Shown: one piece after another, positions 1 to 64,000 of the stretch
How the letters are laid out: each line of letters begins with the position of its first letter
How positions within the stretch are numbered: position 1 is the stretch's first letter
Notes under the pieces: generated by a model
What the model was told of the DNA's origin: nothing
Database searches by the model: none
The model's input: only the letters and a program-made list of their open reading frames with translations
Translations under genes and position numbers: made by a program
Assembly (NCBI GenBank): GCA_045635825.1
Contig: JAZTWM010000015.1
Location: forward strand, 6,786-70,785
From: Candidatus Enterousia sp.
GTDB lineage: Bacteria > Pseudomonadota > Alphaproteobacteria > Rs-D84
Reading direction: 5' to 3'
DNA length: 64,000 bases

Positions 1-1578
1 TTCTTGGAACCGGTGCATAACTTTGATGCGAATGGTAACGACATTGGTTTTGACAGCACAATTGGTGGTACGGTTAAATCAATGTTCTTGCAAAATATCG
101 CATTGACGGGCGGTGCAACATTTGGTACATCAGGTGAAATTATCGGGGGTAACCTGACCAGTCGTGCACTAATGGCGGCGGTGCAGGCAGATGCAGAACA
201 CATTACAGAACTGCAAAATCAAAAACAGGCGATACACAGACTGCCGTTTGATAGTAAACACAAGTTTTCAGCCACAATGACAAAAGACGGCGTAGTGTTC
301 TATATGGGTGCACCAGAGGTGGTTTTAACACATACAACACATATGATCGATTCTGCAGGCGAAGTTGTAAAAATAAACAAAAGGCAGATAAGTAAACTGA
401 TTGAACAAAATGCAAAACGTGCAATGCGATTGGTTGCATTTGCATTCAGCAAATCATGGGCAAATGACAATCAAATGCCAAATGATTTGGTATTTATATC
501 CATTGTTGCGATGCGTGACCAGGTGCGTGATGGCGTAACCGATGTTGTTGGGGCATTACAAGAATCGGGCGTTCAGGTTATGATGATAACAGGTGATATT
601 TTAGATACAGCACGTGCGATTGGTGTTGACTGTGGTATTATCACAGACGACAACGACATTGCCATTACATCGGCCGAATTTGAACAAATGACCGACCAAG
701 AAGCCAAACGTGCATTAAAGAAAATCAAAGTTATCGCACGTGCAATGCCAGAGACAAAACTGCGTGTTGTAAAATTAGCACAAGAACTGGGGCTGTGTAT
801 TGGTATGTGTGGCGATGGTACAAATGATGCACCGGCATTAAAGCGTGCAGATGTTGGATTCGCAATGGGTGACGGGACAGATGTTTGCAAAGAATCGGGC
901 GACATTATCATCACTGATAATAATTTCTTGTCGATTGCGAACTGTATTTTATTAGGACGAACATTTGTTCATAATGTTATCAGTTTCCTGCGATTCCAAT
1001 TACCGATTAACTTTGCATTGGTTATTTTAAGTGTATTGTTCCCGATTATATTTGGGTTTGATGCGTTTACAGCGGTACAAATATTGATTATCAATATTGT
1101 CATGGACAGTTTGAATTCAATGGCGTTTGGTGGGGAACCGGCACGACCAGAATACATGCGTGAACCCGCCCAAGGAAAACACGCACCATTAATTACACGT
1201 TCTGTCTTGGGGCGTATTGCATGGACAACAATCGGTTTTATTGCGGTTTTCGCAATGATGGAAATACCAAGTGTGCGTGCAAACTTTGCAACACCAGAAT
1301 TATATATGTCGGCACGATTTGCATTGCTGGTTATAATGGCGATTGTAAATGGATTCTGTGTACGCACAGATGGATTTAACCTGTTACGTGGATTGTCCAA
1401 GAACCCAATGTTTGTATGGGTTGCATTGGGTGTTGTTGGGTCAACTGTTTTATGCGTATCATTTGGTGGTGCGGTACTACAATTAGTGCCAATGAATATA
1501 TCACAATGGGCAATTGTATGCGGATTATCTTTGATGATTATACCAATCAACTGGGTACGGAAGATATTTGCCAGATAA
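1..1578 (+). CDS. Cation-transporting P-type ATPase, C-terminal part (5' end outside window)
   Basis: Frame is open from base 1. Motifs MITGDILDTA and GDGTNDAPALKRADVGFAMG mark the P-type ATPase hinge and P-domain. Multiple C-terminal TM helices follow. Confidence 0.8.
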   Translation, partial: FLEPVHNFDANGNDIGFDSTIGGTVKSMFLQNIALTGGATFGTSGEIIGGNLTSRALMAAVQADAEHITELQNQKQAIHRLPFDSKHKFSATMTKDGVVFYMGAPEVVLTHTTHMIDSAGEVVKINKRQISKLIEQNAKRAMRLVAFAFSKSWANDNQMPNDLVFISIVAMRDQVRDGVTDVVGALQESGVQVMMITGDILDTARAIGVDCGIITDDNDIAITSAEFEQMTDQEAKRALKKIKVIARAMPETKLRVVKLAQELGLCIGMCGDGTNDAPALKRADVGFAMGDGTDVCKESGDIIITDNNFLSIANCILLGRTFVHNVISFLRFQLPINFALVILSVLFPIIFGFDAFTAVQILIINIVMDSLNSMAFGGEPARPEYMREPAQGKHAPLITRSVLGRIAWTTIGFIAVFAMMEIPSVRANFATPELYMSARFALLVIMAIVNGFCVRTDGFNLLRGLSKNPMFVWVALGVVGSTVLCVSFGGAVLQLVPMNISQWAIVCGLSLMIIPINWVRKIFAR

Positions 1579-1582
1579 CAGT

Positions 1583-1612
1583 CCCCCAAAATGGGGGATG
1601 TTTTTTTGCACA
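1583..1612 (+). terminator. Rho-independent terminator after the ATPase gene
   Basis: Hairpin tcccccaaaatggggga followed by a T-run. Confidence 0.5.
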
Positions 1613-1752
1613 ACCAGGGTTCCGGGGTCAAGCCCCGGAATGACAATTGTTTTTTATAATTGAGAAATAAAATATGAATAACATAAAAAAATCCCCCCGA
1701 ACAATCGGGGGAAATTGTCCAATATATGTTAGTTTTTTATTTTTGTTCTGGC

Positions 1753-2802
1753 TTAGAACTGAACGTTCAAACGAACACCCAATTCAGCCTTAACATCTGT
1801 GCCATTCTGTGACATTTTGTTTGCATCATCGAATGTGTATTCGCCATATACAGCAACCTGCATAGCGTCATCCAACTGATATGCAGCGGTCAGGTTCAAT
1901 ACATATTCATCAAACCCATCGTTCATATCAGCAACTTTTGCCAACAAACCGTCAACCAACATCTGCTGAACTGTTGCAGATGGATATGGAATACCAGGCA
2001 ACTGTGGTGCAACAGGTTCTTTCAAACCAGAAGCCAAACCTTCTACGCCATTATCTGCGTGGTGTTTATATGTAAAACCACCACCGAATGACCAACGATC
2101 ATCCAATTGATAGAACAGCTTTAAACCAGCATTAACTTCGGTTGCAGATTTCAAATCAACTGAGATTTGATCCTTAAAGCCCAACATTGTCATTGGCAAA
2201 CCACCAACTTCTGCAACTTTGTAACCTGTTACATCAATTTCATTGTTGTCGTTGCCGAATGTACGCAAAACTTCTACGAAACCAGCCATGCTGAAGTTTG
2301 ACCAAGCCTTGCCAACCTGGGTTCCAACGTGGAAGCCCCAACGGCCATTTGAATAGTTGTCATATGTAAATCCGTTTGCAGCGTATGAACCAGACATTGG
2401 GCTAACACCACCCAACTGGGCATCTGCATACAAATCCCATGCCCAACCTGTGTCTGTGTCAATTGCGCGATATTTCAAACCGGCACGACCCAGGTGCATA
2501 CCCTTGCGGTCAATATCACCGTCGTGGGTATAACCAAATTTCGCATAGGCTTCTAAATTATCTAAAATACCATAGCCTAATTCTTCTTGGACACGCCAGA
2601 TTGGAAACTCTGTCGCACCATCATGTTGTTTTAATTTCATTGCTTCTGTGTCATCTGCAACTTTGTACATAACACCAGCAGATGTTTTGGAATACCCCAT
2701 ACCCTGTTTTGGCATGTATAATGGATTTTCCAGGTTGGCCGCAATTGCAGGTGCTGCGAATACAGACAAAGCAACTGCTGCACTGATAGTTTTTTTCATC
2801 AT
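1753..2802 (-). CDS. Outer-membrane beta-barrel protein (porin-like) with signal peptide
   Basis: N-terminal signal peptide MMKKTISAAVALSVFAAPAIA. Alternating amphipathic pattern and a C-terminal ...VRLNVQF ending in Phe. A hairpin terminator lies downstream at 1680-1718. Confidence 0.6.
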   Translation of the reverse strand: MMKKTISAAVALSVFAAPAIAANLENPLYMPKQGMGYSKTSAGVMYKVADDTEAMKLKQHDGATEFPIWRVQEELGYGILDNLEAYAKFGYTHDGDIDRKGMHLGRAGLKYRAIDTDTGWAWDLYADAQLGGVSPMSGSYAANGFTYDNYSNGRWGFHVGTQVGKAWSNFSMAGFVEVLRTFGNDNNEIDVTGYKVAEVGGLPMTMLGFKDQISVDLKSATEVNAGLKLFYQLDDRWSFGGGFTYKHHADNGVEGLASGLKEPVAPQLPGIPYPSATVQQMLVDGLLAKVADMNDGFDEYVLNLTAAYQLDDAMQVAVYGEYTFDDANKMSQNGTDVKAELGVRLNVQF

Positions 2803-3028
2803 TTAACTCCTTGTTTTCGATGAATGCCGTGCCCCCCATTATTGGCAAGAGCCGGGTTCATATCCATACCGCCCATTCTTGGCAACAGTATGTGTTTTGT
2901 GATATGAACATTTATATTGTTATCTATCATAGGAACAATGTCAAAAAATCTTTTTGCTTGACATTTGGCACTTGAAAATATATCGACGTGAAACTATATA
3001 AAAAGTACGAGCAGTAAAGAGGTGTATC

Positions 3029-3568
3029 ATGGATGCAGATTTTCAACAAAAAATGGCAATTGTATCAGGTGCGAACATTCCCGCCAGACAAGGACAAAAA
3101 CTGAGCGAGGCACAGAAAAAAGAAATTGCAAAAAATTATTTTAAGTTATTCTTTGCATTATCTATGACAAATTGGATGGCAAATAATACTTTGGGGGCAT
3201 CTTGGCACAAGGCAATGTCACAAATGGATGCATATACCGGTGCAAAAAATACTAATAATCCAGTTGCAATGTATATCAAACAACTGCACGTTGCACACAA
3301 GGCCAAGTGGAACCATATCATGATGACACATAAATTGCGTGATAAAAAACTGAACATATCACCAGATGTCGCGAAAAAATGGAATATGCGTGTTGCAACC
3401 AATGTACGCGAAGGATTGAACGGATTAAACGCAGAACTGAATAAGTTTCAGGCACCACCACAGAAGCAACAGGCAAAACAACCAACCATGTCACCAGAAA
3501 TGCAAAAAAGAATGCAGATGTGGTTGTTACAACAACGCATGCAAAACCAAAATCAACGTTCTGCATAA
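3029..3568 (+). CDS. Hypothetical protein with Q-rich C-terminus
   Basis: Long ORF with a promoter-like AT-rich upstream region. Followed by a bidirectional hairpin terminator at 3571-3602. Confidence 0.45.
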   Translation: MDADFQQKMAIVSGANIPARQGQKLSEAQKKEIAKNYFKLFFALSMTNWMANNTLGASWHKAMSQMDAYTGAKNTNNPVAMYIKQLHVAHKAKWNHIMMTHKLRDKKLNISPDVAKKWNMRVATNVREGLNGLNAELNKFQAPPQKQQAKQPTMSPEMQKRMQMWLLQQRMQNQNQRSA

Positions 3569-3598
3569 AAACACCCCCAGAAAAACTGGGGGGATTTT

Positions 3599-4144
3599 TT
3601 ATTTTGTTTTCTGTTTAATCTGGGCATACAGTTCCAGTTTTTCAGGATGTTCAATCATGTATTTTACGGTTGCCAACATAACTTCTTCGGATGCAGCAAT
3701 ATCACAAGCACGACCACCACAATACATCCATCCCCCAGGCAACACAGAATATCGCAATGTTTCTGGATTATAAAAAATTACATTACCAGAAATGTCGTTA
3801 CCACGACGACTGTAAAACAACATTCCGTTATCCGCAATGCGACATGTCTGGGCCACAATCGCCATTGGAATACGTGGACGAATTACGGAACTCTGTTCAC
3901 ATATCTTTTTAAACACCGGCATCATACGCTTTATAGTGCGACCACCCATAATCGCATAGTTGTTATAAGTGTTGCGATTTAATTTACCCGCATTGCAATC
4001 GTACATTACAAAATTATCAAACTTAGATCCTAACATAAACTCAACCAACGCACCTGTTAAGGCAGGACGACCACTGCGTGGGGTCTTGGTGTCTTCGAAG
4101 ACATCATTAAATTCAGGATGCAACAAGTCGGGTAAACTTTTCAT
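3599..4144 (-). CDS. Hypothetical protein (no recognisable motif)
   Basis: 181-aa ORF. Shares the 3571-3602 hairpin as its terminator. Confidence 0.45.
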   Translation of the reverse strand: MKSLPDLLHPEFNDVFEDTKTPRSGRPALTGALVEFMLGSKFDNFVMYDCNAGKLNRNTYNNYAIMGGRTIKRMMPVFKKICEQSSVIRPRIPMAIVAQTCRIADNGMLFYSRRGNDISGNVIFYNPETLRYSVLPGGWMYCGGRACDIAASEEVMLATVKYMIEHPEKLELYAQIKQKTK

Positions 4145-4153
4145 TTTGTATGA

Positions 4154-5404
4154 CTATCTCTTTTGCTTGTACGCCAAGACATATGGCACAAATTTTTCGG
4201 CGTGCGTATCACCCAACCAGACACGTGGAATCAAAATCGCATTCCCCATACCGGCCGCCATCTTGTCGATAACTTCGCCATTTTTGGCATTTCTTAACTC
4301 TGGTAATTTCACCGTCACAGAATCCATCGTCCCTGGCAGAATAAATGTGATTTCATCACCCGCGCGTGTTTCGTTACGCAATTCAAATGTAATATTTTCA
4401 TCGTCCACTGCAGTAATTACACCGGCTGCATGAAAGTTTGATGTACTGCGTGTTGTTTCGTAATTATGTGCATCTGCCGTCACAGGTCCATCAAAAAATG
4501 CCGTTGTATAACCACGTGTTTCCAATCGGTTCAGGTTTTCCATAAATGGTGTGGGATCAAAGTTTTCAGGGTCACGTGCATAGGTATCTAATGCACAACG
4601 ATATGCATGCACCACAGAACCAACATAATATTCACTGCGATTGCGACCTTCGATTTTTAAAGAATCAGGATTAGCAGATACAACATCCGCCAGACGTGGC
4701 ATCAGGCATAAATCTTTGGAGTTCATAATGTATGCACCACGATCATCTTCGGTAATTGGCATTTCAACACCGCTGTCTTTTTCACGCAATACGACATCAT
4801 ATTTCCAACGACACAATTGTGCACACGCACCACGATTTGCTGGACGGCCAGTTATAAAATTAGACAACAGGCAACGACCTGAATAAGACATACACATTGC
4901 ACCATGAACAAAGATTTCCAACCCAACATCTGGGCATTCGGCACGAATGGTTTTAAATTCACTGTGTGATACTTCACGTGCCAGAACACATAATTTCGCG
5001 CCTGCATTCTGCCAAAACTTTACGGTTTTCGCCGAGCAGATATTCGCCTGGGTTGAAATGTGAATTGGCATTTCTGGAAAGTTTTCACGCACCCACATTA
5101 CAATACCAGGATCCGACACAATCAGGGCATCAGGGCCCAGGTAGCGTATAACATCGGCTACACGTGGCATATGTGCATATTCGTGATCGTGTGCAAACAG
5201 GTTAAATGCCAGATAAACCTTTTTACCGGCCGCATGCGCCAATTCGATACCTTGCTTAACCCCTTCGACATCGATTTTTGCGCGTGCACGCATTGAAAAC
5301 CCAGGCAAACCCGCATAAATTGCATCTGCACCATATAAAATGGCGGTTTTAAAGGCATCCAACGTACCCGCCGGTGCCAAAAGTTCAGGTAATTTCGTAT
5401 TCAT
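4154..5404 (-). CDS. Peptidase U32 family protein (YegQ/TrhP-like)
   Basis: Conserved U32 core including the E-x-F-x-x-G-A-M-C-x-x-x-S-G-R-C motif (IFVHGAMCMSYSGRCLL). Start trimmed to MNTK (5404), which has an AGGGGG RBS. The longer listed ORF would overlap the tRNA. Confidence 0.8.
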   Translation of the reverse strand: MNTKLPELLAPAGTLDAFKTAILYGADAIYAGLPGFSMRARAKIDVEGVKQGIELAHAAGKKVYLAFNLFAHDHEYAHMPRVADVIRYLGPDALIVSDPGIVMWVRENFPEMPIHISTQANICSAKTVKFWQNAGAKLCVLAREVSHSEFKTIRAECPDVGLEIFVHGAMCMSYSGRCLLSNFITGRPANRGACAQLCRWKYDVVLREKDSGVEMPITEDDRGAYIMNSKDLCLMPRLADVVSANPDSLKIEGRNRSEYYVGSVVHAYRCALDTYARDPENFDPTPFMENLNRLETRGYTTAFFDGPVTADAHNYETTRSTSNFHAAGVITAVDDENITFELRNETRAGDEITFILPGTMDSVTVKLPELRNAKNGEVIDKMAAGMGNAILIPRVWLGDTHAEKFVPYVLAYKQKR

Positions 5405-5497
5405 ACCCCCTATTTTGCCCCAAATAAATCCAAAGGCAAGAAATTTTATGATTTTTTTACTTGCGTTTGTTTTCCAGATATGTATAATGGGTGGCAT

Positions 5498-5573
5498 GCC
5501 GGTTTAGCTCAGCTGGTAGAGCGGCTGATTTGTAATCAGTAGGTCGTTGGTTCAAGTCCGACAACCGGCACCA
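5498..5573 (+). tRNA. tRNA-Thr (anticodon UGU)
   Basis: 76-nt cloverleaf folded by hand. Acceptor GCCGGTT/AACCGGC, D-arm GCTCAGCTGGTAGAGC, anticodon loop TTTGTAA, T-arm GTTGGTTCAAGTCCGAC, encoded CCA. Followed by a hairpin terminator at 5577-5606. Confidence 0.85.
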
Positions 5574-5636
5574 GTTTAGAAACGCACCATTTGGTGCGTT
5601 TTTTCTTTGGATTTCTTTGACTTTTTGATTTTTTGT
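5525..5636 (+). repeat. attL: 112-bp direct repeat (3' two-thirds of tRNA-Thr plus 63 bp downstream)
   Basis: Identical to 11355-11466 over 112 bp (compared by eye, base by base). Confidence 0.85.
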
Positions 5637-5782
5637 TGGGGGCACAAACCAGAAATCGCACAAGCAGAAAAATCGAAAATATAAAAGCCCTTTTTGATGC
5701 TTATGATGTACAATATTCTTCGCTTGAAATAGTGCTATATTAGCTCTTGAAAATATAAACATAAGAATATATCGCTAGTTTA

Positions 5783-6124
5783 TCATTCCCCATCTGGGAT
5801 TTCGGGGCTGGATACTTCGGTAATATCATCAAATGGGATTTTGGTTTTGACTATGGTGATGTATCGGTATTCGGGGTCTATGCGGGTGACCATGCCCGTT
5901 ATGGTGTCATAGGCATCGGTCCGATAAAATCGCACCGTTATCATCATGCCTTTTTTAATCAGCCCAAGTTTCCGTGACAGTCGTTCTGCGGCATCGCCAA
6001 TCAATTCCCGTCTGGGCTCCACCACCCGATTTTTAGCCAGCACCATCGCATAGTACCCACGCAGGGCCGCAAAAGGCATAAACTGTTTTGCACGTGCGGT
6101 ATTATCAGCCATTGTGTCCCCCAA
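5783..6124 (-). CDS. YolD-like protein (accessory partner of UmuC-type polymerases)
   Basis: 113 aa. Overlaps the polymerase gene by 20 nt, which suggests an operon. Sequence pattern resembles the YolD family. Confidence 0.6.
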   Translation of the reverse strand: MGDTMADNTARAKQFMPFAALRGYYAMVLAKNRVVEPRRELIGDAAERLSRKLGLIKKGMMITVRFYRTDAYDTITGMVTRIDPEYRYITIVKTKIPFDDITEVSSPEIPDGE

Positions 6125-7367
6125 CCAAAGTATTACGTTTGCGACCGGTGGACCTCTCGTGATAATTTATGCCACGCAGGACGGCATTCTTGCCAAACTT
6201 GCCCTTGATATCCAGCAATGCGTGTTGCAGTTTGCTTTCGCGTTCGTCCGCCCTTGTGTCCGCAAATAAATCCAGTTGCAGATGCACCGTATCCGCATCA
6301 ACCAGGTTCCCTAGCCCCACCGTCAATTTATGTATCGGCGTGCGTTTGTCGGTCGTTTCCCTATACAATCGCATAAACTCCGCCACCAACGATTTATAGG
6401 ACGATGTGTGCGCTGGCAATTTACGACTGCCCCCAGTTGGGCGTCGCACATCACGTGAATACCCCACCGACAGAGATATTTCATCCGCCACCAGATTCTT
6501 TTCCACCAATTCCAAGACCAGGTTATCGACCATTTCCTGCATCACAATCTGTGCGTCGTCAAAGTTATAGTCTTCGAACAGAATCTGGCCGTTGGACAGG
6601 GAATGGGATTTCGCCTGATAATTGTGAATGTCGGCAATCGTGCACGGTTCAACACCATTGGCATGGTCAATCAGGTATTCCGCGTTTGTGCCGAACTCAC
6701 GATACAGGGTTTCGGGCGGCAACTGCGTCACCCCATACAGGTCATAAACACCGTATTTTTCCAGTCGCCGTGCAATACCCGCCCCGATGTTCCAGATATC
6801 TGTTATCGGCCGATGGTGCCACAGGTGCTGGCGGAACGATTCCGCATCCAGGTATCCGATATGGTCGGGGACTTTCTTGGCCGTGATGTCCAGCGCAACC
6901 TTAGCCAAAAACAAGTTCGTGCCAATGCCAGCGGTGGCGCATATGCCCGTCTCGGCCCGCACCGCATCCATCAGCATTATCGCCATTTCTTTGGGCGACC
7001 GTTTATACATTTTCAAGTAAGGCGTGATATCGATAAAGCATTCATCAATGGAATAGACATGGATGTCTTCGGGTGAAATATAGCGCAGATAAATCCCGTA
7101 AATCTGGGCGGATACCTCCATATACTTTTTCATGCGGGGCATGGCGGTGATGTATTCGACCCCACGCGGGATTTCAAAGACTCGACATCGGTTGCGAATC
7201 CCCAGTACCTTCATCGCCGGCGTTATCGCCAGACAGACCGACCCCCGCCCCCGTGACGGGTCCGCCACCACCAGGTTTGTTGTAAATGGGTCCAGGCCAC
7301 GGTCAACCGCTTCGACCGAGGCAAAGAAACTCTTTAAATCAATGCAAAGATAAAACCTTTCCGCCAT
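6105..7367 (-). CDS. Y-family (UmuC/DinB-type) translesion DNA polymerase
   Basis: N-terminal LCIDLKSFFASVE and SIDECFIDIT catalytic motifs. 420 aa. Local GC about 50%, versus about 30-40% for neighbours. Confidence 0.85.
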   Translation of the reverse strand: MAERFYLCIDLKSFFASVEAVDRGLDPFTTNLVVADPSRGRGSVCLAITPAMKVLGIRNRCRVFEIPRGVEYITAMPRMKKYMEVSAQIYGIYLRYISPEDIHVYSIDECFIDITPYLKMYKRSPKEMAIMLMDAVRAETGICATAGIGTNLFLAKVALDITAKKVPDHIGYLDAESFRQHLWHHRPITDIWNIGAGIARRLEKYGVYDLYGVTQLPPETLYREFGTNAEYLIDHANGVEPCTIADIHNYQAKSHSLSNGQILFEDYNFDDAQIVMQEMVDNLVLELVEKNLVADEISLSVGYSRDVRRPTGGSRKLPAHTSSYKSLVAEFMRLYRETTDKRTPIHKLTVGLGNLVDADTVHLQLDLFADTRADERESKLQHALLDIKGKFGKNAVLRGINYHERSTGRKRNTLVGGHNG

Positions 7368-7370
7368 TCC

Positions 7371-7395
7371 GTGAATCAGTATAAACCGAATTCAC
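7371..7395. promoter_or_regulatory. Palindrome GTGAAT-N13-ATTCAC immediately upstream of the polymerase start codon (candidate operator)
   Basis: 6-bp inverted arms seen directly. Position is -4 to -28 relative to the ATG at 7367. Confidence 0.3.
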
Positions 7396-7458
7396 AGGAT
7401 GTCAAAAAGGATTGTATGGATAAAGAAACCCGCCCACATGGGGCGGTTTCAAATTTTA

Positions 7459-7707
7459 TTATTTTTTCTTTTTTGTCCCCGACCTTTCTGTCGTAGAATT
7501 ATAAACAGCCCATATCAAAGCAAAAACCCAACCAAACAACGTAAATCCTAAGAATAAATTTAGAATAAAAATTGCTGTAAAATTAATGTGCTTTCTGCAT
7601 GCTGCAACAATAGAAGGCAAAAAGTAGATACCGATTAACAAAACTAGATATATCATCCCTAATAAAAATTCCATAATGTCCCTCTTTTTGTTATTTATTC
7701 TACGCAT
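7459..7707 (-). CDS. Small 2-TM membrane protein, superinfection-immunity (Imm)-like
   Basis: 82 aa. Two hydrophobic helices with the ...RKH.NF.AIFILNLFLGFTLFGWVFALIWA pattern typical of Imm_superinfect-type proteins. A hairpin terminator lies downstream. Confidence 0.55.
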   Translation of the reverse strand: MRRINNKKRDIMEFLLGMIYLVLLIGIYFLPSIVAACRKHINFTAIFILNLFLGFTLFGWVFALIWAVYNSTTERSGTKKKK

Positions 7708-8072
7708 GAATAAGAATATGTTTTTGGCATTCTGTACATGTTATTAGATATAGCGTCCACAAATACTGGTAATATACCAACCATCCAACCAATCGGGAAT
7801 ACGTCCAAGATAACTGCTGGTGTATTTAATTCACGCATAACCGTCTTTTCGGAACATGCCGAATTAGATGACTTGATGGTCAAATCATTATTTGAAAATA
7901 TAACCATATCTTGGTCTGGCTTTATCTTGTACACACCGCTATCGGCAGATACGGTTATCGTATCTTTGGAATTGTTGTACAGACGGGTTTCATGGTTGCT
8001 GCCTATACCGATTGTTCCGCATGCTGATAAAGTAAATAGAATTGATAAGATAACAAACTTTTTCATAGGCAC
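7695..8072 (-). CDS. Lipoprotein (lipobox LSAC)
   Basis: Signal peptide MKKFVILSILFTLSAC. Overlaps the imm-like gene by 13 nt. Confidence 0.55.
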   Translation of the reverse strand: MPMKKFVILSILFTLSACGTIGIGSNHETRLYNNSKDTITVSADSGVYKIKPDQDMVIFSNNDLTIKSSNSACSEKTVMRELNTPAVILDVFPIGWMVGILPVFVDAISNNMYRMPKTYSYSCVE

Positions 8073-8119
8073 TCCTTATTTTATGTCACAATAAACTTTA
8101 ATGAATAAATCCCCATAAA

Positions 8120-8506
8120 TCAATATGGTTTTTGGGATAAGACTTTTGATACAATTAAGTCAGCTGGTAATTGTGGGTGTGCCGGCAGGTCTGATACTAG
8201 CACCCAGTGCATATCATCGTGGACATGCAATTGGATTTCGCCGAGATAGGATACGATTTCGTATGTGTGCAGTTCGATTACCTTACCTGAATCTGTTGTA
8301 TGTTTTGCGATTGTAATAAGGTCGCCAACTTGCGCATCTATCCCCAATTCTTCGGTCAGTTCACGTTTCAGGCATGTTGGTCCATCTTCACCATCTTCAA
8401 ATTTACCGCCGGGATATTCCCATTCGCCAGCCAATGGCTGGTCAGCCGCCCGTCGCATCAGCAGAACTTTATCCCCATCTCTAAAAATCGCAGCAGTTAC
8501 TTTCAT
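8120..8506 (-). CDS. NUDIX hydrolase
   Basis: Canonical Nudix box G-x5-E-x7-R-E-U-x-E-E-x-G-U: GKFEDGEDGPTCLKRELTEELGI. Confidence 0.85.
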   Translation of the reverse strand: MKVTAAIFRDGDKVLLMRRAADQPLAGEWEYPGGKFEDGEDGPTCLKRELTEELGIDAQVGDLITIAKHTTDSGKVIELHTYEIVSYLGEIQLHVHDDMHWVLVSDLPAHPQLPADLIVSKVLSQKPY

Positions 8507-8514
8507 TTGTTTCC

Positions 8515-9567
8515 TTAGGCCTTGGTATAAAACGTTGTGCGACCGTTGCCGTGTTTGACCAGGTGGCCATTATCTGTCAGGTTGCGCAGGATTTTCTTTA
8601 CCGTGTCGATATTCATCCCTAAATGCTGGGCCAGTTCACCCGATGACCATTCGGCACGCACCTCAAAAGCCCCCAGGATATTTAATGCATTACGGGACAA
8701 TGCGGTATCCGTACCGCTGGCACGTTCCAGCTTGGATTCCAGATGGCGTTTTTGTTTCTGTAATGATGTGATAAAGAAATCCAACCAAGGACCATAATCA
8801 ACGCTGTCCGACCAGATTGTCTTTTGCGTGTCATGCAACGCACGATAATACATGCCTTTGCTGGCCTCTATAATCGATTCCATTGACGCATATGGCATAT
8901 ATGAATAACCGCTTTGCAGCATCAGCATCGTTGTCAATGCACGTGACATACGTCCATTTCCGTCCTTGAACGGGTGAATAGACAGGAAATGCACAATAAA
9001 CACGCCAATCACAACGATTGGATGCAAATAACGTTCTTTCAGGTTCAGATTAGTCCAGTCCAGCAATTCGCCCATCAGACGTGGCGTATCGAACGGTGTT
9101 GCCGTTTCAAATATAGACCCGATTTCATGACCGTTTGCGTCAAAAGCGGCAACACGGTTGGATGAAGTTTTATATTCGCCACGGTGGTCGATATCCTTGC
9201 TGGAATGCGACAACAGAATTTTGTGCAACTGCTTGATATAATTTTCATTCAATGGAATAACCGAATAATCATTCAAGATACGGTCGACCAAGTCGGCATA
9301 TCCGGCAACTTCTTCTTCGTCACGACTTTTGAAAGATGTTTTGTTGACGTTTTTGAACAGGGTTTCGATTTCTGCATCTGTCATCTTGTTCCCCTCGATG
9401 CGGTTGGACGAGCCGACGGATTCAATGGTTGCAACCATTCTCATGGCACGCAAGACATCCGGGCGAACCTTAATCGCACCGCTGTCCCAGTTGGCCTTAA
9501 AAACGTCCAGTTCTGAAATCTTGTTCAGCATTTCTGGCGTGATAATAATATTCTTCATATTTGGCAT
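8515..9567 (-). CDS. Fic family protein with C-terminal winged-helix domain
   Basis: Fic motif HPFKDGNGRMSRAL. N-terminal inhibitory-helix-like SNRIEG (S-x-x-x-E-G). Confidence 0.85.
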   Translation of the reverse strand: MPNMKNIIITPEMLNKISELDVFKANWDSGAIKVRPDVLRAMRMVATIESVGSSNRIEGNKMTDAEIETLFKNVNKTSFKSRDEEEVAGYADLVDRILNDYSVIPLNENYIKQLHKILLSHSSKDIDHRGEYKTSSNRVAAFDANGHEIGSIFETATPFDTPRLMGELLDWTNLNLKERYLHPIVVIGVFIVHFLSIHPFKDGNGRMSRALTTMLMLQSGYSYMPYASMESIIEASKGMYYRALHDTQKTIWSDSVDYGPWLDFFITSLQKQKRHLESKLERASGTDTALSRNALNILGAFEVRAEWSSGELAQHLGMNIDTVKKILRNLTDNGHLVKHGNGRTTFYTKA

Positions 9568-9983
9568 GTTTTTACACCTTTTTACACAATTTTACACGAT
9601 TCTGCACGAAAAGCAACGATTTTTTACATTTTTCTGGGCGGATTTAAAGCGACACTTTAGATTATCGAAAATTTGCCCACTAACCCATCCCAAAATATCC
9701 CGGCGGTTACTTTCATTTATTCAATTTATCGCTAATTATATCGCTAGTTTTTTTGTCGAAACTAGCGATATATGATTATCGCCCGGATTTTATCAAATGT
9801 ACACATTTTGTTTTCCGACTCACCCAGCAACAAAAAAACGTGTAAAAACAAACCTTTTCCAAGTGCCAAGCAATAAATTTCTGTCATAATAGAAATTTTC
9901 TGCAGTTTTACATAAAATTTCTATTAAGGCAGTTTTCTGCAGTTCCCCAGACGTATATTCATGCGTAATATCAGACCATATTT
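9568..9983. promoter_or_regulatory. Island control region with several repeat motifs
   Basis: TTTTACAC x2; inverted repeat TATATCGCTAGTTT/AAACTAGCGATATA; TTCTGCAGTT x2 spaced about 34 bp apart. AT-rich. Lies between the fic operon and int. Confidence 0.4.
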
Positions 9984-11183
9984 TTACAATGAAACCGCCT
10001 CGATATATTTCTGTGGTATATTGTTCAGCATTTCGTTTGTTGCACGTTGCATTGATTGACGGATTGGGTCTGCTGATAAATGCGCATAGATTTGCGTGGC
10101 GGCAATTGACTTGTGACCCAATGAACGGCCAATAATTTGCAGGCTAGAACCTTCCATTGCTTGATAACTGCCCATTGTATGGCGCAGGTCATGTATGCGC
10201 ATGTTTTCAATGTTGGCACGTTTCAATAACGATGCCCATGATGACTTGGGTTCCTCAAGATGTCCGCTTTTGCTGGTATCGCTTGGGAATAGCCACGGAC
10301 TGTCGCCCGCATCATTTCGCATCTGTATTAACAAATCCATTGCATGCGTTGTCAAAGGAATATTGACATCATCGCCGTTTTTAGTGTCTGCAAAACGTAC
10401 AAAGCCGTTTTCAAGGTCAATATCTGACCAGCGCAAGGCCAACATATTGCTGCGACGTTGTGCCAAAAACAGTGATAACAACACATAATTGCGAAATACG
10501 GTATTTGAATATTTCAGCGCATCAAGAAATCGCCGCAGCTCTTCCTGGGACAAATAGCGAACGCGGCTTTTTTCTTTGAATGGTTTTATGTTCTGTGCAG
10601 GATTTTCTAATCTGCGTGGATACCCCAATTCATATGCCTTGTTATACATGTGGCGCAGTAAACTAAGTGTACGGTTGGCGGTGTATAAACCACAATTGCG
10701 TTTTATCGAATTATGCAGCTGTGTAACCTCTTGCTGTGTTATGGTACGCATCTGGCGATTATGAAACGGCGCTAGATGTCTTTCAAATGTGATATTATTG
10801 TCATAAACCGTCTTAGGTTTTTTATACAGCTGCGAATGCTGGGGAAGATAAACATTCTTGTAATAGTGTCCCAAGGTCATATCGTTCAATGCGTCACGAC
10901 GTTCTGTTGCAGGGTCTTCACCATGTAACGACCGTTCTTTATATTCATGTGCACGCATACGGGCCTCGGCTATTTTTATCTGACCGACACGGGCGATTTT
11001 TACGCGACGTGGCATTCCTTGAAATTTAAGATACGCGAAGTATGTTTTTGCTCCTCCATAACTTACATGTACGCATAATCCATCCAATGACCCAGTATCA
11101 TAATATATGACTGTGCCTGTCTTTGGAACCGGCAATGCATCCAGTGTTTTATTTGTAAAGTTGATACGATTTGACTTACTCAT
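9984..11183 (-). CDS. int: Tyrosine site-specific integrase
   Basis: C-terminal catalytic region ...RIHDLRHTMGS... and ...IAATQIYAHL (R..H..R..Y). Adjacent to attR. Confidence 0.9.
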   Translation of the reverse strand: MSKSNRINFTNKTLDALPVPKTGTVIYYDTGSLDGLCVHVSYGGAKTYFAYLKFQGMPRRVKIARVGQIKIAEARMRAHEYKERSLHGEDPATERRDALNDMTLGHYYKNVYLPQHSQLYKKPKTVYDNNITFERHLAPFHNRQMRTITQQEVTQLHNSIKRNCGLYTANRTLSLLRHMYNKAYELGYPRRLENPAQNIKPFKEKSRVRYLSQEELRRFLDALKYSNTVFRNYVLLSLFLAQRRSNMLALRWSDIDLENGFVRFADTKNGDDVNIPLTTHAMDLLIQMRNDAGDSPWLFPSDTSKSGHLEEPKSSWASLLKRANIENMRIHDLRHTMGSYQAMEGSSLQIIGRSLGHKSIAATQIYAHLSADPIRQSMQRATNEMLNNIPQKYIEAVSL

Positions 11184-11354
11184 AATTCCATTTCCTTTAT
11201 GTTATTTTTTTGCTACGTATTTGCTACCGCGGGCATAAAAAAACACATAACAACGTTCATTTCCATTCAACATTAGCAAAAATCAAAACAAATGCAAGAC
11301 ATTGTTTTTACTAAAATATTCATCATCATTCATCGTTATTCATGATTAAGCAAA

Positions 11355-11466
11355 CTGATTTGTAATCAGTAGGTCGTTGGTTCAAGTCCGACAACCGGCA
11401 CCAGTTTAGAAACGCACCATTTGGTGCGTTTTTTCTTTGGATTTCTTTGACTTTTTGATTTTTTGT
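11355..11466 (+). repeat. attR: second copy of the 112-bp repeat (truncated tRNA-Thr 3' part plus terminator)
   Basis: Identical to 5525-5636. Lacks the tRNA 5' half. Confidence 0.85.
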
Positions 11467-11655
11467 GTTTAGTGGCGAAGTCATGCGGGGCGGACAGTTT
11501 TTATTTTATTCGGGGCGTGCAAACGCAACCCATTTCTGCCCCATGACTCCAAAACACCAACAACTGTGATGCAAAGTGTGATGCGATGTGGTATCTGTGT
11601 AAAAAATAACTTGATTTATTTTTGTGTCATTTTAACCTGAAAAAAGGTACGTAAA

Positions 11656-13290
11656 ATGTTGATTGTAAAAAATCTTGAGAAGTCTTTTGATAGTAATATA
11701 ATTTTCAAAAACTTGAATTTTTCTGTTCAGGATGGTGAAAAAGTCGCTGTTGTCGGTTTAAATGGTGCCGGAAAATCGACTTTGTTTAGAATTTTATTAA
11801 ATCAAATTGATTACGACAGTGGTGAATTTTATATGGGTAAAAATCCACGAGTTGGCTGGATGCCACAAACCATTGACGAATTGAATCTGCCGGATGATGT
11901 TATTGTTTATGATTTCTTGCGTTCAGGGCGACCTTTGGCCGAAATAGAACGACGTATGACGGAAATATACACCAAAATGGCCGAAGGTGATGATTCAGAA
12001 GAATTGTTACAGCAATTGGGGGTGTGTCAATCTGAATTTGAATATTGGGATGGATATACTGCGGAATCTGAATTAGAAACTATGATAGACCAGATGGGCA
12101 TAGATCGTCAAAATCTGAGCAAAAAACTGGGTGAATTGTCCGGTGGTCAAAAATCCAAGATTTCATTTATCCGAACATTGTATTCTCGCCCTGGCGTTTT
12201 GTTTTTAGACGAGCCGACAAACCACCTGGATGCCGCCAGTCGAGAATGGATGACGGATTATTTGGTTGCAACAGATGCGTCTGTGATATTCATATCGCAT
12301 GATGAAGAGTTTATAAACAAGGTCGCGGATAAGACTCTGTATTTAGATGCTATGATGCATACCGGGACATTATATGGGTTTGGGTACAAACGTTTTTTAA
12401 GAACCCTGGCAGAAACAAACGAGAGTTTAGAACGGCAATTACAAAAGCAAATGCGTGAAATAAATCGTATCCAGGCATTTGTTGACAGTCAACGTGGCAA
12501 ATCGGGTAAGGCAAAAAGACAGGCGCAAAGTCGTGAAAAAATGTTAGATAAAATGCGTCAAAATCTGGTGGTTGCCCCAACGGAAAAGAAAGATATTGAT
12601 TTGGAGCTAAGCCCAAATCGTGAAGCGGATATTTTGCCAATCACGGTGGAAAATTTAAACTTTTCATACGTTGCCAATAAGAAAGTAATTAAAAATCTTA
12701 CATTTTCATTAAATCGGGGCGAGAAATTTTTAATTGTTGGGGAAAATGGCGCAGGTAAATCGACCTTGTTAAAATTATTATACAAAATATTAAAACCTGA
12801 TTCTGGTATTGTTCGTATTGGTAAAAAAACCGACTTGGGATACTATGCCCAGGAATACGAGACATTAAACCCAAATATAACAATTCTGGAAAACGCATCA
12901 AGTGTAACAAATATCAGTACATCAAAACTGCGTTCTGTTTTAAATCACTTTAATTTTGTTGGGGACAAGGTAAAACAAAGCGTAAAAACAATGTCGCCAG
13001 GCGAACGCAGCCGTTTAGAACTGGCCAAATTATGTCTTGGTGGTGCCAATGTTTTATTATTAGACGAACCAACAAATCATCTGGATGTGGCAACCAAGAA
13101 AACCATCGCACAAAGTTTTTCTGAATACGGCGGCACCCTAATTATCGTTAGTCATGACCTAGAATTCTTGAAACATGTTGGCATAGATAGAATGTTAATG
13201 TTGCCTAGCGGACGATTACAGTTTTTTGACGAAAATATTGTTCGCCGATACATGGAACAAGAGAAACAAAAAAGAATATTAACAAAATAA
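11656..13290 (+). CDS. ABC-F family ATPase (two tandem ABC domains, no TM domain)
   Basis: Two Walker A motifs (GLNGAGKST, GENGAGKST). Two signature/Walker B pairs (LSGGQKSK...LFLDEPTNHLD; LSPGERSR...LLLDEPTNHLD). Confidence 0.85.
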   Translation: MLIVKNLEKSFDSNIIFKNLNFSVQDGEKVAVVGLNGAGKSTLFRILLNQIDYDSGEFYMGKNPRVGWMPQTIDELNLPDDVIVYDFLRSGRPLAEIERRMTEIYTKMAEGDDSEELLQQLGVCQSEFEYWDGYTAESELETMIDQMGIDRQNLSKKLGELSGGQKSKISFIRTLYSRPGVLFLDEPTNHLDAASREWMTDYLVATDASVIFISHDEEFINKVADKTLYLDAMMHTGTLYGFGYKRFLRTLAETNESLERQLQKQMREINRIQAFVDSQRGKSGKAKRQAQSREKMLDKMRQNLVVAPTEKKDIDLELSPNREADILPITVENLNFSYVANKKVIKNLTFSLNRGEKFLIVGENGAGKSTLLKLLYKILKPDSGIVRIGKKTDLGYYAQEYETLNPNITILENASSVTNISTSKLRSVLNHFNFVGDKVKQSVKTMSPGERSRLELAKLCLGGANVLLLDEPTNHLDVATKKTIAQSFSEYGGTLIIVSHDLEFLKHVGIDRMLMLPSGRLQFFDENIVRRYMEQEKQKRILTK

Positions 13291-13304
13291 GAATGATAAA
13301 AAAA

Positions 13305-13844
13305 TCATTCTGCCACCTTCGCAAACATTTTCATATCACGCGGTTCGCCACGCAGGATGAAATATTTGCGCAATACACCTTCGCATTCATAACCACAGCG
13401 CATCGCCACCGCCGCAGAACGAATATTTTGTTTGTCCAGGGTCAATTGCACGCGTTGCAAACCCATATTAGCAAAACCCATTTCGGTCAGTTTATTCAAG
13501 GCGCGTGTCATTATGCCACGGCCATTAAAGCCATGCGCCAGCCAATAACTGATTTCGCCCATATTGTCGTCTGTATCCACAAACCCAATCTTGCCGACAA
13601 TATCATCGTCCACCATGATAAAGTAAGCGCACTTATCATCGCCAAACGATTTTTCAATATTCGCCAATGTTTTATCGGTTGTGGTATAAGCGTCAACCCA
13701 TTCCAAGAATTCGCCCAGGAATTCACGATTGGCATTTATAACCGACAGCAAGCGTTCCGCATTTTCCACCGTTGGTTCTAACTTCTCCAACCGGAAATCA
13801 CCCATATCAATACTACGTGAAAATTTATTTGTTAGATTTTCCAT
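13305..13844 (-). CDS. GNAT N-acetyltransferase (RimJ/RimL-like)
   Basis: GNAT core ...YWLAHGFNGRGIMTRALNKL... Confidence 0.7.
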   Translation of the reverse strand: MENLTNKFSRSIDMGDFRLEKLEPTVENAERLLSVINANREFLGEFLEWVDAYTTTDKTLANIEKSFGDDKCAYFIMVDDDIVGKIGFVDTDDNMGEISYWLAHGFNGRGIMTRALNKLTEMGFANMGLQRVQLTLDKQNIRSAAVAMRCGYECEGVLRKYFILRGEPRDMKMFAKVAE

Positions 13845-14178
13845 TATATTGCCTTTAATTTATTTCATGTATTTTATCATATTTTTTATCAAAATGCTAT
13901 GTGAGGCGATGTGTGATGCAGGCAGACAAATCAACTGTCTGAAACAGTTGGAAATCTTGGACTTTGGACTCGTCTTGGCATCCCGACAATGAACATCCGT
14001 CATTTTTCTTGTGAATCGCAGCAGTTACTTTCATAACAGCATAAGATTAAACAAATTGTGCAAATATTTCAATGAAATTGACTTGAATTTTACCGATATT
14101 TACCTATATCAATAGTGTCCGTTGGGGACAGAGTTTTAATTTCCAATTTTTATCAAACAACAGCCAAAGGGGGCAAGC

Positions 14179-14736
14179 ATGACACAAGTGTCAAGTGCGG
14201 TTGATGTGCTGTGGGATTTGTATATGGCGCACCCAGAAAAACTGAGCAAGGTTGACTGGGAATACCTGATACGAAACAAAGCAGGCGCATTAGTACGCGA
14301 AATACTGATTAAAAATATGCAAGAGCATATAAAGCCGACACAGGATAAATATGAACAACAATGGCGGACGGCCAACCAAGCCATTTTGCAACGCATTGGG
14401 CAATGTATTGGGGACGGTGGGCCGGTCGCATACATGGATCTGATTGCGGCAATTGATGCGGGGGTGGATATAAATATCCTGAAATACCTGATATCAAAGT
14501 GCGACAACATAAATGGGTGTGATGAAAATGGGCAGACAGCCCTGCATCACTGTGTGTTGAATTATGTCAGTTTGGATTTAGTGAACGAACTGTTTATCGC
14601 AGGAATAAATAGTGCGGCACTGGACAACAAAGGTCTGGATGCGCGTGATTATTTAGATAAAGACATCTGGGGCGATGATTACGGGACGGCACGCATGATG
14701 TTGCGTCCCACTTGGACATATTTCTATGACGAATAA
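14179..14736 (+). CDS. Ankyrin-repeat protein
   Basis: Repeats of the type ENGQTALHHCVLNY...LVNELFIAGINSAALDNKGLDARDYL. Confidence 0.7.
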   Translation: MTQVSSAVDVLWDLYMAHPEKLSKVDWEYLIRNKAGALVREILIKNMQEHIKPTQDKYEQQWRTANQAILQRIGQCIGDGGPVAYMDLIAAIDAGVDINILKYLISKCDNINGCDENGQTALHHCVLNYVSLDLVNELFIAGINSAALDNKGLDARDYLDKDIWGDDYGTARMMLRPTWTYFYDE

Positions 14737-14746
14737 GGGGGGGGGG
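14737..14746 (+). repeat. G10 homopolymeric tract
   Basis: Ten consecutive G immediately after the ankyrin stop codon and 6 nt before the ATG at 14753. Seen directly. Confidence 0.9.
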
Positions 14747-14752
14747 TACAAA

Positions 14753-14974
14753 ATGACACCAAAAGCACAAGAATACTTATCAGTGGCGACATGCTTGGCA
14801 AGCACCAGTTTAACCGAGGCAGAACGCAGTAAAACCCATGATAAATTACGCACCATCAAGCAATCGTTTGATGTGGCAGATTGGGATGCACTGATTACAT
14901 GGTCAAACAGCCCAACCATACGTGCAGAATTACATAAGCAGAAAATTGCAGACGCGACAGTATTTGCCCGATAA
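14753..14974 (+). CDS. Small hypothetical protein (73 aa), start context includes the G-tract
   Basis: ORF 14726-14974. The in-frame upstream ATG at 14726 spans the G-tract. The ATG at 14753 has the G-run as a Shine-Dalgarno sequence. Confidence 0.35.
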   Translation: MTPKAQEYLSVATCLASTSLTEAERSKTHDKLRTIKQSFDVADWDALITWSNSPTIRAELHKQKIADATVFAR

Positions 14975-15000
14975 TAAAAATCCCCCAAAGTTGATAGGTT

Positions 15001-15906
15001 TTATTCAAACATTTCAAGTGGGATGTCATATTCATGACAGAATTCGTAAAAGAACTCTAGAAATGCCTGAACCTTGGGACTTTTAATTGTTAGGGGGTTT
15101 CCAATGCCTGTTAAGATATATTCATAGTCAAATTCTATGTTTGGAACCTCTATCAATTTTTCATTACGCATTGTACACCAATCAGGCATCAAGGAAATAC
15201 CTGCCCCGTCACACACCAATTGATACAGAATTGATGCAGAATCAGCCGTCACATTCAATTTTTTTGCACGCTTTAAAATGAAATTACATTCGGGCAGTTG
15301 TAAAAACTTTTGACGGATACACAAGTCATAATTTTCCAGCATATCATCCATATCACGTGGAACCCCACGTTTTTGTAAATATTCTGGTGTTGTATAGAAC
15401 TTTGTCTTGGTCTTGAATTTGAACAAAGGGGTTGTCCCAGGTATTTTTTGTAATGACCGAATGTCAATAATTGAAATATCTGGGTTGGTCATGTTCATGT
15501 GTCTGTTGGTCAAAATGTCCAGACGGATTTTGGGATGCTTGGCATATAATTTTGATAATTCAATGAATAGACGACTGCCGGCAAAACCTTCTTCGGTCCA
15601 GATAGAAATGTGACCGGTCAATTCATCGGGCCCAGTAATATTATGCAAAATATTTTCCAACGCATTTGATATGCTTTCAATATCTGCATATAACTGACGG
15701 GTGGTATTGGTGGGGACACTGCCAGAAGAACTGCGTATCAGCAGACGGGTTTTGAAGCGTGCCTCTAAATCCGCAATCAATTTTGACATATTTGAATGCT
15801 TAATCCCATTGCGTTCGGCGGCAGCATGAATTTGACCAAGATCTATTACCTCTTTCAACGCCAACAATTCACGTAGAAATGCAATTTTAGTTTTAATTGT
15901 TGGCAT
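15001..15906 (-). CDS. LysR-family transcriptional regulator
   Basis: N-terminal HTH (LRELLALKEVIDLGQIHAAAERNGIKHSNMSKLIADLE) plus a co-inducer-binding-sized C-terminus. Divergent from a downstream regulator/exporter pair. Confidence 0.8.
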   Translation of the reverse strand: MPTIKTKIAFLRELLALKEVIDLGQIHAAAERNGIKHSNMSKLIADLEARFKTRLLIRSSSGSVPTNTTRQLYADIESISNALENILHNITGPDELTGHISIWTEEGFAGSRLFIELSKLYAKHPKIRLDILTNRHMNMTNPDISIIDIRSLQKIPGTTPLFKFKTKTKFYTTPEYLQKRGVPRDMDDMLENYDLCIRQKFLQLPECNFILKRAKKLNVTADSASILYQLVCDGAGISLMPDWCTMRNEKLIEVPNIEFDYEYILTGIGNPLTIKSPKVQAFLEFFYEFCHEYDIPLEMFE

Positions 15907-16194
15907 ATATACCCCTTTGAATTAAATATTGAATCTATTTTTATAGTGTGTTTTAGGAATATATACCATTAAACAACAAATAGCCAGTGGAATATATTCT
16001 TTTCCGCATAAGAATAAAACCTTATTTTAAGACCGAAAATTAGAAAAAATGCCCAGAAATATAAATATTTTCATGTTCCATGCCCCTTTTTATACATTAT
16101 ATCTCATAAAAACAGTATGAAAGAGATTAGGAAAACGTGTTTTATAATCATCGTGTGTTCAAAGCAACAAACAGTTAAAAAAAAGGAGACAACT

Positions 16195-16425
16195 ATGACA
16201 CACAATGACGTATGGAATGCAATCGACAAATTCGCATCTTCTAAGAAAATGTCCTGTTCGGGATTGGCAAGATTCAGTGGTCTGGACCCAACAACATTTA
16301 ACAAAAGCAAACGCAGTTCAAAATATGGTCAGCCAAGATGGCCTTCAACAAACAGCATCGCAAAAATACTGGACGCGACACATTCAAATATAGATGAATT
16401 TATTAGATGTTTTTATCAGCAATAA
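16195..16425 (+). CDS. Small HTH DNA-binding protein (Cro/CI-like)
   Basis: 77 aa from MTHNDVW with an AAGGAGA RBS. HTH-like segment SCSGLARFSGLDPTTFNKSKR. Own hairpin terminator at 16437-16465. Confidence 0.55.
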   Translation: MTHNDVWNAIDKFASSKKMSCSGLARFSGLDPTTFNKSKRSSKYGQPRWPSTNSIAKILDATHSNIDEFIRCFYQQ

Positions 16426-16505
16426 CCTTTTACCCCATTTTACAATCCCCAAAAAAGGGGATTTTTTTATTGAAAAAATATATGGTGTTATATAGACTGA
16501 GAGAC

Positions 16506-18272
16506 ATGAAAAACTTTCCAAATTCTGTATTAGATTTTTATCTCAAAAATCTGTTCAAATATACCAAGGGATGGTCGCTGGTATATTTTATACTGTCGGT
16601 GTTTGATACCGCAGGTTTTAGTATAATCCCAGCGTATTTTATCAAGATGGCAATCGCAACATTGGAATCAAATCCAGTGCCAGATGCGATGGCAAATATT
16701 ATTCCAATCGCAATTGCTTATTTTATGGTGCGTGCTGCATTGGTGACCGGGGCGGTCATGCGGTGGACAGTTTTTGACAATTGTATCAAGTATAAATCTT
16801 ATAACAAGATATCCAGAGATTTATATGACTATGTCTTTCATCAAACCAGCAAGTATTATGCAGATTCAATGCCTGGGAAAATCAATTCGCAGATAGATGG
16901 GGTGGCAACGGGCTTCTATGAAACATTTAATATGATATTCGGCAGTGCCGCCGCAACATTAGGTGCATTTATTTTGGGCTTTGGTGGTTTATTTGAAATC
17001 GGGTGGCAATATGTTGTTGTTATATTGTTGGCGGTTTGCGGACGTGTTGTTTGGGGTGTATGGCGTGTACGTTATGCCCTGCGGGCATCAGCACAGACAT
17101 CTAAAATATCAAATGCATTGCATGGCAGATTATTGGATGCGTTATCTAACTTTATGGCGGTAAAATTATTTGCGGGGGCAAAATGGGAACAAAAATGCGC
17201 AGAACCGTATAGAAGCGAGTATGAAAAAACTGCACGTAACGGACACGCACAATCACGACTGTTCTGGGCACCAGGGAACTACATTATGGATGTATTTGGA
17301 ATGACTGCATTGATTTTATTGTGTGGTTATATGTACCAAACAGGCAAATCTTCGATTGCAGATATTTCATTTGCATTAAGTGTATTTTTAGGAATCAGCG
17401 GTTTATCATTCAGCCTGATTTTAGAAATAAAGATGTTCATTGAAAAATGGGGAAAGGCAGTTGGTTCATACACAGGACTGATTCAACCAATTGAAATAGA
17501 AGATATGCCAGATGCCAAGGACTTGGTTGTCAATGGTGCAAGGTTGGAAATCAGGGATTTAAGTTTTCAATATAATAAAGCATCTGTTTTAAAAAAATTA
17601 TCATTTTCGGTCGAACCGGGCGAACGTGTTGGAATTGTTGGTCTGTCGGGTGCTGGTAAAACCACATTGGTAAATCTGATTATGCGATTGTATGATCCAA
17701 CAGGTGGTGCAATCTATATTGATGGACAGGATATTAAAACAGTAACCCAGGAATCACTGCATAAAAGTATTGCATTTATCCCCCAGGATTCAACAATGTT
17801 TAACAGAACAATTGCTGAAAATATAAAATACGGACGAACAGACGCAACAAACAAGGAAGTTGCCAAGGCAGCACGCGATGCATCAGCAGATCAATTTATA
17901 AAATCTGCACCAAATAAATACGATACATATATTGGTGATCGTGGGATAAAACTGTCTGGCGGTCAAAGACAGAGAATCGCAATTGCACGTGCATTTTTGA
18001 AAGATGCACCAATCTTGATATTAGACGAAGCGACATCTGCATTGGATAGCGAGACAGAAAATACTATCCAGGAATCCTTTGCGAAATTATCCAAGGGACG
18101 CACCACCATTGTTATTGCACACAGACTGTCAACATTGCGGAATATGGATAGACTGATTGTTCTGGACAATGGCAAGATTGTAGAAAGTGGCAACCACAAA
18201 GAATTACTGCGTCAAGGTGGTATTTATGCCAAGTTGTGGAACATGCAGTCGGGCGGTTTCTTGAACGAATAA
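16506..18272 (+). CDS. ABC exporter, fused permease/ATPase
   Basis: Six-helix TM domain then GLSGAGKTTL, LSGGQRQRIAIARA, ILILDEATSALD. Start chosen after the upstream terminator. Confidence 0.85.
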   Translation: MKNFPNSVLDFYLKNLFKYTKGWSLVYFILSVFDTAGFSIIPAYFIKMAIATLESNPVPDAMANIIPIAIAYFMVRAALVTGAVMRWTVFDNCIKYKSYNKISRDLYDYVFHQTSKYYADSMPGKINSQIDGVATGFYETFNMIFGSAAATLGAFILGFGGLFEIGWQYVVVILLAVCGRVVWGVWRVRYALRASAQTSKISNALHGRLLDALSNFMAVKLFAGAKWEQKCAEPYRSEYEKTARNGHAQSRLFWAPGNYIMDVFGMTALILLCGYMYQTGKSSIADISFALSVFLGISGLSFSLILEIKMFIEKWGKAVGSYTGLIQPIEIEDMPDAKDLVVNGARLEIRDLSFQYNKASVLKKLSFSVEPGERVGIVGLSGAGKTTLVNLIMRLYDPTGGAIYIDGQDIKTVTQESLHKSIAFIPQDSTMFNRTIAENIKYGRTDATNKEVAKAARDASADQFIKSAPNKYDTYIGDRGIKLSGGQRQRIAIARAFLKDAPILILDEATSALDSETENTIQESFAKLSKGRTTIVIAHRLSTLRNMDRLIVLDNGKIVESGNHKELLRQGGIYAKLWNMQSGGFLNE

Positions 18273-18331
18273 AAAAATCCCCCGCAAGTACACAGGGGAC
18301 TGTGGGAAGAATAGATAAAAAACAGATTTCA

Positions 18332-18514
18332 CTAGCGCGTGAAACTGAGATGACCGTTTTCGTCATAGACATAAACAACATTACCACCACGACGAATGCT
18401 GACGGTTGTGCCGGTATAGCCTTGCATTTCACCAGTTTGTGTGAACTTTAAATGTCCACGTTCATCATATACATATATTACGTTCCCACGTTGGGTTACT
18501 GTTCCGATTGCCAT
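18332..18514 (-). CDS. 60-aa protein made of two YD-type repeats
   Basis: RGNVIYVYDERGHLKFTQ and RGGNVVYVYDENGHLSFTR. Own RBS (AAGGA), and hairpin terminators on both sides at 18280-18305 and 18578-18600. Confidence 0.45.
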   Translation of the reverse strand: MAIGTVTQRGNVIYVYDERGHLKFTQTGEMQGYTGTTVSIRRGGNVVYVYDENGHLSFTR

Positions 18515-18601
18515 ATTTTGTCCTTTTGGTTCTGTATAATTATTATGGCGGTAACTTATGCCATATTTGGTCCAAAAAAATCCCCCGTATTCGGGGGAAT
18601 G

Positions 18602-19111
18602 TTATTTACGCGAACGCGATTTTGTTTTGGTGGCACTGCGTCTTGGCTGAAGGCGTTTTGGTGAAGAATCAATCGTTTCCATGTCTTCAAACGCCACATC
18701 CCCATTTGCAACATCCATAATTTGCTTTACACGACTGCGTAATTTTGGGTGACGGTCTGCGTATTGTTTTATACCCACCAAGACAGCCGTTGTAATTAAC
18801 TTTTCCATATCACGTGAATCAATGTGTTCTGTTACCTGACCACGCACACCAGATAAAACAGTACGCATTGCTTCTTTGGCACGACGGATAAAGTGACGTC
18901 TGCGGTGTGCACGAACGATTTCATGTATCCACATCAATACCAACAATACCACTGCAGGCACAATCACACAAAACAAGAAGTAACGATACCAACTGTCACA
19001 AAATGGGGTTGAAAATATCGCATCGCATATATGTTGGAAATGCAATGCAGATACCGCCAGCATTTCATAAATGGCAACGGTGGTTAGACAGATTTTTGAT
19101 TTTAATAACAT
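18602..19111 (-). CDS. Hypothetical membrane protein (2 N-terminal TM helices plus basic helical tail)
   Basis: 169-aa ORF. Hydrophobic segments VAIYEMLAVSAL and YFLFCVIVPAVVLLVLMWI. Followed by a hairpin terminator. Confidence 0.5.
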   Translation of the reverse strand: MLLKSKICLTTVAIYEMLAVSALHFQHICDAIFSTPFCDSWYRYFLFCVIVPAVVLLVLMWIHEIVRAHRRRHFIRRAKEAMRTVLSGVRGQVTEHIDSRDMEKLITTAVLVGIKQYADRHPKLRSRVKQIMDVANGDVAFEDMETIDSSPKRLQPRRSATKTKSRSRK

Positions 19112-19194
19112 GGTACATCCTTTTTGCTGATAATCTTGGTAATAAACAGATTAACGCACATGGTACGCCATGTCATCAGGTATGAAATCCGCCT

Positions 19195-20295
19195 TTAACG
19201 AGATTTAGGCGAAGAGGCAGATATTACCACATCTTTACGATTACGACACATATCAATATACGTATTGTTTGCCGCCTTGAGAGCGGTATCTGTCCATTCA
19301 CGTTCACGTTGAACATCTGGCGTGGCAAGTTTGGCTGTATATGTATTGTCAATAATATGGTTGTGTAATTGGAACAACTTGACCGACATATCACAGGCAT
19401 CTTGTCCGGTTGTGATGCGTGGCGTAACATTCAACTGGGCATTCGCATCCAGATATGCAGTTGGACGACCACCCTTTTGATAAAAGATTCCGCCAACACC
19501 ATTTTCGGCATCCAGACTGTGATCCTGAACATATTTCACATTGTATGGTTCTGGTGACGGCAGGTTAAAACCACGATACATCGGTTGATATATTACTGTT
19601 TGTGTTTTGGTTGGTTCAAAAGAACGAACCACCGGTGTATGTAAGCGACCATTGCCACGAATTACTGTGCCTGGGCGTATATCTGTCAAATCCATAAATA
19701 TCATTTTATCACAATATGGGAATCCGACACGTCGTGCAACCAGACCATATTCAGATGCACTGGTAAATGTATAATCATTAACAATCAGTTGAAATACCGA
19801 TGGCATATGACGAAAAGTTTTCATACCAGGGCCAATGAAAGACAATCTGATTTTTTCATCTTCTTTGGGTTCGGTACGCTCGATAATTAACATTCTATCT
19901 TTTAGACCAACACGAGAAGCAATATGCATATGCGGATCATAAACATCAACTTGCTTGGATAAATATAGGTCGCCCAGCCAAAGACCGACACGCACTTTGT
20001 CAAACCAATCCAGCAATAACGATATTTCTGGGGCAGTCAGGCTGGCACCATCCATAATCTTGGTTATGATATCTTTGCATTGAGCCTCCATCAGACTGTA
20101 CCGGCTGTTACATTCTTCGCAGGCGGGGAACTTTAATGCCTGAAATGCAATACTGTCACGACCACTGGGCAAAATATTACCCATAAAACAGGGGCGTGAT
20201 TTTTTACCGGTCATCGCCATTAACCATTGTGGCAAAACGTGTTCCGCATTCTTGCCCTGGGGTTTATTTCCACAAAAAACACAAAATTGTGACAT
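19195..20295 (-). CDS. Protein with N-terminal HNH-like Zn-finger nuclease motif plus ~280-aa unknown domain
   Basis: C-x2-C (CVFCG) ... EHVLPQWL ... N ... C-x2-C-N (ACEECN) arrangement typical of HNH/His-Me finger nucleases. No other recognisable motif. Confidence 0.5.
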   Translation of the reverse strand: MSQFCVFCGNKPQGKNAEHVLPQWLMAMTGKKSRPCFMGNILPSGRDSIAFQALKFPACEECNSRYSLMEAQCKDIITKIMDGASLTAPEISLLLDWFDKVRVGLWLGDLYLSKQVDVYDPHMHIASRVGLKDRMLIIERTEPKEDEKIRLSFIGPGMKTFRHMPSVFQLIVNDYTFTSASEYGLVARRVGFPYCDKMIFMDLTDIRPGTVIRGNGRLHTPVVRSFEPTKTQTVIYQPMYRGFNLPSPEPYNVKYVQDHSLDAENGVGGIFYQKGGRPTAYLDANAQLNVTPRITTGQDACDMSVKLFQLHNHIIDNTYTAKLATPDVQREREWTDTALKAANNTYIDMCRNRKDVVISASSPKSR

Positions 20296-20401
20296 AGTTA
20301 TCCTTTATATCTCCCATATATTATAACTTGACAAATAAAATATTCCACAAAAAAATTACCCCCATTGTTTTGGGGGCTATTTTTGTCATAAACGCATGTG
20401 T

Positions 20402-21166
20402 TTATTCATCGCCATCGGGTGTTTCATCTGTATTTTCTGGGTTAGATTCAACCGCACGTGCAACAGTTTCTATCTGTAACAACTGATTTTCCAATGCGGT
20501 ACGTTCCGATGACTTGTATCCCGTTTCTGCATCTGTACCAGATGCATCACCTGTTTCCTTGCCGTCTTTGACAGACTGTTTAACATCATTGATTGCAGGA
20601 TTTATTAGATTCTTGTAGATTTCCATTGCCTGGTGTGTGCCGGCCATATCACGTGCCAACAACTTATTTTCAGGTCCCGGGAAGAACCAATCATCCAATT
20701 TTACCGCAGTTACCTGCATCACAGGTCTGGTGCGTGACTGGGCCAGCCATTTTGGCAAATGTGGCACATCCGAATAATACCACAATGCACCCCAATAGAA
20801 AATACCCATAACAACAACACCACGAATAATACCGAAGATTACACCCAATGTTTTGTCAGTGACATTCATAATGCTGGCCTGAATCTTGTCACGCAGTTTT
20901 TGATTCAGGAAACCGACCAATAACAAGATTGCAAAAAATACAATAAAATATGATGCAACCAACGTACCAACCGTCGATTCAGTCAAATCAAACCATGACT
21001 GCAATAGACCATCCAGCCATGGCGATACAAAACGGGCAGAAATCGCCGCAACGACCCATGATAGCGTAGCAATTGTTTCGTACACGCCACCACGAATTGT
21101 AGCCCAAATTGTGGATGCCAATATGACACCCACATAAATATAATCTAATGCTGTTAAATCAAACAT
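20402..21166 (-). CDS. cvpA: CvpA-family membrane protein with extended acidic C-terminus
   Basis: N-terminal 4-TM CvpA-like region (DYIYVGVILASTIWATIRGG...). Hairpin terminator at 20345-20372. Confidence 0.7.
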   Translation of the reverse strand: MFDLTALDYIYVGVILASTIWATIRGGVYETIATLSWVVAAISARFVSPWLDGLLQSWFDLTESTVGTLVASYFIVFFAILLLVGFLNQKLRDKIQASIMNVTDKTLGVIFGIIRGVVVMGIFYWGALWYYSDVPHLPKWLAQSRTRPVMQVTAVKLDDWFFPGPENKLLARDMAGTHQAMEIYKNLINPAINDVKQSVKDGKETGDASGTDAETGYKSSERTALENQLLQIETVARAVESNPENTDETPDGDE

Positions 21167-21196
21167 AGCAGTTCCGATTTAATTACGAATTAATAA

Positions 21197-21817
21197 TTAT
21201 TTCTTTTTGTCTTTGCGAACCAATACATAGCCCAAACCAGCGACCAACACAATCAGCAAGCCCCAAAACCACAAAACGCCGCCCCCCTGATTTGCTGGGG
21301 TTGCGGCTGTTGCGTCAGTTGCATCTGCAACAGATTCTTCTTTTGCAGCATCTGGCACGTATTCTTTGATTGCCTTGGTACGTTCTGCATTTTCAGCCTT
21401 GAACTTTTCTGCATCTTCGGCCATTGCTTTCTTGTTTGCGGCGGCTGTGGCCTTTTGTTCGTCTGTCATGTCTGCTTCGACATGGCCACGCAGTGTGTCT
21501 TGCATAAACTCAGCATAGCCCTGTTCGCACTTGTCACCAATTACCAAAACAGGTACACCACCACTTTCAAATTCACATTTTTTCAATGTATCATAAAACT
21601 TGTGCTGATTTTCAGGTAATGTAACGTTAACCATTGTTACCTGGATTTCTGGGTATTCGTATACCAATGTGTTTTCAACGAATTCACGTGCATGGTGACA
21701 ATGTGGGCATGTTGGGGAATAGAAAACAGTAACATCTGCTGCCATTGCGGAACCAACAAATGCCAAACCAAAGATTGCCGATAAGAATGATAATTTTTTC
21801 ATATTTACTCCTTTCAT
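21197..21817 (-). CDS. Thioredoxin-fold disulfide oxidoreductase, signal peptide and C-terminal TM anchor
   Basis: CPHC active-site motif in SPTCPHCHHA. Ala/Glu/Lys-rich linker. C-terminal VLWFWGLLIVLVAGLGYVLV. Confidence 0.65.
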   Translation of the reverse strand: MKGVNMKKLSFLSAIFGLAFVGSAMAADVTVFYSPTCPHCHHAREFVENTLVYEYPEIQVTMVNVTLPENQHKFYDTLKKCEFESGGVPVLVIGDKCEQGYAEFMQDTLRGHVEADMTDEQKATAAANKKAMAEDAEKFKAENAERTKAIKEYVPDAAKEESVADATDATAATPANQGGGVLWFWGLLIVLVAGLGYVLVRKDKKK

Positions 21818-21950
21818 ATGGGGTAATTATAGAAAATATTTTTATATACGTGCAAGTAATTTTTCAGCCATTTTTTCCTGTTGCGTTTTACAGAAAATCT
21901 CTAAAATATATTTAGAAAAACCGACTATAGTAAAAAAAAGGACAGTACAA

Positions 21951-22538
21951 ATGTTTACACTGAATCAATTTCCATTACCATATGCAACTGATGCTTTGGC
22001 ACCATATATATCACAGGAAACACTGGAAACACATCATGGCAAACACGTTGCAACATATATCAGCAATTTGAATAACTTGATAGAAAACACCCCCTATGAA
22101 CAAATATCTTTGGCCGAGATTATTAAGCAGAGCAGTAAAGAGCCAGAAAACCAAAAAATCTTTAATAATGCGGCACAAATCTATAACCATAACTTCTTTT
22201 TTCATGGAATGTGTCCAAACTGTGGAACACAAATCCCACAAGAAATAATTGAACAATTTGGCAGTGCCGAAAACTTTAAACAGCAATTCAAAACAATGGC
22301 AACATCCCTGTTTGGCAGTGGGTACACATGGCTGGTACGCGATGGCGAAGATTTGAAAATTATCAACACAATAAATGCAGACACACCAATTGCCCACAAC
22401 ATGAAACCAATTTTAAATCTGGATGTATGGGAACATGCGTACTATTTAGACTATAAAAACAAGCGGGGCGATTTTATCGAGTCATTCTTGAACAATCTGG
22501 TAAATTGGGATTTTGTTGCAGAGAATCTGAAACAATAA
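21951..22538 (+). CDS. Fe/Mn superoxide dismutase
   Basis: HHGKHVATY and DVWEHAYYLDYKN metal-ligand motifs. Bidirectional hairpin terminator at 22539-22566. Confidence 0.9.
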   Translation: MFTLNQFPLPYATDALAPYISQETLETHHGKHVATYISNLNNLIENTPYEQISLAEIIKQSSKEPENQKIFNNAAQIYNHNFFFHGMCPNCGTQIPQEIIEQFGSAENFKQQFKTMATSLFGSGYTWLVRDGEDLKIINTINADTPIAHNMKPILNLDVWEHAYYLDYKNKRGDFIESFLNNLVNWDFVAENLKQ

Positions 22539-22563
22539 AAAAAACGGGGTTAATCCCCGTTTT

Positions 22564-23943
22564 TTATCTATCATATATAACTGGTGTCTTGTTTATCGTG
22601 TAAATGCGACCATCATTTTCAATATTATAAAACAGATAGATTACATTTGAATGACCGTCTTGGGCAGACCAAGGATTCTGTGAACCAATAACCTGGCGGG
22701 ATGTGTTGTATGGAAAAACAGAACGGAATGTATTATCAAATACACGTGAATATTTATCCGCAAACTCTGGCGAAACAATCATATTCATCGCAATAATACC
22801 GTTTGGCGCAACGCGTGCACGCAGACGTGTCATAAACTCGGCAGTGATTAATGATTCTGGAATCTGGTACGAATTAGAATAAACATCCAATAAGATAAAG
22901 TCATACTGTTCATCTGTGTTCTTGAGATATTGACTGGCATCGGCGACAACAAATCGCTTGTTTTCAGGGATTTTTCTGCCCAAGAAATATTTTTCCGACA
23001 CTTCCTTGAGAGTGTGTTCAATATCAACAAATGTATAATCGTTACGTGTATCGTTCAGCCCCAGGGTAAAGCCACCAGCCCCCAGAACCAATATTTTGTT
23101 AACACGATTACGTGGCATGTTATAGATAAAGTTTTCATTCAAATAATTTACATAATCTGCCATTGTGCCATCCGGACTGTAGATAGACATTGGTAAACCA
23201 TTCATGTATAGAACACGTGCCTGTTCAAACTCTGCAACAGAGATAGTAGAATTAGCGTTATTTACCAAAATGCCGAATTTTTTGTGTTGATATGTATCAC
23301 TGTTGATATAAACCGACAATCCCAACATAGTCAAACATATGCACCATGTCCACCATTTGTGACGCACAACCAATGCACCAATCGATGCCAAGACAGTTAT
23401 CAAAACAACCGTATAATTAACACCTAAAAATGGCATCAATAATAATGTCGTTGCAATTGAACCAAACACAGACCCAATCGTATCCCATGCCATAATATTA
23501 CCTGTGCAATTTTTGTTATAGGAATGCAACTGGCGTGACAGCAGGGTTGTATTCAAACCAAACAAGAAAGGACCAACAGACAAGAATATCAAGGAATACA
23601 AAAACGTTTGGATTACACCAGATGTAATTCCACCAGAATACATCACCATAAAATAATGTGTAATTAATGGGAAACTGGCCCCAACGACCGACAACCCTGC
23701 AATTATCAGGAAACTGATATTCAAAATCTTGCGAATACGGGCATCAGAAATCTTTTGTGATTCACCAATAAAATAGCCCAACGACATAAACCCAAGGAAT
23801 ATCGCCATAATGATACTGGTGATAACGGCACTGGATCCAACATAGAATGACAACTGACGCAAGACGGCCAATTCCAAAGACAAACTGACATAGCCATTTA
23901 GAAATATTAAAAATATCAAAGACGCACGTGATAATTTGGACAT
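22564..23943 (-). CDS. Membrane-anchored spermidine/spermine synthase-like aminopropyltransferase
   Basis: About 7 N-terminal TM helices followed by KILVLGAGGFTLG...DIE (class-I SAM/dcSAM-binding fold of SpeE-like enzymes). Confidence 0.65.
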   Translation of the reverse strand: MSKLSRASLIFLIFLNGYVSLSLELAVLRQLSFYVGSSAVITSIIMAIFLGFMSLGYFIGESQKISDARIRKILNISFLIIAGLSVVGASFPLITHYFMVMYSGGITSGVIQTFLYSLIFLSVGPFLFGLNTTLLSRQLHSYNKNCTGNIMAWDTIGSVFGSIATTLLLMPFLGVNYTVVLITVLASIGALVVRHKWWTWCICLTMLGLSVYINSDTYQHKKFGILVNNANSTISVAEFEQARVLYMNGLPMSIYSPDGTMADYVNYLNENFIYNMPRNRVNKILVLGAGGFTLGLNDTRNDYTFVDIEHTLKEVSEKYFLGRKIPENKRFVVADASQYLKNTDEQYDFILLDVYSNSYQIPESLITAEFMTRLRARVAPNGIIAMNMIVSPEFADKYSRVFDNTFRSVFPYNTSRQVIGSQNPWSAQDGHSNVIYLFYNIENDGRIYTINKTPVIYDR

Positions 23944-24063
23944 ATTCTTTCCCCTTGTATTTCAAATATGCACCGATGTTAGTAAAAAATGAAATGCACT
24001 GCAACGCAATATTTGTTAAATCTGTTTGTAATACAAAAAAGTCCCGATTTCGGGACCCCTGTA

Positions 24064-24177
24064 TCAATAAACCGGATAATCACGTGGATATGCAGGATTT
24101 GGGCGTTGCAGGTCGGATTTAACCCCACAGGCCGACAATATCACCACGACAAAAATCCACAAAATTATTTTCTTCAT
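24064..24177 (-). CDS. Small lipoprotein (about 37 aa)
   Basis: MKKIILWIFVVVILSACG lipobox. Start trimmed from the longer listed ORF. Confidence 0.3.
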   Translation of the reverse strand: MKKIILWIFVVVILSACGVKSDLQRPNPAYPRDYPVY

Positions 24178-24277
24178 ACGTGAATTATAATACATCAGGT
24201 GTAAAAATGTCAATTTTTTAGCATTAGGATTAAAAACATGGTATAATCTGGCATAGCGAGAGAGAAATAATCCAGAC

Positions 24278-25465
24278 ATGAATAAACTATCACGTGACTT
24301 GAAAATAATGATTGCGTTTGCCGCATTACGTAATATCAGCGAACTGTTTCTGGTGACATTTTTGATTTCTTTTATCATGCATTTGGCATCCAACGAGATT
24401 TTATCCGTATCGATGTATAATTTATTTCAATATGCAGCAACCTGTGCGGGGTTCTTTGTGTTTGCAAATTGGTGTAAAAAACACAACAAGGTTGCAGTAT
24501 TTGGATTGCATTTGATACCAAAAATTGCGTTACTGGTATCTATTATCATACTGGGGAATCGGGCGGTAGATTATGTTGTACCATTGGGAATCATGTACGG
24601 AATTGGTGCGGCAATGTATCATTTGCCAATGAACACAATGACCGGTGAAAAGGTGCCACACAAATTGATGAATCACTATATCGGCACCAGAAACGCCATA
24701 TGCTATGTGGTAAAGATTATTGCACCATTGGTTCTGGGATTCTTTATTAGCGAGGCATCATATACAGATATGGCGTGCGTGCTGTTGGGGATTGCACTGA
24801 TTGAACTGATACTGATGTTCCAATTAACACCATCACGTCACATCAGTCGCCAAGGCATAGATATACCAGGGTTCTTTCGCTGTATGTTCAGATTCCCTGT
24901 AATTCGCCAGACATTTGCAATGGAGGCTTTGCGTGGGTTTGGATTGGGCCTGTTGGGGGCGGTCATTACAATGTATACCGTATACATGTTCCAGACGGAT
25001 TTAAAACTGGGCATCTTTACAACCATATTTGGCGCATGTTCTATTTTTACATCTTGGGCATTTGGTCGCTGGGTAAAACAAAAATATTGGGCGTATGTAT
25101 TGGTGCCGGCAATGCTGATGATTGGTGGGGCATTATCAATGTTTCTGTATATGGCAACACCTGTAACATTTCTGGTGTACAACTTTATTTATGCAACAGC
25201 GATTATCGCAATTGACCAGGCCAGTGCCGTTAATGTATTTAAATTAGCACATTCGAAATGTGTGACCAAAAATTACAAAGTTGAATACTTTGTATTTCGT
25301 GATACAGCACTGTTTATTGGCCGGTGGATTGGCTTTGTGGGCCTGATGTATATTGGTGTGTTTGGCGGATATGCGTGGTTGCGTTGGTATCTGGCACTGA
25401 TAACAATGGCAATATTGATGTGTGGCGTAATGGCAATCAAACTGGGCCGAAACAATAAAAATTAA
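24278..25465 (+). CDS. Polytopic membrane protein, MFS-transporter-like
   Basis: About 12 hydrophobic helices across 395 aa. Confidence 0.45.
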   Translation: MNKLSRDLKIMIAFAALRNISELFLVTFLISFIMHLASNEILSVSMYNLFQYAATCAGFFVFANWCKKHNKVAVFGLHLIPKIALLVSIIILGNRAVDYVVPLGIMYGIGAAMYHLPMNTMTGEKVPHKLMNHYIGTRNAICYVVKIIAPLVLGFFISEASYTDMACVLLGIALIELILMFQLTPSRHISRQGIDIPGFFRCMFRFPVIRQTFAMEALRGFGLGLLGAVITMYTVYMFQTDLKLGIFTTIFGACSIFTSWAFGRWVKQKYWAYVLVPAMLMIGGALSMFLYMATPVTFLVYNFIYATAIIAIDQASAVNVFKLAHSKCVTKNYKVEYFVFRDTALFIGRWIGFVGLMYIGVFGGYAWLRWYLALITMAILMCGVMAIKLGRNNKN

Positions 25466-25533
25466 ACATGTATTTTTTTAGTGACTTTTCTATATTTTGT
25501 TGACATAATAATTTTTGTGGCAACAGGATTTTT

Positions 25534-27057
25534 ATGTCAAAAAGCATGTATGATATTATCAAAAAGCAAAATGGCGAACACTTTGCCAAGGCCATTCGTT
25601 GTTATGACAATGGCATTTTTGACATTCCAAATCTGGATCGAATTGTAAAGTATGCTGGTCGTGACGCAGAACCAGTTATGAAATACTTGATATCGCTGAA
25701 AAATATTGAGATTACCAGACAAAGCAAACACCACGAACCGTTAACCCTGTTGGCACAGGCTGGATATACCGCATACGTTGCAGACACATTAGAAAAACAA
25801 AACGCCATCGCCAGATATTTTGCACCGAACGAACAACTGTGCACGTTCAAGGATAAAGACAGATTCCAAAGATACTATATTATAAATGCAGTTCGGCATG
25901 ATGCAGACAAATTAAGACGTGATGACTTTACACACCCAGAACGTGAAGACGCATATGGAACATCCGTTATTTCAATTCAAGTATTAAAAGAAGGCGGATT
26001 TATTAGCATAAAGAACAGATACAATCACGCCGTAGAATCATGTGACAATACCTTCAATTCAAATCCCGACAATATCATTATGGGGCTGTCCGATGCGATA
26101 CAGAATTACTTTAATGTAGACTTTGTCACAACGCATTGTGATTTGCCACGTGGATACAGATTGGTTGGCGAACACATTTGCAAATATAACCAAGAAATCA
26201 ACAACGTCTATGTTGGTGAAAACTTTTATATCGCAGATGGCATAATACATGACATAAATGGCCAAAATAAAATTATGCTGGGTGGTGGGCTAATTTTTGA
26301 TATCCCCAGCAAAACCGTTCATAATATCGCACACCCTTTTTACAATTGGAATTGTATTGATAATATATTTCGCAACAAGGCATTACAACAAATAAAAGAT
26401 AAAAAGACGGGCGTACGCACATTGACTGCAGATGGCGTGCCGGTTATGCGAATTAACGCAGGACAGATGACTTATATAAACCTGGCGGATGCACCAAGCG
26501 TTCTGTTGACGGATATGAATAAACTGTGTGGGGAATTAGATTTGTCCAAGGCATTTGAGGTTGATTTAGAAAATATTAACACAGAAAATATTACACGCAT
26601 AAAGTTTAACCCAATGGTGCGTTCAGTACAGATAAAACAAACTGCCCTGCCCCGGGATAGTTATAATTTTAGTAATGCGAACACTTTGATATTGAACAAT
26701 GCGGATTTTTCAAATGCAACAGGCTTTAAAACCAAACGCGATGCAGGACACGTTGTAATCAGCAATGTAAAGTTCCCACACCTGGACTTTGATTTCAGCC
26801 AGGTCGAGATTTTAGGTCTGCCGAACTGTGATTTGCGTGGTGTTAAATCCATTAAATTCAATCCAAATGGATACAGAATAAATCTGCGCGGTGCAAAGTT
26901 ACCAGCACAAAAGTTTAATTTAGAACATGTTGATGATTTAATTTTAGATAACACAGATACAAGCCTGGTTCATGGTATGAAAATAAATCCCAATCGCGTA
27001 ACAGGTATCACACCAGCAAACGCACTAAGATTGATAGAACAATATAAGCAAAGATAA
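25534..27057 (+). CDS. Hypothetical 507-aa protein with C-terminal pentapeptide-like repeats
   Basis: C-terminal third has runs such as NNADFSNATGF..ISNVKFPHLDFDFSQVEIL..CDLRGVKSIKF..INLRGAKL. Followed by hairpin AGACCACCAAAATGGTGGTCT. Confidence 0.5.
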   Translation: MSKSMYDIIKKQNGEHFAKAIRCYDNGIFDIPNLDRIVKYAGRDAEPVMKYLISLKNIEITRQSKHHEPLTLLAQAGYTAYVADTLEKQNAIARYFAPNEQLCTFKDKDRFQRYYIINAVRHDADKLRRDDFTHPEREDAYGTSVISIQVLKEGGFISIKNRYNHAVESCDNTFNSNPDNIIMGLSDAIQNYFNVDFVTTHCDLPRGYRLVGEHICKYNQEINNVYVGENFYIADGIIHDINGQNKIMLGGGLIFDIPSKTVHNIAHPFYNWNCIDNIFRNKALQQIKDKKTGVRTLTADGVPVMRINAGQMTYINLADAPSVLLTDMNKLCGELDLSKAFEVDLENINTENITRIKFNPMVRSVQIKQTALPRDSYNFSNANTLILNNADFSNATGFKTKRDAGHVVISNVKFPHLDFDFSQVEILGLPNCDLRGVKSIKFNPNGYRINLRGAKLPAQKFNLEHVDDLILDNTDTSLVHGMKINPNRVTGITPANALRLIEQYKQR

Positions 27058-27240
27058 AGACCACCAAAATGGTGGTCTTTTTATTTTGTCAGCCCCAGAT
27101 TGATAACATTCGAACTGAAATATCATTGTACGAGGCAGAAATCCAAGAAATTTTAGATTTACTAGAAGAGTTTTTGAACGATTTGAAACAGTAAACTATT
27201 GAGATGTTGCAAATAAAAAAAGGTATGCTAATATGAAAAT

Positions 27241-27975
27241 ATGTCTATAAAGAAGAGTCTTCAACAGCTTTTTCCTAATATCAAATCATGGGGTTGGTAT
27301 GGCTGGGTAAAGTACCTAATGACAGGATTGTTTCTTTTTGGTGCGATCAGGCTAACAATATTTTCTGTATCCCAAAGTTTTTCTGAACATGATTTGTGGG
27401 AGATAACGTTTCTTATTCCGTTGTTTGTATTGCCTATGTTATCTTGTGCCTGGTTGATCATAAAGGATTATAGGTTACCATATATCGTTTGTATGATATT
27501 TGGCTCAATGATGCTATTTCACTCTGTAAAAGTACTTGGGGTTTATACCGATACGTTTCCAGATAGTTTGGATATTTTTGATATTACACTAACAGCATTA
27601 TCTTTGGTTTGTTTTTTGAAAATTACACTTGATAAAAAACTCAACCAGAAAGAAGATCATAGTGTTTTATCTTCCATAGCTGTGTGTTTTATTACCGCAT
27701 TAGGAATATTGATAGCTATCGGATCAATGATTTTCCCAGATGACGATGATTGGAAGTTTAGGTTAGAAAAAGAATGTATAGAAACAAAAGTGACAAAAGG
27801 TTATCCAAGAGATTTTGCACGAGAATATTGTCTTGGTGCCGGTGAAGGATGCGTTGAAAAAGGTTATGTAGAAAATTGTGAAGTTGGACTTAAATGTTGT
27901 TTTGCAACAATTGAAGAAGATAAGAAATGGAACTATCTGGATTATGACGAGATCGGGAATAAGATAGAGAAATAA
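27241..27975 (+). CDS. Hypothetical membrane protein with Cys-rich C-terminal tail
   Basis: About 6 TM helices. Tail CLGAGEGCVEKGYVENCEVGLKCC. Followed by the same hairpin as the previous gene. Confidence 0.45.
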   Translation: MSIKKSLQQLFPNIKSWGWYGWVKYLMTGLFLFGAIRLTIFSVSQSFSEHDLWEITFLIPLFVLPMLSCAWLIIKDYRLPYIVCMIFGSMMLFHSVKVLGVYTDTFPDSLDIFDITLTALSLVCFLKITLDKKLNQKEDHSVLSSIAVCFITALGILIAIGSMIFPDDDDWKFRLEKECIETKVTKGYPRDFAREYCLGAGEGCVEKGYVENCEVGLKCCFATIEEDKKWNYLDYDEIGNKIEK

Positions 27976-28159
27976 AAAGACCACCAAAATGGTGGTTTTA
28001 ATTTTGGTAGGGCCACTTAAGCAATTCACGAACTGATTTTATTCGTGATTTGTTGTCGTTCGGGAAAAATATCAAGGTGTTTTTGGATAAAATTTGTTAA
28101 ATAATTTTTTTTATGTTATAATAGGTATGAATTCAAAGAGTTATAAAAAAGGATAATAA

Positions 28160-28681
28160 ATGGCAGATTGGTTTAATAATGATTTATCTGATTACATAGA
28201 TAAAAAAGAAAAAGTTATTATTGATGTGCGTAAAAACGATAAAATTTGTGTTTTATCTAGTTTTATTTTATCATTATTTTTTTCAGCAATATTAGGGTTC
28301 ATGGGTGCATTTGTGGATATTGGACTTGCAATATTTGCATTGTTAGGTAGTTTTTGTCTGTTTATGTGGTTGATTTATAATAGCCAGCGAGCAACGAGAT
28401 ATGTTTTGACAAATTGCGGGATTTATAGAATCGCAGGACTGATTTTCAAAAGAACCAAATTTGTCGCATATAACCAAATCACAGATGTGAGCGTGTCCAA
28501 AGGCCCGATACAAACAATTGTTGGTTGTGGTTCGGTTGGCGTTGGTACTGCCAGTAATAATGTTGTAGGTTCGGTGTCAGATGGTAACGGTGCAATATAT
28601 TCAATAAATGAATTAGACATAGAATCTGTAGATAATTATAAACAGATACGAGAAATTATTATCAAAAACAGAAAAAAATAG
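28160..28681 (+). CDS. Membrane protein with bacterial PH (bPH_2/YdbS-like) domain
   Basis: Two TM helices then YVLTNCGIYRIAGLIFKRTKFVAYNQITDVSVSKGPIQ, typical of the bPH_2 fold. Confidence 0.6.
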   Translation: MADWFNNDLSDYIDKKEKVIIDVRKNDKICVLSSFILSLFFSAILGFMGAFVDIGLAIFALLGSFCLFMWLIYNSQRATRYVLTNCGIYRIAGLIFKRTKFVAYNQITDVSVSKGPIQTIVGCGSVGVGTASNNVVGSVSDGNGAIYSINELDIESVDNYKQIREIIIKNRKK

Positions 28682-28788
28682 AAAAAGTTCGTAAACGTAT
28701 GAAATGGTGTCAGTTTTTGATGCCCGACTTACGAACTTGTGAAAGTATTTGAAAACAAAATTAAAACCGACCACAAGGGTCGGTTGTA

Positions 28789-28805
28789 ATTTTGGCAGCC
28801 CCAAC
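28789..28805. repeat. 17-bp perfect copy of the tRNA-Glu 3' end (att-like)
   Basis: ATTTTGGCAGCCCCAAC is identical to 29039-29055. Degenerate copies at 28001-28016 and 27083-27098. Each sits right after a hairpin terminator. Confidence 0.7.
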
Positions 28806-29042
28806 TTCGCCCCTTGACAAACATTAACCAAACCTAGACGCAAAAACTCTATTAAACATATCCGTTTTTGCAGGTTTGCTAATTGTTTGTCTGCGTATTC
28901 GCCATGCGTGCCTGCGGGCGATACCCACGAAAACTGCGTTTTCATATGGTGCATGTGCACCAATAACGGCACTCTGGCGCATCCGGTTGGGACTGCTGTT
29001 TCAAAATAAAAAAATCGGGTATAAAACCCGATTTGTTTATTT

Positions 29043-29118
29043 TGGCAGCCCCAACCGGATTCGAACCGGTGTTCTCGCCTTGAAAGGGCGGTGTCCTAGG
29101 CCTCTAGACGATGGGGCC
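29043..29118 (-). tRNA. tRNA-Glu (anticodon UUC)
   Basis: Reverse complement GGCCCCATCGTCTAGAGGCCTAGGACACCGCCCTTTCAAGGCGAG...GGTTCGAATCCGGTTGGGGCTGCCA. Close to the classical tRNA-Glu sequence. Confidence 0.85.
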
Positions 29119-29192
29119 AAAACTGCCATATTCTGTCGAATGCTGGCCAATTATACATTGTATATCTGCCATTGTCAAGCAAATATATATTT

Positions 29193-29630
29193 TTATTCTG
29201 CAACAACTTCACCGGTTGTTTCAGCAACGGTACCATCTGGCAGTTCTTCAACCTGGGTAAAGATAATTTCTTTGCCGTCTGTTGCAATCAATGTCAATTT
29301 ACCGTCCGCCAATTCATAGCGTTCAACCGTTGGCATAAATTCAAAGTATTCTTGTTCGGTTTCCATTGCCTCAGGCGAACCCATCATCATTGTTGATGCA
29401 AAGCCTTCGAATTTAATATTGTCGCCTTTGGCGGCATAACCACCGTTATAACGGTTTACAACACCACCATATACACGCATTTCAACCGGATCAAATGTCA
29501 GGGTGATATCTGCACCAGGTTGGGCGGACACAAAGTTTGTACCCTTTAACATATCTGGGTTTGCACCGTTATCACCACATGCACATAATGTCAATGCACA
29601 TACACCAGCCATAAACAATTTTAATTTCAT
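29193..29630 (-). CDS. META-domain (HslJ-like) lipoprotein
   Basis: Lipobox LTLCACG. ITLTFD...RVYGG.VNRYNGGY pattern of META domains. Confidence 0.6.
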   Translation of the reverse strand: MKLKLFMAGVCALTLCACGDNGANPDMLKGTNFVSAQPGADITLTFDPVEMRVYGGVVNRYNGGYAAKGDNIKFEGFASTMMMGSPEAMETEQEYFEFMPTVERYELADGKLTLIATDGKEIIFTQVEELPDGTVAETTGEVVAE

Positions 29631-29726
29631 TTCCTGTCCTTTTTGTTTGTATTAGATATTTTTATTATAACGATTTATTTTCAATAATAAATAAGAAAAT
29701 CCCCCCATAGTCTGGAGGGAATGTTC

Positions 29727-31709
29727 TTACCATAACTTTACACGTTCGCCCGGTAATATGTACAAGGCATCATCAGGCCCGATACCAAACGCATCATACC
29801 ATGCGTTGATATGTGGCAAGATTCCGTTCACGCGATTTTTCCCCAAGGAATGTTCATCAACCTTGGTCAGACGCAATTCTTCATCTGGGCGGATATTCTG
29901 GGCCCATGCACCAGAATATGCGATAAAGAAGCGACGATCCGCACTGATATTTTCGCCATCATTTGTTTGTGTGCCAAAGTTTTTATATGCATCAAATGCG
30001 ATTGTAACACCACCGTAATCTGCCAAGTTTTCACCCAATGTAAACTCGCCATTGGCATTGACTTCGTCATTGATTTTAATTGTGTTAAAGAAGTCACGCA
30101 TTACATTTGCACGCGCGGTAAAACCGTCTGCATCGGCCGGTGTCCACCAATCACGCATATTACCATCTGCGTCAAAATGACGCCCAGAATCATCAAAGCC
30201 ATGTGTCATTTCATGACCAATAACCGCACCGATTGCACCATAGTTAAATGCATCATCCGCAGACATATCAAAGAAAGGATACTGCAATATACCCGCAGGG
30301 AAACAAATTTCATTTGTTGATGGATCATAGTATGCATTAACCTCGTGTGCGTTCATGTACCAGATGGTTGGATCTTTTTTCTGACCGATTTTTTCCAACC
30401 AGAATGCGTCTTCGAATTTAGAGACACGTACCATATTTTCCCACAAAGAATCATTGCGGATTTCCAGCGCAGAATAATCACGCCATTTATCAGGGTACCC
30501 AATCTTGGCACGAAAAGTTGATAATTTATGAAGTGCCTTGTCACGTGTGGCATCGGTCATCCAATCCAGATTTTCAATACGCATTGCATAGGCACGTTGC
30601 AGATTCTTGACCAGCGTTTGCATGCGTTCTTTGGCATCGGCAGAAAAGTATTTTTCAACATACAGACGACCGATTTCTTCGCCCAATGAATCATCCAACA
30701 TTGATACCGCACGTTTCCAGCGTGGCTTTGGTTCTTTCTGGCCCGCCATTGTACGATTGTAAAAATCAAATGCAATATCATATGTTTTATCGTCCAAAAC
30801 ACTGGATGCAGACAAGACAATACGGTATTTTAAGTATGTCTTAATCAATTCAAAATCTGTGTCATTCATGATTGCGATTGATTCTGTAATCGCTTCTGGT
30901 TGGGCGATATTTATAAACTTGGCTGCAGATGCACCACGTTCGGCCAAAAATACAGCCCAATCAAAACCTGGAAATGTATCTTGGATTTGTTCAACACTCA
31001 TTTTATGATAATTCGCATGTGGGTCACGCAATTTTTCTTTTGGATAGAAAGATTTTGCCATACGTTCTTCCAATGCATAAAGTTTTTCAACATCAACCGC
31101 AATACCAAAGTTTGACATTTGCTGTTTCATAAAATCACGATATTTTTCACGAACCTGAACCGTCTTGGCATCGGTGTCAAAATAGTAGTCACGTGATAGC
31201 CCCAGACCACCCTGGCCAATATTGTATAGGTAATGTTCGCTGTCCATTTCGTCCAAGGCAACGCCATCACCAAAGAAAGCAGAAGAAAAGGTATGCATAC
31301 GCCCCAAATATTTTTCCAAATCTGCACGTGTCAGGGTATCTATTTCAGCCAACAATGGGGCAACAGGCGACACGCCATCGGCATTTAACTTGTCCGCATC
31401 CATCGCAATTTTATACAACATACCAATTTTACCAGAATCACCCTGGGCAATATCACGTGTGCGTTCCAGGTTTGTGTTACGCAAAACCTCAAATGCACCA
31501 TAGCGCGAATAATCATCTGGAATTGGATTACGTGCCATCCAGCCACCATTTGCATAGGCAAAAAAATCGTCACCAGGTTTTACAGACATATCCATATTTT
31601 CAAGTTTAATGCCAGCCATTACTACTTTCTCCTTTGTATAAAAATGCGCCCAACACAATGTGGCACCAACCGCCACAATACCAATCAGATTCCAGAACTT
31701 ACTTTCCAT
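29727..31709 (-). CDS. M13 family zinc metallopeptidase (PepO/neprilysin-like)
   Basis: HEMTHGFDD (HExxH) and GENLADYGG (GENIAD motif). N-terminal signal anchor. Confidence 0.85.
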   Translation of the reverse strand: MESKFWNLIGIVAVGATLCWAHFYTKEKVVMAGIKLENMDMSVKPGDDFFAYANGGWMARNPIPDDYSRYGAFEVLRNTNLERTRDIAQGDSGKIGMLYKIAMDADKLNADGVSPVAPLLAEIDTLTRADLEKYLGRMHTFSSAFFGDGVALDEMDSEHYLYNIGQGGLGLSRDYYFDTDAKTVQVREKYRDFMKQQMSNFGIAVDVEKLYALEERMAKSFYPKEKLRDPHANYHKMSVEQIQDTFPGFDWAVFLAERGASAAKFINIAQPEAITESIAIMNDTDFELIKTYLKYRIVLSASSVLDDKTYDIAFDFYNRTMAGQKEPKPRWKRAVSMLDDSLGEEIGRLYVEKYFSADAKERMQTLVKNLQRAYAMRIENLDWMTDATRDKALHKLSTFRAKIGYPDKWRDYSALEIRNDSLWENMVRVSKFEDAFWLEKIGQKKDPTIWYMNAHEVNAYYDPSTNEICFPAGILQYPFFDMSADDAFNYGAIGAVIGHEMTHGFDDSGRHFDADGNMRDWWTPADADGFTARANVMRDFFNTIKINDEVNANGEFTLGENLADYGGVTIAFDAYKNFGTQTNDGENISADRRFFIAYSGAWAQNIRPDEELRLTKVDEHSLGKNRVNGILPHINAWYDAFGIGPDDALYILPGERVKLW

Positions 31710-31710
31710 T

Positions 31711-32769
31711 TCATTTCACCAGATTTAATGTTACATCATCTAAAATCAACATGCCCGATGGTGTTGCAGAGATTCTATTCCCTTGTATTTGTACCAAATC
31801 AGGATGCGACCCGACCCAGTCCATATCAATAACCTTTTTTACGCCGTCTGTCAACAGGCATCCTTGCAATGTCCGCAAACCCGTTAAAATCAGTTCAACA
31901 GCACGTGCATCGTCCGTCATTGCTTCAAACATGGCCCCAGCACCAGATTGCTCATACCAGGTATCGTTAAGATATATACGCCCTGCCCCACCTGTACCAA
32001 TACCAATATAAGGGGCACCATCCCAAATATTTTGATTGTGCCGACATTCATGACCGGGGGTGGCGTAATTTGAAACCTCGTACCGGGGTAATAACAAAGT
32101 GTCACCAATCGCAACATACATCTGGGCCATCGTATCATTATCAGGCATCGATAAGTTCATCTTGCCAAAGGGAGTATCTGGCTCTATCGTCAATTCGTAC
32201 ATAGAACAATGGGACAAGCCCAACCGATTAATCCCATGGCACAACTGAACCACATCTTCAAGTGTATCGTTTGGCAGACCATATATAAAATCGGCAGACA
32301 CACGAATGTTAGAGGCGTGTGCCGCATCCAATAGAGCAAGTGCATCAGCCACACTGTGACGGCGTCCCAAAAAACGCAAACGATTATCATCCAGACTTTG
32401 TACACCAACCGACAAACGTGTTATGCCAGCAGAAATAAAATCATGCAACTTTTGTTCAGTTAATGTCCCAGGGTTTGATTCCAATGTTATTTCAGCATTT
32501 GCATCCAATTCAAATTTGGTGCGAATAGTGTTCATTATCCTGTCAAAACACCAAACCGGCATCAAGGATGGCGTGCCACCACCAAAAAAAACAGTCGGCA
32601 CAGCAATTCGCCCCAAGATATTACCCCAATGCGTTAATTCACCACAAATATCCGCACAATACTTTTCCCAATCAGGCGAAGCACAGGCCTGCGAGAAAAA
32701 TGCACAATAATTGCATCGTGACATACAAAATGGTACATGTATGTAAATATTATGGGGTACGCTGTTCAT
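31711..32769 (-). CDS. hemW: Radical-SAM HemW/HemN-like protein
   Basis: HVPFCMSRCNYCAF (CxxxCxxC radical-SAM cluster motif) at the N-terminus. Confidence 0.8.
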   Translation of the reverse strand: MNSVPHNIYIHVPFCMSRCNYCAFFSQACASPDWEKYCADICGELTHWGNILGRIAVPTVFFGGGTPSLMPVWCFDRIMNTIRTKFELDANAEITLESNPGTLTEQKLHDFISAGITRLSVGVQSLDDNRLRFLGRRHSVADALALLDAAHASNIRVSADFIYGLPNDTLEDVVQLCHGINRLGLSHCSMYELTIEPDTPFGKMNLSMPDNDTMAQMYVAIGDTLLLPRYEVSNYATPGHECRHNQNIWDGAPYIGIGTGGAGRIYLNDTWYEQSGAGAMFEAMTDDARAVELILTGLRTLQGCLLTDGVKKVIDMDWVGSHPDLVQIQGNRISATPSGMLILDDVTLNLVK

Positions 32770-32870
32770 TTGATAGTCATTCTACAACCTGATTTTGTTC
32801 ATGCAAGCACTAAATGAAAATACTTTTATATAAGCCAAAAATATGTTATAATGTGTCAGACAAAGTTAAA

Positions 32871-34388
32871 ATGAAGGCAGGGATTATTTCATTTTTATCG
32901 GTGATTGCTGCACCAATCGTTGCGCTTTCTGCGAACGAAGGGGTGCCGTCTTATTATCAAAACGCACCATCACAAAATGCAAATCAATCCGCATATCAGC
33001 AGTATGCCAGACAGGGGTACACAAAATATGTGGGGCAATCTGGTTCTAAGCAGGTGGTTGGATCACGCACATATTCATACCAGGTGCCAAAGCCACAGCC
33101 ATTGCCAACAATTATGGGCACAATGACCCCAAATGGGATTGCATTACCCGCCGAGGCAGAACCTGCAACATACATGTATGCGGGATATTCACGCAGATTT
33201 TCAGACTTTGAATTCAAGACGGGCGTAAACTCTATTCTGGAATGGGACGACATGGTCTGGAATGAAATTCGTGTTGGTGCCCGCCATAATTTTAGTTTAC
33301 GTGATTTCGATTTGTCCGTTTATGGTGAATATGCATATGGCAAAATGTCACATGGGGGTCTGTCCATGGACTATGACCTGGAACCATTCGATTCATCCGA
33401 CCCAACATATGGTATATTTACAATTTCAACAGGCGAACAATCTGGTCGTAGCAACAATTTCCGTTTTGGTATTTCTGCACGTCATATTTGGGATATAGGC
33501 GGTTGGAAATTATCACCAACATTTGGATATGAAATCTTTAAGCACAACCTGCAAATGTCAGATCATTACTATCCAAATCCAGGGGTGTATTTGCCACTGA
33601 TGACAGATCATGGCGAATATGTATATGGTAATGAATTGGGCGAATATTTTGCAGTTGCCCCAGGGATGGAGGCACCAGAAGACTGGTACCAGGTTTGCAT
33701 GTCACCAGAAGACATAAAGATTGTCACGAACACAGAAACAGGATATAACGGTGCCTTCCCTATTTTGGGCGATTCTTTGATGACGGGCGACTATGAAATC
33801 ACAATGGGCGAGATTCCATGGGGTGTTGGACCAGGCGAATGTGTTATCATTGGCGGTGACGGTCCTGTTATTGTTGGGGGTACAACACACATTTATAACA
33901 CAACATGGTCAGGTTTTTACGTTGGTCTGGAAATTGAAAAACAGATGACCCTGAAAGATAAGTTACGCATGTACGTCCAGGTTGGAATGCCCAAATATTC
34001 ATCCGAAGGTATTTGGCCAAATCGTACAGACTGGCAACAAAATCCAAGTTTCTTGGACGAAGGCAGTAATGGGGCGTTCTCGTACACAGCCGAGATGGAA
34101 TATAACTATAAAATGTCAGACAGATTACAATTGTCATTAAAGATTGATACAAACATGTTCCATGTTGGAAACATTCCGGGTGAATTATACATCGCTGAAT
34201 ATACCGACTATGTAATTGATGAAAACGGTCAATATGTTATGGAAGAGATGTATGACGAGTTTGGCAATGTTTATTATGTACCACTGCTGGAAACAGTGCC
34301 AGCACACACAGAACATGTTAGCGATTCTTTGAAACGTGCAACATGGCAGTCTTTTGGTTTGCACCTGGGATTCAAATACGCATTTTAA
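32871..34388 (+). CDS. Outer-membrane beta-barrel protein, unknown function
   Basis: Signal peptide MKAGIISFLSVIAAPIVALSA. C-terminus ...GFKYAF. Start chosen downstream of a TATAAT-like box inside the listed ORF. Confidence 0.5.
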   Translation: MKAGIISFLSVIAAPIVALSANEGVPSYYQNAPSQNANQSAYQQYARQGYTKYVGQSGSKQVVGSRTYSYQVPKPQPLPTIMGTMTPNGIALPAEAEPATYMYAGYSRRFSDFEFKTGVNSILEWDDMVWNEIRVGARHNFSLRDFDLSVYGEYAYGKMSHGGLSMDYDLEPFDSSDPTYGIFTISTGEQSGRSNNFRFGISARHIWDIGGWKLSPTFGYEIFKHNLQMSDHYYPNPGVYLPLMTDHGEYVYGNELGEYFAVAPGMEAPEDWYQVCMSPEDIKIVTNTETGYNGAFPILGDSLMTGDYEITMGEIPWGVGPGECVIIGGDGPVIVGGTTHIYNTTWSGFYVGLEIEKQMTLKDKLRMYVQVGMPKYSSEGIWPNRTDWQQNPSFLDEGSNGAFSYTAEMEYNYKMSDRLQLSLKIDTNMFHVGNIPGELYIAEYTDYVIDENGQYVMEEMYDEFGNVYYVPLLETVPAHTEHVSDSLKRATWQSFGLHLGFKYAF

Positions 34389-34418
34389 TATCATCACATA
34401 ACCACAAGAGGTTAACAA

Positions 34419-35537
34419 ATGTCAAAATTGGCACGTTGGATTTTTGCCAGTATAGTTTGTATCCCTGTCTATGCACACGCAGATCGTGGCGTGTTTGATA
34501 TGAACAGATGGGAAAATATGCAAAATACAATTCGCGAACGTGCCACAGCAGCAAATATTTCACAGACCGTTATAGATAACACCCTGCGAAATATGGCATT
34601 GATTCCTTCTATTATAAAAAGCGATGCAAATCAATCTGAGTTCAAGTTGACACTGGATGAATATCTGGATAAAACGGTCAACCAAACACGCATTACACAG
34701 GGTAAAAAAATGCGTATGCGGTACCCAACACTATTGTCACGTGTCGAAAAAAATTATGGCATTCCACCACATGTTATGTTGGCATTTTGGGGGATGGAAT
34801 CAAACTATGGCGCAGTCAAGGCCAGACATCAATTGACACACGCATTCTTTACACTGATGTACGAAGGACGTCGCGAAACATTTTTTGGCAACCAACTGTT
34901 AGCCCTGATGAAAATCGCCGACAAAAACAAGTTAGATATCAATTCTATCCATGGCTCATGGGCAGGTGCAATGGGGCACTTTCAATTTATTCCAACAACG
35001 TTGGCACAGTATGGTGCAGACGGCAACGGCGACAAAAGAATAGATATTATAAACAATATCACAGATGCCATGTTTAGTGCTGGAAACTATCTAAATAAAC
35101 TGGGCTGGAATAAAAATGAAAAAATTGTACGCCAGGTTATATTACCCGGGGACTTTGATATTACAATGCTGGACGGAAAGACGAAACTGACCCTGCCACA
35201 GTGGGCGGCACTGGGGGTCACAAATCCAGATGGTACACCAATACCACAAAGGGAAATAGAGGCAGGATTGGTTGCAGATGTTGCGTCAATTAACGCAGAA
35301 CGGGAAGCCATACGTCAAGCAACGATTGAAGCAGCCCATCAGGCGGCAATGGCCGAGTCTGCAACATATGCAGATCCAACGCTTCAAGAACCATCATACG
35401 AAGCAGATACAGACATTGCACCATTACCAGTTATTACTGCATATTTGACATATCCAAACTTTTATAGAATCAAAAAGTGGAATAATTCAAATTGGTATGC
35501 GATCGCTATTGCAGAACTGGCCGACCAATTGCACTAG
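34419..35537 (+). CDS. mltB: Lytic murein transglycosylase (MltB/SLT_2-type)
   Basis: Signal peptide. LAFWGMESNYG catalytic-region motif. Confidence 0.75.
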   Translation: MSKLARWIFASIVCIPVYAHADRGVFDMNRWENMQNTIRERATAANISQTVIDNTLRNMALIPSIIKSDANQSEFKLTLDEYLDKTVNQTRITQGKKMRMRYPTLLSRVEKNYGIPPHVMLAFWGMESNYGAVKARHQLTHAFFTLMYEGRRETFFGNQLLALMKIADKNKLDINSIHGSWAGAMGHFQFIPTTLAQYGADGNGDKRIDIINNITDAMFSAGNYLNKLGWNKNEKIVRQVILPGDFDITMLDGKTKLTLPQWAALGVTNPDGTPIPQREIEAGLVADVASINAEREAIRQATIEAAHQAAMAESATYADPTLQEPSYEADTDIAPLPVITAYLTYPNFYRIKKWNNSNWYAIAIAELADQLH

Positions 35538-36424
35538 TGCCGAATGACGTACTTGGTTTTCAACAGTACAATTTTGCCAAACAAATAAATCTTTTTTACG
35601 CCCTGACGTTGGGCTATTTTTAAAAATGGAATAAAGCCCAGCAGTTTAATCCAACGTGTTCGGGGTTGATATGCACGTTGTATTTGCCCCTTCCATTCAT
35701 CATAGTATATTGGGTATTTGGTTCGCGCACGCTCTATCATTATTGGCAGAATATCGTACATACGCTGGAATGTTCGTGTGGTTGTATTTTCACCATGCCA
35801 GACATATTTTAATACAATGTCTGGGACATTATGAAAACATGTATAATCTATTAAATCCAACCATAATGCATGGTCTTCGCATGGCGTCCATTTTTCATCA
35901 TAACGAATATTATTATCACGCAAAACAAATGCACGTATCATTGACGCAGGGTGGTTTGGCGTGCATACATAAGGTTCATTTATCAGCGATAATTTTATAT
36001 CATGATCATTTTCTGGATAGTTTGTTTTAGAGATAACCTGACCTGCACGCAACTCTAACATATTGCCGCCAACAACGCCAACGTGGGGATTAGCATCTAA
36101 GAACGCCACCTGCACAGCGAAACGTGTCGGCATTGAAATATCATCATGGTCCACCACCGCCAAATACTGGCCACATGCCATGTCTATCAATTTATTACGG
36201 GATTTTGTAATTCCCAGATTACTTTCGTTTTCCATGTAATGAATACGCATATCATCGTATGATAAAACAATGTCACGTATGTCGGTATTATCAGGGCTGT
36301 CGTTTAGCAACAAAAATTCAAAATCAGTATATGTTTGATTCAAAATACTTTCTATCATTGCCCGTAATGCATCAGGTGGCGTGTTATACAAAGGGGTTAA
36401 AACAGATATTTTTGGTGCGGTCAT
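35534..36424 (-). CDS. Family-2 glycosyltransferase
   Basis: ISVLTPLYNT...YTDFEFLLLNDSP...DHDD (GT2 DxD-type core). ATGA overlap with the upstream GT1 gene. Confidence 0.8.
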   Translation of the reverse strand: MTAPKISVLTPLYNTPPDALRAMIESILNQTYTDFEFLLLNDSPDNTDIRDIVLSYDDMRIHYMENESNLGITKSRNKLIDMACGQYLAVVDHDDISMPTRFAVQVAFLDANPHVGVVGGNMLELRAGQVISKTNYPENDHDIKLSLINEPYVCTPNHPASMIRAFVLRDNNIRYDEKWTPCEDHALWLDLIDYTCFHNVPDIVLKYVWHGENTTTRTFQRMYDILPIMIERARTKYPIYYDEWKGQIQRAYQPRTRWIKLLGFIPFLKIAQRQGVKKIYLFGKIVLLKTKYVIRH

Positions 36425-37635
36425 TTTGATTTCCTGTGTTTATATACAAAGTTAATGATTTCATTTAGGTTTTTCTGGGGTGCAATATCATCCAGAATCA
36501 AGCCATGTTCATATGTTGAAACACGTTCGGCCGGTGCACCCATGTTATAACACGCAACCGGCAACCCCATAGACATCGCTTCGGATGTGGTGTATGAAAA
36601 TGTTTCTGGCCAAATAGATGGTATCAGCACAACATCCACCTGATATCGTGACATTATGCGCGGCAAGTTATGTGGACGATATGGTCCATGCACATGTATA
36701 TTTTCGGGAGCATTTTTCATATTCCCAATAACAAAAATATGTACATTTGGTGGCAAATGGGCAGACATTTCTGTAATAACGCCTGCACCCTTTTGATATG
36801 ACATGTTACCCAGGACCGCAATATTTATATCTGTGTGTGGGCGAACACTGACACGTGGATAGGCACGTACCTGATGCGGAATAATTTTGATTTTATGTGC
36901 AACAGATGGGTACGCACGTGAAAATATTTTCTGAATAGCAGGCGAAAATAATATAATCTCATCAACTGTATTTTCAAAGAAATCACCCCATGATTGACGC
37001 CATTGTGCAATCGATTGGACACCAGACCGAAATGCAATATTATCTTTTGTGCGTGGCGACATTATGCGATGTTTCCAGCAATACTCGCACCCACGATGAT
37101 AAGATAAGTCGCAATAAACATTGTCACAATTCATCAAATTAAAACTGGGGCAAACACCATAAAAGTCATGCCCACGAAAAGAAACTGTTGGGACAATTGG
37201 TAGCGTCTGCTTCAAATGACTTATAACCTGCAATACCGCAGGAGCATCAGCATATATCACCAGATTATTGACAACGATTTCATGTACAGATATCGTGCGA
37301 CAAAATGTTGTAAACATGGTCAAATCTGGTATTTGCCACAAAGCATCACGATTACGTGGATTGGTCAATTTAAACCCACCTAATTTACCAGGGTAATACT
37401 GAATACGAATAACATCATACCTGTCACGCAAATCTGCAAATTGACGGCGTGAATATGTTTCTGTACCACCACCCAATGCATGATCAAACCAGATAATCAC
37501 AGGTCGCCCGGTCAGGTAACGACGAAAAAATCTTGCATGATTAAAATGCTGACGCAGCATATGACGTGCATGACGACGCAGGCGTGGAAATGGAATCATA
37601 CAGCAAACAATATTTACAAAAAAACGAATTGGCAT
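36421..37635 (-). CDS. Family-1 (GT4-like) glycosyltransferase
   Basis: C-terminal ...SEAMSMGLPVACYNMGAPAERV... (GT-B E-x7-E region). Start trimmed to MPIRFF, 5 nt after the upstream GT2 stop. Confidence 0.7.
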   Translation of the reverse strand: MPIRFFVNIVCCMIPFPRLRRHARHMLRQHFNHARFFRRYLTGRPVIIWFDHALGGGTETYSRRQFADLRDRYDVIRIQYYPGKLGGFKLTNPRNRDALWQIPDLTMFTTFCRTISVHEIVVNNLVIYADAPAVLQVISHLKQTLPIVPTVSFRGHDFYGVCPSFNLMNCDNVYCDLSYHRGCEYCWKHRIMSPRTKDNIAFRSGVQSIAQWRQSWGDFFENTVDEIILFSPAIQKIFSRAYPSVAHKIKIIPHQVRAYPRVSVRPHTDINIAVLGNMSYQKGAGVITEMSAHLPPNVHIFVIGNMKNAPENIHVHGPYRPHNLPRIMSRYQVDVVLIPSIWPETFSYTTSEAMSMGLPVACYNMGAPAERVSTYEHGLILDDIAPQKNLNEIINFVYKHRKSK

Positions 37636-37640
37636 TTTAT

Positions 37641-38522
37641 TTAATCTTTTATCTTGATTAGCGGAATAAAATCGAACAATAAAACCCAATGATTTTTTAT
37701 CTTTATCAAAGGGATTTTCCCAAATAAACGCAGACGAACACGACGCACACAACGTTCAAAAGCCATGCGGTACATTGGATACTGATTACAGATTTGAATC
37801 TTGATTGATTCATGGGCATTCGCCATTTTTGAACGCATTTTTGAAGATGTATTTCCAGATACACAGCGGTATTCAACCAATACTGATTGCAGATTATGAA
37901 AGTTTGTACAGGCCATCAAACGACCAAACAAACGATAATCTTCGGCAGGAGAATATTCGTCTTCGTAACGGATATTATTTTCTATTAAAACAGATTTTCG
38001 TATCATACAGGACGTATGCATAATTGCACATACGTCTGTCAGGCGAATCTTGATATCTGTATCATTTTCTGGATTGCGGCGCACAAAGTCACGATTCCCA
38101 AACCAATGTGCCCACGAACCGACAACACCAACATATGGATTTTCATCCAGATACTTTACCTGTTGTGCCAAACGTGTTGGATGCGAAATATCATCATGAT
38201 CAAATATCGCCAGATACTGTCCACACGCCAAATCCAACAACTTATTTCGTGATGCGGATATTCCTATATTATGCTTGTTTTCAACGTAGCGAATACGTGA
38301 ATCTTGGTATAACTTTACAATCTTTTCTAATTCTTTGTTTTCAGGACTGTCATTCAATATAACAAACTCAAAATCCGTATATGTTTGGGATAAGATAGAT
38401 TCTATGCATTCACGCAAATAATCTGGATTTGTGTTATATATGGGCGTTAAAACAGATACACGTGGCAATACCATCCCCTTTTGTGATAGGCATAAGATAC
38501 ACATGTGTTTTGATTTTTGCAC
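37641..38522 (-). CDS. Family-2 glycosyltransferase, paralog of 35534-36424
   Basis: VSVLTPIYNT...YTDFEFVILNDSP...DHDD. About half of residues identical to the other GT2 over the N-terminal domain. Confidence 0.8.
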   Translation of the reverse strand: MQKSKHMCILCLSQKGMVLPRVSVLTPIYNTNPDYLRECIESILSQTYTDFEFVILNDSPENKELEKIVKLYQDSRIRYVENKHNIGISASRNKLLDLACGQYLAIFDHDDISHPTRLAQQVKYLDENPYVGVVGSWAHWFGNRDFVRRNPENDTDIKIRLTDVCAIMHTSCMIRKSVLIENNIRYEDEYSPAEDYRLFGRLMACTNFHNLQSVLVEYRCVSGNTSSKMRSKMANAHESIKIQICNQYPMYRMAFERCVRRVRLRLFGKIPLIKIKNHWVLLFDFIPLIKIKD

Positions 38523-38621
38523 TAGGACAATATTCTTTTGAGCATATACACAATAAAATCATTGAATGTTGTGCGTTTGTTTGCTATTCTGTAGGCCATA
38601 TAGGTATATAAGGAATGATTT

Positions 38622-39581
38622 ATGGCAATTAAAATTCGTGATTTCGAAGTGCGTTTAACACGCAACAAAGAAGAACGCAAACAGGTTAGACAATTAAGAT
38701 ACAAGGTATTTGTAGAAGAAGAAGGTGCTGGTGCAAGCGAAGAACAACGTGCATTGGGCGAAGAATATGATGCATATGACAGATTTGCAGAATATATGGC
38801 CGTCTTTCACAATGGACGTGTTGTTGGAACATATCGCATCATTGACAGAAATGCCGCAGAAAAAATGGGCGGTTTTTATACAGAGACTGAGTTTAATATT
38901 TCCAAGATTAAAAAATATCGTGGGAATATTGCAGAAATGTCACGTGCATGTGTTGAAAAATCATATCGTGAAAATGCATTGGTTATGCGTATGTTGTGGG
39001 CGGGTTTAGGCGAACTGATTGTACGCAGAAAAATTGGCGTATTGTTTGGCGTCGCGTCCTTTGTTGGAACAAAGCCTGCACGTTCTGCACAGGCGATTTC
39101 ATACCTGTATTATAATCATTTAACACCATCACGTTTGCGTGCAACGGTTGTACCAGAAAACTTTGCAGAAGGCATCAATCCAAAATTGGCACGCATGAAT
39201 ATTTTGCCACGTGAATTTGTTGATGCAGCAGATGCCAAGGCAGAAATGACACCGCTGATTAAAGGCTATTTGCGATTGGGGGCAACATTTGGTCGTGGCG
39301 TCTTTGTCGATGCACCATTTAATTCTTATGACGTGTTTGTTATGATAGAAACACGCAAGATGGACGCAACATATCAAAAGCATTTCTTGGGTCGTGAAAA
39401 TGCGTTGGGCGACCCAGAAGACGACAGAGAAAAAATCATCAAGACCGTTGGAAAAATTATAACATTGCCGGTTGTCGGCCCATTCAAGGTCGTTCGCGCG
39501 GTGGTTGATTTCTTGTTGCACGAAGATGCGGATGATGTGGAATATATTGAAGACAGCGAAAAAACAGAAACCGAAGAATAA
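38622..39581 (+). CDS. olsB: GNAT-type N-acyltransferase, OlsB-like (ornithine lipid synthesis step 1)
   Basis: Architecture and size of OlsB/hemolysin-like acyltransferases. Directly upstream of a PlsC-like gene, as in olsBA operons. Confidence 0.65.
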   Translation: MAIKIRDFEVRLTRNKEERKQVRQLRYKVFVEEEGAGASEEQRALGEEYDAYDRFAEYMAVFHNGRVVGTYRIIDRNAAEKMGGFYTETEFNISKIKKYRGNIAEMSRACVEKSYRENALVMRMLWAGLGELIVRRKIGVLFGVASFVGTKPARSAQAISYLYYNHLTPSRLRATVVPENFAEGINPKLARMNILPREFVDAADAKAEMTPLIKGYLRLGATFGRGVFVDAPFNSYDVFVMIETRKMDATYQKHFLGRENALGDPEDDREKIIKTVGKIITLPVVGPFKVVRAVVDFLLHEDADDVEYIEDSEKTETEE

Positions 39582-39585
39582 AGTT

Positions 39586-40410
39586 ATGGCAAAAGCAAAA
39601 TTACGCAAACAAAATATTTTTAACACAACAACGGCAGCAATCAAATTCGTACTGTTCTGGGTGGCCGTTGTTTTACAGTTGCCGATATTGATTTTATTAC
39701 CACGTCGTTGGGCGGTACAATATATGCCAGTGTTTATGTGGTTCTTGGTTAAATTGGGTGGAATTAAAATTGTTGTAAAGGGTGAACTGTCAAAAAAGCG
39801 TCCGCTGATGGTTGTTTCAAATCATATTTCTGTATTTGAAATTGCAACATTCCCATTTGCATTCAAAGGCAGTTTTATCGCAAAAAAAGAAATGGAAAGT
39901 TGGCCATTGGTCGGTTGGGTTGCAAAAAAGTTTGGCGTTATATTTGTTGATCGTCGCCCATCACATGCACGTGATGCATTGGCGGTTGTACAACGTGCCG
40001 TCCAATCTGTAGAATATCCAATGATTCTGTTCCCAGAAGGGACAACAACAAATGGTGCATACGTAAAGCCATTTAAAAGCACACTGTTTAATTTTGTCGA
40101 AAACTCGAACGTTACAGTTCAACCAATGGCGATGCATTACAGATATAAAGACGGTTCTGTAATTGACGAACAGACAATGGCAGATCACTTTGCATATTTT
40201 GATAACAAAAAAATGGATATGGGGCCATACTGTAAACGTGAACGCAGTGCATTTGGTCAGGTATTCCATATTATGATGCTGGGCGGCTTTACAGTTGAAA
40301 TTACATTGTTGCCACCACCGTCTTTGGACGGTATGGACAGAAAACAAATTGCAGATGTATTGCAAAAGCAGGTTTCAGAAAAATATATGGAATTAAAAGA
40401 CAAAAAATAA
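39586..40410 (+). CDS. olsA: Lysophospholipid/lyso-ornithine lipid acyltransferase (PlsC family), OlsA-like
   Basis: H(x4)D motif in VVSNHISVFEI. FPEGTTTNG motif. Start at MAKAKL, 5 nt after the olsB stop. Confidence 0.65.
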   Translation: MAKAKLRKQNIFNTTTAAIKFVLFWVAVVLQLPILILLPRRWAVQYMPVFMWFLVKLGGIKIVVKGELSKKRPLMVVSNHISVFEIATFPFAFKGSFIAKKEMESWPLVGWVAKKFGVIFVDRRPSHARDALAVVQRAVQSVEYPMILFPEGTTTNGAYVKPFKSTLFNFVENSNVTVQPMAMHYRYKDGSVIDEQTMADHFAYFDNKKMDMGPYCKRERSAFGQVFHIMMLGGFTVEITLLPPPSLDGMDRKQIADVLQKQVSEKYMELKDKK

Positions 40411-40431
40411 AAAACAAAGCGGTAATTTAAA

Positions 40432-41712
40432 ATGAGAATTGAAAACTTATGTGTACGTAGATTGATTGGTGATGTTGCAGGTGCAACAACACATGGTCAC
40501 AAAATGGCGATTAAAGGCGGATATATTTATCAAACATTTCAAGGCGGATATACACTGTCACCATTAGGTTGGCGTGTTGTACGCAATATAGAAAATATTA
40601 TTCGCAATGAAATGGACGCAATTGATGGCCAGGAAATCTTGATGCCGGTTGTATCAGGTGCAGACATTTGGCGCGAAAGTGGCCGTTATGATACAGTTGA
40701 CGTATTGGCAAAGTTCAAGGGGCGGTCGGGCACAGACTACGTATTAAACCCAACACATGAAGAAGTGGTTGTAGACTATGTAAAGTCTGTGTTGGAAACA
40801 TATCGCCAGATGCCATTTATGGTTTACCAAATCCAAACAAAGTTCCGTGATGAATTACGTGCACGTGCAGGCCTGATTCGCACACGCGAATTTATTATGA
40901 AAGACGCATATTCTTTTCATGAAACACAGGCAGATTTAGAAGCGTATTATGCCAGATGTTTGGACGCATATGTTCGCATCTTTAGGAGATGTGGTTTGAA
41001 AAATGTTGTACACGTATTGTCTTCAACAGGCGATATGGGTGGCAGCGTGGCACATGAATTCCAGTTAATCAACGATATGGGTGAAGACACAATTTACCTG
41101 TGTGATTGTGGTTTCAGTACGAACAAAGAACTGATTGATGACGAAACCGAAGAATGCCCAAAATGTGGCAAAAAAATGCAAAAGGTTCGTGGTATTGAAA
41201 TCGGTAATATTTTCCAGTTGGGAACAAAGTATTCTACATCTATGAATCTGACATATGCTGCGGCAGATGGCGAATCCAAGAATCCAATTATGGGTTGCTA
41301 TGGCATTGGGGTTGGTCGCACAATGGCAGCAATCATGGAAGAAAGTGCGGATGATAAAGGCCCAATATGGAATATGGCAACCGCGCCATTTGCAGTCGAG
41401 GTAATTGGCCTGCCAGATAAAGAAGGCAAAACATTGGCATTGGCCGAAGAAATCTATAACAATCTGAAGACGGTTGGTATTGAGGCAATTCTGGACAATC
41501 GCGATGCACGTGCAGGCGAAAAGTTTGCAGATGCAGATTTGATTGCTGCACCAATTCGCATGATTGTATCATCTAAGAATCTGGCAAATAATGCGATAGA
41601 AGTAAAGTATCGTGTCAATGATGTAGATGCAGCCGAATTTAAGACATCGTTCGGTTTAGATACATATATGTCAGAAGTTGCAGATACAATATTAAAGTTG
41701 CTAGGCAAATAA
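40432..41712 (+). CDS. proS: Prolyl-tRNA synthetase, short (no editing domain) type
   Basis: Class II motifs incl. FRDELRARAGLIRTREFIMKDAYSF. C-terminal anticodon-binding domain. Zn-binding CDC...CPKC insertion. Confidence 0.85.
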   Translation: MRIENLCVRRLIGDVAGATTHGHKMAIKGGYIYQTFQGGYTLSPLGWRVVRNIENIIRNEMDAIDGQEILMPVVSGADIWRESGRYDTVDVLAKFKGRSGTDYVLNPTHEEVVVDYVKSVLETYRQMPFMVYQIQTKFRDELRARAGLIRTREFIMKDAYSFHETQADLEAYYARCLDAYVRIFRRCGLKNVVHVLSSTGDMGGSVAHEFQLINDMGEDTIYLCDCGFSTNKELIDDETEECPKCGKKMQKVRGIEIGNIFQLGTKYSTSMNLTYAAADGESKNPIMGCYGIGVGRTMAAIMEESADDKGPIWNMATAPFAVEVIGLPDKEGKTLALAEEIYNNLKTVGIEAILDNRDARAGEKFADADLIAAPIRMIVSSKNLANNAIEVKYRVNDVDAAEFKTSFGLDTYMSEVADTILKLLGK

Positions 41713-41745
41713 AAAAATCCCCCGTTTGGGGGATTTTTTATTTAC
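41713..41745. terminator. Bidirectional hairpin terminator between proS and ihfA-like
   Basis: AAAAAAATCCCCCGTTTGGGGGATTTTTT. Confidence 0.6.
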
Positions 41746-42028
41746 CGTTCGCGACACGTTCACGAAACTCGTTACTGGGGCGGAATGTAGCGACACGACG
41801 CGCACTGATAACCGCAGATTCACCAGTTTTTGGGTTACGCCCCATACGGGCATTCTTTTCCAGAATCTTGAAACTGCCAAAGCCAGCAAACTTAACTTCT
41901 TCGCCATTAATCAAGGCATCACGTATCTCATCGAACACAACGTCAACCATCTTGTATGCGTCCGCAGTCGTCAAACCAAAACGTTCACGCAATCTGTCTG
42001 CAAAATCACTTCTTGTTATTGTTGCCAT
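41738..42028 (-). CDS. ihfA: IHF/HU family DNA-binding protein (IHF-alpha-like)
   Basis: GFGSF...RMGRNPKTGE...TFRPS arm motif. Confidence 0.7.
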   Translation of the reverse strand: MATITRSDFADRLRERFGLTTADAYKMVDVVFDEIRDALINGEEVKFAGFGSFKILEKNARMGRNPKTGESAVISARRVATFRPSNEFRERVANGK

Positions 42029-42057
42029 TTTATTACCCTCTGCTGTTTATTTGTTGT

Positions 42058-43002
42058 TTATACACGTATCAAAGCCGCACCCCAGGTTAAACCACTGCCA
42101 AATGCGGGATACAAAATTAACTGTCCCGGTTTTATAATACCATTATCAAACGCATATGCCAATGCTAAAACACCGGATGCACCACTGGTATTTGCGTGTT
42201 TATCAACAGTAACCAAAATCTTGTCCATTGGAAAATCCAATCGGGCAGCACAACTGTTAATAATACGCAGGTTTGCCTGATGCGGAATAATCCAATCAAC
42301 GTTTTGGGCGGTTATGCCGGCATGTTCCATTATGTAACGAGCAGCATCTGGCATACACTGAACCGCCTTTTTATACGTTTCAGGACCATTCATTTCAATC
42401 TTGTGGTCATCTGTGCCATGCAGACACTTAAATTCGCCACCGTCCGCCATTATAACAGTATCAATAATACCAGAATAACTGGATGTAGAATGTTCGAATA
42501 TCAATGCACCTGCCCCGTCACCGAACAAAACCGCAGTAGATCTGTCGTTCATATCAACAAAGCGTGTCATTTTTTCTGCACCAATCAGCATTATACGACG
42601 ATGCATACCAGCCGTAAAAAAACCACGCGCACAATGCAATGCATAAATATATCCTGTACATGCACCACGCACATCAAATGCAGGCAGATTGTTTGTTGCA
42701 CCCAAACGGCCGGCCACTTGAACTGCAACGGAAGGAAAATCAAGTTCAGGTGTCGTTGTTGCAACGATTATCAAATCAATATCATTGATTGACAAACCTG
42801 CGTTTTCCAGCGCACGCATACCAGCAACAGTCGCCATATCAACAACCGTTTCATCATCACGTGCAAAATGACGCTGACGAATGCCAGTACGAGTCGTAAT
42901 CCATTCATCGGTTGTGTCCATAATACGTTCAAAGTCCGCATTCGTCATAATGCGTTCAGGTAAATAAGAACCATAACCGATTAGTTTATTTCCCATTTCC
43001 AC
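42058..43002 (-). CDS. fabH: 3-oxoacyl-ACP synthase III
   Basis: FabH N-terminus (IGYGSYLPERIMTNADFE), active-site Cys region GACTGYIYALHCA, C-terminal GFGSGLTWGA. Confidence 0.9.
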   Translation of the reverse strand: MEMGNKLIGYGSYLPERIMTNADFERIMDTTDEWITTRTGIRQRHFARDDETVVDMATVAGMRALENAGLSINDIDLIIVATTTPELDFPSVAVQVAGRLGATNNLPAFDVRGACTGYIYALHCARGFFTAGMHRRIMLIGAEKMTRFVDMNDRSTAVLFGDGAGALIFEHSTSSYSGIIDTVIMADGGEFKCLHGTDDHKIEMNGPETYKKAVQCMPDAARYIMEHAGITAQNVDWIIPHQANLRIINSCAARLDFPMDKILVTVDKHANTSGASGVLALAYAFDNGIIKPGQLILYPAFGSGLTWGAALIRV

Positions 43003-43114
43003 ACCTGTATAATTTTAGCCCTGGCATTATACAAGCCAAAAAACAACCTTGCAATATTTTTTAATTATAATATTTATTTTGAAATAAAATGCGGGGTGAT
43101 ACCCCGCCTTGATA

Positions 43115-45130
43115 TTAATGACTGCCTTTACCTAGATCACGACGCAAACGGTGCAAAGCTTGGTTGATATTTTGCAGTTCTGCAATCGCATTTTCACGTT
43201 CTTGCATTTTCATCAACACAACACGCAATTGTTCTGTCAACCCCAGCATTTTTTCAATTTCTGTTTCGTTGGACAGACGCGTTATCAGCGATGTACGCTT
43301 ATCCGCAAGTTCTTTGTACTGAACTTCGTATTTATGTGCCAAGGCATAAACATCCCCCCAAGTTGGGTTAGCAGAATCATCATGTGCATTTGGCACAGCG
43401 GTTGTACGAGCCTTGTTTTCAACGGTCTTTTTGCCAGACTGGGACATAATCTTTTTGTTTGGCAACACACGATCTGTCACAGGCCGCATTATACGTGGAC
43501 GACGTGGACGATGTGGACGTGCGGTCTGTACCGGTGCAACAGGCGAAGCGGTCGCTTCTGCAGACGATTGTGTTATCACAGGCACACATTCTGTCACAGT
43601 CGGCTGTTGCGTGGTTGCATTTTCTAACACATTGCTGGTGACATCTGTATTATCTGGGATATTTGTTGACACAGGCTGGGATAAATCAGGTTTTGCATTT
43701 ACTGGTTTTGTTGCGACAGATGTGTCATCAGCATCCGTACCATCCACATCAGGTCTGGTATGTGGGGCGGATAATTTTTCAATCAAATCAGGAACCGACA
43801 ACAGTTCATGATAATTATAACCTGCGGGGTTAAATTTGGTGGCACGTATACATTCCTTGTATTCAATTTGCTGTTTACCCTTGGCATGGCCTGAAAAAAC
43901 ATTTTCGGCAACAAAGCATTTTTCTGTACCGGAAACCGCCCATACAATACGTGGTCCATTGTTTAGCGATCCCAGACTTTGTGCCAGACAATCCTGCGAT
44001 TTAAATTCAACAGACGATTCTTTTTGCAATTTACCATCTGCATCAACATAATAAACCGCATTACCTTCTGTTTTACCGGGTATAATATTTATTGAGTTTA
44101 TTGCATTCAATACCCTAAGCATTGCCTGCTTATCCGTACCGCATAATTGTTGAACCTTTTTCCAGGCAGACTTACTAAAATACTTGTCTATCTTGACACG
44201 TCTAATGCCAGAGCGTGATCCGATTTCAAAACCTTTCTTTTTTGTTGACGCCTGAGCAGGTTGAGTCGCAGGCATAGTTTTTTTCTGCTTTGGTTGAGAC
44301 TGAGGACACGCAACAGACTTCACTGCAGATATAGACTGTGCTATATAATCTGCAACACGTGGTACATCATCACGATGCACACATATAATTTTAACACCAT
44401 CTGTTTGACGCAATTTTTCTGCGACCCTTAATTTTAAATTAACACGTGCAGAACGGGCCTGCTGAATCAAGCGATTCAAATCTTTATCAGGCAACTGGGC
44501 AATAAGCGGTGATGAATTACGACAAAAATCTGCAACTTCTTCGGCGGAGTACCATTGTTCGGTTTTGATTTCTGGCAAATCAATTGTTTTAGCAGATTTT
44601 GGCGTTGTAACCTGTGCCACTGGTACAGCGGCATTAATTTCAGCAACCCAATCTTTTAATGTTGTCTTGCCATCCGTTACAATTACATTTGGATATAGGT
44701 TCATAAACTGGCGTGCAATATATAATGCACCGTCTTTATCAGCCTTGATATTATTAAACAGGGCATGACGAATGGTCACAATGCCGCATTCAGGTGGTAA
44801 TTTCCCCACCAAAACACCAAGATCTTGAATTGCATAACTGCAATCAAGGGCTGTAAACTTTCCAGGCAAAACGGTATCCGGGGTGATTTGATATTTACCG
44901 CAATTCAGGGCCCCCTGAATATCAACGTATTGCATATAAGGAAAAAATGCATTCTTTGCATTACCCAGAGATACATCCTGATTAATTACAAGACGATTAT
45001 CCGCAGATAATTTATCATATGGTAAATCAAATATATCGTACCAGCCCTGAACAGAATCCTGGTCTTTGCCCAACGTTGCTAAAACACTTAATGTCTTTTG
45101 TGCCATAATATCCCCTAATTTTTCACCCAT
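43115..45130 (-). CDS. Large orphan protein with disordered central region and C-terminal coiled coil
   Basis: 671-aa ORF. Central Pro/Thr/Ser/Asp-rich segment and RPHRPRRPRIMRP. C-terminal heptad-like ELQNINQALHRLRRDL. Own hairpin terminator at 43088-43112. Confidence 0.5.
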   Translation of the reverse strand: MGEKLGDIMAQKTLSVLATLGKDQDSVQGWYDIFDLPYDKLSADNRLVINQDVSLGNAKNAFFPYMQYVDIQGALNCGKYQITPDTVLPGKFTALDCSYAIQDLGVLVGKLPPECGIVTIRHALFNNIKADKDGALYIARQFMNLYPNVIVTDGKTTLKDWVAEINAAVPVAQVTTPKSAKTIDLPEIKTEQWYSAEEVADFCRNSSPLIAQLPDKDLNRLIQQARSARVNLKLRVAEKLRQTDGVKIICVHRDDVPRVADYIAQSISAVKSVACPQSQPKQKKTMPATQPAQASTKKKGFEIGSRSGIRRVKIDKYFSKSAWKKVQQLCGTDKQAMLRVLNAINSINIIPGKTEGNAVYYVDADGKLQKESSVEFKSQDCLAQSLGSLNNGPRIVWAVSGTEKCFVAENVFSGHAKGKQQIEYKECIRATKFNPAGYNYHELLSVPDLIEKLSAPHTRPDVDGTDADDTSVATKPVNAKPDLSQPVSTNIPDNTDVTSNVLENATTQQPTVTECVPVITQSSAEATASPVAPVQTARPHRPRRPRIMRPVTDRVLPNKKIMSQSGKKTVENKARTTAVPNAHDDSANPTWGDVYALAHKYEVQYKELADKRTSLITRLSNETEIEKMLGLTEQLRVVLMKMQERENAIAELQNINQALHRLRRDLGKGSH

Positions 45131-45216
45131 ATAATATACAAAGTTTTTATTTTGTCAATAGTACACAATAAAAATATTGCAGTATCTTTTATTTTATTAT
45201 AAGATTTGAACGATTT

Positions 45217-45292
45217 GTCCCCATAGTTCAACAGGATAGAACAAATTCCTCCTAAGAATTAGATGCAGGTTCGAGCCCTGCTGGGGACGCCA
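45217..45292 (+). tRNA. tRNA-Arg (anticodon CCU)
   Basis: 76-nt cloverleaf. Acceptor GTCCCCA/TGGGGAC, anticodon stem AATTC/GAATT with loop CTCCTAA, T-arm GCAGGTTCGAGCCCTGC, CCA encoded. Confidence 0.8.
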
Positions 45293-45300
45293 TCATTGAA

Positions 45301-46224
45301 CTATCTTGATTTTTGCGTTAGAAACAGTGCAACATCCCAAGGACCCGTCATCATCGATTCAACCGACAACATGTCAAATTTTATATTATAATCTTGGGTG
45401 GCAGGATAAAACTCTTTGTCCTCGAAATGTCCAAGGTAATTAGCCCAGGCAACTGGGTTTGCACCCCACATATAATGAAAGCATATCGCCCCTTCTTTTG
45501 TTAGATTCTGTTGAACCAATCCATCCAGAACACCGTTATAATATGCCATCAAACGCCCTGCATAATCTGGGATACCACTGTTTTGATACAGATATTCAAA
45601 TACATTGGACAACATCATAAAGTCGTATCGGTCGGATGTTTGGGACGACAAATCCGTCAAATTACAATGCCGGAACGGTATCTGTTCAGGTAAAACTTTT
45701 GATAACTTTTCGTACTTGGCAGGATCCGCCAGGTATGAGAGATAACAAATCTTGTAATTAGAGTTTTGGGCCGCACCATATTTCAACACATCTTTTGATG
45801 AACTGCGATATTTGGCCAAGAAATCACGTAATTCTGGCGAAAATGAGGACCGAATACCGTTTAAAATAGACATGTCAAAAAAATGATTCTGGCTGAAGAA
45901 GAAATCAACAAACTTTTGATAATCCAGATTACGAATCATATGGGTCTTTAATTCTATGACCGGCTTCTGCCAGGAATTAATATCAAATGTATCAACATGT
46001 TTTGCACCCGCCAAATATGCCTCGAACGCATGGTCGCCAGATGCACCAATTGATAAAACACGTGCATCTTGCAGATTTATAGGACGCAAATAACCCGCCA
46101 CATTTTCATTTGTAAACAGATAGACCGGCGATTTATCTTGAAACGCATAGTCACTGGGGATATTAACGGGTCTGCGTAAAAGTTTCTTGAATATATTATT
46201 CATAGCACGCAAAACATAACACAA
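45301..46224 (-). CDS. Hypothetical protein with class-I SAM-methyltransferase-like motif
   Basis: ARVLSIGASGDHAFEA (motif I-like) and HVDTFDIN (acidic motif II-like). Confidence 0.4.
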   Translation of the reverse strand: MCYVLRAMNNIFKKLLRRPVNIPSDYAFQDKSPVYLFTNENVAGYLRPINLQDARVLSIGASGDHAFEAYLAGAKHVDTFDINSWQKPVIELKTHMIRNLDYQKFVDFFFSQNHFFDMSILNGIRSSFSPELRDFLAKYRSSSKDVLKYGAAQNSNYKICYLSYLADPAKYEKLSKVLPEQIPFRHCNLTDLSSQTSDRYDFMMLSNVFEYLYQNSGIPDYAGRLMAYYNGVLDGLVQQNLTKEGAICFHYMWGANPVAWANYLGHFEDKEFYPATQDYNIKFDMLSVESMMTGPWDVALFLTQKSR

Positions 46225-46306
46225 ATAGGAACATTGTCAATTATTTATTGTTTGATAAGATTTTTTATTTATATATAATATCAAAACTAACAAAGAGATA
46301 TACATA

Positions 46307-46639
46307 ATGAAAAACAAGGTAGTTAAACTGGGGATTATTGCTACAATCGCACCGCACATATTCTGTTGCGGAATCCCGATGATATTGGCGTTTATTGGAC
46401 TTGTCGCACCCGATATGGCACATTTTCACATTCTGCCACATTGGATGGAACCATGGCTGTTCGTGTTTTCTGGGGCGATGCTGGGGCTATCATGGTATTT
46501 GGTATGGCGTGACTGCAGTTGCCAATGTTCGCACTGCAACAAGAACACATCACACAAAGGCCAGAAAATAACACTGACCATTATCACATTTGTATTTATA
46601 GTTAGTTTGATATTGCATTTTTTATCACACAATCATTAA
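46307..46639 (+). CDS. Small Cys-rich membrane protein, MerT-like
   Basis: CC pair in first TM (HIFCCGIPMILAF) and CSCQCSHC cluster. Three hydrophobic helices. Hairpin terminator after the gene. Confidence 0.35.
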   Translation: MKNKVVKLGIIATIAPHIFCCGIPMILAFIGLVAPDMAHFHILPHWMEPWLFVFSGAMLGLSWYLVWRDCSCQCSHCNKNTSHKGQKITLTIITFVFIVSLILHFLSHNH

Positions 46640-46733
46640 AAAACACCACCGACAATTACTTGGCGGTGGTGGCTCCCTTCCTTCTGGATAACCAGAAACT
46701 GTTTGTCCTGATACGCAATGCCCAATAACTGAA

Positions 46734-47069
46734 TTAAGCAGCCATTGCAACACTGGACATATTGGATGCGTCTGCAGAATCCATAATCTTTTTTGCTTCG
46801 GCAAAGACCATTTCTTTAACACGCAATGCCAATGCTTTTGTTTCTAGTGATTCTGCGGAAACTTCAAAATTATCTGTGCGAATTTGCAGCGACACGTATG
46901 CACCAACCAAGGATGGACGTGCCAAATCTTCGATAGAACGAGGTGCATTATTGTGACCAATTTTCAATTCATCGGCCAAGGATACAATTTGTCTGTCTTC
47001 ACTGACCCATACTGTTGTTGTCAAGACCTGGTTTAATGCAATCATAATTTCTTTGATGTTTTTTGGCAT
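46734..47069 (-). CDS. Hypothetical 111-aa protein
   Basis: ORF only. No confident motif. Confidence 0.35.
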   Translation of the reverse strand: MPKNIKEIMIALNQVLTTTVWVSEDRQIVSLADELKIGHNNAPRSIEDLARPSLVGAYVSLQIRTDNFEVSAESLETKALALRVKEMVFAEAKKIMDSADASNMSSVAMAA

Positions 47070-47366
47070 GCGTTTTCCCCTCCTTTCTGGGCAATGTTGT
47101 AAAAACCATCTTTATCTTATGTATACACTAAAGTATTTACAATCGATAAATATAATTTTGTTTTTTATTATTTGTTTTTCCCAAAAATCTGCGAATCCTG
47201 CGGTTTTCTGGGACTTTTATTTCTTTTCCCCTTGTCTATACAAACATCTTAGAACAAAAACGAATCGTAGGTCAAGCACAAAATATATTTATTTTCATTT
47301 TATTTAATTTTTTTCTCTTTTTATTATCAAAACCATAAAATACCATAAAAAAACTATAAATTGTCA

Positions 47367-47395
47367 TTGACAACCATACAACGCCATGCTACATT
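47367..47395 (+). promoter_or_regulatory. Sigma70-like promoter upstream of mraZ
   Basis: TTGACA, 17-bp spacer, TACATT, about 60 nt upstream of the mraZ ATG. Confidence 0.4.
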
Positions 47396-47453
47396 CATTT
47401 TGAAGCAAGGAAAGGGAACTGGAAAAAAACGCACCTTATAAGAGATTCATAGA

Positions 47454-47903
47454 ATGTCATTATTTCTCTCATCTTATGAAAATCGTTTGGATACCAAGGG
47501 GCGTATCTCTGTACCAGCCTCTTTCCGGGCTTCGGTTATGAATGAAAACTTTGCAGGCGTGGTGTTGTATCGTTCTTTTACCAATAATTGCATTGAAGGG
47601 ATGACAATGTCCCGAATGGAACAGATGGCGAACGCAACCGATAAAATGGGCGTCTTTGACAGCGAATTGGATGATTTGTCGGCAATGTTGTTTGCAGATG
47701 CACGACCATTAGCATTTGATGTAACAGGACGTGTTGTTATTCCAGCAGATTTGTTAGAACATGCAGGCATCAAAGATACTGCGGTTTTTGTTGGTCGTGG
47801 AAATAGTTTTCAAATATGGAACCCTGATGCTTTCCGCAACGTGCAGGCACAGGCACTGAGGAACCTGCGGGCGACACGACCAAATTTAAAAATTGGGGAA
47901 TAA
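47454..47903 (+). CDS. mraZ: Transcriptional regulator MraZ
   Basis: Duplicated MraZ/SpoVT-AbrB-like halves (DTKGRISVPASFR and DVTGRVVIPADL). Hairpin terminator at 47905-47932. Confidence 0.85.
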   Translation: MSLFLSSYENRLDTKGRISVPASFRASVMNENFAGVVLYRSFTNNCIEGMTMSRMEQMANATDKMGVFDSELDDLSAMLFADARPLAFDVTGRVVIPADLLEHAGIKDTAVFVGRGNSFQIWNPDAFRNVQAQALRNLRATRPNLKIGE

Positions 47904-47929
47904 AAAACCGCCATTTTGGCGGTCTATTT

Positions 47930-49003
47930 TTATTCTGCTTTATCTTCTTGGTTGATTTGTGCACGAACATCTGCCAAGGCGGTTGCACGTTCGGCAATCA
48001 AGCCGTTCAGGTTTGCCTGAGTTAGGCCAGCAGCATATTTAATTGCATTCGCAAAAGCCAAGGCATCACTGTTACCATGTGTTTTAAACGCAAAACCACG
48101 CAACCCCAAGAATGTCGCACCAGCATATGAACGTGGATCAATCTTGTGCTTTAGACGCTTGAATACATGTACCAAGAAAAACGCACCAATCATTGCCAAA
48201 ATTGATTTCTTGAAATTTTCAACAACAACACGCTTAATCAATTTGGCGGTACCTTCAACCGTCTTTAAAACGATATTGCCAGTAAAACCGTCCGTAACAA
48301 CAACCTGAACACGACCGGCACTGATATCATTTGCCTCGACAAAACCAATGTAATCATATGGTAATTTGTCTTTGTTTGCCGTCAGTACTTTGTTCAGGTG
48401 AATTAGGGTTTCGTTACCTTTAGTCTCTTCAGAACCGATATTCAAAATACCCAATTTTGGACGTGGCATTTTACCAACGACTTCGGCATAAACACTGCCC
48501 AAAACGGCAAAATCAAATAAAATACTTTCATCACAATGGACATTTGCCCCCAAATCCAGCACGACAACACGACTGTCGCCGGCACCAGATGGTAACATTG
48601 TCGTAATCGCAGGACGTGAAATACCTTCAATGGTTTTTAATGCCAACTTTGACAAGGACATTAACATACCTGTATTGCCGGCACTGATAATTGCGGCAGA
48701 GTTTCCTTCGCGTACGTCTTTGATTGCCATGTACATAGATGTATCTTGGGCGTGACGTAAAACCTCCATCACTTTGTCTGTACCCTTGATAACATTTGGT
48801 GCATGAACAATCGTTGTGTTGCGTGCAACGCGTGGATACTTTGCCATCAATTTGCGTAATTTCTTTTCGTCACCAAACAAACGAAACGCAATATCGCCTT
48901 CGCCATTTTGGTATAAATACTGATTCATGCCACCCAAGACCGCATTTGGTCCCTTGTCACCACCCATGGCATCAATCGCAATAATCTTTTTTTCTTCTGA
49001 CAT
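47930..49003 (-). CDS. plsX: Phosphate acyltransferase PlsX
   Basis: IAIDAMGGDKGP N-terminus and conserved PlsX core. Confidence 0.9.
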   Translation of the reverse strand: MSEEKKIIAIDAMGGDKGPNAVLGGMNQYLYQNGEGDIAFRLFGDEKKLRKLMAKYPRVARNTTIVHAPNVIKGTDKVMEVLRHAQDTSMYMAIKDVREGNSAAIISAGNTGMLMSLSKLALKTIEGISRPAITTMLPSGAGDSRVVVLDLGANVHCDESILFDFAVLGSVYAEVVGKMPRPKLGILNIGSEETKGNETLIHLNKVLTANKDKLPYDYIGFVEANDISAGRVQVVVTDGFTGNIVLKTVEGTAKLIKRVVVENFKKSILAMIGAFFLVHVFKRLKHKIDPRSYAGATFLGLRGFAFKTHGNSDALAFANAIKYAAGLTQANLNGLIAERATALADVRAQINQEDKAE

Positions 49004-49080
49004 AATAAAAGCAGAAAAGGGGGGAACATTTCGCCCTGCCCTTTTTCTGCCCCCTGATTTTATTTATTTTTCGGGTTAAA

Positions 49081-49230
49081 TTATTTCGCACCACATGCAG
49101 CGCAAATATGGTGTGGACGTTTCTTTTCGCCACAAACCTTGCATACACCACATGGCATTACAGACAATGCATCATGTGAACGACGCTGTGCGGAACGTGC
49201 TTTACTTGTTTTACTTTTTGGCGTTGCCAT
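49081..49230 (-). CDS. rpmF: 50S ribosomal protein L32
   Basis: Hand-translated 49 aa: MATPKSKTSKARSAQRRSHDALSVMPCGVCKVCGEKKRPHHICAACGAK (C-x2-C...C-x2-C Zn ribbon). Confidence 0.75.
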   Translation of the reverse strand: MATPKSKTSKARSAQRRSHDALSVMPCGVCKVCGEKKRPHHICAACGAK

Positions 49231-49330
49231 TTTATATCCTTTTTATTTTGACTGTCTTATTGTATTCAAATCATTACGATTTGCAAGGAAAACTTTATGT
49301 CCGCCCAGATTTACACTGGGCGGAGATTTT

Positions 49331-52300
49331 TTAGATGTCCAGCAACTGTTGCTGACCATTGCCTTCACGTGCCAATCTTTCTGCCTTTTCTTCTGCTTTG
49401 GCAATTTCGCGTACACGACGTACATATGCACCCGTACCAATTGGAATCAGACGACCAACAATCAAGTTTTCATTGATACCAACCAATCTATCTGTTGAAC
49501 CAGAGATAGCGGCATCAACCAATACCTTGGTTGTCTGTTGGAACGATGCATTCGAGATAAATGAACGTGATGTCAATGATGCACGAGTCAAACCAACCAA
49601 GACCTGAGAAGCTTCGGCCAGACGACCATTATCACGTGCAACACGTGCATTTTCTTCTTCGAAATCAACACGATCAACGACCTGGCCCATCAAGAAGCCT
49701 GTGTCACCTGGATTTGTGATTTCAACACGACGTGTCATTTCACGAATCAAGATTTCAATGTGCTTGTCATTGATGGTCACACCCTGCAAACGATAAACCT
49801 GCTGAATCTGGTCAACCATAAAGGTCGCCAAGGCTTTCTGGCCTAAGATACGCAAGATGTCTTGTGGAACAGGGTCACCATCAACCAATTTTTCAGCCTT
49901 TTTAACAACGTCACCACTGCGAACCAACAAGTTTGTACCCTTTGGAACAGCATATTCAACCGGTGCGGTGCCATCTTCTGGTTCGATACGAATGATAATC
50001 TTAGATTTTGCATCTTCTAAATCAATTGTACCGTCAATTTCAGCCAATAACGCAGGGTTTGTTGGACGACGAACTTCCAGCAATTCGTTAACACGTGGCA
50101 GACCGCCCGTAATGTCGCCTGTACGTTTTGCCTGAACAGGGATACGTGCGATAATGTCACCTGCAACAACGCTATCACCATTTGCAACATTCAAGATTGA
50201 ATAGGTTGGCAACAGATATTCTGCAATCTTTTTGCCACCCAGGTTGATAACGTTACCAGATGCATCAACCAATGTGATAGCAGGTTTTAATGCCTTCTTG
50301 GTGTTTGTCTTCCAGTTGATAACCTTGCGAGAAACGATACCAGTCATTGAATCAACTTCTTCTTGATAGGAAACGTTTTCAATCAAGTCATTGAAGTTCA
50401 CGATACCGTCCGCTTCGGCGATGATTGTGTTGGAATATGGATCCCATTCTGCCACTTTGGCGCCCTTTTCAACAGAATCGCCATCATTGACAATCAACAT
50501 AGATGCGTATGGCAGGCTGCTGCTGAATAATTCTTTGCCATCAGTACCAACAACCGTCAGTTTACCATTACGTGACAGAACAACAATACGGCCTGCACTG
50601 TTCTTAATGGTCTTTACATCAACCAATTTGATTGTACCTGCAACAGGGACTTCGATAAAGTGACTTTCTGCACCACCGGCAGCAACACCACCAATGTGGA
50701 AGGTACGCAACGTCAACTGAGTACCAGGTTCACCAATCGACTGACCCGCGATAACACCAACCGCTTCGCCAACGTGTACCAATGCATTACGTGACAAGTC
50801 CATACCATAACATTTTGCACACAAACCGTCACTGCAACATGTCAGCACACTGCGTACATCAACACTTGGCAGACCAGATTCATTAATTGCCTTGGCCGCA
50901 GCCTTGGTAATCAATTCGCCTGCTGGGACAATCATTTCTTTGGTAATTGGATGAACAATGTCATTTGCCGCAGTACGTCCCAAAACAACGTCACCCAGTG
51001 CAACAGACAATGTAGAACCCTGGTATACAGGTTTTGCAGTAATGAATTCTGTTGTACCACAATCGTGTTCTGTAATAACTGTATTCTGTGCCAATTCAAC
51101 CAAACGACGTGTCAAATAACCAGCGTCAGCGGTCTTCAAAGCCGTATCCGACATACCTTTACGCGCACCGTGGGTAGATGTAAAGTATTCAGACATGGTC
51201 AAACCTTCTTTAAAGTTCGAAATAATTGGAACTTCGATAATAGAACCGTCTGGTTTCTGCATCATACCACGCATACCCGCCAACTGCTGAATCTGACGTT
51301 TAGAACCACGGGCACCTGACAAAGCCATCATATGGATAGAGTTCCATTTGTCGCCAGATGATTTACCCAATGCAGCATACGCCATATCACCCAATTTGTC
51401 GGTTGTTTTCTGCCACAAGTCAATCAATTTGTTATGACGTTCACCGCCAGACAGCAAACCGTTTTGATACTGTTCTTCAATTTCTTCGGCAGACTTTTCT
51501 GATTCTGCAATCAGGTCTTTCTTTTCCGCAGGAATTACAATGTCATCGTAACCAATGGAAATACCACTGCGTGCCGCCTGTTCGAAACCGGTATTCTTTA
51601 ATGCGTCAGCCAACAAAATAGTCGCTTTGTCGCCACAGCGTTCATATGTGGTTGCCAACAACGCCTTGATTTCTTTTACAGGCATAACCTTGTTTACTAA
51701 ATCAAATGGCATATTGTCAGATTTTGGCAACAATTCGCCCAAAATCATACGGCCAGCGGTTGTTTTATATGTTTTTCCATTGATACGTGCAACGATTGGT
51801 GTATGCAATGTGATGGATTTGTTATCCAATGCCAACTGCACTTCGTCCATATTTGCAAAACGTGGTGATTTTTCATCGTGTTCGCCGTTAATCAACGAAA
51901 TGTAGTATACACCCAATACCATGTCTTGTGATGGTACAATCATTGGTTCACCGTTCGCAGGTGACAATACGTTGTTAGATGCCAACATCAATGTACGTGC
52001 TTCTAACTGTGCTTCTAATGAAATTGGAACGTGAACAGACATCTGGTCACCGTCAAAGTCAGCGTTAAAGCCCTTACATACCAATGGGTGCAGACGGATT
52101 GCCTTGCCTTCAATCAAGACAGGTTCAAATGCCAACAAGGACAAACGGTGCAAAGTAGGTGCGCGGTTCAACAATACTGGATGTTCGTGAATAACCTTTT
52201 CCAGCATTTCCCATACGACATCTTCGCCATTTTCAACCATCTTGCGGGCTGTTTTCAATGTATTTGCATGATCGCCGGCAAGCAGTCGTGCATAAACAAA

Positions 52301-53440
52301 TGGCTTGAACAATTCCAATGCCATTGTTTTTGGCAAACCAACCTGATGCAATTTCAATGTTGGACCAGATACGATAACTGAACGACCAGAGTAGTCTACA
52401 CGTTTACCCAACATATTCATACGGAAACGACCAGACTTACCACGCAAAGAATCAGACAATGATTTCAATGGACGGCGGTTCTGGGATACCATTGGGCGTG
52501 CCTTGTGACCGTTATCAAACAAGGAATCAACCGCTTCTTGTAACATACGTTTTTCATTACGGATAATGATATCAGGTGCGTGCATTTCCATAAAGCGTTT
52601 CAAACGGTTGTTACGGATAATTACACGACGATATAAATCATTCAAGTCAGATGCAGCAACGTGACCCGCATCCAATGTAACCAATGGACGCATATCTGGT
52701 GGGATAACAGGGATAATATCAGGCATCATCCATGCAGGTTCTGTTTTAGAATCCAAGAACGCTTCGACCAATTTTAATTGTTTGATTAATGCTTTGCGTT
52801 TTGCTTCGGATTTTGTATCAACCAATTCTGCACGCAGACGTGTACGTTCATCACCCATATCTAAATTAGAAATAATTGAACGAACACCTTCGGCACCGAT
52901 GCCTACGCGGAATGCGTCTGCACCAAATTCTTCAACTGCTGCCTGATATTCATCTTCGCTGATTACATCGTATTGTTTCAGGTTTGTTAAACCTGGTTCA
53001 ATAACGATATAGGCGTGGTATGAAATAACCTGTTCTAATTTTTTCTGTGGCAGATTGTTTAATAATGTTGCGATTTTGCCTTCACGCAGGAACCAAGTGT
53101 GTGCAACAGGCATCGCCAATTTAATGTGCCCCATACGTTCACGACGAACCGCAGAAGTACCAACTTCTACGCCGCACTTTTCGCAAACCAAGCCACGGAA
53201 TTTGATTCTTTTATATTTACCGCAAGCACATTCAAAATCCTTGATTGGACCAAAAATCTGCTGGCAGAACAGACCTTCTGCTTCTGGTTTCATGGAATGA
53301 TAGTTAATGGTTTCTGGTTTTTTAACCTCGCCATGGGACCAGGACAGAATCTCTTCTGGGGATGCAATTGTAATGCGTAAGGCATCAAATTGTTCCTTGG
53401 TTTCAATTTGTCCAAATATCTTTTGCAACATATTGCTCAT
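49331..53440 (-). CDS. rpoC: DNA-directed RNA polymerase subunit beta'
   Basis: 1369 aa. NADFDGDQM active site and Zn-finger CACGKYK...C. Confidence 0.95.
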   Translation of the reverse strand: MSNMLQKIFGQIETKEQFDALRITIASPEEILSWSHGEVKKPETINYHSMKPEAEGLFCQQIFGPIKDFECACGKYKRIKFRGLVCEKCGVEVGTSAVRRERMGHIKLAMPVAHTWFLREGKIATLLNNLPQKKLEQVISYHAYIVIEPGLTNLKQYDVISEDEYQAAVEEFGADAFRVGIGAEGVRSIISNLDMGDERTRLRAELVDTKSEAKRKALIKQLKLVEAFLDSKTEPAWMMPDIIPVIPPDMRPLVTLDAGHVAASDLNDLYRRVIIRNNRLKRFMEMHAPDIIIRNEKRMLQEAVDSLFDNGHKARPMVSQNRRPLKSLSDSLRGKSGRFRMNMLGKRVDYSGRSVIVSGPTLKLHQVGLPKTMALELFKPFVYARLLAGDHANTLKTARKMVENGEDVVWEMLEKVIHEHPVLLNRAPTLHRLSLLAFEPVLIEGKAIRLHPLVCKGFNADFDGDQMSVHVPISLEAQLEARTLMLASNNVLSPANGEPMIVPSQDMVLGVYYISLINGEHDEKSPRFANMDEVQLALDNKSITLHTPIVARINGKTYKTTAGRMILGELLPKSDNMPFDLVNKVMPVKEIKALLATTYERCGDKATILLADALKNTGFEQAARSGISIGYDDIVIPAEKKDLIAESEKSAEEIEEQYQNGLLSGGERHNKLIDLWQKTTDKLGDMAYAALGKSSGDKWNSIHMMALSGARGSKRQIQQLAGMRGMMQKPDGSIIEVPIISNFKEGLTMSEYFTSTHGARKGMSDTALKTADAGYLTRRLVELAQNTVITEHDCGTTEFITAKPVYQGSTLSVALGDVVLGRTAANDIVHPITKEMIVPAGELITKAAAKAINESGLPSVDVRSVLTCCSDGLCAKCYGMDLSRNALVHVGEAVGVIAGQSIGEPGTQLTLRTFHIGGVAAGGAESHFIEVPVAGTIKLVDVKTIKNSAGRIVVLSRNGKLTVVGTDGKELFSSSLPYASMLIVNDGDSVEKGAKVAEWDPYSNTIIAEADGIVNFNDLIENVSYQEEVDSMTGIVSRKVINWKTNTKKALKPAITLVDASGNVINLGGKKIAEYLLPTYSILNVANGDSVVAGDIIARIPVQAKRTGDITGGLPRVNELLEVRRPTNPALLAEIDGTIDLEDAKSKIIIRIEPEDGTAPVEYAVPKGTNLLVRSGDVVKKAEKLVDGDPVPQDILRILGQKALATFMVDQIQQVYRLQGVTINDKHIEILIREMTRRVEITNPGDTGFLMGQVVDRVDFEEENARVARDNGRLAEASQVLVGLTRASLTSRSFISNASFQQTTKVLVDAAISGSTDRLVGINENLIVGRLIPIGTGAYVRRVREIAKAEEKAERLAREGNGQQQLLDI

Positions 53441-53468
53441 TATATTTTGCTCCTTATAAAATAGTTTT

Positions 53469-53531
53469 TAGTTGTTAGTGTGGCTAGTGGTTAGGGTGTG
53501 GGGATTGCCCCCACACCAATGCTAACAACTA
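53469..53531. repeat. Nested inverted repeat in the rpoB-rpoC spacer
   Basis: Outer arms TAGTTGTTAG/CTAACAACTA. Inner 9-bp GC stem GGTGTGGGG/CCCCACACC with a 5-nt loop. No flanking T-run. Confidence 0.6.
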
Positions 53532-56500
53532 ATCTACTTTCTTTGGTGTCATCGCCAGACCCAAACCACGCAATTCACGTACGAATACGTTAAATGCCTC
53601 TGGTGTGCCTGTCTGGATGTCATCACTGCCTGAAATGATGGATTCGTACATCTTGTTACGGCCTGTGATGTCGTCAGATTTTACTGTCAACATTTCACGC
53701 AACAAATGTGCGGCACCATGTGCTTCCAATGCCCAAACTTCCATTTCACCTAAACGCTGGCCACCCATGTGGGCTTTACCAGACAATGGCTGCTGGGTGA
53801 CTAAGGAATAGTTACCAATTGAACGTGCGTGAATCTTTTCATCAACGAAGTGATGCAGTTTCAGCATGTACATAACACCAACTGTTACTGGACGTGCAAA
53901 CTTTTCACCAGTCATACCGTCATACAAGTCAAACTGACCTGTTTCTGGCAGACCCGCCAATGTCAACATTGAACGAATGTCTTCTGGGGTCGCACCGTCA
54001 AATGTTGGTGTCGCCATTGGAACACCGTCACGCAACAGTGATGCCTGGGCACGAACATCTGTATCTGTCATTTTTTCCAGTTTATCAGCAACATCTTTGC
54101 CATAAACCTTGCCCATGATGTTACGCAAATCATCGGTAACAGCACGTTTGGCCTTTACTTCGTCCAAAACTGCACCAATCTGGGCACCCAATGTACGGGC
54201 AGCCATACCAAGGTGGGTTTCTAAAATCTGGCCAATGTTCATACGTGATGGCACACCCAATGGATTCAATACAATATCAACCGGTGTACCGTCTGCCAAG
54301 TGTGGCATATCTTCGACAGGAACAACCTTGGATACAATACCCTTGTTACCATGACGACCCGCCATTTTATCACCAGGTTGCAACTTCATCTTGTGTGCAA
54401 TGTATACTTTTACTTCTTTTAATACACCTGCATTCAAAGAGTTGCTTTCTGTGGCCTTGGATACTTCGGCATCTGCTTTTTCGTTCAGCATCTTTAACTT
54501 TACAACATGCTGATCACGCAGTTCATCGATTTTTGCCTGGGCTTCTTTGTCTTTGACAACCAACTTTTTAACATCGGATGCACGGACACCTTCGAATACT
54601 TCGCTGGTCAATTTCTTGCCAACAAATGGCTTTAAACTGCCAGTGCCTGATTCAATGACCATGTTTTCAGCGATTTGGAATACCTGGTCGGCAAAGCCCT
54701 TTTCAATAATCGCAATTTCTTCTTCGCGATCTTTGTTAATCTTTTCGATTTTCTGCAGTTCAATCATCTGGGTACGTTCGTCTTTCTTTACACCATGACG
54801 GGTCAAGACGTTTACACCGATAACAGTACCCTCTTCGTTTGGTCCAACACGCAAGGATGTGTCTTTTACATTCAATGCTTTTTCACCAAAGATGTTACGC
54901 AACAAGGCCTCTTCTGGTGTTAACAATGTTTCAGACTTTGGTGTTACACGACCAACCAAGATGTCGCCCTGCTTTACACGAGCACCAACATAGATGATAC
55001 CGGATTCGTCCAGATTCTTTAACGCTTCTTCACCAACATTTGGAATGTCACGTGTCAAGGATTCTGGGCCCAACTGGGTGTCACGAACTTTGAATTCTTT
55101 TTCAACAATCTTGACAGATGTGAACACGTCATCACGTGAAATCTTTTCAGAGATAACGATAGAGTCTTCATAGTTGTAACCACGCCATGGCATAAAGGCA
55201 ACCAATACATTGCGACCCAATGCCAAATCACCATAGTTCATAGATGAACCGTCAGCAATGATGTCGCCTGCAGAGATACGATCACCTACTTTTACCAATG
55301 GTTTTTGGTGAATCAATGTTTCACTATTGGAACGTTCGAATTTTTCCAGATTGTAAATATCAACACCGGTAACGACGTTGCGGCTGTTCATACATTTAAC
55401 CACGATACGGTTTGCATCAACAGATTCAACAATACCACTGTGTTTTGCAACCTTACCAGTACGAGAGTCACGTGCAACTTCGCGTTCAATACCAGTACCG
55501 ACCAATGGTGCCTGAACACGCAATAGTGGAACAGCCTGACGCTGCATGTTTGAACCCATCAAAGCACGGTTCGCGTCGTCGTTTTCAACGAATGGAATCA
55601 AACCAGTTGCGATAGATACTACCTGACGTGGCTCAACGTCGATTAAGTCAACTTCGTCTTTTGGAACCATTGTAAATTCGCCATCAACACGTGCCGTAAC
55701 CATTTCTTCGGCCAAAATGCCGTCTTTGGTTGTTGGTGTATTACCCTGGGCAATTTTATGACCCAATTCTTCGTCTGCGGTCAGGTAAATCATCTTGTCT
55801 GTAATGCGACTGTTTTCAACAACATAGTATGGTGTTTCAATAAAGCCATATGGATTTACACGTGCATATGTAGACAAGTGGTTAATCAAACCAATATTCG
55901 CACCTTCTGGGGTATGAATTGGGCACAGACGACCATAATGTGTCGGGTGAACGTCACGAACGTCAATGCCTGCACGTTCACGATTCAAACCACCAGGACC
56001 CAAAGCAGAAATCAAACGTTTGTGTTCCAATTCTGACAATGGATTATATGCGTCCATAAACTGGGACAATTGTGATGTACCCAAGAACTCAGACACCAGG
56101 GACATTAATGGTTTTACATTGATAACATCCTGTGGTTGCATATTGGCAATGTTCTGGGAAGATAACGCTTCACGAACCAGACGTTCAATACGAACCATAC
56201 CAGTACGGAAGTTCTGTTCCAATAATTCGCCAACTGTGCGAACACGACGATTTGACAGATTGTCAATATCATCAACAGTGTCCTTGCGATCAATAATATT
56301 TGTTAATGTTTTCAATACAGCCAAGAAATCGCCCTTGGTCAACAAGCGTTCATCTTCTGGCTTTTTCCCAGATTCAATTTTCAAACGTTTGTTCATCTTA
56401 AAGCGACCAACAGCAGACAAATCATAGTATGCAGGTTCAAAACCTTGACGCATAAACAGGTTGATTGCCGCTTCTAATGTTGGGCGTTCGCCTGGACGGA

Positions 56501-57695
56501 TGATATTATAGATTTCAATCAAGGCTTCTTCACGATTTGTTGTCTTGTCCGCCATCAATGTATTGCGGATATGAGCACTGATTGTAGCGTTATCAATAGA
56601 AATCAGGCTGATTTCTTTGATACCCATCTTGTCCAAGTCATTTAAAACTTCTTCGGTGATTTCTGTACCGGCTGGGAATGCAACTTCGTCACCAGACATA
56701 ATTGGATCAAATAAATATTCACCAATCAATGATTCTGGCATAACGGCAAAACTTTTGGATTCCAATAATTTTTTCATGCGTTTTGCATTCAAACGATCAC
56801 CCTTGGACGCAATAACCTTTTTATCTTTTGGATTAATCAGGTCATAGTTCAAGCGATATTTATCCAAGCCTTCAAAACTGGAAGTTTCACCAGCCCATAA
56901 CTTGCCGTCAAAAGATAATGGAATGCGTTTATAGAATGCACCCAGTATTTCAGCATCACTCATACCACGAATTGTTGGTTTGCGTGGATCTGCCAACCAT
57001 TTCTTTTCATCTTCGGCACTTGGCAAGCAACGCAACAATACGGTTGCAGGAACTTTGCGGCGGCGATCGATACGAACATAAATTACACCCTTGGATTCTT
57101 CAAAATCAATCCAAGATCCATGTTCTGGGATGATACGCGCAGTAAATGTGGTTGGGTTACCCGCAACCTTGGATTCTTTGGTTGTTGCAAACACAACGCC
57201 CTGGGCACGATGCATCTGGGATACAATTACACGTTCAACGCCGGATGCAATAAAGCTGCCACGTTCTGTCATAAGTGGCACTTCGCCCATAAATATTTCT
57301 TGTTCTTTGATGTCACGCAGAGACTTTTTGCCATCTTCTGCGACATCCCATAAAATCAATCTCAGCTTCAGTTTCAACTTGCTGGAGTATGTCATGTTGC
57401 GCAACATGCATTCTTTTACGTTATAGACAGGTTTGTCTAATGTATATTCCACGAATTCCAAGTCGGCAATACCGGCATAGTCTTTGATTGGGAACATAGA
57501 AGAGAATACATTTTGCAATCCCATATTTTTGCGGGATTGTGGGTCAACATCTGCCTGCAAGAAGTCCTTGTAGGAATTATATTGAATTTCAACTAAATCA
57601 GGAAGCGGAGTTTGCAAAAAACTTTTACCAAAAGATTTTCTTAGTTTCTGGATAACTGCCATCGGTTTTAATCCTTTTTTCTGTGCGTTTTGCAA
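53529..57695 (-). CDS. rpoB: DNA-directed RNA polymerase subunit beta
   Basis: 1388 aa. Conserved beta-subunit blocks throughout. Confidence 0.95.
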   Translation of the reverse strand: MQNAQKKGLKPMAVIQKLRKSFGKSFLQTPLPDLVEIQYNSYKDFLQADVDPQSRKNMGLQNVFSSMFPIKDYAGIADLEFVEYTLDKPVYNVKECMLRNMTYSSKLKLKLRLILWDVAEDGKKSLRDIKEQEIFMGEVPLMTERGSFIASGVERVIVSQMHRAQGVVFATTKESKVAGNPTTFTARIIPEHGSWIDFEESKGVIYVRIDRRRKVPATVLLRCLPSAEDEKKWLADPRKPTIRGMSDAEILGAFYKRIPLSFDGKLWAGETSSFEGLDKYRLNYDLINPKDKKVIASKGDRLNAKRMKKLLESKSFAVMPESLIGEYLFDPIMSGDEVAFPAGTEITEEVLNDLDKMGIKEISLISIDNATISAHIRNTLMADKTTNREEALIEIYNIIRPGERPTLEAAINLFMRQGFEPAYYDLSAVGRFKMNKRLKIESGKKPEDERLLTKGDFLAVLKTLTNIIDRKDTVDDIDNLSNRRVRTVGELLEQNFRTGMVRIERLVREALSSQNIANMQPQDVINVKPLMSLVSEFLGTSQLSQFMDAYNPLSELEHKRLISALGPGGLNRERAGIDVRDVHPTHYGRLCPIHTPEGANIGLINHLSTYARVNPYGFIETPYYVVENSRITDKMIYLTADEELGHKIAQGNTPTTKDGILAEEMVTARVDGEFTMVPKDEVDLIDVEPRQVVSIATGLIPFVENDDANRALMGSNMQRQAVPLLRVQAPLVGTGIEREVARDSRTGKVAKHSGIVESVDANRIVVKCMNSRNVVTGVDIYNLEKFERSNSETLIHQKPLVKVGDRISAGDIIADGSSMNYGDLALGRNVLVAFMPWRGYNYEDSIVISEKISRDDVFTSVKIVEKEFKVRDTQLGPESLTRDIPNVGEEALKNLDESGIIYVGARVKQGDILVGRVTPKSETLLTPEEALLRNIFGEKALNVKDTSLRVGPNEEGTVIGVNVLTRHGVKKDERTQMIELQKIEKINKDREEEIAIIEKGFADQVFQIAENMVIESGTGSLKPFVGKKLTSEVFEGVRASDVKKLVVKDKEAQAKIDELRDQHVVKLKMLNEKADAEVSKATESNSLNAGVLKEVKVYIAHKMKLQPGDKMAGRHGNKGIVSKVVPVEDMPHLADGTPVDIVLNPLGVPSRMNIGQILETHLGMAARTLGAQIGAVLDEVKAKRAVTDDLRNIMGKVYGKDVADKLEKMTDTDVRAQASLLRDGVPMATPTFDGATPEDIRSMLTLAGLPETGQFDLYDGMTGEKFARPVTVGVMYMLKLHHFVDEKIHARSIGNYSLVTQQPLSGKAHMGGQRLGEMEVWALEAHGAAHLLREMLTVKSDDITGRNKMYESIISGSDDIQTGTPEAFNVFVRELRGLGLAMTPKKVD

Positions 57696-57858
57696 ACGAT
57701 TGTGACATGTTTATGTCACGACTTTTTACTATTTTTTTGACTTACGTCTTTTTACGCCTTTTTGCCCGTATGGGATTTTCATCCCACACGGGCGGCGTTT
57801 GTCATATTTTCATACGACATATTATTTTGGAACCATCTGGTTGCCATGTTGAAATAAA

Positions 57859-58224
57859 TTATTTCATTTCAACCTTTGCACCAGCAGCTTCCAAAGCAGC
57901 TTTCAACTTTTCAGCATCGTCTTTGCCCAAGCCTTCTTTTACAGCCTTTGGTGCAGATTCAACCAATGCCTTTGCTTCGGCCAAGCCCAAGCCAGTTGCT
58001 TCTTTAACAGCCTTGATAACTGCCAATTTGTTTGCACCAACTTCAGCCAAGACAACATCAAATTCTGTCTTTTCTTCTGCAGCAGCTGCAACAGGACCAG
58101 CAGCAACTGCAACAGCAGCAGCAGCACTAACGCCCCATGTTTCTTCTAATGCTTTGGACAGTTCAACTGCTTCCAAAACGGTCAATTTTGACAATTCTTC
58201 AACTAATTTCTGAATGTCTGCCAT
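57859..58224 (-). CDS. rplL: 50S ribosomal protein L7/L12
   Basis: Ala/Glu-rich hinge and C-terminal domain ...[18 protein letters not shown]... Confidence 0.9.
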
Positions 58225-58273
58225 TTTATTACTCCTAAGTTTTGTTTTAGGTCAGGATATACAAACCCTGATT

Positions 58274-58753
58274 TTATTGTTCTTTTTTTCCATACTCTGC
58301 TGATACTCGTGCCAAACGTGACGCAGGTTCGACCAAAATACGTGCGATTGTACCACGAATTTCCAACAGGGAAGGAAGCTTGGATAATTGCATAACGCCG
58401 TCTGTGTCCAGAACGTCTGCATCCATCTTACCGCCGATAATTGTCAAATTTGGGTGTTCACCAGCAAATTTTGCCAATACTTTGGTAACAGCCAAAGCAT
58501 CTGTCGCAACCGCAACAGCAGTTGGACGCTTTAACATGTCAGATACAGGTTCGAAATCAGTGTCTTTTAACGCCAATTTCATCAAACGGTTTTTAACAAC
58601 TTTGAATACAGAAACCAATGGACGTAATTCATTACGCAAGGCTTCGAATTCATTTACTGTCAAACCATGGTTTTCAACAATGAAAACACCGTTTGCGTCT
58701 TTCAGGGACGACTGCAACGCTGAAATCAAATCTGATTTTTCTTCGCGTCTCAT
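58274..58753 (-). CDS. rplJ: 50S ribosomal protein L10
   Basis: Position in the rplKAJL cluster. L10-like sequence. Confidence 0.9.
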   Translation of the reverse strand: MRREEKSDLISALQSSLKDANGVFIVENHGLTVNEFEALRNELRPLVSVFKVVKNRLMKLALKDTDFEPVSDMLKRPTAVAVATDALAVTKVLAKFAGEHPNLTIIGGKMDADVLDTDGVMQLSKLPSLLEIRGTIARILVEPASRLARVSAEYGKKEQ

Positions 58754-58935
58754 CTATTTTTCCTTCAAGCTTCTGTTTTGTTAACTTTCCATCCAGGTTT
58801 CCCCGGGATGGGGCTGAGGTTCCTGCCCCAAAGAATCTTTTCTTTGTCTATGATGGGAATTAAGTGTTGCCACACCATCAGTCTTGGACAGAAATCTGTT
58901 TTTGCGACCATGGAATTACCCACAGTCGCAATTAA
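58754..58935 (-). promoter_or_regulatory. Probable L10(L12)4 autoregulatory leader upstream of rplJ
   Basis: 182-nt untranslated GC-richer spacer between rplA and rplJ, with a GC stem CCCCGGGATGGGG. Assignment is by context only. Confidence 0.35.
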
Positions 58936-59610
58936 TTATTTTGCATCAACACGCAAGCCTGGGCCCTGGGTTGTCGCAACCGAGACACCCAAGATATACT
59001 GACCCTTGGATGATGCAGGTTTTACCTTTTTCAACTGGTCAATCAAGGCAACAGCATTTTCAACCAATTTATCGGTTGCAAATGACATTTTGCCAATACC
59101 CGCATGGATAATACCTTTCTTTTCTGCACGATATTCAATCTGACCTGCCTTGGCTGTTTTAACCGCTTCGGCAACGTTGTTTGTAACTGTACCCAGTTTT
59201 GGATTAGGCATCAAGCCCTTTGGACCCAAAACACGTGCAATCTTAGACATTTTTGGCATCATGTCTGGTGTTGCAATTACACGATCAAAGTTAATGTTAC
59301 CCGCAGCAACAGAATCAATCAATTCTTCGCCACCAACAACATCGGCACCTGCATTCTTGGCTTCGTCCTGAGAGTTTGCAGTAAACACTGCAACACGAAC
59401 GGATTTGCCTGTGCCGTTTGGCAAAGACAACATACCACGAATGTTCTGGTCAGCCTTGGTCACATCGATACCCAAACGGATAGCGATTTCCAATGTTTCA
59501 TCAAATTTCTTGGATGTATATTCACGCAACACTTCGATTGCATCAGCCAAAGCATACACTTTGTCTGTATCCAAGTTTTTCCAAGTTTGCTGTTTCTTTG
59601 TTAATTTCAT
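58936..59610 (-). CDS. rplA: 50S ribosomal protein L1
   Basis: Conserved L1 sequence. Cluster position. Confidence 0.9.
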   Translation of the reverse strand: MKLTKKQQTWKNLDTDKVYALADAIEVLREYTSKKFDETLEIAIRLGIDVTKADQNIRGMLSLPNGTGKSVRVAVFTANSQDEAKNAGADVVGGEELIDSVAAGNINFDRVIATPDMMPKMSKIARVLGPKGLMPNPKLGTVTNNVAEAVKTAKAGQIEYRAEKKGIIHAGIGKMSFATDKLVENAVALIDQLKKVKPASSKGQYILGVSVATTQGPGLRVDAK

Positions 59611-59614
59611 GATA

Positions 59615-60046
59615 TTACTCCTCTACCTTTACGCCCATAGAACGGCACTGACCCGCAACAATATTCATCGCAGATTCAATGGAAGAGCAATTCAAGTCTG
59701 GCATTTTCGCTTCGGCAATTTCTTTCAACTGGGCCTGTGTCAATGTACCAACAAAGTCACGACCTGGCTTATGAGAACCGATTTTCAATTTCAATGCCTT
59801 TTTAATATAATATGACACAGGTGGCAATTTCATAATGAATTCGAAACTGCGATCTGTATAAACAGTGATAATACATGGAATTGGCATTCCAGGTTCTTTA
59901 TCAGATGTCTTGTCATTAAACTGTTTGCAGAATTCTGCAATATTTACACCAGCAGCACCCAACGCTGGACCAATTGGTGGCGCAGGATTTGCCTGTTTTG
60001 CAGGGACGACCAATTTGACCAATCCCTTAACTTCTTTCTTTGCCAT
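59615..60046 (-). CDS. rplK: 50S ribosomal protein L11
   Basis: MAKKEV...PPIGPALG N-terminus. Confidence 0.9.
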
Positions 60047-60159
60047 TTTTCACTCCGTTTTTTTTCGTTTGTGTCGTGGTACGATATGGCGTATCTACCA
60101 CGGTTTGCTGTGATTTTACATGATATTATTCAGAAAACCACAAAAATCTGTTTGGGATA

Positions 60160-60693
60160 TTACACCCTTTCAACCTGATTAAACTCTAGATCCATGCTGG
60201 TTTCACGACCAAACACCAGAACTGTCACAGTCATCTTTTGTTTTACATTATCAACTTCGGATGCAACACCATTAAAGCCAGCAAACGGCCCGTCAACAAC
60301 ATGCACCTCTTGACCAACCTCGTACATAACATCTTCGGCTGCAACCGCGCCTTCTTCAACCTGCTTTAACAGACGACGCGCTTCTTCTTCACTGACTGCA
60401 ATTGGCTTATTTTTCGCACCCAAGAACATCACAACCTGAGGAACCTGTTTAACCAACGTAAACGTTTCATTATTCATTACCATTTGAACAACAATGTAAC
60501 CAGGAAAAAACTTCTTTTCGCTTTTAACGCGTTTACCGGCCTTAATCTCGGTCACTTCACGGGTTGGAACCAAAATCTCACCGAACAAAGCATTCAAGCG
60601 ACGTTTATCAATCTGTTCACGCAAACCACGCGCAACCTTGTCTTCGCACCCAGTATGAACATTAACGACAAACCACTGCATTTTATCTTCCAT
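60160..60693 (-). CDS. nusG: Transcription termination/antitermination factor NusG
   Basis: NGN domain plus C-terminal KOW (VGQEVHVVDGPFAGFNGV). Confidence 0.9.
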   Translation of the reverse strand: MEDKMQWFVVNVHTGCEDKVARGLREQIDKRRLNALFGEILVPTREVTEIKAGKRVKSEKKFFPGYIVVQMVMNNETFTLVKQVPQVVMFLGAKNKPIAVSEEEARRLLKQVEEGAVAAEDVMYEVGQEVHVVDGPFAGFNGVASEVDNVKQKMTVTVLVFGRETSMDLEFNQVERV

Positions 60694-60714
60694 TTTACGC
60701 TTCCTTTGCCTGTT

Positions 60715-60894
60715 TTAGAATATCAAACCCACGATTGCATTCAGCACACTATCCGTTACAAAAAAGAACAATGCCGCAAGTGCCGAAAACACCAAAATCG
60801 TTATTGTTGCACGAACAACGCTATCACGTGAAGGCCACACAATCTTGAACCATTCACCGCGAACCGACTTAAAAAAATCCAGTATTTTTTTCAT
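60715..60894 (-). CDS. secE: Preprotein translocase subunit SecE (single-TM, 59 aa)
   Basis: Hand translation MKKILDFFKSVRGEWFKIVWPSRDSVVRATITILVFSALAALFFFVTDSVLNAIVGLIF. Sits between tRNA-Trp and nusG. Confidence 0.75.
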   Translation of the reverse strand: MKKILDFFKSVRGEWFKIVWPSRDSVVRATITILVFSALAALFFFVTDSVLNAIVGLIF

Positions 60895-60936
60895 AAAAAA
60901 CTGCCTAAGTTACTGTTTGTTCACCTTGACTAAATA

Positions 60937-61010
60937 TGGCAGGGGCAGAAGGAATCGAACCCTCATCCGCGGTTTTGGAGACCGATATTCTACCGTTGAA
61001 CTATGCCCCT
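60937..61010 (-). tRNA. tRNA-Trp (anticodon CCA)
   Basis: Reverse complement AGGGGCATAGTTCAACGGTAGAATATCGGTCTCCAAAACCGCGGATGAGGGTTCGATTCCTTCTGCCCCTGCCA. One mismatch at the base of the anticodon stem. Confidence 0.8.
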
Positions 61011-61203
61011 GAAATGACAATATTTTTTACCCCTTGGTAAATCGAACGCCACCACATAGTCTGCAACAGGATAGCATACGATTACAAAAAATCAAGTGAA
61101 AATATTATAATACTTTTATCATTTTTGCACAAGGCTTTTTTTCATTTTACCACCCCAGAACAATCACTTTTTTCAATTTTCCCCTTGCATAAAGACCAAG
61201 TTT

Positions 61204-61914
61204 TTGTCTACAATCATCATAATTAAGGGGGAGATTTTTGTGCAAAACCGCGTAGAACCGCCAGTTTTAATATCAAGACTGATGGCCTTTGTGTTAACAA
61301 TGGCAGTGGTTGTGTTGGTCACTTTGGGCTATACCTTATATAATATGTTCCCACTTAATCGACCACAGGTATTCTTTTTAACAACAACTGTACGCGCCGA
61401 TCAAGATATACACTTGACCGAAATGCAACCAAACAGTGCTAATTTAGATGCATATAAAAAAGCATTCGTTCGTGAATACATCCGTCACAGAAACGAGGTT
61501 TACACGAACGCAAGCGTTATGCATAACAAATGGAACAATATTGACGGTGCAGTAAGAACCATGTCAACCGAGCAGGTTTATTCTGATTTTACAAATACAG
61601 CAATGTTTGTTGCAATTATGGGTGGCATGCCAGATTTTGACTTTTCTTGCCCGGTCGTATTTCATAAAGATCCACTGTATATGGGTAGCGATAACATGTA
61701 TCGTGTCAATTTTCGATATTTCTGTGCAGATAGTACTGGACGAACATGGCCAAAAGATTATACAATCGGTATTAGGTTAGAGAGTGATGGCGAAAGCAAA
61801 ATACGTTGGACAGACAGAATTGCAAATCCATTGGGGTTACGTGTGGCAGAATATAAGATAATAGAAGGCGATGGCGATCCACTGGATACAGGCTTTCGTG
61901 AAAGTGAAGAATAA
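61204..61914 (+). CDS. virB8: Type IV secretion VirB8-like protein (start may be an internal GTG/ATG)
   Basis: Short N-tail, single TM (LMAFVLTMAVVVLVTLGYTLY), about 190-aa periplasmic domain of VirB8 size. Immediately followed by a VirB9-like gene. Confidence 0.55.
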   Translation: MSTIIIIKGEIFVQNRVEPPVLISRLMAFVLTMAVVVLVTLGYTLYNMFPLNRPQVFFLTTTVRADQDIHLTEMQPNSANLDAYKKAFVREYIRHRNEVYTNASVMHNKWNNIDGAVRTMSTEQVYSDFTNTAMFVAIMGGMPDFDFSCPVVFHKDPLYMGSDNMYRVNFRYFCADSTGRTWPKDYTIGIRLESDGESKIRWTDRIANPLGLRVAEYKIIEGDGDPLDTGFRESEE

Positions 61915-61920
61915 TAAAAA

Positions 61921-63465
61921 ATGGGAAGGATTGGTATGACACTTGCAAAATTGGTTAAGTTTAATGTTTGTGCAGTATGTTTGGCGGGGTTGCTGACATT
62001 GCCGGCATATGCAGACTATGGCATACAGGCGGCATGGGACAATCCAACCGCAAACATGGCCGCAGGCAGTATTAAGCCAGGATATGCACAATTGGCATGG
62101 TCACCAGGTTCGGTATTGCCAATCAAATTACGTAACGGTATGGTCACAATGGTAACACTGCCAAACGGTGAACAAATCGCGGATGCAATTGTTGGTGACA
62201 CAGGGCAATTCGACATTGACACAACCCAAGGCGATCGCACAATGTTCATATCACCCGCCGGCAGCAATCAGGGTTCTGATACAAATATGATTGTTACAGG
62301 AAAATCTGGAAATAAATATATTTTCTATTTACGTGCGGAACCATCTAATTCCAGCGAAATCACATATTCACAGGTTGATATCATTTTGGACGGCAATGGC
62401 GTATTACCAATAGCAGGTGGCGGTGCAGTTGCATCAGGTGGTGCAAAATCAATATTCCAAAAGTCCACACCAAATACATCTGTTGCGGGCGGTGGTGCAA
62501 ATGATGAAGATTGGGGTTGGATTAAATCTATGAAAATCGATCCATCTGAGTTCCGCTTTGATTTGGATATATTCGTACCAAATCCCGACGATTATGTTAT
62601 TGCACCAGAACGTGTGTGGCGTGACAGAATCTTTACATATATTGACTTTGGCGACAAAGTTATATCTATGACACAACGCCCAGTTGTTTCATTGTTAGTA
62701 GAAGGTGGCGAGTCACCAGTTGGTTTTCGCACAGATGGTGAAGACGGTCGCTTGCTAATCGTGGAAGCAGTTGGTGATATGGTTTTGCGTAGCGGTCAGC
62801 GAATTGTATGTATCAAAAAGCGTGAAAAACCATTCTTGATTGCGGACACCGCATCTGTTATGGCATTGGCAGAGGCAAATGTTGCACAGAGTATGTTGTC
62901 CGGGCAATCACTGAATAATATCGCATATACAGACAGTATGGCAGCGATGAGCATGGGAACAGGATATACCGGCACACCAATGTATGTTGGCAATCAACAA
63001 GCCGTTAACCAGATGACAGGCGCAGGATATTATATGCCAGCAGGCTTTACCGCACCACAGGCAATGCCATCATCTGGCAGTGTTGTTAATATGCTACCCC
63101 AGCAACGTAATACCGCAGGTGCATATTTGCCACAGACAAATATTCCACTGATTTCCAGCAACCAGACAGGGGTTGCAGTTGAACTGAAATCTGATACATC
63201 TGTTAAAGCATTGGACGAATATTGGTCAATGTTATTGGCAAAGTTCAGTGGCGAAGATGGCCAGGGTCTGCTGACTAAATACAAAGATATGGTATTTTAT
63301 TCTGTAGACGAACAAGGCGTGGGCGATTTGGGTGCAGATTCCAAGACCGCACGTATGTATCGCCTGAGAATTGGGCCAATGGCCGACATTGATACAGCAC
63401 AGACACTGTGTGACCAAATGCTGAAATTCAGCGGAACCAGTTGCAGTGTTGTTCGTATGCAATAA
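61921..63465 (+). CDS. virB9: Type IV secretion VirB9-like protein with low-complexity linker and C-terminal SPOR-like domain
   Basis: Signal peptide. VirB9/CagX-type N-domain (PGSVLPIKLRNGMVTMVTLPNGEQIADAIVGD...TNMIVTGKSGNKYIFYLRA). Q/G/M/A-rich linker. C-terminal ...ARMYRLRIGPMADIDTAQTLCDQMLKF (SPOR-like). Confidence 0.6.
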   Translation: MGRIGMTLAKLVKFNVCAVCLAGLLTLPAYADYGIQAAWDNPTANMAAGSIKPGYAQLAWSPGSVLPIKLRNGMVTMVTLPNGEQIADAIVGDTGQFDIDTTQGDRTMFISPAGSNQGSDTNMIVTGKSGNKYIFYLRAEPSNSSEITYSQVDIILDGNGVLPIAGGGAVASGGAKSIFQKSTPNTSVAGGGANDEDWGWIKSMKIDPSEFRFDLDIFVPNPDDYVIAPERVWRDRIFTYIDFGDKVISMTQRPVVSLLVEGGESPVGFRTDGEDGRLLIVEAVGDMVLRSGQRIVCIKKREKPFLIADTASVMALAEANVAQSMLSGQSLNNIAYTDSMAAMSMGTGYTGTPMYVGNQQAVNQMTGAGYYMPAGFTAPQAMPSSGSVVNMLPQQRNTAGAYLPQTNIPLISSNQTGVAVELKSDTSVKALDEYWSMLLAKFSGEDGQGLLTKYKDMVFYSVDEQGVGDLGADSKTARMYRLRIGPMADIDTAQTLCDQMLKFSGTSCSVVRMQ

Positions 63466-63480
63466 GTTTTGGCAAGCGGG

Positions 63481-64000
63481 TACAGGGGATGAGTAAATTA
63501 AGACAACAAATTTCTGATATACGTAAGAACACACCTAAGCGGGTACAGTGGCTGTTGATGGCGGTTGCATTTATTGTGGTGATTATTTTGTTGACCCTGC
63601 TGATGGGTGGTGATAATAAGACACCAAATGCGGTACCTGTGGCAAAGATTGCACCAGAATTAAAAATTGATCCAGATATGATTAACTGGGCAGATGTTAA
63701 GGTTGGCGAAAAAAAGACACAAACAATCAAAATATCTGCAACAGCACCAGTTAAGATTTTTGACATGCGTTGGCATGCAGAAGATGTTGGTGGACTGACT
63801 GTTAATCAAACATGTACGAAGATGGGGCAGATTAATGCAACATTGGGATGTGCAGTATTTATAACATACGCACCATCATCTGCGATGGCCACAGAAAATA
63901 TTCCTGTGTTCATTGATTGGCATGACGCAGAAGAAACCCAAAAAATGAACAAGACTGCAAAAATTGTTTTAACACTTGGGGCGGTGGCACCAGAAATACC
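63481..64000 (+). CDS. Membrane-anchored hypothetical protein, possibly a T4SS component; 3' end outside window
   Basis: Frame open to the window end. MSKLRQQISDIRKNTPKRVQWLLMAVAFIVVIILLTLL is an N-in single TM anchor. No Pro-rich region seen. Confidence 0.35.

Follow-up and report, generated by a model that had tools for sequence, protein, structure and literature searches.

A strain-variable stack of small, apparently exchangeable inserts beside tRNA-Glu(UUC) in a Candidatus Enterousia-like alphaproteobacterium

Introduction

In Streptococcus thermophilus, ICEs and CIMEs reportedly undergo accretion. A complete integron carries an IntI integrase, an attI site and a Pc promoter at one end, and attC sites are imperfect palindromes of 57-141 nt with a 5' RYYYAAC and a 3' GTTRRRY box, recombined between G and TT. 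Integrons were reportedly not found in Alphaproteobacteria by Cury et al. 2016. Tandem accretion at tRNA or tmRNA genes has been described for the ssrA islands of Dehalococcoides (PMC3146451) and the asn-tDNA islands of Klebsiella (PMC4891358). Prochlorococcus tycheposons carry integrase and replication modules and span several kb or more (10.1101/2020.12.28.424599).

Here, we describe the DNA adjoining tRNA-Glu(UUC) at positions 25534-29178 of a 64-kb stretch (the window) from a Candidatus Enterousia-like alphaproteobacterium, with genomes of about 0.75-1.0 Mb (PMC12306168). Most of the evidence supports reading this flank as a stack of tiny, individually swappable inserts that differ between conspecific strains, and the array is best explained as a variant, not previously described, of tandem accretion at tRNA genes. 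As in tandem accretion and CIMEs, direct repeats of the 3' end of an RNA gene delimit successive units, and units lacking a recombinase persist; under the tandem-accretion model, the newest unit would adjoin the intact gene. Array maps and Pfam searches revealed att-flanked units in tandem without recombination or transfer genes, the arrangement that defines CIMEs. Unlike CIMEs, however, the Enterousia units span 0.25-1.7 kb and hold 0-2 genes, gene-less units exist, none of about 20 carries an integrase, excisionase or transfer gene, ~70-80-nt arms are shared whatever the cargo, and no autonomous partner is known. As with Prochlorococcus tycheposons (10.1101/2020.12.28.424599), the genome is streamlined with little other mobile DNA, and flexible genes gather beside a tRNA gene with partial tRNA copies between successive arrivals, whereas the Enterousia units are cassette-sized, with conserved attachment arms and none of the tycheposon modules seen. 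Integron arrays and CALINs, the latter being attC clusters without an integrase, share with the locus small cassettes, diverse accessory cargo, hairpin-forming end sites and the lack of an adjoining integrase, but the Enterousia site is the tRNA-Glu 3' end with LP and B arms, and its genes lie in both orientations.

Results

The 3' end of tRNA-Glu recurs along the flank (Table 1). The sequence ATTTTGGCAGCCCCAAC is exact at 28789-28805 and 29039-29055, and this perfect repeat, reported in the initial annotation, is supported by shuffling: allowing up to three mismatches, the 17-mer occurs three times in the window where shuffling predicts 0.31 occurrences, and a count of three was reached in 0 of 100 shuffles. 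Two diverged copies had also been proposed. The first, ATTTTGTCAGCCCCAGA at 27083-27099, stood with three mismatches. The second, ATTTTGGTAGGGCCAC at 28001-28016, is present, but since its match to the 17-mer requires more than three mismatches or a gap, it is not significant taken alone. The same GGCC form is joined to the same downstream arm in four outside loci (L087, L085, L091 and L119), and on this comparison core copy 2 can be regarded as validated. This conservation across species, together with the arm, contradicts the description of the cores as decaying; diverged cores would instead be conserved, element-borne half-sites and not simply decay, matching the expectation for that half of a hybrid att site which the element contributes.

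Table 1 Features of the tRNA-Glu array and of the tRNA-Thr island in the window
Feature	Position	Strand	Remarks
tRNA-Thr island, 5.8 kb, integrase-bearing	5525-11467		~112-nt direct repeat incl. tRNA terminator
507-aa gene, distal array member	25534..27057	+	ORF
hp1, bidirectional terminator-like hairpin after 507-aa gene	27056..27080	.	11 pairs, both strands
Core copy 1	27083..27099	+	14/17 to tRNA end
D arm, conserved non-coding, start of 244-aa cassette	27100..27200	+	86% to L087 6800-6896
244-aa membrane protein, Cys-rich C-terminal domain, cassette cargo	27241..27975	+	
hp2, terminator-like hairpin, near copy of hp1	27977..27999	.	43 nt at 81%, spacing 920
Core copy 2, GGCC form	28001..28016	+	
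B arm, conserved ~70 nt, core-proximal start of gene cassettes	28017..28090	+	
173-aa bPH_2-domain protein, cassette cargo	28160..28681	+	Pfam PF03703, E 5.9e-10
LP arm, conserved ~80 nt, tRNA-proximal side of cassettes	28683..28762	+	
hp3, terminator-like hairpin	28765..28785	.	
Core copy 3, exact 17-mer	28789..28805	+	13 nt tRNA + 4 nt downstream
Type A element, gene-less ~250-bp insert	28806..29038	.	
hpT, present terminator of tRNA-Glu	29012..29034	.	within type A element
tRNA-Glu(UUC), attachment gene	29043..29118	-	ARAGORN; Rfam 56 bits
Consensus sigma-70-like promoter, TTGACA-17-TATAAT, upstream of tRNA-Glu	29150..29178	-	12/12 matches

As first annotated, a terminator-like hairpin stands immediately 5' of each of the four core copies, and hairpins follow the 507-aa, 244-aa and 173-aa ORFs. 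The 20-mer AAGACCACCAAAATGGTGGT attributed to both hp1 and hp2 was confirmed as exact at 27057 and 27977, with 0 occurrences expected. Each of the 22 junction hairpins forms a fold of -8 to -19 kcal/mol, and their stems represent at least 13 distinct sequences; in L094, the hp3 hairpin directly adjoins the real tRNA-Glu (98% over 50 nt). The repeated unit is far longer than 17 nt, comprising about 200 nt of LP arm, hairpin, core and B arm. Across species, the boundary module consists of the ~80-nt LP arm, a hairpin, the core TGGCAG(CC/GG)CCAxC and the ~70-nt B arm, and the modules follow one another in the same order in 12 loci: LP, hairpin, core, a B, D, A or C arm, cargo, then LP, hairpin and core again, and so on to the tRNA. 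The LP arm, found in 13-14 copies in 10 loci whatever the gene orientation, holds an invariant inverted pair (AGTTCGTAA...TTACGAACT) and folds with z = -4.6. Copies of the B arm, 76-89% identical, precede or abut eight different cargos in either gene orientation (two copies in L087, two in L119, and L085, L091, L081 and L092), and the D arm in L087 (6800-6896) stands before unrelated genes.

These modules are restricted to tRNA loci. No copy of the 17-mer, the hairpin 20-mer or the longer junction modules was found in the rest of the 64-kb window, and none of the three in 1.49 Mb of related loci (L001-L080), which speaks against the 17-mer being a common intergenic motif; they occur only at tRNA-Glu loci, with the sole exception of a type C mini-element that is also present at other tRNA genes. 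The G+C content is 0.30-0.34 over 27000-28800 versus 0.40-0.45 in the flanks. Could the copies be no more than T-runs after ordinary terminators combined with a few chance matches? The 17-mer does begin with a terminator tail (ATTTTG), and the copy at 28001 alone is not significant, but the shuffle counts, the shared 20-mer and the conservation across species of the cores, about 200 nt of flanking modules and module order refute this reading, to which we attach practically no probability.

We then considered whether the hairpin junctions represent attC-like, folded single-stranded sites at which an unrecognised integron-type integrase captures cassettes beside the tRNA. This would agree with cassettes of one or two genes, each with a structured end site, with a cargo range (GNATs, a DNA methylase with a possible restriction partner, lipoproteins and unknowns) resembling that of chromosomal integrons, and with a long imperfect palindrome at the tRNA end, where GTTGGGG/CCCCAAC resemble GTTRRRY/RYYYAAC. 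However, the GTT... and ...AAC boxes are ordered opposite to those of attC, the core has no inverted partner at the three gene-cassette junctions, the breakpoint lies beside the GTTGGGG box (after TGGYAG) and not between G and TT, cassettes occur in both orientations, the array is anchored at the 3' end of a tRNA gene, and the window contains no IntI-like gene, making an integron-type origin very improbable. Assignment to the integron/CALIN class was rejected on box order, inverted partners and breakpoints, a long palindrome being limited to the tRNA-proximal junction and having its boxes reversed; a complete integron was rejected as the window has no IntI gene and the array ends in a tRNA gene.

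Next, we compared the locus between strains. L090 and L116 are metagenome contigs of the window's species (96.6-98% nucleotide identity for L090, 97.4-97.8% for the L116 flanks). In L090, a 141-bp non-coding element replaces window positions 27093-28755, which hold the 244-aa and bPH genes, and L116 shows a third arrangement, including an extra gene. Because content differs between the same flanks, the window, L090 and L116 represent three conspecific alleles, and a check for presence/absence variation among related strains was thus positive. Homology between the window and L090 ends inside core copy 1, after TGTCAG at 27092, and that between the window and L116 ends after TGGTAG at 28010. The allele breakpoints share one core position, after TGGYAG, at which the L119-window comparison breaks from the other side. 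On the right side, the breakpoint of the window-L090 comparison falls ~10 nt to the left of hp3, outside the core, with hp3 and core copy 3 common to both.

Matching cassettes were also found at two different tRNA-Glu genes. The bPH cassette occurs, with B arm, LP and core, at tRNA-Glu(CUC) of another species (L119; 88% amino acid identity), and a [165/199-aa + Mu_F] cassette is shared, at 81% over 1166 nt, between tRNA-Glu(CUC) of L119 and tRNA-Glu(UUC) of L092. The two tRNA genes are 76% identical and lie in unrelated neighbourhoods. The proposal that cassettes were acquired singly at tRNA-Glu gains support from the conspecific variation and from the limitation of the modules to tRNA loci.

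A locus shaped by homologous recombination only, that is, a minimal mobile element-type site with blocks swapped through its flanks (MFS; tRNA/META) and intergenic modules, tRNA-end copies arising as local duplications and no dedicated recombinase, would also produce differing alleles. The 507-aa allele of L116, at 88% against flanks of 97.8% and with an extra gene, is the signature of an imported tract and indicates that homologous recombination also reshapes the locus. The hp3 and core copy 3 shared by the window and L090, with a breakpoint outside the core, and the negative recombinase search of arrays and window fit this explanation as well. Such a hotspot does not account for the same cassettes, cut exactly at core/B arm, at two tRNA-Glu genes without flanking homology, for 17-25-nt CCA-spanning repeats found invariably downstream of Arg, Asp, Trp, Leu and Glu tRNAs, or for arm modules conserved whatever the cargo or orientation, and we consider it unlikely.

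Different arrays carry unrelated cargo genes, which can point in either direction. In other arrays it includes an N6_N4 methylase, a trypsin-like protease, two GNATs, a DUF3419 protein, lipoproteins, a hydrolase with a cyclophilin-like protein, an OMP, a Mu_F-like protein and DnaJ/MORN proteins. The three genes of the array had been called orphans, a term that does not fit the 173-aa protein, with its bPH_2 domain and 29 homologues, or the 507-aa protein, with tblastn relatives in L090 (97.6% amino acid identity), L091 (75%), L024 and L049. The pentapeptide-repeat label given to the latter was likewise dropped, as no Pfam family matched at E<=0.01. The bPH gene is missing from the conspecifics L090 and L116, and the 244-aa gene from L090; the C-terminal ~70 aa of the 244-aa protein also occur in a 114-aa lipoprotein of L116. 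The 507-aa gene has no att on its left and, in L116, none on its right either. L116 retains an allele of ~88% nucleotide identity annotated as this gene, and in L103 and L092 the MFS gene adjoins tRNA-Glu without it. The 507-aa gene is the least secure cassette of the array and may be older or native.

The 250-bp segment between the two perfect core copies is a gene-less insert in its own right. This type A element is bounded by the exact 17-mer at both ends. Within it lie an imperfect palindrome of ~76 nt (28816-28891), a copy of the tRNA 3' end in inverted orientation (28978-28996) and hpT; the inverted copy had been overlooked in the initial annotation. The segment 28975-29060, covering the right end of type A and the last tRNA bases, folds at -46 kcal/mol (z = -7.7). 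Type A is present in L090, L116 and L095, and in three copies in L087. It is absent in L081, L082, L085, L091 and L094, whose tRNA comes immediately after an hp3-like hairpin. Similar inserts of 100-300 bp were found at other tRNAs, and gene-less elements are conserved up to 96% between species and stand in perfect tandem. Among 95 tRNA genes in the loci compared, 13 have a downstream copy of their own last 16 nt, most within 100-420 nt, and none has an upstream copy. The exact direct repeats are mostly 17-25 nt, span the CCA end and involve Arg, Asp, Trp, Leu and Glu tRNAs. In Rfam searches of the non-coding units, only tRNAs reached the gathering score, and at E<=5 nothing credible was found in 27000-29300, L090, L095, L081, L082 or L003. 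MITEs have terminal inverted repeats, short target duplications of fixed length and many dispersed copies. Although an inverted tRNA-end copy exists, a MITE assignment for types A and C was rejected: copies are confined to tRNA 3' ends with none dispersed in 1.49 Mb, and the duplications are of variable length (mostly 17-25 nt) and correspond to the end of the tRNA.

The statement that no integrase is present holds for the array but not for the window, which has a Phage_integrase gene at 9984-11183. This tyrosine integrase is part of a separate tRNA-Thr island, and its relatives are all tied to tRNA-Thr. Apart from it, no recombinase was found in the window or in about 12 arrays, and neither the window cassettes nor 19 proteins encoded by cassettes of other arrays had a recombinase domain in Pfam searches. 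Like the array, the P4-type tRNA-Thr island has accessory cargo and a direct repeat running from inside the tRNA through the terminator and beyond, which shows that att sites of this kind are used in the genome, but the island is a single unit with its own integrase, whereas the tRNA-Glu array has multiple units without one. With regard to the features of tRNA islands, direct repeats of the tRNA 3' end are present, exact for type A and diverged for both gene cassettes, and no unit holds an integrase beside its att. Searches of 23 metagenome loci, the other loci compared and viral contigs turned up no autonomous element sharing the att; no excised circle or empty-site read was seen, and viral-contig scans gave chance matches only.

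The units might instead be remnants of larger integrase-bearing islands or prophages at tRNA-Glu whose integrase and most other genes fell to the deletion bias of a reduced genome, never mobile as small units. Tandem integration followed by decay is an established path at tRNA genes, exemplified by the tycheposon model (10.1101/2020.12.28.424599), an intact integrase-bearing island exists at tRNA-Thr in the same window, and the genomes are only about 0.75-1.0 Mb (PMC12306168). Erosion is nevertheless improbable, as at least eight small cassettes hold both arms directly against one or two cargo genes, integrase fragments are absent from all arrays examined, an identical small cassette stands at another tRNA gene in another species, and the gene-less elements of 100-250 bp are up to 96% conserved between species and in perfect tandem.

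Discussion

Taken together, the locus is probably a hypervariable site formed by serial site-specific integration of integrase-less mini-elements at the tRNA-Glu(UUC) 3' end. We infer the action of a recombinase at the array, together with the enzyme class, crossover position and order of events. An incoming circle would carry a bipartite attachment site of ~200 nt, with the LP arm and terminator hairpin on one side and a tRNA-like half-site (GGCCAxC or CCCCAAC) with a B or D arm on the other; the crossover segment would be the last ~6 nt of the tRNA plus the T-run (TTTTGGCAG, + strand). Recombination with the tRNA end would restore the tRNA and supply a fresh terminator. The distal end of the insert would be left with a hybrid site, and older units would be displaced away from the tRNA. 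From the tRNA outward, the units would be the 250-bp type A element, the bPH cassette, the 244-aa cassette and the 507-aa gene. The recombinase would lie outside the array and act in trans, most likely as a tyrosine integrase, and units could later be lost, swapped or imported when the repeated sites recombine with one another and when the conserved flanks undergo homologous exchange.

More speculatively, Enterousia and its relatives could possess a tRNA-anchored cassette system, integron-like in its working but built differently, in which a recombinase encoded elsewhere captures, stacks and exchanges a pool of one- and two-gene cassettes with ~200-nt sites at tRNA-Glu(UUC)/(CUC), accompanied by gene-less 100-250-bp elements at at least five tRNA kinds, with the highly conserved type A element perhaps serving as a fixed landing pad instead of being a parasite; we regard this wider proposal as possible but doubtful.

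Cassette-sized units, the lack of a recombinase and conserved attachment arms set the array beyond the usual tRNA island and point to a trans-acting recombinase serving a shared pool. Given small genomes with few recognisable mobile elements, the strain-variable tRNA flank may be a main route of accessory-gene turnover; the cargo includes acetyltransferases, proteins that are secreted or at the surface, and a DNA methylase with a possible restriction partner. If the enzyme is found, the system would provide a ~200-nt integration site that is compact, modular by nature and equipped with its own terminator, and a testable case of gene-less attachment-site elements spreading among tRNA genes.

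The tRNA-Glu array and its relatives

In plus-strand coordinates the array lies to the left of tRNA-Glu(ttc), on the side of the tRNA 3′ end, and comprises a 507-aa gene, a 244-aa cassette, a bPH cassette, and a gene-less insert, type A. The reading with most support, which we consider reasonably probable, is that mini-elements without an integrase of their own inserted site-specifically, one after another, at the 3′ end of tRNA-Glu, and that loss and exchange, partly through homologous recombination, followed. As the initial annotation had described, the 17-mer ATTTTGGCAGCCCCAAC, which on the plus strand combines 13 nt of the tRNA 3′ end with 4 nt past the tRNA, occurs exactly at 29039 and 28789, with a three-mismatch copy at 27083 (three matches vs. 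0.31 expected). The copy proposed at 28001 (ATTTTGGTAGGGCCAC) is diverged and carries no significance alone, but cross-locus comparison showed it to be real. Also recovered were the exact matches of the 20-mer AAGACCACCAAAATGGTGGT at 27057 and 27977, and the terminator-like hairpin that precedes every core, the short copy of the tRNA end at each boundary. These hairpins (hp1, hp2, and hp3) score on both strands and come after ORFs of 507, 244, and 173 aa. hp1 and hp2 match over 43 nt at 81% with a spacing of 920 bp, and their near identity fits a direct repeat flanking the 244-aa cassette. The G+C content is 0.30–0.34 over 27000–28800 vs. 0.40–0.45 outside. Upstream of tRNA-Glu lies a perfect promoter-like site, TTGACA-17-TATAAT, and around its terminator is a 36-bp palindrome formed by the last 18 nt of the tRNA and an inverted copy that the initial annotation had not listed (−46 kcal/mol, z = −7.7).

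Pfam found nothing in the 507-aa protein, so its earlier description as a pentapeptide-repeat protein is not supported, nor any match for the 244-aa protein; the 173-aa protein matched bPH_2. Exact-protein look-ups with M13, the 244-aa protein, the bPH protein, and P0001 gave no match. The 244-aa membrane protein shares a Cys-rich C-terminus of about 70 aa (86% nt) with a 114-aa lipoprotein in locus L116, while their N-terminal halves are unrelated.

Enterousia-type bacteria are gut members of the order Rs-D84 with genomes of about 0.75–1.0 Mb (PMC12306168). With the neighbouring M13 peptidase as query, 80 loci were retrieved (70–83% aa identity) in MAGs of Candidatus Enterousia and its alphaproteobacterial relatives; in 0 of these 80 did tRNA-Glu, META, or MFS adjoin M13, and they served solely as background sequence (1.49 Mb). 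Comparison loci came from an exact scan with the tRNA-Glu 3′ 27-mer (23 metagenome-contig loci) and a look-up of the adjacent META protein (three further loci). Two, L090 and L116, are from the same species as the window. Identical content in related strains had been named as evidence against individually acquired cassettes; the content differs in both, and the idea is not refuted on this count. L090 matches the window at 96.6% over 25387–27092 and at 98% over 28756–30982, and between these it has 141 bp in place of the 1663 bp with the 244-aa and bPH genes. L116, whose flanks are 97.4–97.8% identical to the window, has a third arrangement: its 507-aa allele is only 88% identical, lacks a hairpin or core behind it, and is followed by the 114-aa lipoprotein, hp2, a perfect 19-nt tRNA-end copy, the non-coding insert type C, hp3, a core, type A, and the tRNA.

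Table. Coordinates of features in the window and, where a locus is named, in that locus
Feature	Position	Strand	Remarks
tRNA-Thr(tgt) island	5498-11467
Direct repeat bounding the island	5525-5637 = 11356-11467		~112 nt; anticodon loop through terminator
Tyrosine integrase, P4-type	9984-11183	minus	Phage_integrase 5e-27; Arm-DNA-bind_3
Right arm, D arm	27100-27200
Cys-rich C-terminus, 244-aa protein	27764-27975
Cys-rich C-terminus, 114-aa lipoprotein	L116 7177-7388 (window-oriented)
Right arm, B arm	28017-28090		consensus CAATTCACGAACTGA...TGATTTGTTGTCGTTCGGGAAAGATGTTAAGGTGTTTTT
LP arm	28683-28762		~80 nt; first in plus-strand order
Boundary hairpin	after LP arm		A-run 5′, T-run 3′
Core	after hairpin		TGGCAG(CC/GG)CCA(A/T)C
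Right arm, type A	28806-29038
Right arm, type C	L090 1717-1845
Right arm, tRNA body
Inverted copy of tRNA-Glu end	28978-28996
Palindrome	28975-29060
tRNA-Glu(ttc)	29043-29118	minus
Promoter-like site	29178-29150
tRNA-Arg(cct)	45217-45292
DUF3419 methyltransferase gene	45301-46224	minus
VirB8- and CagX-like genes	61204-63465
Extra MFS-like gene and 507-aa allele	L116 4130-6934 (window-oriented)
bPH homologue followed by LP arm and hairpin	L126 6576-6730
Gene-less inserts, 100-300 bp, tRNA-Arg	L045 13936-14072; L050, L052, L062, L069, L076, L077
Gene-less insert, 100-300 bp, tRNA-Trp	L005
Gene-less insert, 100-300 bp, tRNA-Asp	L003 20733-20911
Gene-less insert, 100-300 bp, tRNA-Leu	L094
N run in tRNA-Arg mini-insert	L069 15488-15588		same 38-mer either side

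Conserved boundary units

Alignment of all boundaries revealed that the repeated unit far exceeds the 17-mer: an LP arm with an invariant inverted pair (AGTTCGTAA-N33-TTACGAACT) is followed by a hairpin, a core, and one of five forms of right arm. Across six species, the cargos bordered by the LP and B arms number at least eight and have their genes in either orientation; the arms therefore behave as site arms rather than as UTRs of particular genes. Folded one by one, the 22 junction hairpins examined all form a structure (−8 to −19 kcal/mol), with at least 13 different stem sequences among them; RNAalifold on a MAFFT alignment, with stems out of register, gave three pairs only. Structure is kept and sequence is not, which fits bidirectional terminators serving the tRNA and a convergent cargo gene.

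The diverged cores had been taken for decaying copies, a view that the comparison does not favour. If crossover occurs in TGGCAG, the sequence to its right at a displaced site derives from the incoming element, so divergent cores are better read as the elements' own tRNA-like half-sites than as duplicates of the tRNA end that decayed at random. The GGCC form is conserved with the B arm, accompanying it in five loci, and occurs once with type A and once with type C. In L126, a bPH homologue (64% aa) is followed by an LP arm and then by a hairpin and TTTTGGCAGCCCA, and the nearest 6 kb contain no tRNA; this is a displaced half-site, moved off its tRNA.

Evidence for the proposed site-specific movement

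Three breakpoints fall at cores. The window diverges from L090 after TGTCAG/TGGCAG at 27092 and from L116 after TGGTAG/TGGCAG at 28010, and its homology to L119 starts at the core and runs rightwards. These breakpoints place the exchange in or beside the last six tRNA bases (CTGCCA). In L119–L121, the bPH cassette with B and LP arms adjoins a different gene, tRNA-Glu(CUC), which is 76% identical to the window tRNA-Glu, differs by one base at the 3′ end (TGGCAGTCCCAAC), and has an unrelated neighbourhood (MerR, GyrA). Another cassette, encoding a 165/199-aa protein and a Mu_F-like protein, is shared at 81% over 1166 nt between the tRNA-Glu(CUC) array of L119–L121 and the tRNA-Glu(UUC) array of L092. 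The modules are no common intergenic motif: neither the remainder of the window nor the 1.49-Mb background contains them, and they are specific to tRNA loci.

Homologous recombination alone could also be proposed to drive this turnover. The 88% 507-aa allele of L116, set with an extra 386-aa MFS-like gene between 97.8% flanks, looks like part of a tract imported in this way and shows that homologous recombination acts at the tRNA-Glu site as well. We assign a lower probability to this process as the sole cause than to serial site-specific integration.

In viral contigs, the core 16-mer gave 12 matches, all chance; the LP pattern gave 0; and among the 73 matches of the B-arm 15-mer, the 20-nt ones fall within a phage gene.

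Gene-less inserts at several tRNA genes

Type A, the 250 bp that separate the perfect 17-mers, is an insert in its own right. In L081, L082, L085, L091, and L094 the tRNA directly follows an hp3-like hairpin, with no type A; the L094 hairpin is the same hp3 as in the window (98% over 50 nt). The window, L090, L116, and L095 carry type A, as does L087, in three copies, two in tandem. Its first ~100 nt are 91–96% identical between species whose flanking genes are ~75% identical. Type C, in which the hairpins are conserved (ATTCCCAT-hairpin-ATGGGCCCCTTTC ... CCGAACC-hairpin-GGTTCT), also occurs at tRNA-Asp (L003) and tRNA-Arg (L045) with direct repeats of those tRNA ends; a search with an nhmmer profile added none to the five known copies. 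Type A had no Rfam match, and the non-coding units gave below-threshold noise only. Several identities were rejected: a conserved small ORF in type A (frame lost in L087, by eye), and, for types A and C and judged by eye, a permuted tmRNA, a tRNA pseudogene, and a hammerhead (nothing by ARAGORN (-m) or Rfam; the core bases of a hammerhead do not fit).

Among 95 tRNA genes in the loci compared, 13 have their last 16 nt repeated downstream, mostly at a distance of 99–420 nt, and none has them repeated upstream. Each of these mini-inserts of related species lies between direct repeats of the tRNA end. The exact repeats are mostly 17–25 nt and run across the CCA end; in L062, two perfect units lie in tandem. 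At the start of many mini-inserts the tRNA end recurs in inverted orientation, so that the junction resembles the core site of a recombinase, in which a short spacer separates two inverted arms (L069, by eye). An N run in the L069 mini-insert probably marks a gap from scaffolding where the overlap was left unmerged.

Integrase and cargo

The array was said to have no integrase, which holds for the array itself; the window does encode a tyrosine integrase, and no further recombinase was found in its remainder. This integrase sits in a classical 5.8-kb tRNA-Thr island with YolD/ImuB-like, NUDIX, and Fic genes. We rejected it as the enzyme of the array, as it has no homologue in tRNA-Glu loci and its relatives (48–57% aa) lie in tRNA-Thr/Peptidase_U32 islands of other Enterousia genomes; in L203, L204, and L206, the tRNA-Thr islands that hold related integrases differ in cargo. 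Erosion of larger islands, which would leave the array as a remnant, is to our minds less probable than serial integration of mini-elements.

Arrays of other species carry an N6/N4 DNA methylase with an unknown partner gene, a trypsin-like protease, two GNAT acetyltransferases, a DUF3419 methyltransferase (L081), an alpha/beta hydrolase with a cyclophilin-like protein, an outer-membrane barrel protein, lipoproteins, a Mu_F-like protein, a tail-fibre-like protein, and a DnaJ/MORN protein; a recombinase is absent from this cargo. An integron-like mechanism of cassette gain also receives a lower probability from us than serial integration at the tRNA end. DUF3419, the Pfam family of the L081 cassette gene, is also represented in the window by a gene convergent with tRNA-Arg(cct). 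Elsewhere in the window, VirB8- and CagX-like genes (type IV secretion or conjugation components) adjoin the secE-nusG/tRNA-Trp region.

The general process, in which units stack up beside a tRNA gene together with partial repeats of it, is known (PMC3146451; 10.1101/2020.12.28.424599). What is unusual here is the size of the cassettes, the lack of a recombinase in every unit, and the conserved bipartite arms, together with the use of two tRNA-Glu genes and an accompanying family of inserts that lack genes and sit at several tRNAs.

Follow-up and report, generated by a model that had tools for sequence, protein, structure and literature searches.

A VirB9 homologue with a SPOR-like C-terminal domain among the T4SS genes of Candidatus Enterousia

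What is a SPOR-like domain doing at the end of a T4SS core subunit? Canonical VirB9 is about 250-300 aa long and ends after its second beta-sandwich. The VirB9 homologue studied here adds about 210 aa, a predicted-disordered tether and a SPOR-like domain. It is encoded in a 64,000-nucleotide stretch of DNA from Candidatus Enterousia sp. (GCA_045635825.1 JAZTWM010000015.1:6786-70785), which we refer to as the window (Table 1). The Candidatus Enterousia clade comprises gut Alphaproteobacteria that belong to the order Rs-D84 and have genomes of about 0.75-1.0 Mb. Members of Rs-D84 are predicted to live as obligate symbionts or parasites, drawing metabolites from other cells (PMC12306168).

Table 1. 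Features at the right-hand end of the window. Residue numbers of VirB9 sub-parts, here and in the text (e.g. Glu421), follow the 514-aa ORF.
Feature	Position	Strand	Basis
secE	60715-60894	-	ORF list; the 59-aa product, identical in L001, matches SecE PF00584 there
tRNA-Trp	60937-61010	-	ARAGORN
virB8	61240-61914	+	224 aa from GTG 61240; Pfam VirB8; gene call on identical DNA
virB9 with C-terminal SPOR-like domain	61936-63465	+	509 aa from ATG 61936; CagX
Probable Sec signal peptide (aa 6-31)	61936-62013	+	read from sequence; N-terminal helix in AF2 model
VirB9 N-terminal beta-sandwich (aa 50-156)	62068-62388	+	AF2 pLDDT 84-92
Gly/Ala-rich inter-domain linker (aa 165-198)	62413-62514	+	AF2 pLDDT <50
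VirB9 C-terminal beta-sandwich (aa 210-300)	62548-62820	+	AF2 pLDDT 75-89; within CagX envelope
Tether (aa 306-410)	62836-63150	+	105 aa; AF2 pLDDT <50
SPOR-like domain (aa 417-514)	63169-63462	+	Pfam SPOR, AF2, Foldseek
virB10, first 170 codons	63489-64000	+	ATG 63489; runs past window end

An earlier note on this DNA had placed T4SS genes beside tRNA-Trp and secE, and the Pfam matches to VirB8 and CagX together with the positions of the two neighbours agree with it. The T4SS genes face the 5' end of tRNA-Trp, as shown by ARAGORN. secE and tRNA-Trp (60715-61010) form the left boundary of the cluster and lie outside the T4SS, and the same boundary was present at related loci. The order virB8-virB9-virB10 was found in the window and about 80 related loci, and the wider clade order, nusG-secE-tRNA-Trp / virB8-virB9-virB10 / yidC, was fixed in about 80 species-level gut genomes. 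A virB8-like gene followed 6 nt later by a 514-aa VirB9 had also been described. The mechanical ORFs do lie this way (61204-61914, +, 236 aa, and 61921-63465, +, 514 aa), but both genes likely start further in. Gene callers chose GTG 61240 and ATG 61936 on identical DNA, and these are likely the true starts of virB8 and virB9, respectively. The first is preceded by AAGGGGGAG and the second by the RBS GGAAGGA; the mechanical ORFs open at TTG 61204 and ATG 61921.

VirB8 matched PF04335 over aa 25-219 (36.8 bits, cut-off 23.2), which confirmed the family, and scored below the NCBIfam equivalog cut-off (20.8 vs 188 bits). A short cytoplasmic N-terminus leads into a single hydrophobic segment, LMAFVLTMAVVVLVTLGYTLY, and the VirB8 domain lies in the periplasm. 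We read the hydrophobic segment as a TM helix and the topology as bitopic.

The N-terminal half of VirB9 carries the VirB9/CagX signature that had been recognized there, as shown by its match to PF03524 (80.4 bits vs a cut-off of 34.2, aa 57-300). It fell below the cut-off of the Ti-type equivalog TIGR02781 (56.8 vs 217.7 bits; best stretch aa 58-149), and we class it by these scores as a member of the family and not as an equivalog of the Ti-plasmid protein. In the full-length AF2 model, two confident beta-sandwiches are followed by about 105 disordered residues and a confident C-terminal domain. The signal peptide is probably cleaved after AYA, and aa 56-141 match VirB9 in PDB 6gyb. The linker between the sandwiches is variable even between close relatives (identity 0.46-0.62 in the clade). 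Among the best 120 clade homologues, the second sandwich (aa 210-300) is 98-100% identical; in solved T4SSs this sandwich and VirB10 make up the outer layer of the core complex, and the N-terminal sandwich of the family belongs to the inner layer. The protein thus resembles the canonical VirB9/TraO/TrwF proteins (Agrobacterium VirB, pKM101, R388, Xanthomonas; 6gyb) in its signal peptide, two beta-sandwiches, CagX match and gene position between virB8 and virB10, and a core complex with VirB10 is expected.

The third ORF is, by its orthologues, a bona fide VirB10 that is cut by the window end. The start at 63481 given for it earlier is out of frame. The fragment comprises a cytoplasmic tail, a single hydrophobic segment that is probably a TM helix (VQWLLMAVAFIVVIILLTLLMGG) and, in the periplasm, an Ig-like domain, and was 52% identical across all 170 aa to the N-terminus of a 789-aa orthologue (L002) that matches TrbI PF03743 (66.1 bits vs a cut-off of 35). 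The fragment's similarity to choice-of-anchor-D was weak (25.1 bits vs a cut-off of 45). The earlier note had remarked that the Pro-rich region expected of VirB10 was lacking. This apparent lack arises because the window ends at residue 170: in the orthologues a Pro/Lys/Glu-rich spacer begins where the fragment ends (in L005, Pro accounts for 17% of the stretch that opens at about aa 165), followed by the TrbI barrel and a Cys-rich tail. VirB10 was intact in 73 genomes, with the barrel and antenna region 75-96% identical.

The low-complexity linker noticed after the conserved part of VirB9 is likewise present, including the peptide quoted for it, and its low pLDDT (<50) predicts a long, flexible and disordered tether. 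It is rich in Ala, Met, Gly, Thr, Ser and Gln, contains only 4 charged residues, and has a single short predicted helix at model residues 306-316. Its length is 111-119 aa in the Enterousia clade and 42-226 aa in other clades. Its first 35 residues (to aa 340) are nearly invariant in the clade.

Does the C-terminus have a SPOR fold? The suggestion that the last 80 or so residues resemble a SPOR domain held up. The quoted C-terminal peptide is present. PF05036 scored 20.8 bits on the whole protein (aa 473-512) and 23.9-24.5 bits on the isolated C-terminus, against a cut-off of 21. The match is borderline, and of the 76 model positions just the second half, 36-76, aligns. SPOR was the sole Pfam family matched by the tails, and 15 of 22 diverse family tails matched it (best E 1.8e-6). 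The AF2 model of the isolated tail (pLDDT 88) has the elements E-H-(h)-E-E-H-E, i.e. beta-alpha-beta-beta-alpha-beta, with a sheet of four strands. Its top three Foldseek matches in the PDB were the SPOR domains of RlpA (6i09, 6i05) and DedD (6ztg), with probabilities of 0.99-1.0, E-values of about 6e-3 and a target-normalised TM-score of 0.61-0.63 for RlpA. The tail aligns collinearly with the SPOR domains of E. coli FtsN, RlpA, DedD and DamX. It shares with those of FtsN, DamX, DedD and RlpA (PF05036) the order of elements, the R-x-x-x-G-P strand (here RLRIGP) and the strand-1 Ser, and differs in its fusion partner, a secretion subunit where theirs is a division protein or a lytic enzyme. 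The tail is, as we read it, an atypical SPOR domain.

At a glycan-contacting residue the tail departs from canonical SPOR domains. FtsN Gln251 and the equivalent RlpA Gln270 contact the lactyl carboxylate of MurNAc, and FtsN S254 and R285 are needed for septal localisation (PMC6895207). Glu421 occupies the Gln251 position, and the 275 copies in the family have Glu (261), Asp (9) or Gln (1) here. With Glu or Asp in place of this Gln in 270 of the 275 copies, peptidoglycan binding by the tail is a prediction, and the ligand may differ from denuded glycan. The same genomes encode a DD-carboxypeptidase with a canonical, Gln-containing SPOR domain. The equivalents of FtsN W283 and I313 are not conserved. 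A near-invariant Cys pair lies in helix 2 and strand 4 (Cys497, Cys in 275/275 copies; Cys508, in 274/275), an arrangement unlike that of the FtsN disulfide.

One reading of these differences, which we consider somewhat unlikely, is that the tail keeps a SPOR or ferredoxin-like fold without being a glycan binder. It would then bind VirB8, VirB10, a wall component that is modified or carries positive charge, or itself, and in the last case could form an extra periplasmic ring, as ring-building motifs do in other secretion systems. The systematic Glu/Asp, set against the canonical Gln in the same genomes, and the unusual Cys pair argue for it. So does the failure of the family profile to match any E. 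coli SPOR domain or PDB SPOR sequence, and so do the Foldseek matches beyond the top three, which are generic ferredoxin-like folds with similar E-values. Against it, SPOR is the only Pfam family that the tails match and the three best structures are all SPOR domains, with no ring-building motif or secretin N-domain within the Foldseek top 50. The FtsN-equivalent Ser (Ser424, Ser or Thr in 222/275 copies) and Arg/His (Arg481, Arg in 205/275 and His in 65/275) are retained, as is the RxxxGP strand, and in P0136, a member of the family, strand 1 bears the canonical Gln.

The extended VirB9 is widespread. Its homologues fall into >1,500 protein clusters, and the best-scoring 120 are 492-524 aa long and all full length. 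Short proteins of the canonical kind were also seen in the VirB9 family. Among the 120 clade homologues, aa 201-340 are 96-100% identical and the SPOR-like domain 74-92%, which shows strong purifying selection. All homologues have the extension and the tail matches SPOR, so the refutation that the earlier note had set, no SPOR match and homologues without the extension, does not hold. The same tail recurs in uncultured Alphaproteobacteria of a second large clade, in chromosomal clusters containing VirB4, VirB5 and VirB11, and, among cultured bacteria, in T4SS clusters on plasmids of Sphingosinicella and Erythrobacter, where the protein is annotated only as 'TrbG/VirB9 family'.

These plasmid proteins, from Sphingosinicella sp. 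BN140058 plasmid p1 (WP_129392748.1) and an Erythrobacter aureus plasmid (WP_115418090.1), have the same succession of VirB9, tether and SPOR-like tail. Their VirB9 domains are 38-39% identical to the window VirB9, and their tails scored 43-44 bits (E about 1e-15) against a profile excluding their nearest relative. Compared with the window protein, they have a shorter tether and carry Asp, not Glu, in strand 1. The tail thus belongs to working T4SSs elsewhere: the plasmid clusters are complete (VirB2, B3, B4, B5, B6, a B7-like lipoprotein, B8, B9, B10, B11 and VirD4), with a topoisomerase in both and a MobA/MobL relaxase in Sphingosinicella, whereas the window has a chromosomal cluster limited to B8-B9-B10. 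The fusion had been called untextbook-like. It is indeed absent from textbooks, and we found no description of a VirB9 with a SPOR-like tail in the literature, but it is no local oddity. Judged by its distribution, a large lineage of alphaproteobacterial T4SSs, with complete plasmid clusters of cultured Sphingomonadales among them, has the tailed protein as its standard VirB9.

Where, then, is the rest of the machine? VirB4, VirB11, VirD4, VirB6, VirB2, VirB3 and VirB7 were not found in the window or within about 10 kb of the cluster in about 80 genomes, as judged by tblastn with four T4SS protein sets (the window and some 80 related loci, each spanning at most about 21 kb) and Pfam searches of 30 window ORFs. 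Since other VirB/VirD4 homologues were not found near the cluster, a complete machine is an assumption. A VirB4-family ATPase is the one universal T4SS component.

The alternative, that a core-only remnant lacking ATPases, pilin and VirB6 acts as a wall-tethered conduit or adhesion scaffold, e.g. for passive exchange with a partner cell, and not as a secretion machine driven by ATP, we regard as unlikely. Just virB8-virB9-virB10 are present at the locus in about 80 genomes. VirB11, which directly follows VirB10 in distant relatives (L085, L087, L090, L091, L097), is absent there, and the VirB7-like lipoprotein gene that precedes virB8 in relatives is missing. The nearest outgroups, L088 and L089, show just B8-B9-B10 or B9-B10, and Rs-D84 genomes lack standard transporters (PMC12306168), which would also fit a remnant of this kind. 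However, the VirB10 cytoplasmic N-tail is better conserved than the adjacent periplasmic domain (0.62 vs 0.37-0.46), which suggests an inner-membrane or cytoplasmic partner, and VirB8, as an inner-membrane assembly factor, has no obvious role in a core-only pore. The sequence inspected is about 8% of one genome, and T4SS genes are known to be scattered in reduced alphaproteobacterial genomes, e.g. in Rickettsiales. We know of no T4SS core complex that works without VirB4.

It is very unlikely, in our view, that the locus encodes a ComB-like DNA-uptake (competence) machine instead of an effector or conjugation T4SS. The gene order is that of the three-gene comB8-comB9-comB10 operon of H. pylori, and some homologues are labelled 'ComB9 competence protein' by JGI, but these labels are automatic annotations. 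VirB10 matches the structure of ComB10 (2bhv), but CagY scores equally well. A ComEC gene was seen near VirB11 once, about 1.7 kb downstream in a distant relative, with an oppositely oriented tRNA-synthetase gene in between. DNA import would profit bacteria that are unable to make nucleotides (PMC12306168). The Enterousia locus gave no evidence of competence genes, and ComB4, which such a machine also requires, was not found there. ComB9 is not known to have a SPOR-like tail. Of the relatives that can be characterised, the closest are the plasmid clusters with a coupling protein and, in Sphingosinicella, a relaxase.

Finally, the unusual architecture and the neighbouring tRNA gene might point to an artefact (frameshift, fusion or mis-assembly) or to a cluster recently integrated at tRNA-Trp. 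Both are refuted for practical purposes by the full-length protein in the >1,500 clusters from independent assemblies and in 80/80 best genome loci, and by the fixed synteny across the clade. The purifying selection on the tail, a cluster GC of 0.42 within the range of the rest of the window (0.375-0.449, mostly 0.39-0.44), and the abutment of the tRNA 5' end and not the 3' end that integrases usually target also speak against them. An integrative or conjugative element at tRNA-Trp was rejected on the same GC, position and tRNA orientation, and neither an integrase nor a relaxase gene was found in the stretches flanking the cluster, about 50 kb on its upstream side and about 8 kb on its downstream side; the window's one integrase is at 9984-11183.

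We therefore return to the reading that we favour with moderate confidence, that virB8-virB9-virB10 encode the envelope-spanning scaffold of a P-type T4SS, inherited vertically in the Enterousia clade, and that the tail most likely positions the core on peptidoglycan. VirB8 would be the bitopic inner-membrane assembly factor and VirB9 and VirB10 would form the outer-membrane core complex, with a highly conserved VirB10 stretch, positioned like the 'antenna' helices of solved VirB10s, forming the outer-membrane pore. Each VirB9 outer-layer domain would drop a SPOR-like domain into the periplasm on its tether of about 105 predicted-disordered residues, and this domain would most likely hold or position the core complex on the sacculus. 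If the tail acts like a canonical SPOR domain, it would bind amidase-processed glycan at division sites, and the new poles would consequently receive the finished machines. Genes elsewhere in the genome would encode the energising ATPases (VirB4, VirB11 and possibly VirD4).

Trans-envelope machines with their own wall-binding module are familiar from the OmpA-like DotK (Dot/Icm), Brucella VirB12, T6SS TagL and MotB. The concept is the same, with wall binding by the window tail being predicted, but those OmpA-like domains reside on separate lipoproteins or inner-membrane proteins, whereas the domain described here is of the SPOR type and joined by a long tether to the core subunit itself. The rvh T4SS of Rickettsiales is similar in being a chromosomal, vertically inherited VirB-type system in a reduced alphaproteobacterial genome, with its genes split between loci, as they would be here. 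It differs in that rvh keeps B8-B9-B10-B11-D4 together and the window cluster has no adjacent B11 and D4, and we are not aware of any RvhB9 with a SPOR tail. Duplicated VirB8 and a giant VirB10 occur in L090, an uncultured lineage that is related.

What would the locus mean for these bacteria if the machine is not complete? Enterousia, which is predicted to depend obligately on a partner and has a genome below 1 Mb without standard nutrient transporters, may have stripped its T4SS to VirB8-VirB9-VirB10, a wall-tethered conduit or attachment structure without ATPases whose Glu-type tail binds some other feature of the wall, although we hold this combination to be distinctly unlikely. If it were true, the stripped core would take metabolites or DNA from partner cells, and the Glu-type tail would fix the complex at a defined site.

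The three genes at the end of the window encode VirB8, VirB9 and VirB10, identities that we regard as near certain. Pfam matched VirB8 in the first protein (36.8 bits, cut-off 23.2) and CagX/VirB9 in the second (80.4 bits, cut-off 34.2, aa 57-300). NCBIfam recovered both families at scores far under the equivalog cut-offs, and the two proteins are therefore distant family members, not Ti-plasmid equivalogs. By sequence, the sole PDB match of VirB9 was Xanthomonas VirB9 (6gyb). The virB8-like and 514-aa virB9-like ORFs, 6 nt apart as mechanical ORFs, lie beside tRNA-Trp and secE, as the earlier note described. A purine-rich ribosome-binding site precedes both likely starts, which gene callers also picked on identical DNA; because they begin VirB9 at Met6, an exact protein look-up found the 509-aa VirB9 and not the 514-aa form. 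The start first given for the third ORF, 63481, proved to be out of frame. A TTGCAT-17-TACAAT candidate for a virB8 promoter was rejected, its first hexamer agreeing at 3 of 6 positions, and no promoter is claimed; a scan gave 13 promoter-like sites against 8.5 ± 3 in shuffled sequence, which is no excess.

Features of the window and of relatives' loci carrying VirB9 homologues (L handles)
Feature	Locus	Coordinates	Strand	Remarks
ORF, no Pfam match	window	1753-2802	-	349 aa
tRNA-Thr	window	5498-5573	+	
DinB/IMS-family polymerase	window	6105-7367	-	
Fic-domain protein	window	8515-9567	-	
Tyrosine integrase	window	9984-11183	-	Arm-DNA-binding domain
Weak ankyrin-repeat match	window	14179-14736	+	185 aa; 26.6 bits (cut-off 27.3)
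ORF, no Pfam match	window	19195-20295	-	366 aa
ORF, no Pfam match	window	25534-27057	+	507 aa
Pom-family homologue	window	32814-34388	+	Protochlamydia outer-membrane protein
SLT_2 lytic transglycosylase	window	34419-35537	+	
ORF, no Pfam match	window	43115-45130	-	671 aa
secE	window	60715-60894	-	
tRNA-Trp	window	60937-61010	-	
virB8	window	61204-61914	+	mechanical ORF; likely start GTG 61240, 224 aa
virB9	window	61921-63465	+	mechanical ORF, 514 aa; likely start ATG 61936, 509 aa
virB10, 5' part	window	from ATG 63489	+	170 codons, then window end
virB10	L002	11558-13927		789 aa
Two small ORFs	L002	14204-14954		113 and 77 aa; same strand as virB10
DD-carboxypeptidase (Peptidase_S11)	L002	20346-21527	-	canonical SPOR tail
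virB10	L005	11560-13971		
VirB7-like lipoprotein	L085	9028-9219		
VirB7-like lipoprotein	L086	4026-4190		
VirB7-like lipoprotein	L087	6253-6456		
VirB7-like lipoprotein	L097	7907-8113		
Giant VirB10	L085	11563-16086		1,507 aa
T4SS gene cluster	L090	323-19893		duplicated VirB8, seven unknown upstream ORFs, giant VirB10 (2,354 aa)
VirB4 homologue	L087	1-3597		LAGLIDADG/homing-endonuclease matches in its middle

The 170-aa VirB10 fragment is collinear with the N-terminus of the 789-aa protein at the orthologous L002 locus (52% identical), in which a TrbI/VirB10 domain scored 66.1 bits (cut-off 35). The Pro-rich region that the third ORF had been said to lack is only apparently missing, because the window cuts the ORF after 170 codons: in the closest species-level relative (L005), VirB10 contains 17% Pro from about residue 165, precisely where the window stops. 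Enterousia-clade VirB10 proteins are 604-858 aa long (median 803), and in them the TM helix leads straight into an Ig-like domain. Across 73 genomes, identity is 75-96% in the barrel and in a stretch positionally matching the antenna helices, from which we conclude that the lineage maintains an outer-membrane pore. Conservation is also higher in the cytoplasmic tail (0.62) than in the neighbouring periplasmic domain (0.37-0.46), a sequence pattern suggestive of a partner in the inner membrane or the cytoplasm. Beyond the TrbI barrel, Enterousia VirB10 continues into a conserved tail (about 200 aa) that is rich in Cys, with some 12 of them, and finishes in the motif NGCC.GE.YTDMGEQGFNCCP..GGDCFPP(L/I)I (76-83% identity, 73 genomes). 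Two small ORFs 3' of virB10 in most Enterousia loci, neither of which gave a Pfam match, may be part of the T4SS operon.

An AlphaFold2 model of full-length VirB9 (50 homologues; numbering from Met6, 5 less than that of the 514-aa ORF) began with a signal-like helix, followed by two confident beta-sandwiches, N-terminal (pLDDT 84-92) and C-terminal (pLDDT 75-89), that are joined by a disordered Gly/Ala-rich connector; about 105 residues with pLDDT <50 and a further confident domain completed the chain. The tether formed by the low-pLDDT residues is 15% Ala, 10% Met and 10% Gly, with only 4 charged residues in 105, and its length is 111-119 residues within the Enterousia clade compared to 42-226 in other clades. 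Residues 201-340 are 96-100% identical within the clade, including the first 35 'linker' residues, which hold a short predicted helix. The terminal domain is 74-92% identical.

This terminal domain very probably has a SPOR-type fold. Modelled alone (last 103 residues, 22 diverse homologues), it gave a pLDDT of 88 and the order strand-helix-(short helix)-strand-strand-helix-strand. The top three Foldseek matches in the PDB were the SPOR domains of RlpA (6i09 and 6i05, probability 1.0, target-normalised TM-score 0.61-0.63) and DedD (6ztg, 0.99), followed by generic ferredoxin-like folds with similar E-values. Against Pfam SPOR (cut-off 21 bits), whole VirB9 scored 20.8 bits and the isolated tail 23.9-24.5 bits, aligning with only the second half of the model; 15 of 22 diverse family tails matched. 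The SPOR resemblance first noticed in the sequence is supported by the predicted structure, with a borderline profile score. A PDB sequence search with the family profile returned chance coiled-coil matches and no SPOR entry, and the family HMM gave no meaningful score against the SPOR domains of E. coli FtsN, RlpA, DamX and DedD. Direct alignment with these four proteins was collinear, and placed Glu421, Ser424 and Arg481 at FtsN Q251, S254 and R285, respectively. In FtsN, Q251 (Q270 in RlpA) touches the MurNAc lactyl carboxylate, and the contact formed by R285 is electrostatic (PMC6895207). Of 275 tails collected, 261 have Glu at the Gln position, 9 have Asp and 1 has Gln; at the position of Arg481, 205 have Arg and 65 have His. 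Cys497 is present in all 275 and Cys508 in 274. The tail is a distinct SPOR subfamily, defined as Glu-type by the systematic Gln-to-Glu change. The DD-carboxypeptidase of L002 is encoded some 9 kb away from the T4SS cluster; strand 1 of its SPOR tail (GVQFGAF) retains the Gln that is replaced by Glu in the VirB9 tails of the same genomes.

Glycan binding by the tail is plausible, and we give its putative binding to the wall an even chance; putative septal or polar targeting through it is possible but doubtful. Alternatively, the tail could bind a non-glycan partner or build a protein ring. We consider this rather unlikely, and it would fit either view of how complete the secretion system is.

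The T4SS ATPases are probably present elsewhere in the genome. Tblastn with VirB4, B5, B6, B7, B11 and D4 from five relatives' loci (L085, L086, L087, L090 and L091) found nothing in the window or the Enterousia loci, and Pfam found no T4SS family among 30 other window ORFs; these searches took in about 8% of one genome. No VirB7-like lipoprotein ORF lies in the 229 bp between tRNA-Trp and virB8 (61011-61239). Of the genes that the earlier note proposed to look for past the window end, VirB10 was found complete in orthologous loci; virB11 and virD4 were found in no Enterousia locus searched. A core-only remnant working without ATPases would match these gene contents, as it would those of the nearest outgroups, which have B8-B9-B10 or B9-B10 only (L088, L089); we judge it unlikely.

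Progressively fuller clusters were found in more distant relatives: a lipoprotein, B8, B9, a 1,507-aa B10 and B11 in L085; VirB4, VirB5, a 560-aa protein, a 67-aa lipoprotein, B8, B9, B10 and B11 in L087; and seven unknown ORFs, B8, a 58-aa ORF, a second B8, B9, a 2,354-aa B10 and B11 in L090. The duplicated VirB8 and seven upstream ORFs of L090 are reminiscent of rvh gene proliferation in Rickettsiales. The giant VirB10 proteins of L085 and L090, which are loci of related uncultured Alphaproteobacteria, gave weak to faint Bflower-type repeat matches, and the homing-endonuclease matches within L087 VirB4 suggest an intein-like insertion. VirB7-like small lipoproteins with a conserved (S/T)PCAC-type motif lie just upstream of virB8 in L085, L087 and L097, and two genes upstream in L086. 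About 1.7 kb separates VirB11 of L085 from a downstream ComEC. The L002 VirB10 gave weak PDB matches to CagY and ComB10. A ComB-like role in DNA uptake is in our view improbable.

The same tail occurs on plasmids of cultured hosts, in a 430-aa VirB9 of Sphingosinicella sp. BN140058 p1 and a 432-aa VirB9 of Erythrobacter aureus (43-44 bits, E ~1e-15, profile without their nearest relative). Both proteins are publicly annotated as 'TrbG/VirB9 family' only. Both clusters are complete, with VirB2, B3, B4, B5, B6, a B7-like lipoprotein, B8, B9, B10, B11 and VirD4, and have a topoisomerase gene after the T4SS genes; that of Sphingosinicella has an additional MobA/MobL relaxase. The lineage with this VirB9 tail is widespread in Alphaproteobacteria: it includes both uncultured gut symbionts and cultured Sphingomonadales, where it takes the form of conjugation-type clusters on plasmids.

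A word-indexed protein search with VirB9 gave 1,520 related clusters, the best 120 being 76-100% identical and all 492-524 aa long. A one-genome-per-species scan confirmed 565 relatives; the best 80, from the gut of humans, ruminants, horses, mice and chickens, were without exception MAGs of 'Candidatus Enterousia' or of unnamed Alphaproteobacteria, one a closed 958,618-bp genome, and each matched the query over practically its whole length. An exhaustive representative search gave 479 clusters at 50% identity, many of 430-620 aa; the tail motif could still be recognised where overall identity had fallen to about 26%. The VirB9 architecture recurs in another very large clade of uncultured Alphaproteobacteria (1,632 clusters at E <= 1e-10; the best 120 are 484-640 aa). 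We found no literature tying VirB9 or a T4SS to a SPOR domain, judging papers on SPOR and type IV secretion mainly by title and abstract. The VirB9-tether-SPOR architecture is therefore widespread, not unique to Enterousia, and without a description that we could find.

The locus itself is chromosomal and vertically inherited. In about 80 species the order is nusG(-), then virB8, virB9, virB10, orf113 and orf77, then yidC(-), lspA(-), a Na+/H+ exchanger(-), ksgA(-) and recR(-). This fixed synteny, ordinary GC content, a tRNA-Trp whose 5' end faces the cluster and the lack of an integrase gene within about 50 kb (the window's one integrase is distant) led us to reject a tRNA-linked island. Homologues without the extension, which the earlier note had thought might betray a frameshift or fusion, did not appear among the best matches: the best 120 clusters and best 80 genome loci all encode full-length VirB9, and an artefact or recent island can be dismissed.

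Elsewhere in the window, the region from tRNA-Thr to the integrase (5498-11183) may be a small integrated element; it includes the Fic-domain protein, and some bacteria use Fic proteins as T4SS effectors. Ankyrin-repeat proteins, of which one weak match was seen, are typical T4SS effectors in host-associated Alphaproteobacteria. The SLT_2 transglycosylase, encoded next after the Pom-family gene, could open the wall for envelope machines, since the T4SS cluster has no VirB1 gene. The four proteins of 349-671 aa without a Pfam match are notable for a genome of about 0.9 Mb.

How might the tail act? VirB8, VirB9 and VirB10 would form the envelope scaffold of a VirB-type T4SS. The tail would exit the outer-layer domain beneath the outer membrane on a predicted-disordered tether of about 105 residues, plausibly long enough to reach the peptidoglycan layer, and one tail per VirB9 subunit would give the core complex a crown of putative wall-binding modules. 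If the SPOR preference for amidase-processed glycan is retained, the complex would be captured at the septum and then inherited at new poles; because SPOR domains mark division sites, this suggests a simple route to polar T4SS placement. If Glu alters specificity, the ligand would be another feature of the wall.

T4SS structures come mainly from a few model systems, in which VirB9 ends at the outer-layer domain. The feature described here is real and strongly conserved; it modifies a well-known system and does not amount to a new kind. A tethered SPOR-like module on each VirB9 subunit suggests a built-in means of fixing or positioning the core complex on the wall, and the plasmid systems, with their cultured hosts, make tail function directly testable. 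Enterousia are prevalent uncultured gut bacteria. Their genomes (order Rs-D84, 0.75-1.0 Mb) lack the TCA cycle, respiration, flagella, standard nutrient transporters and the synthesis of amino acids, nucleotides and fatty acids, from which an obligately symbiotic or parasitic lifestyle, possibly via intercellular connections, was concluded, with secretion systems and T4SS unmentioned (PMC12306168). For the machinery behind this partner dependence, the T4SS core, strictly conserved as it is, offers a concrete candidate.
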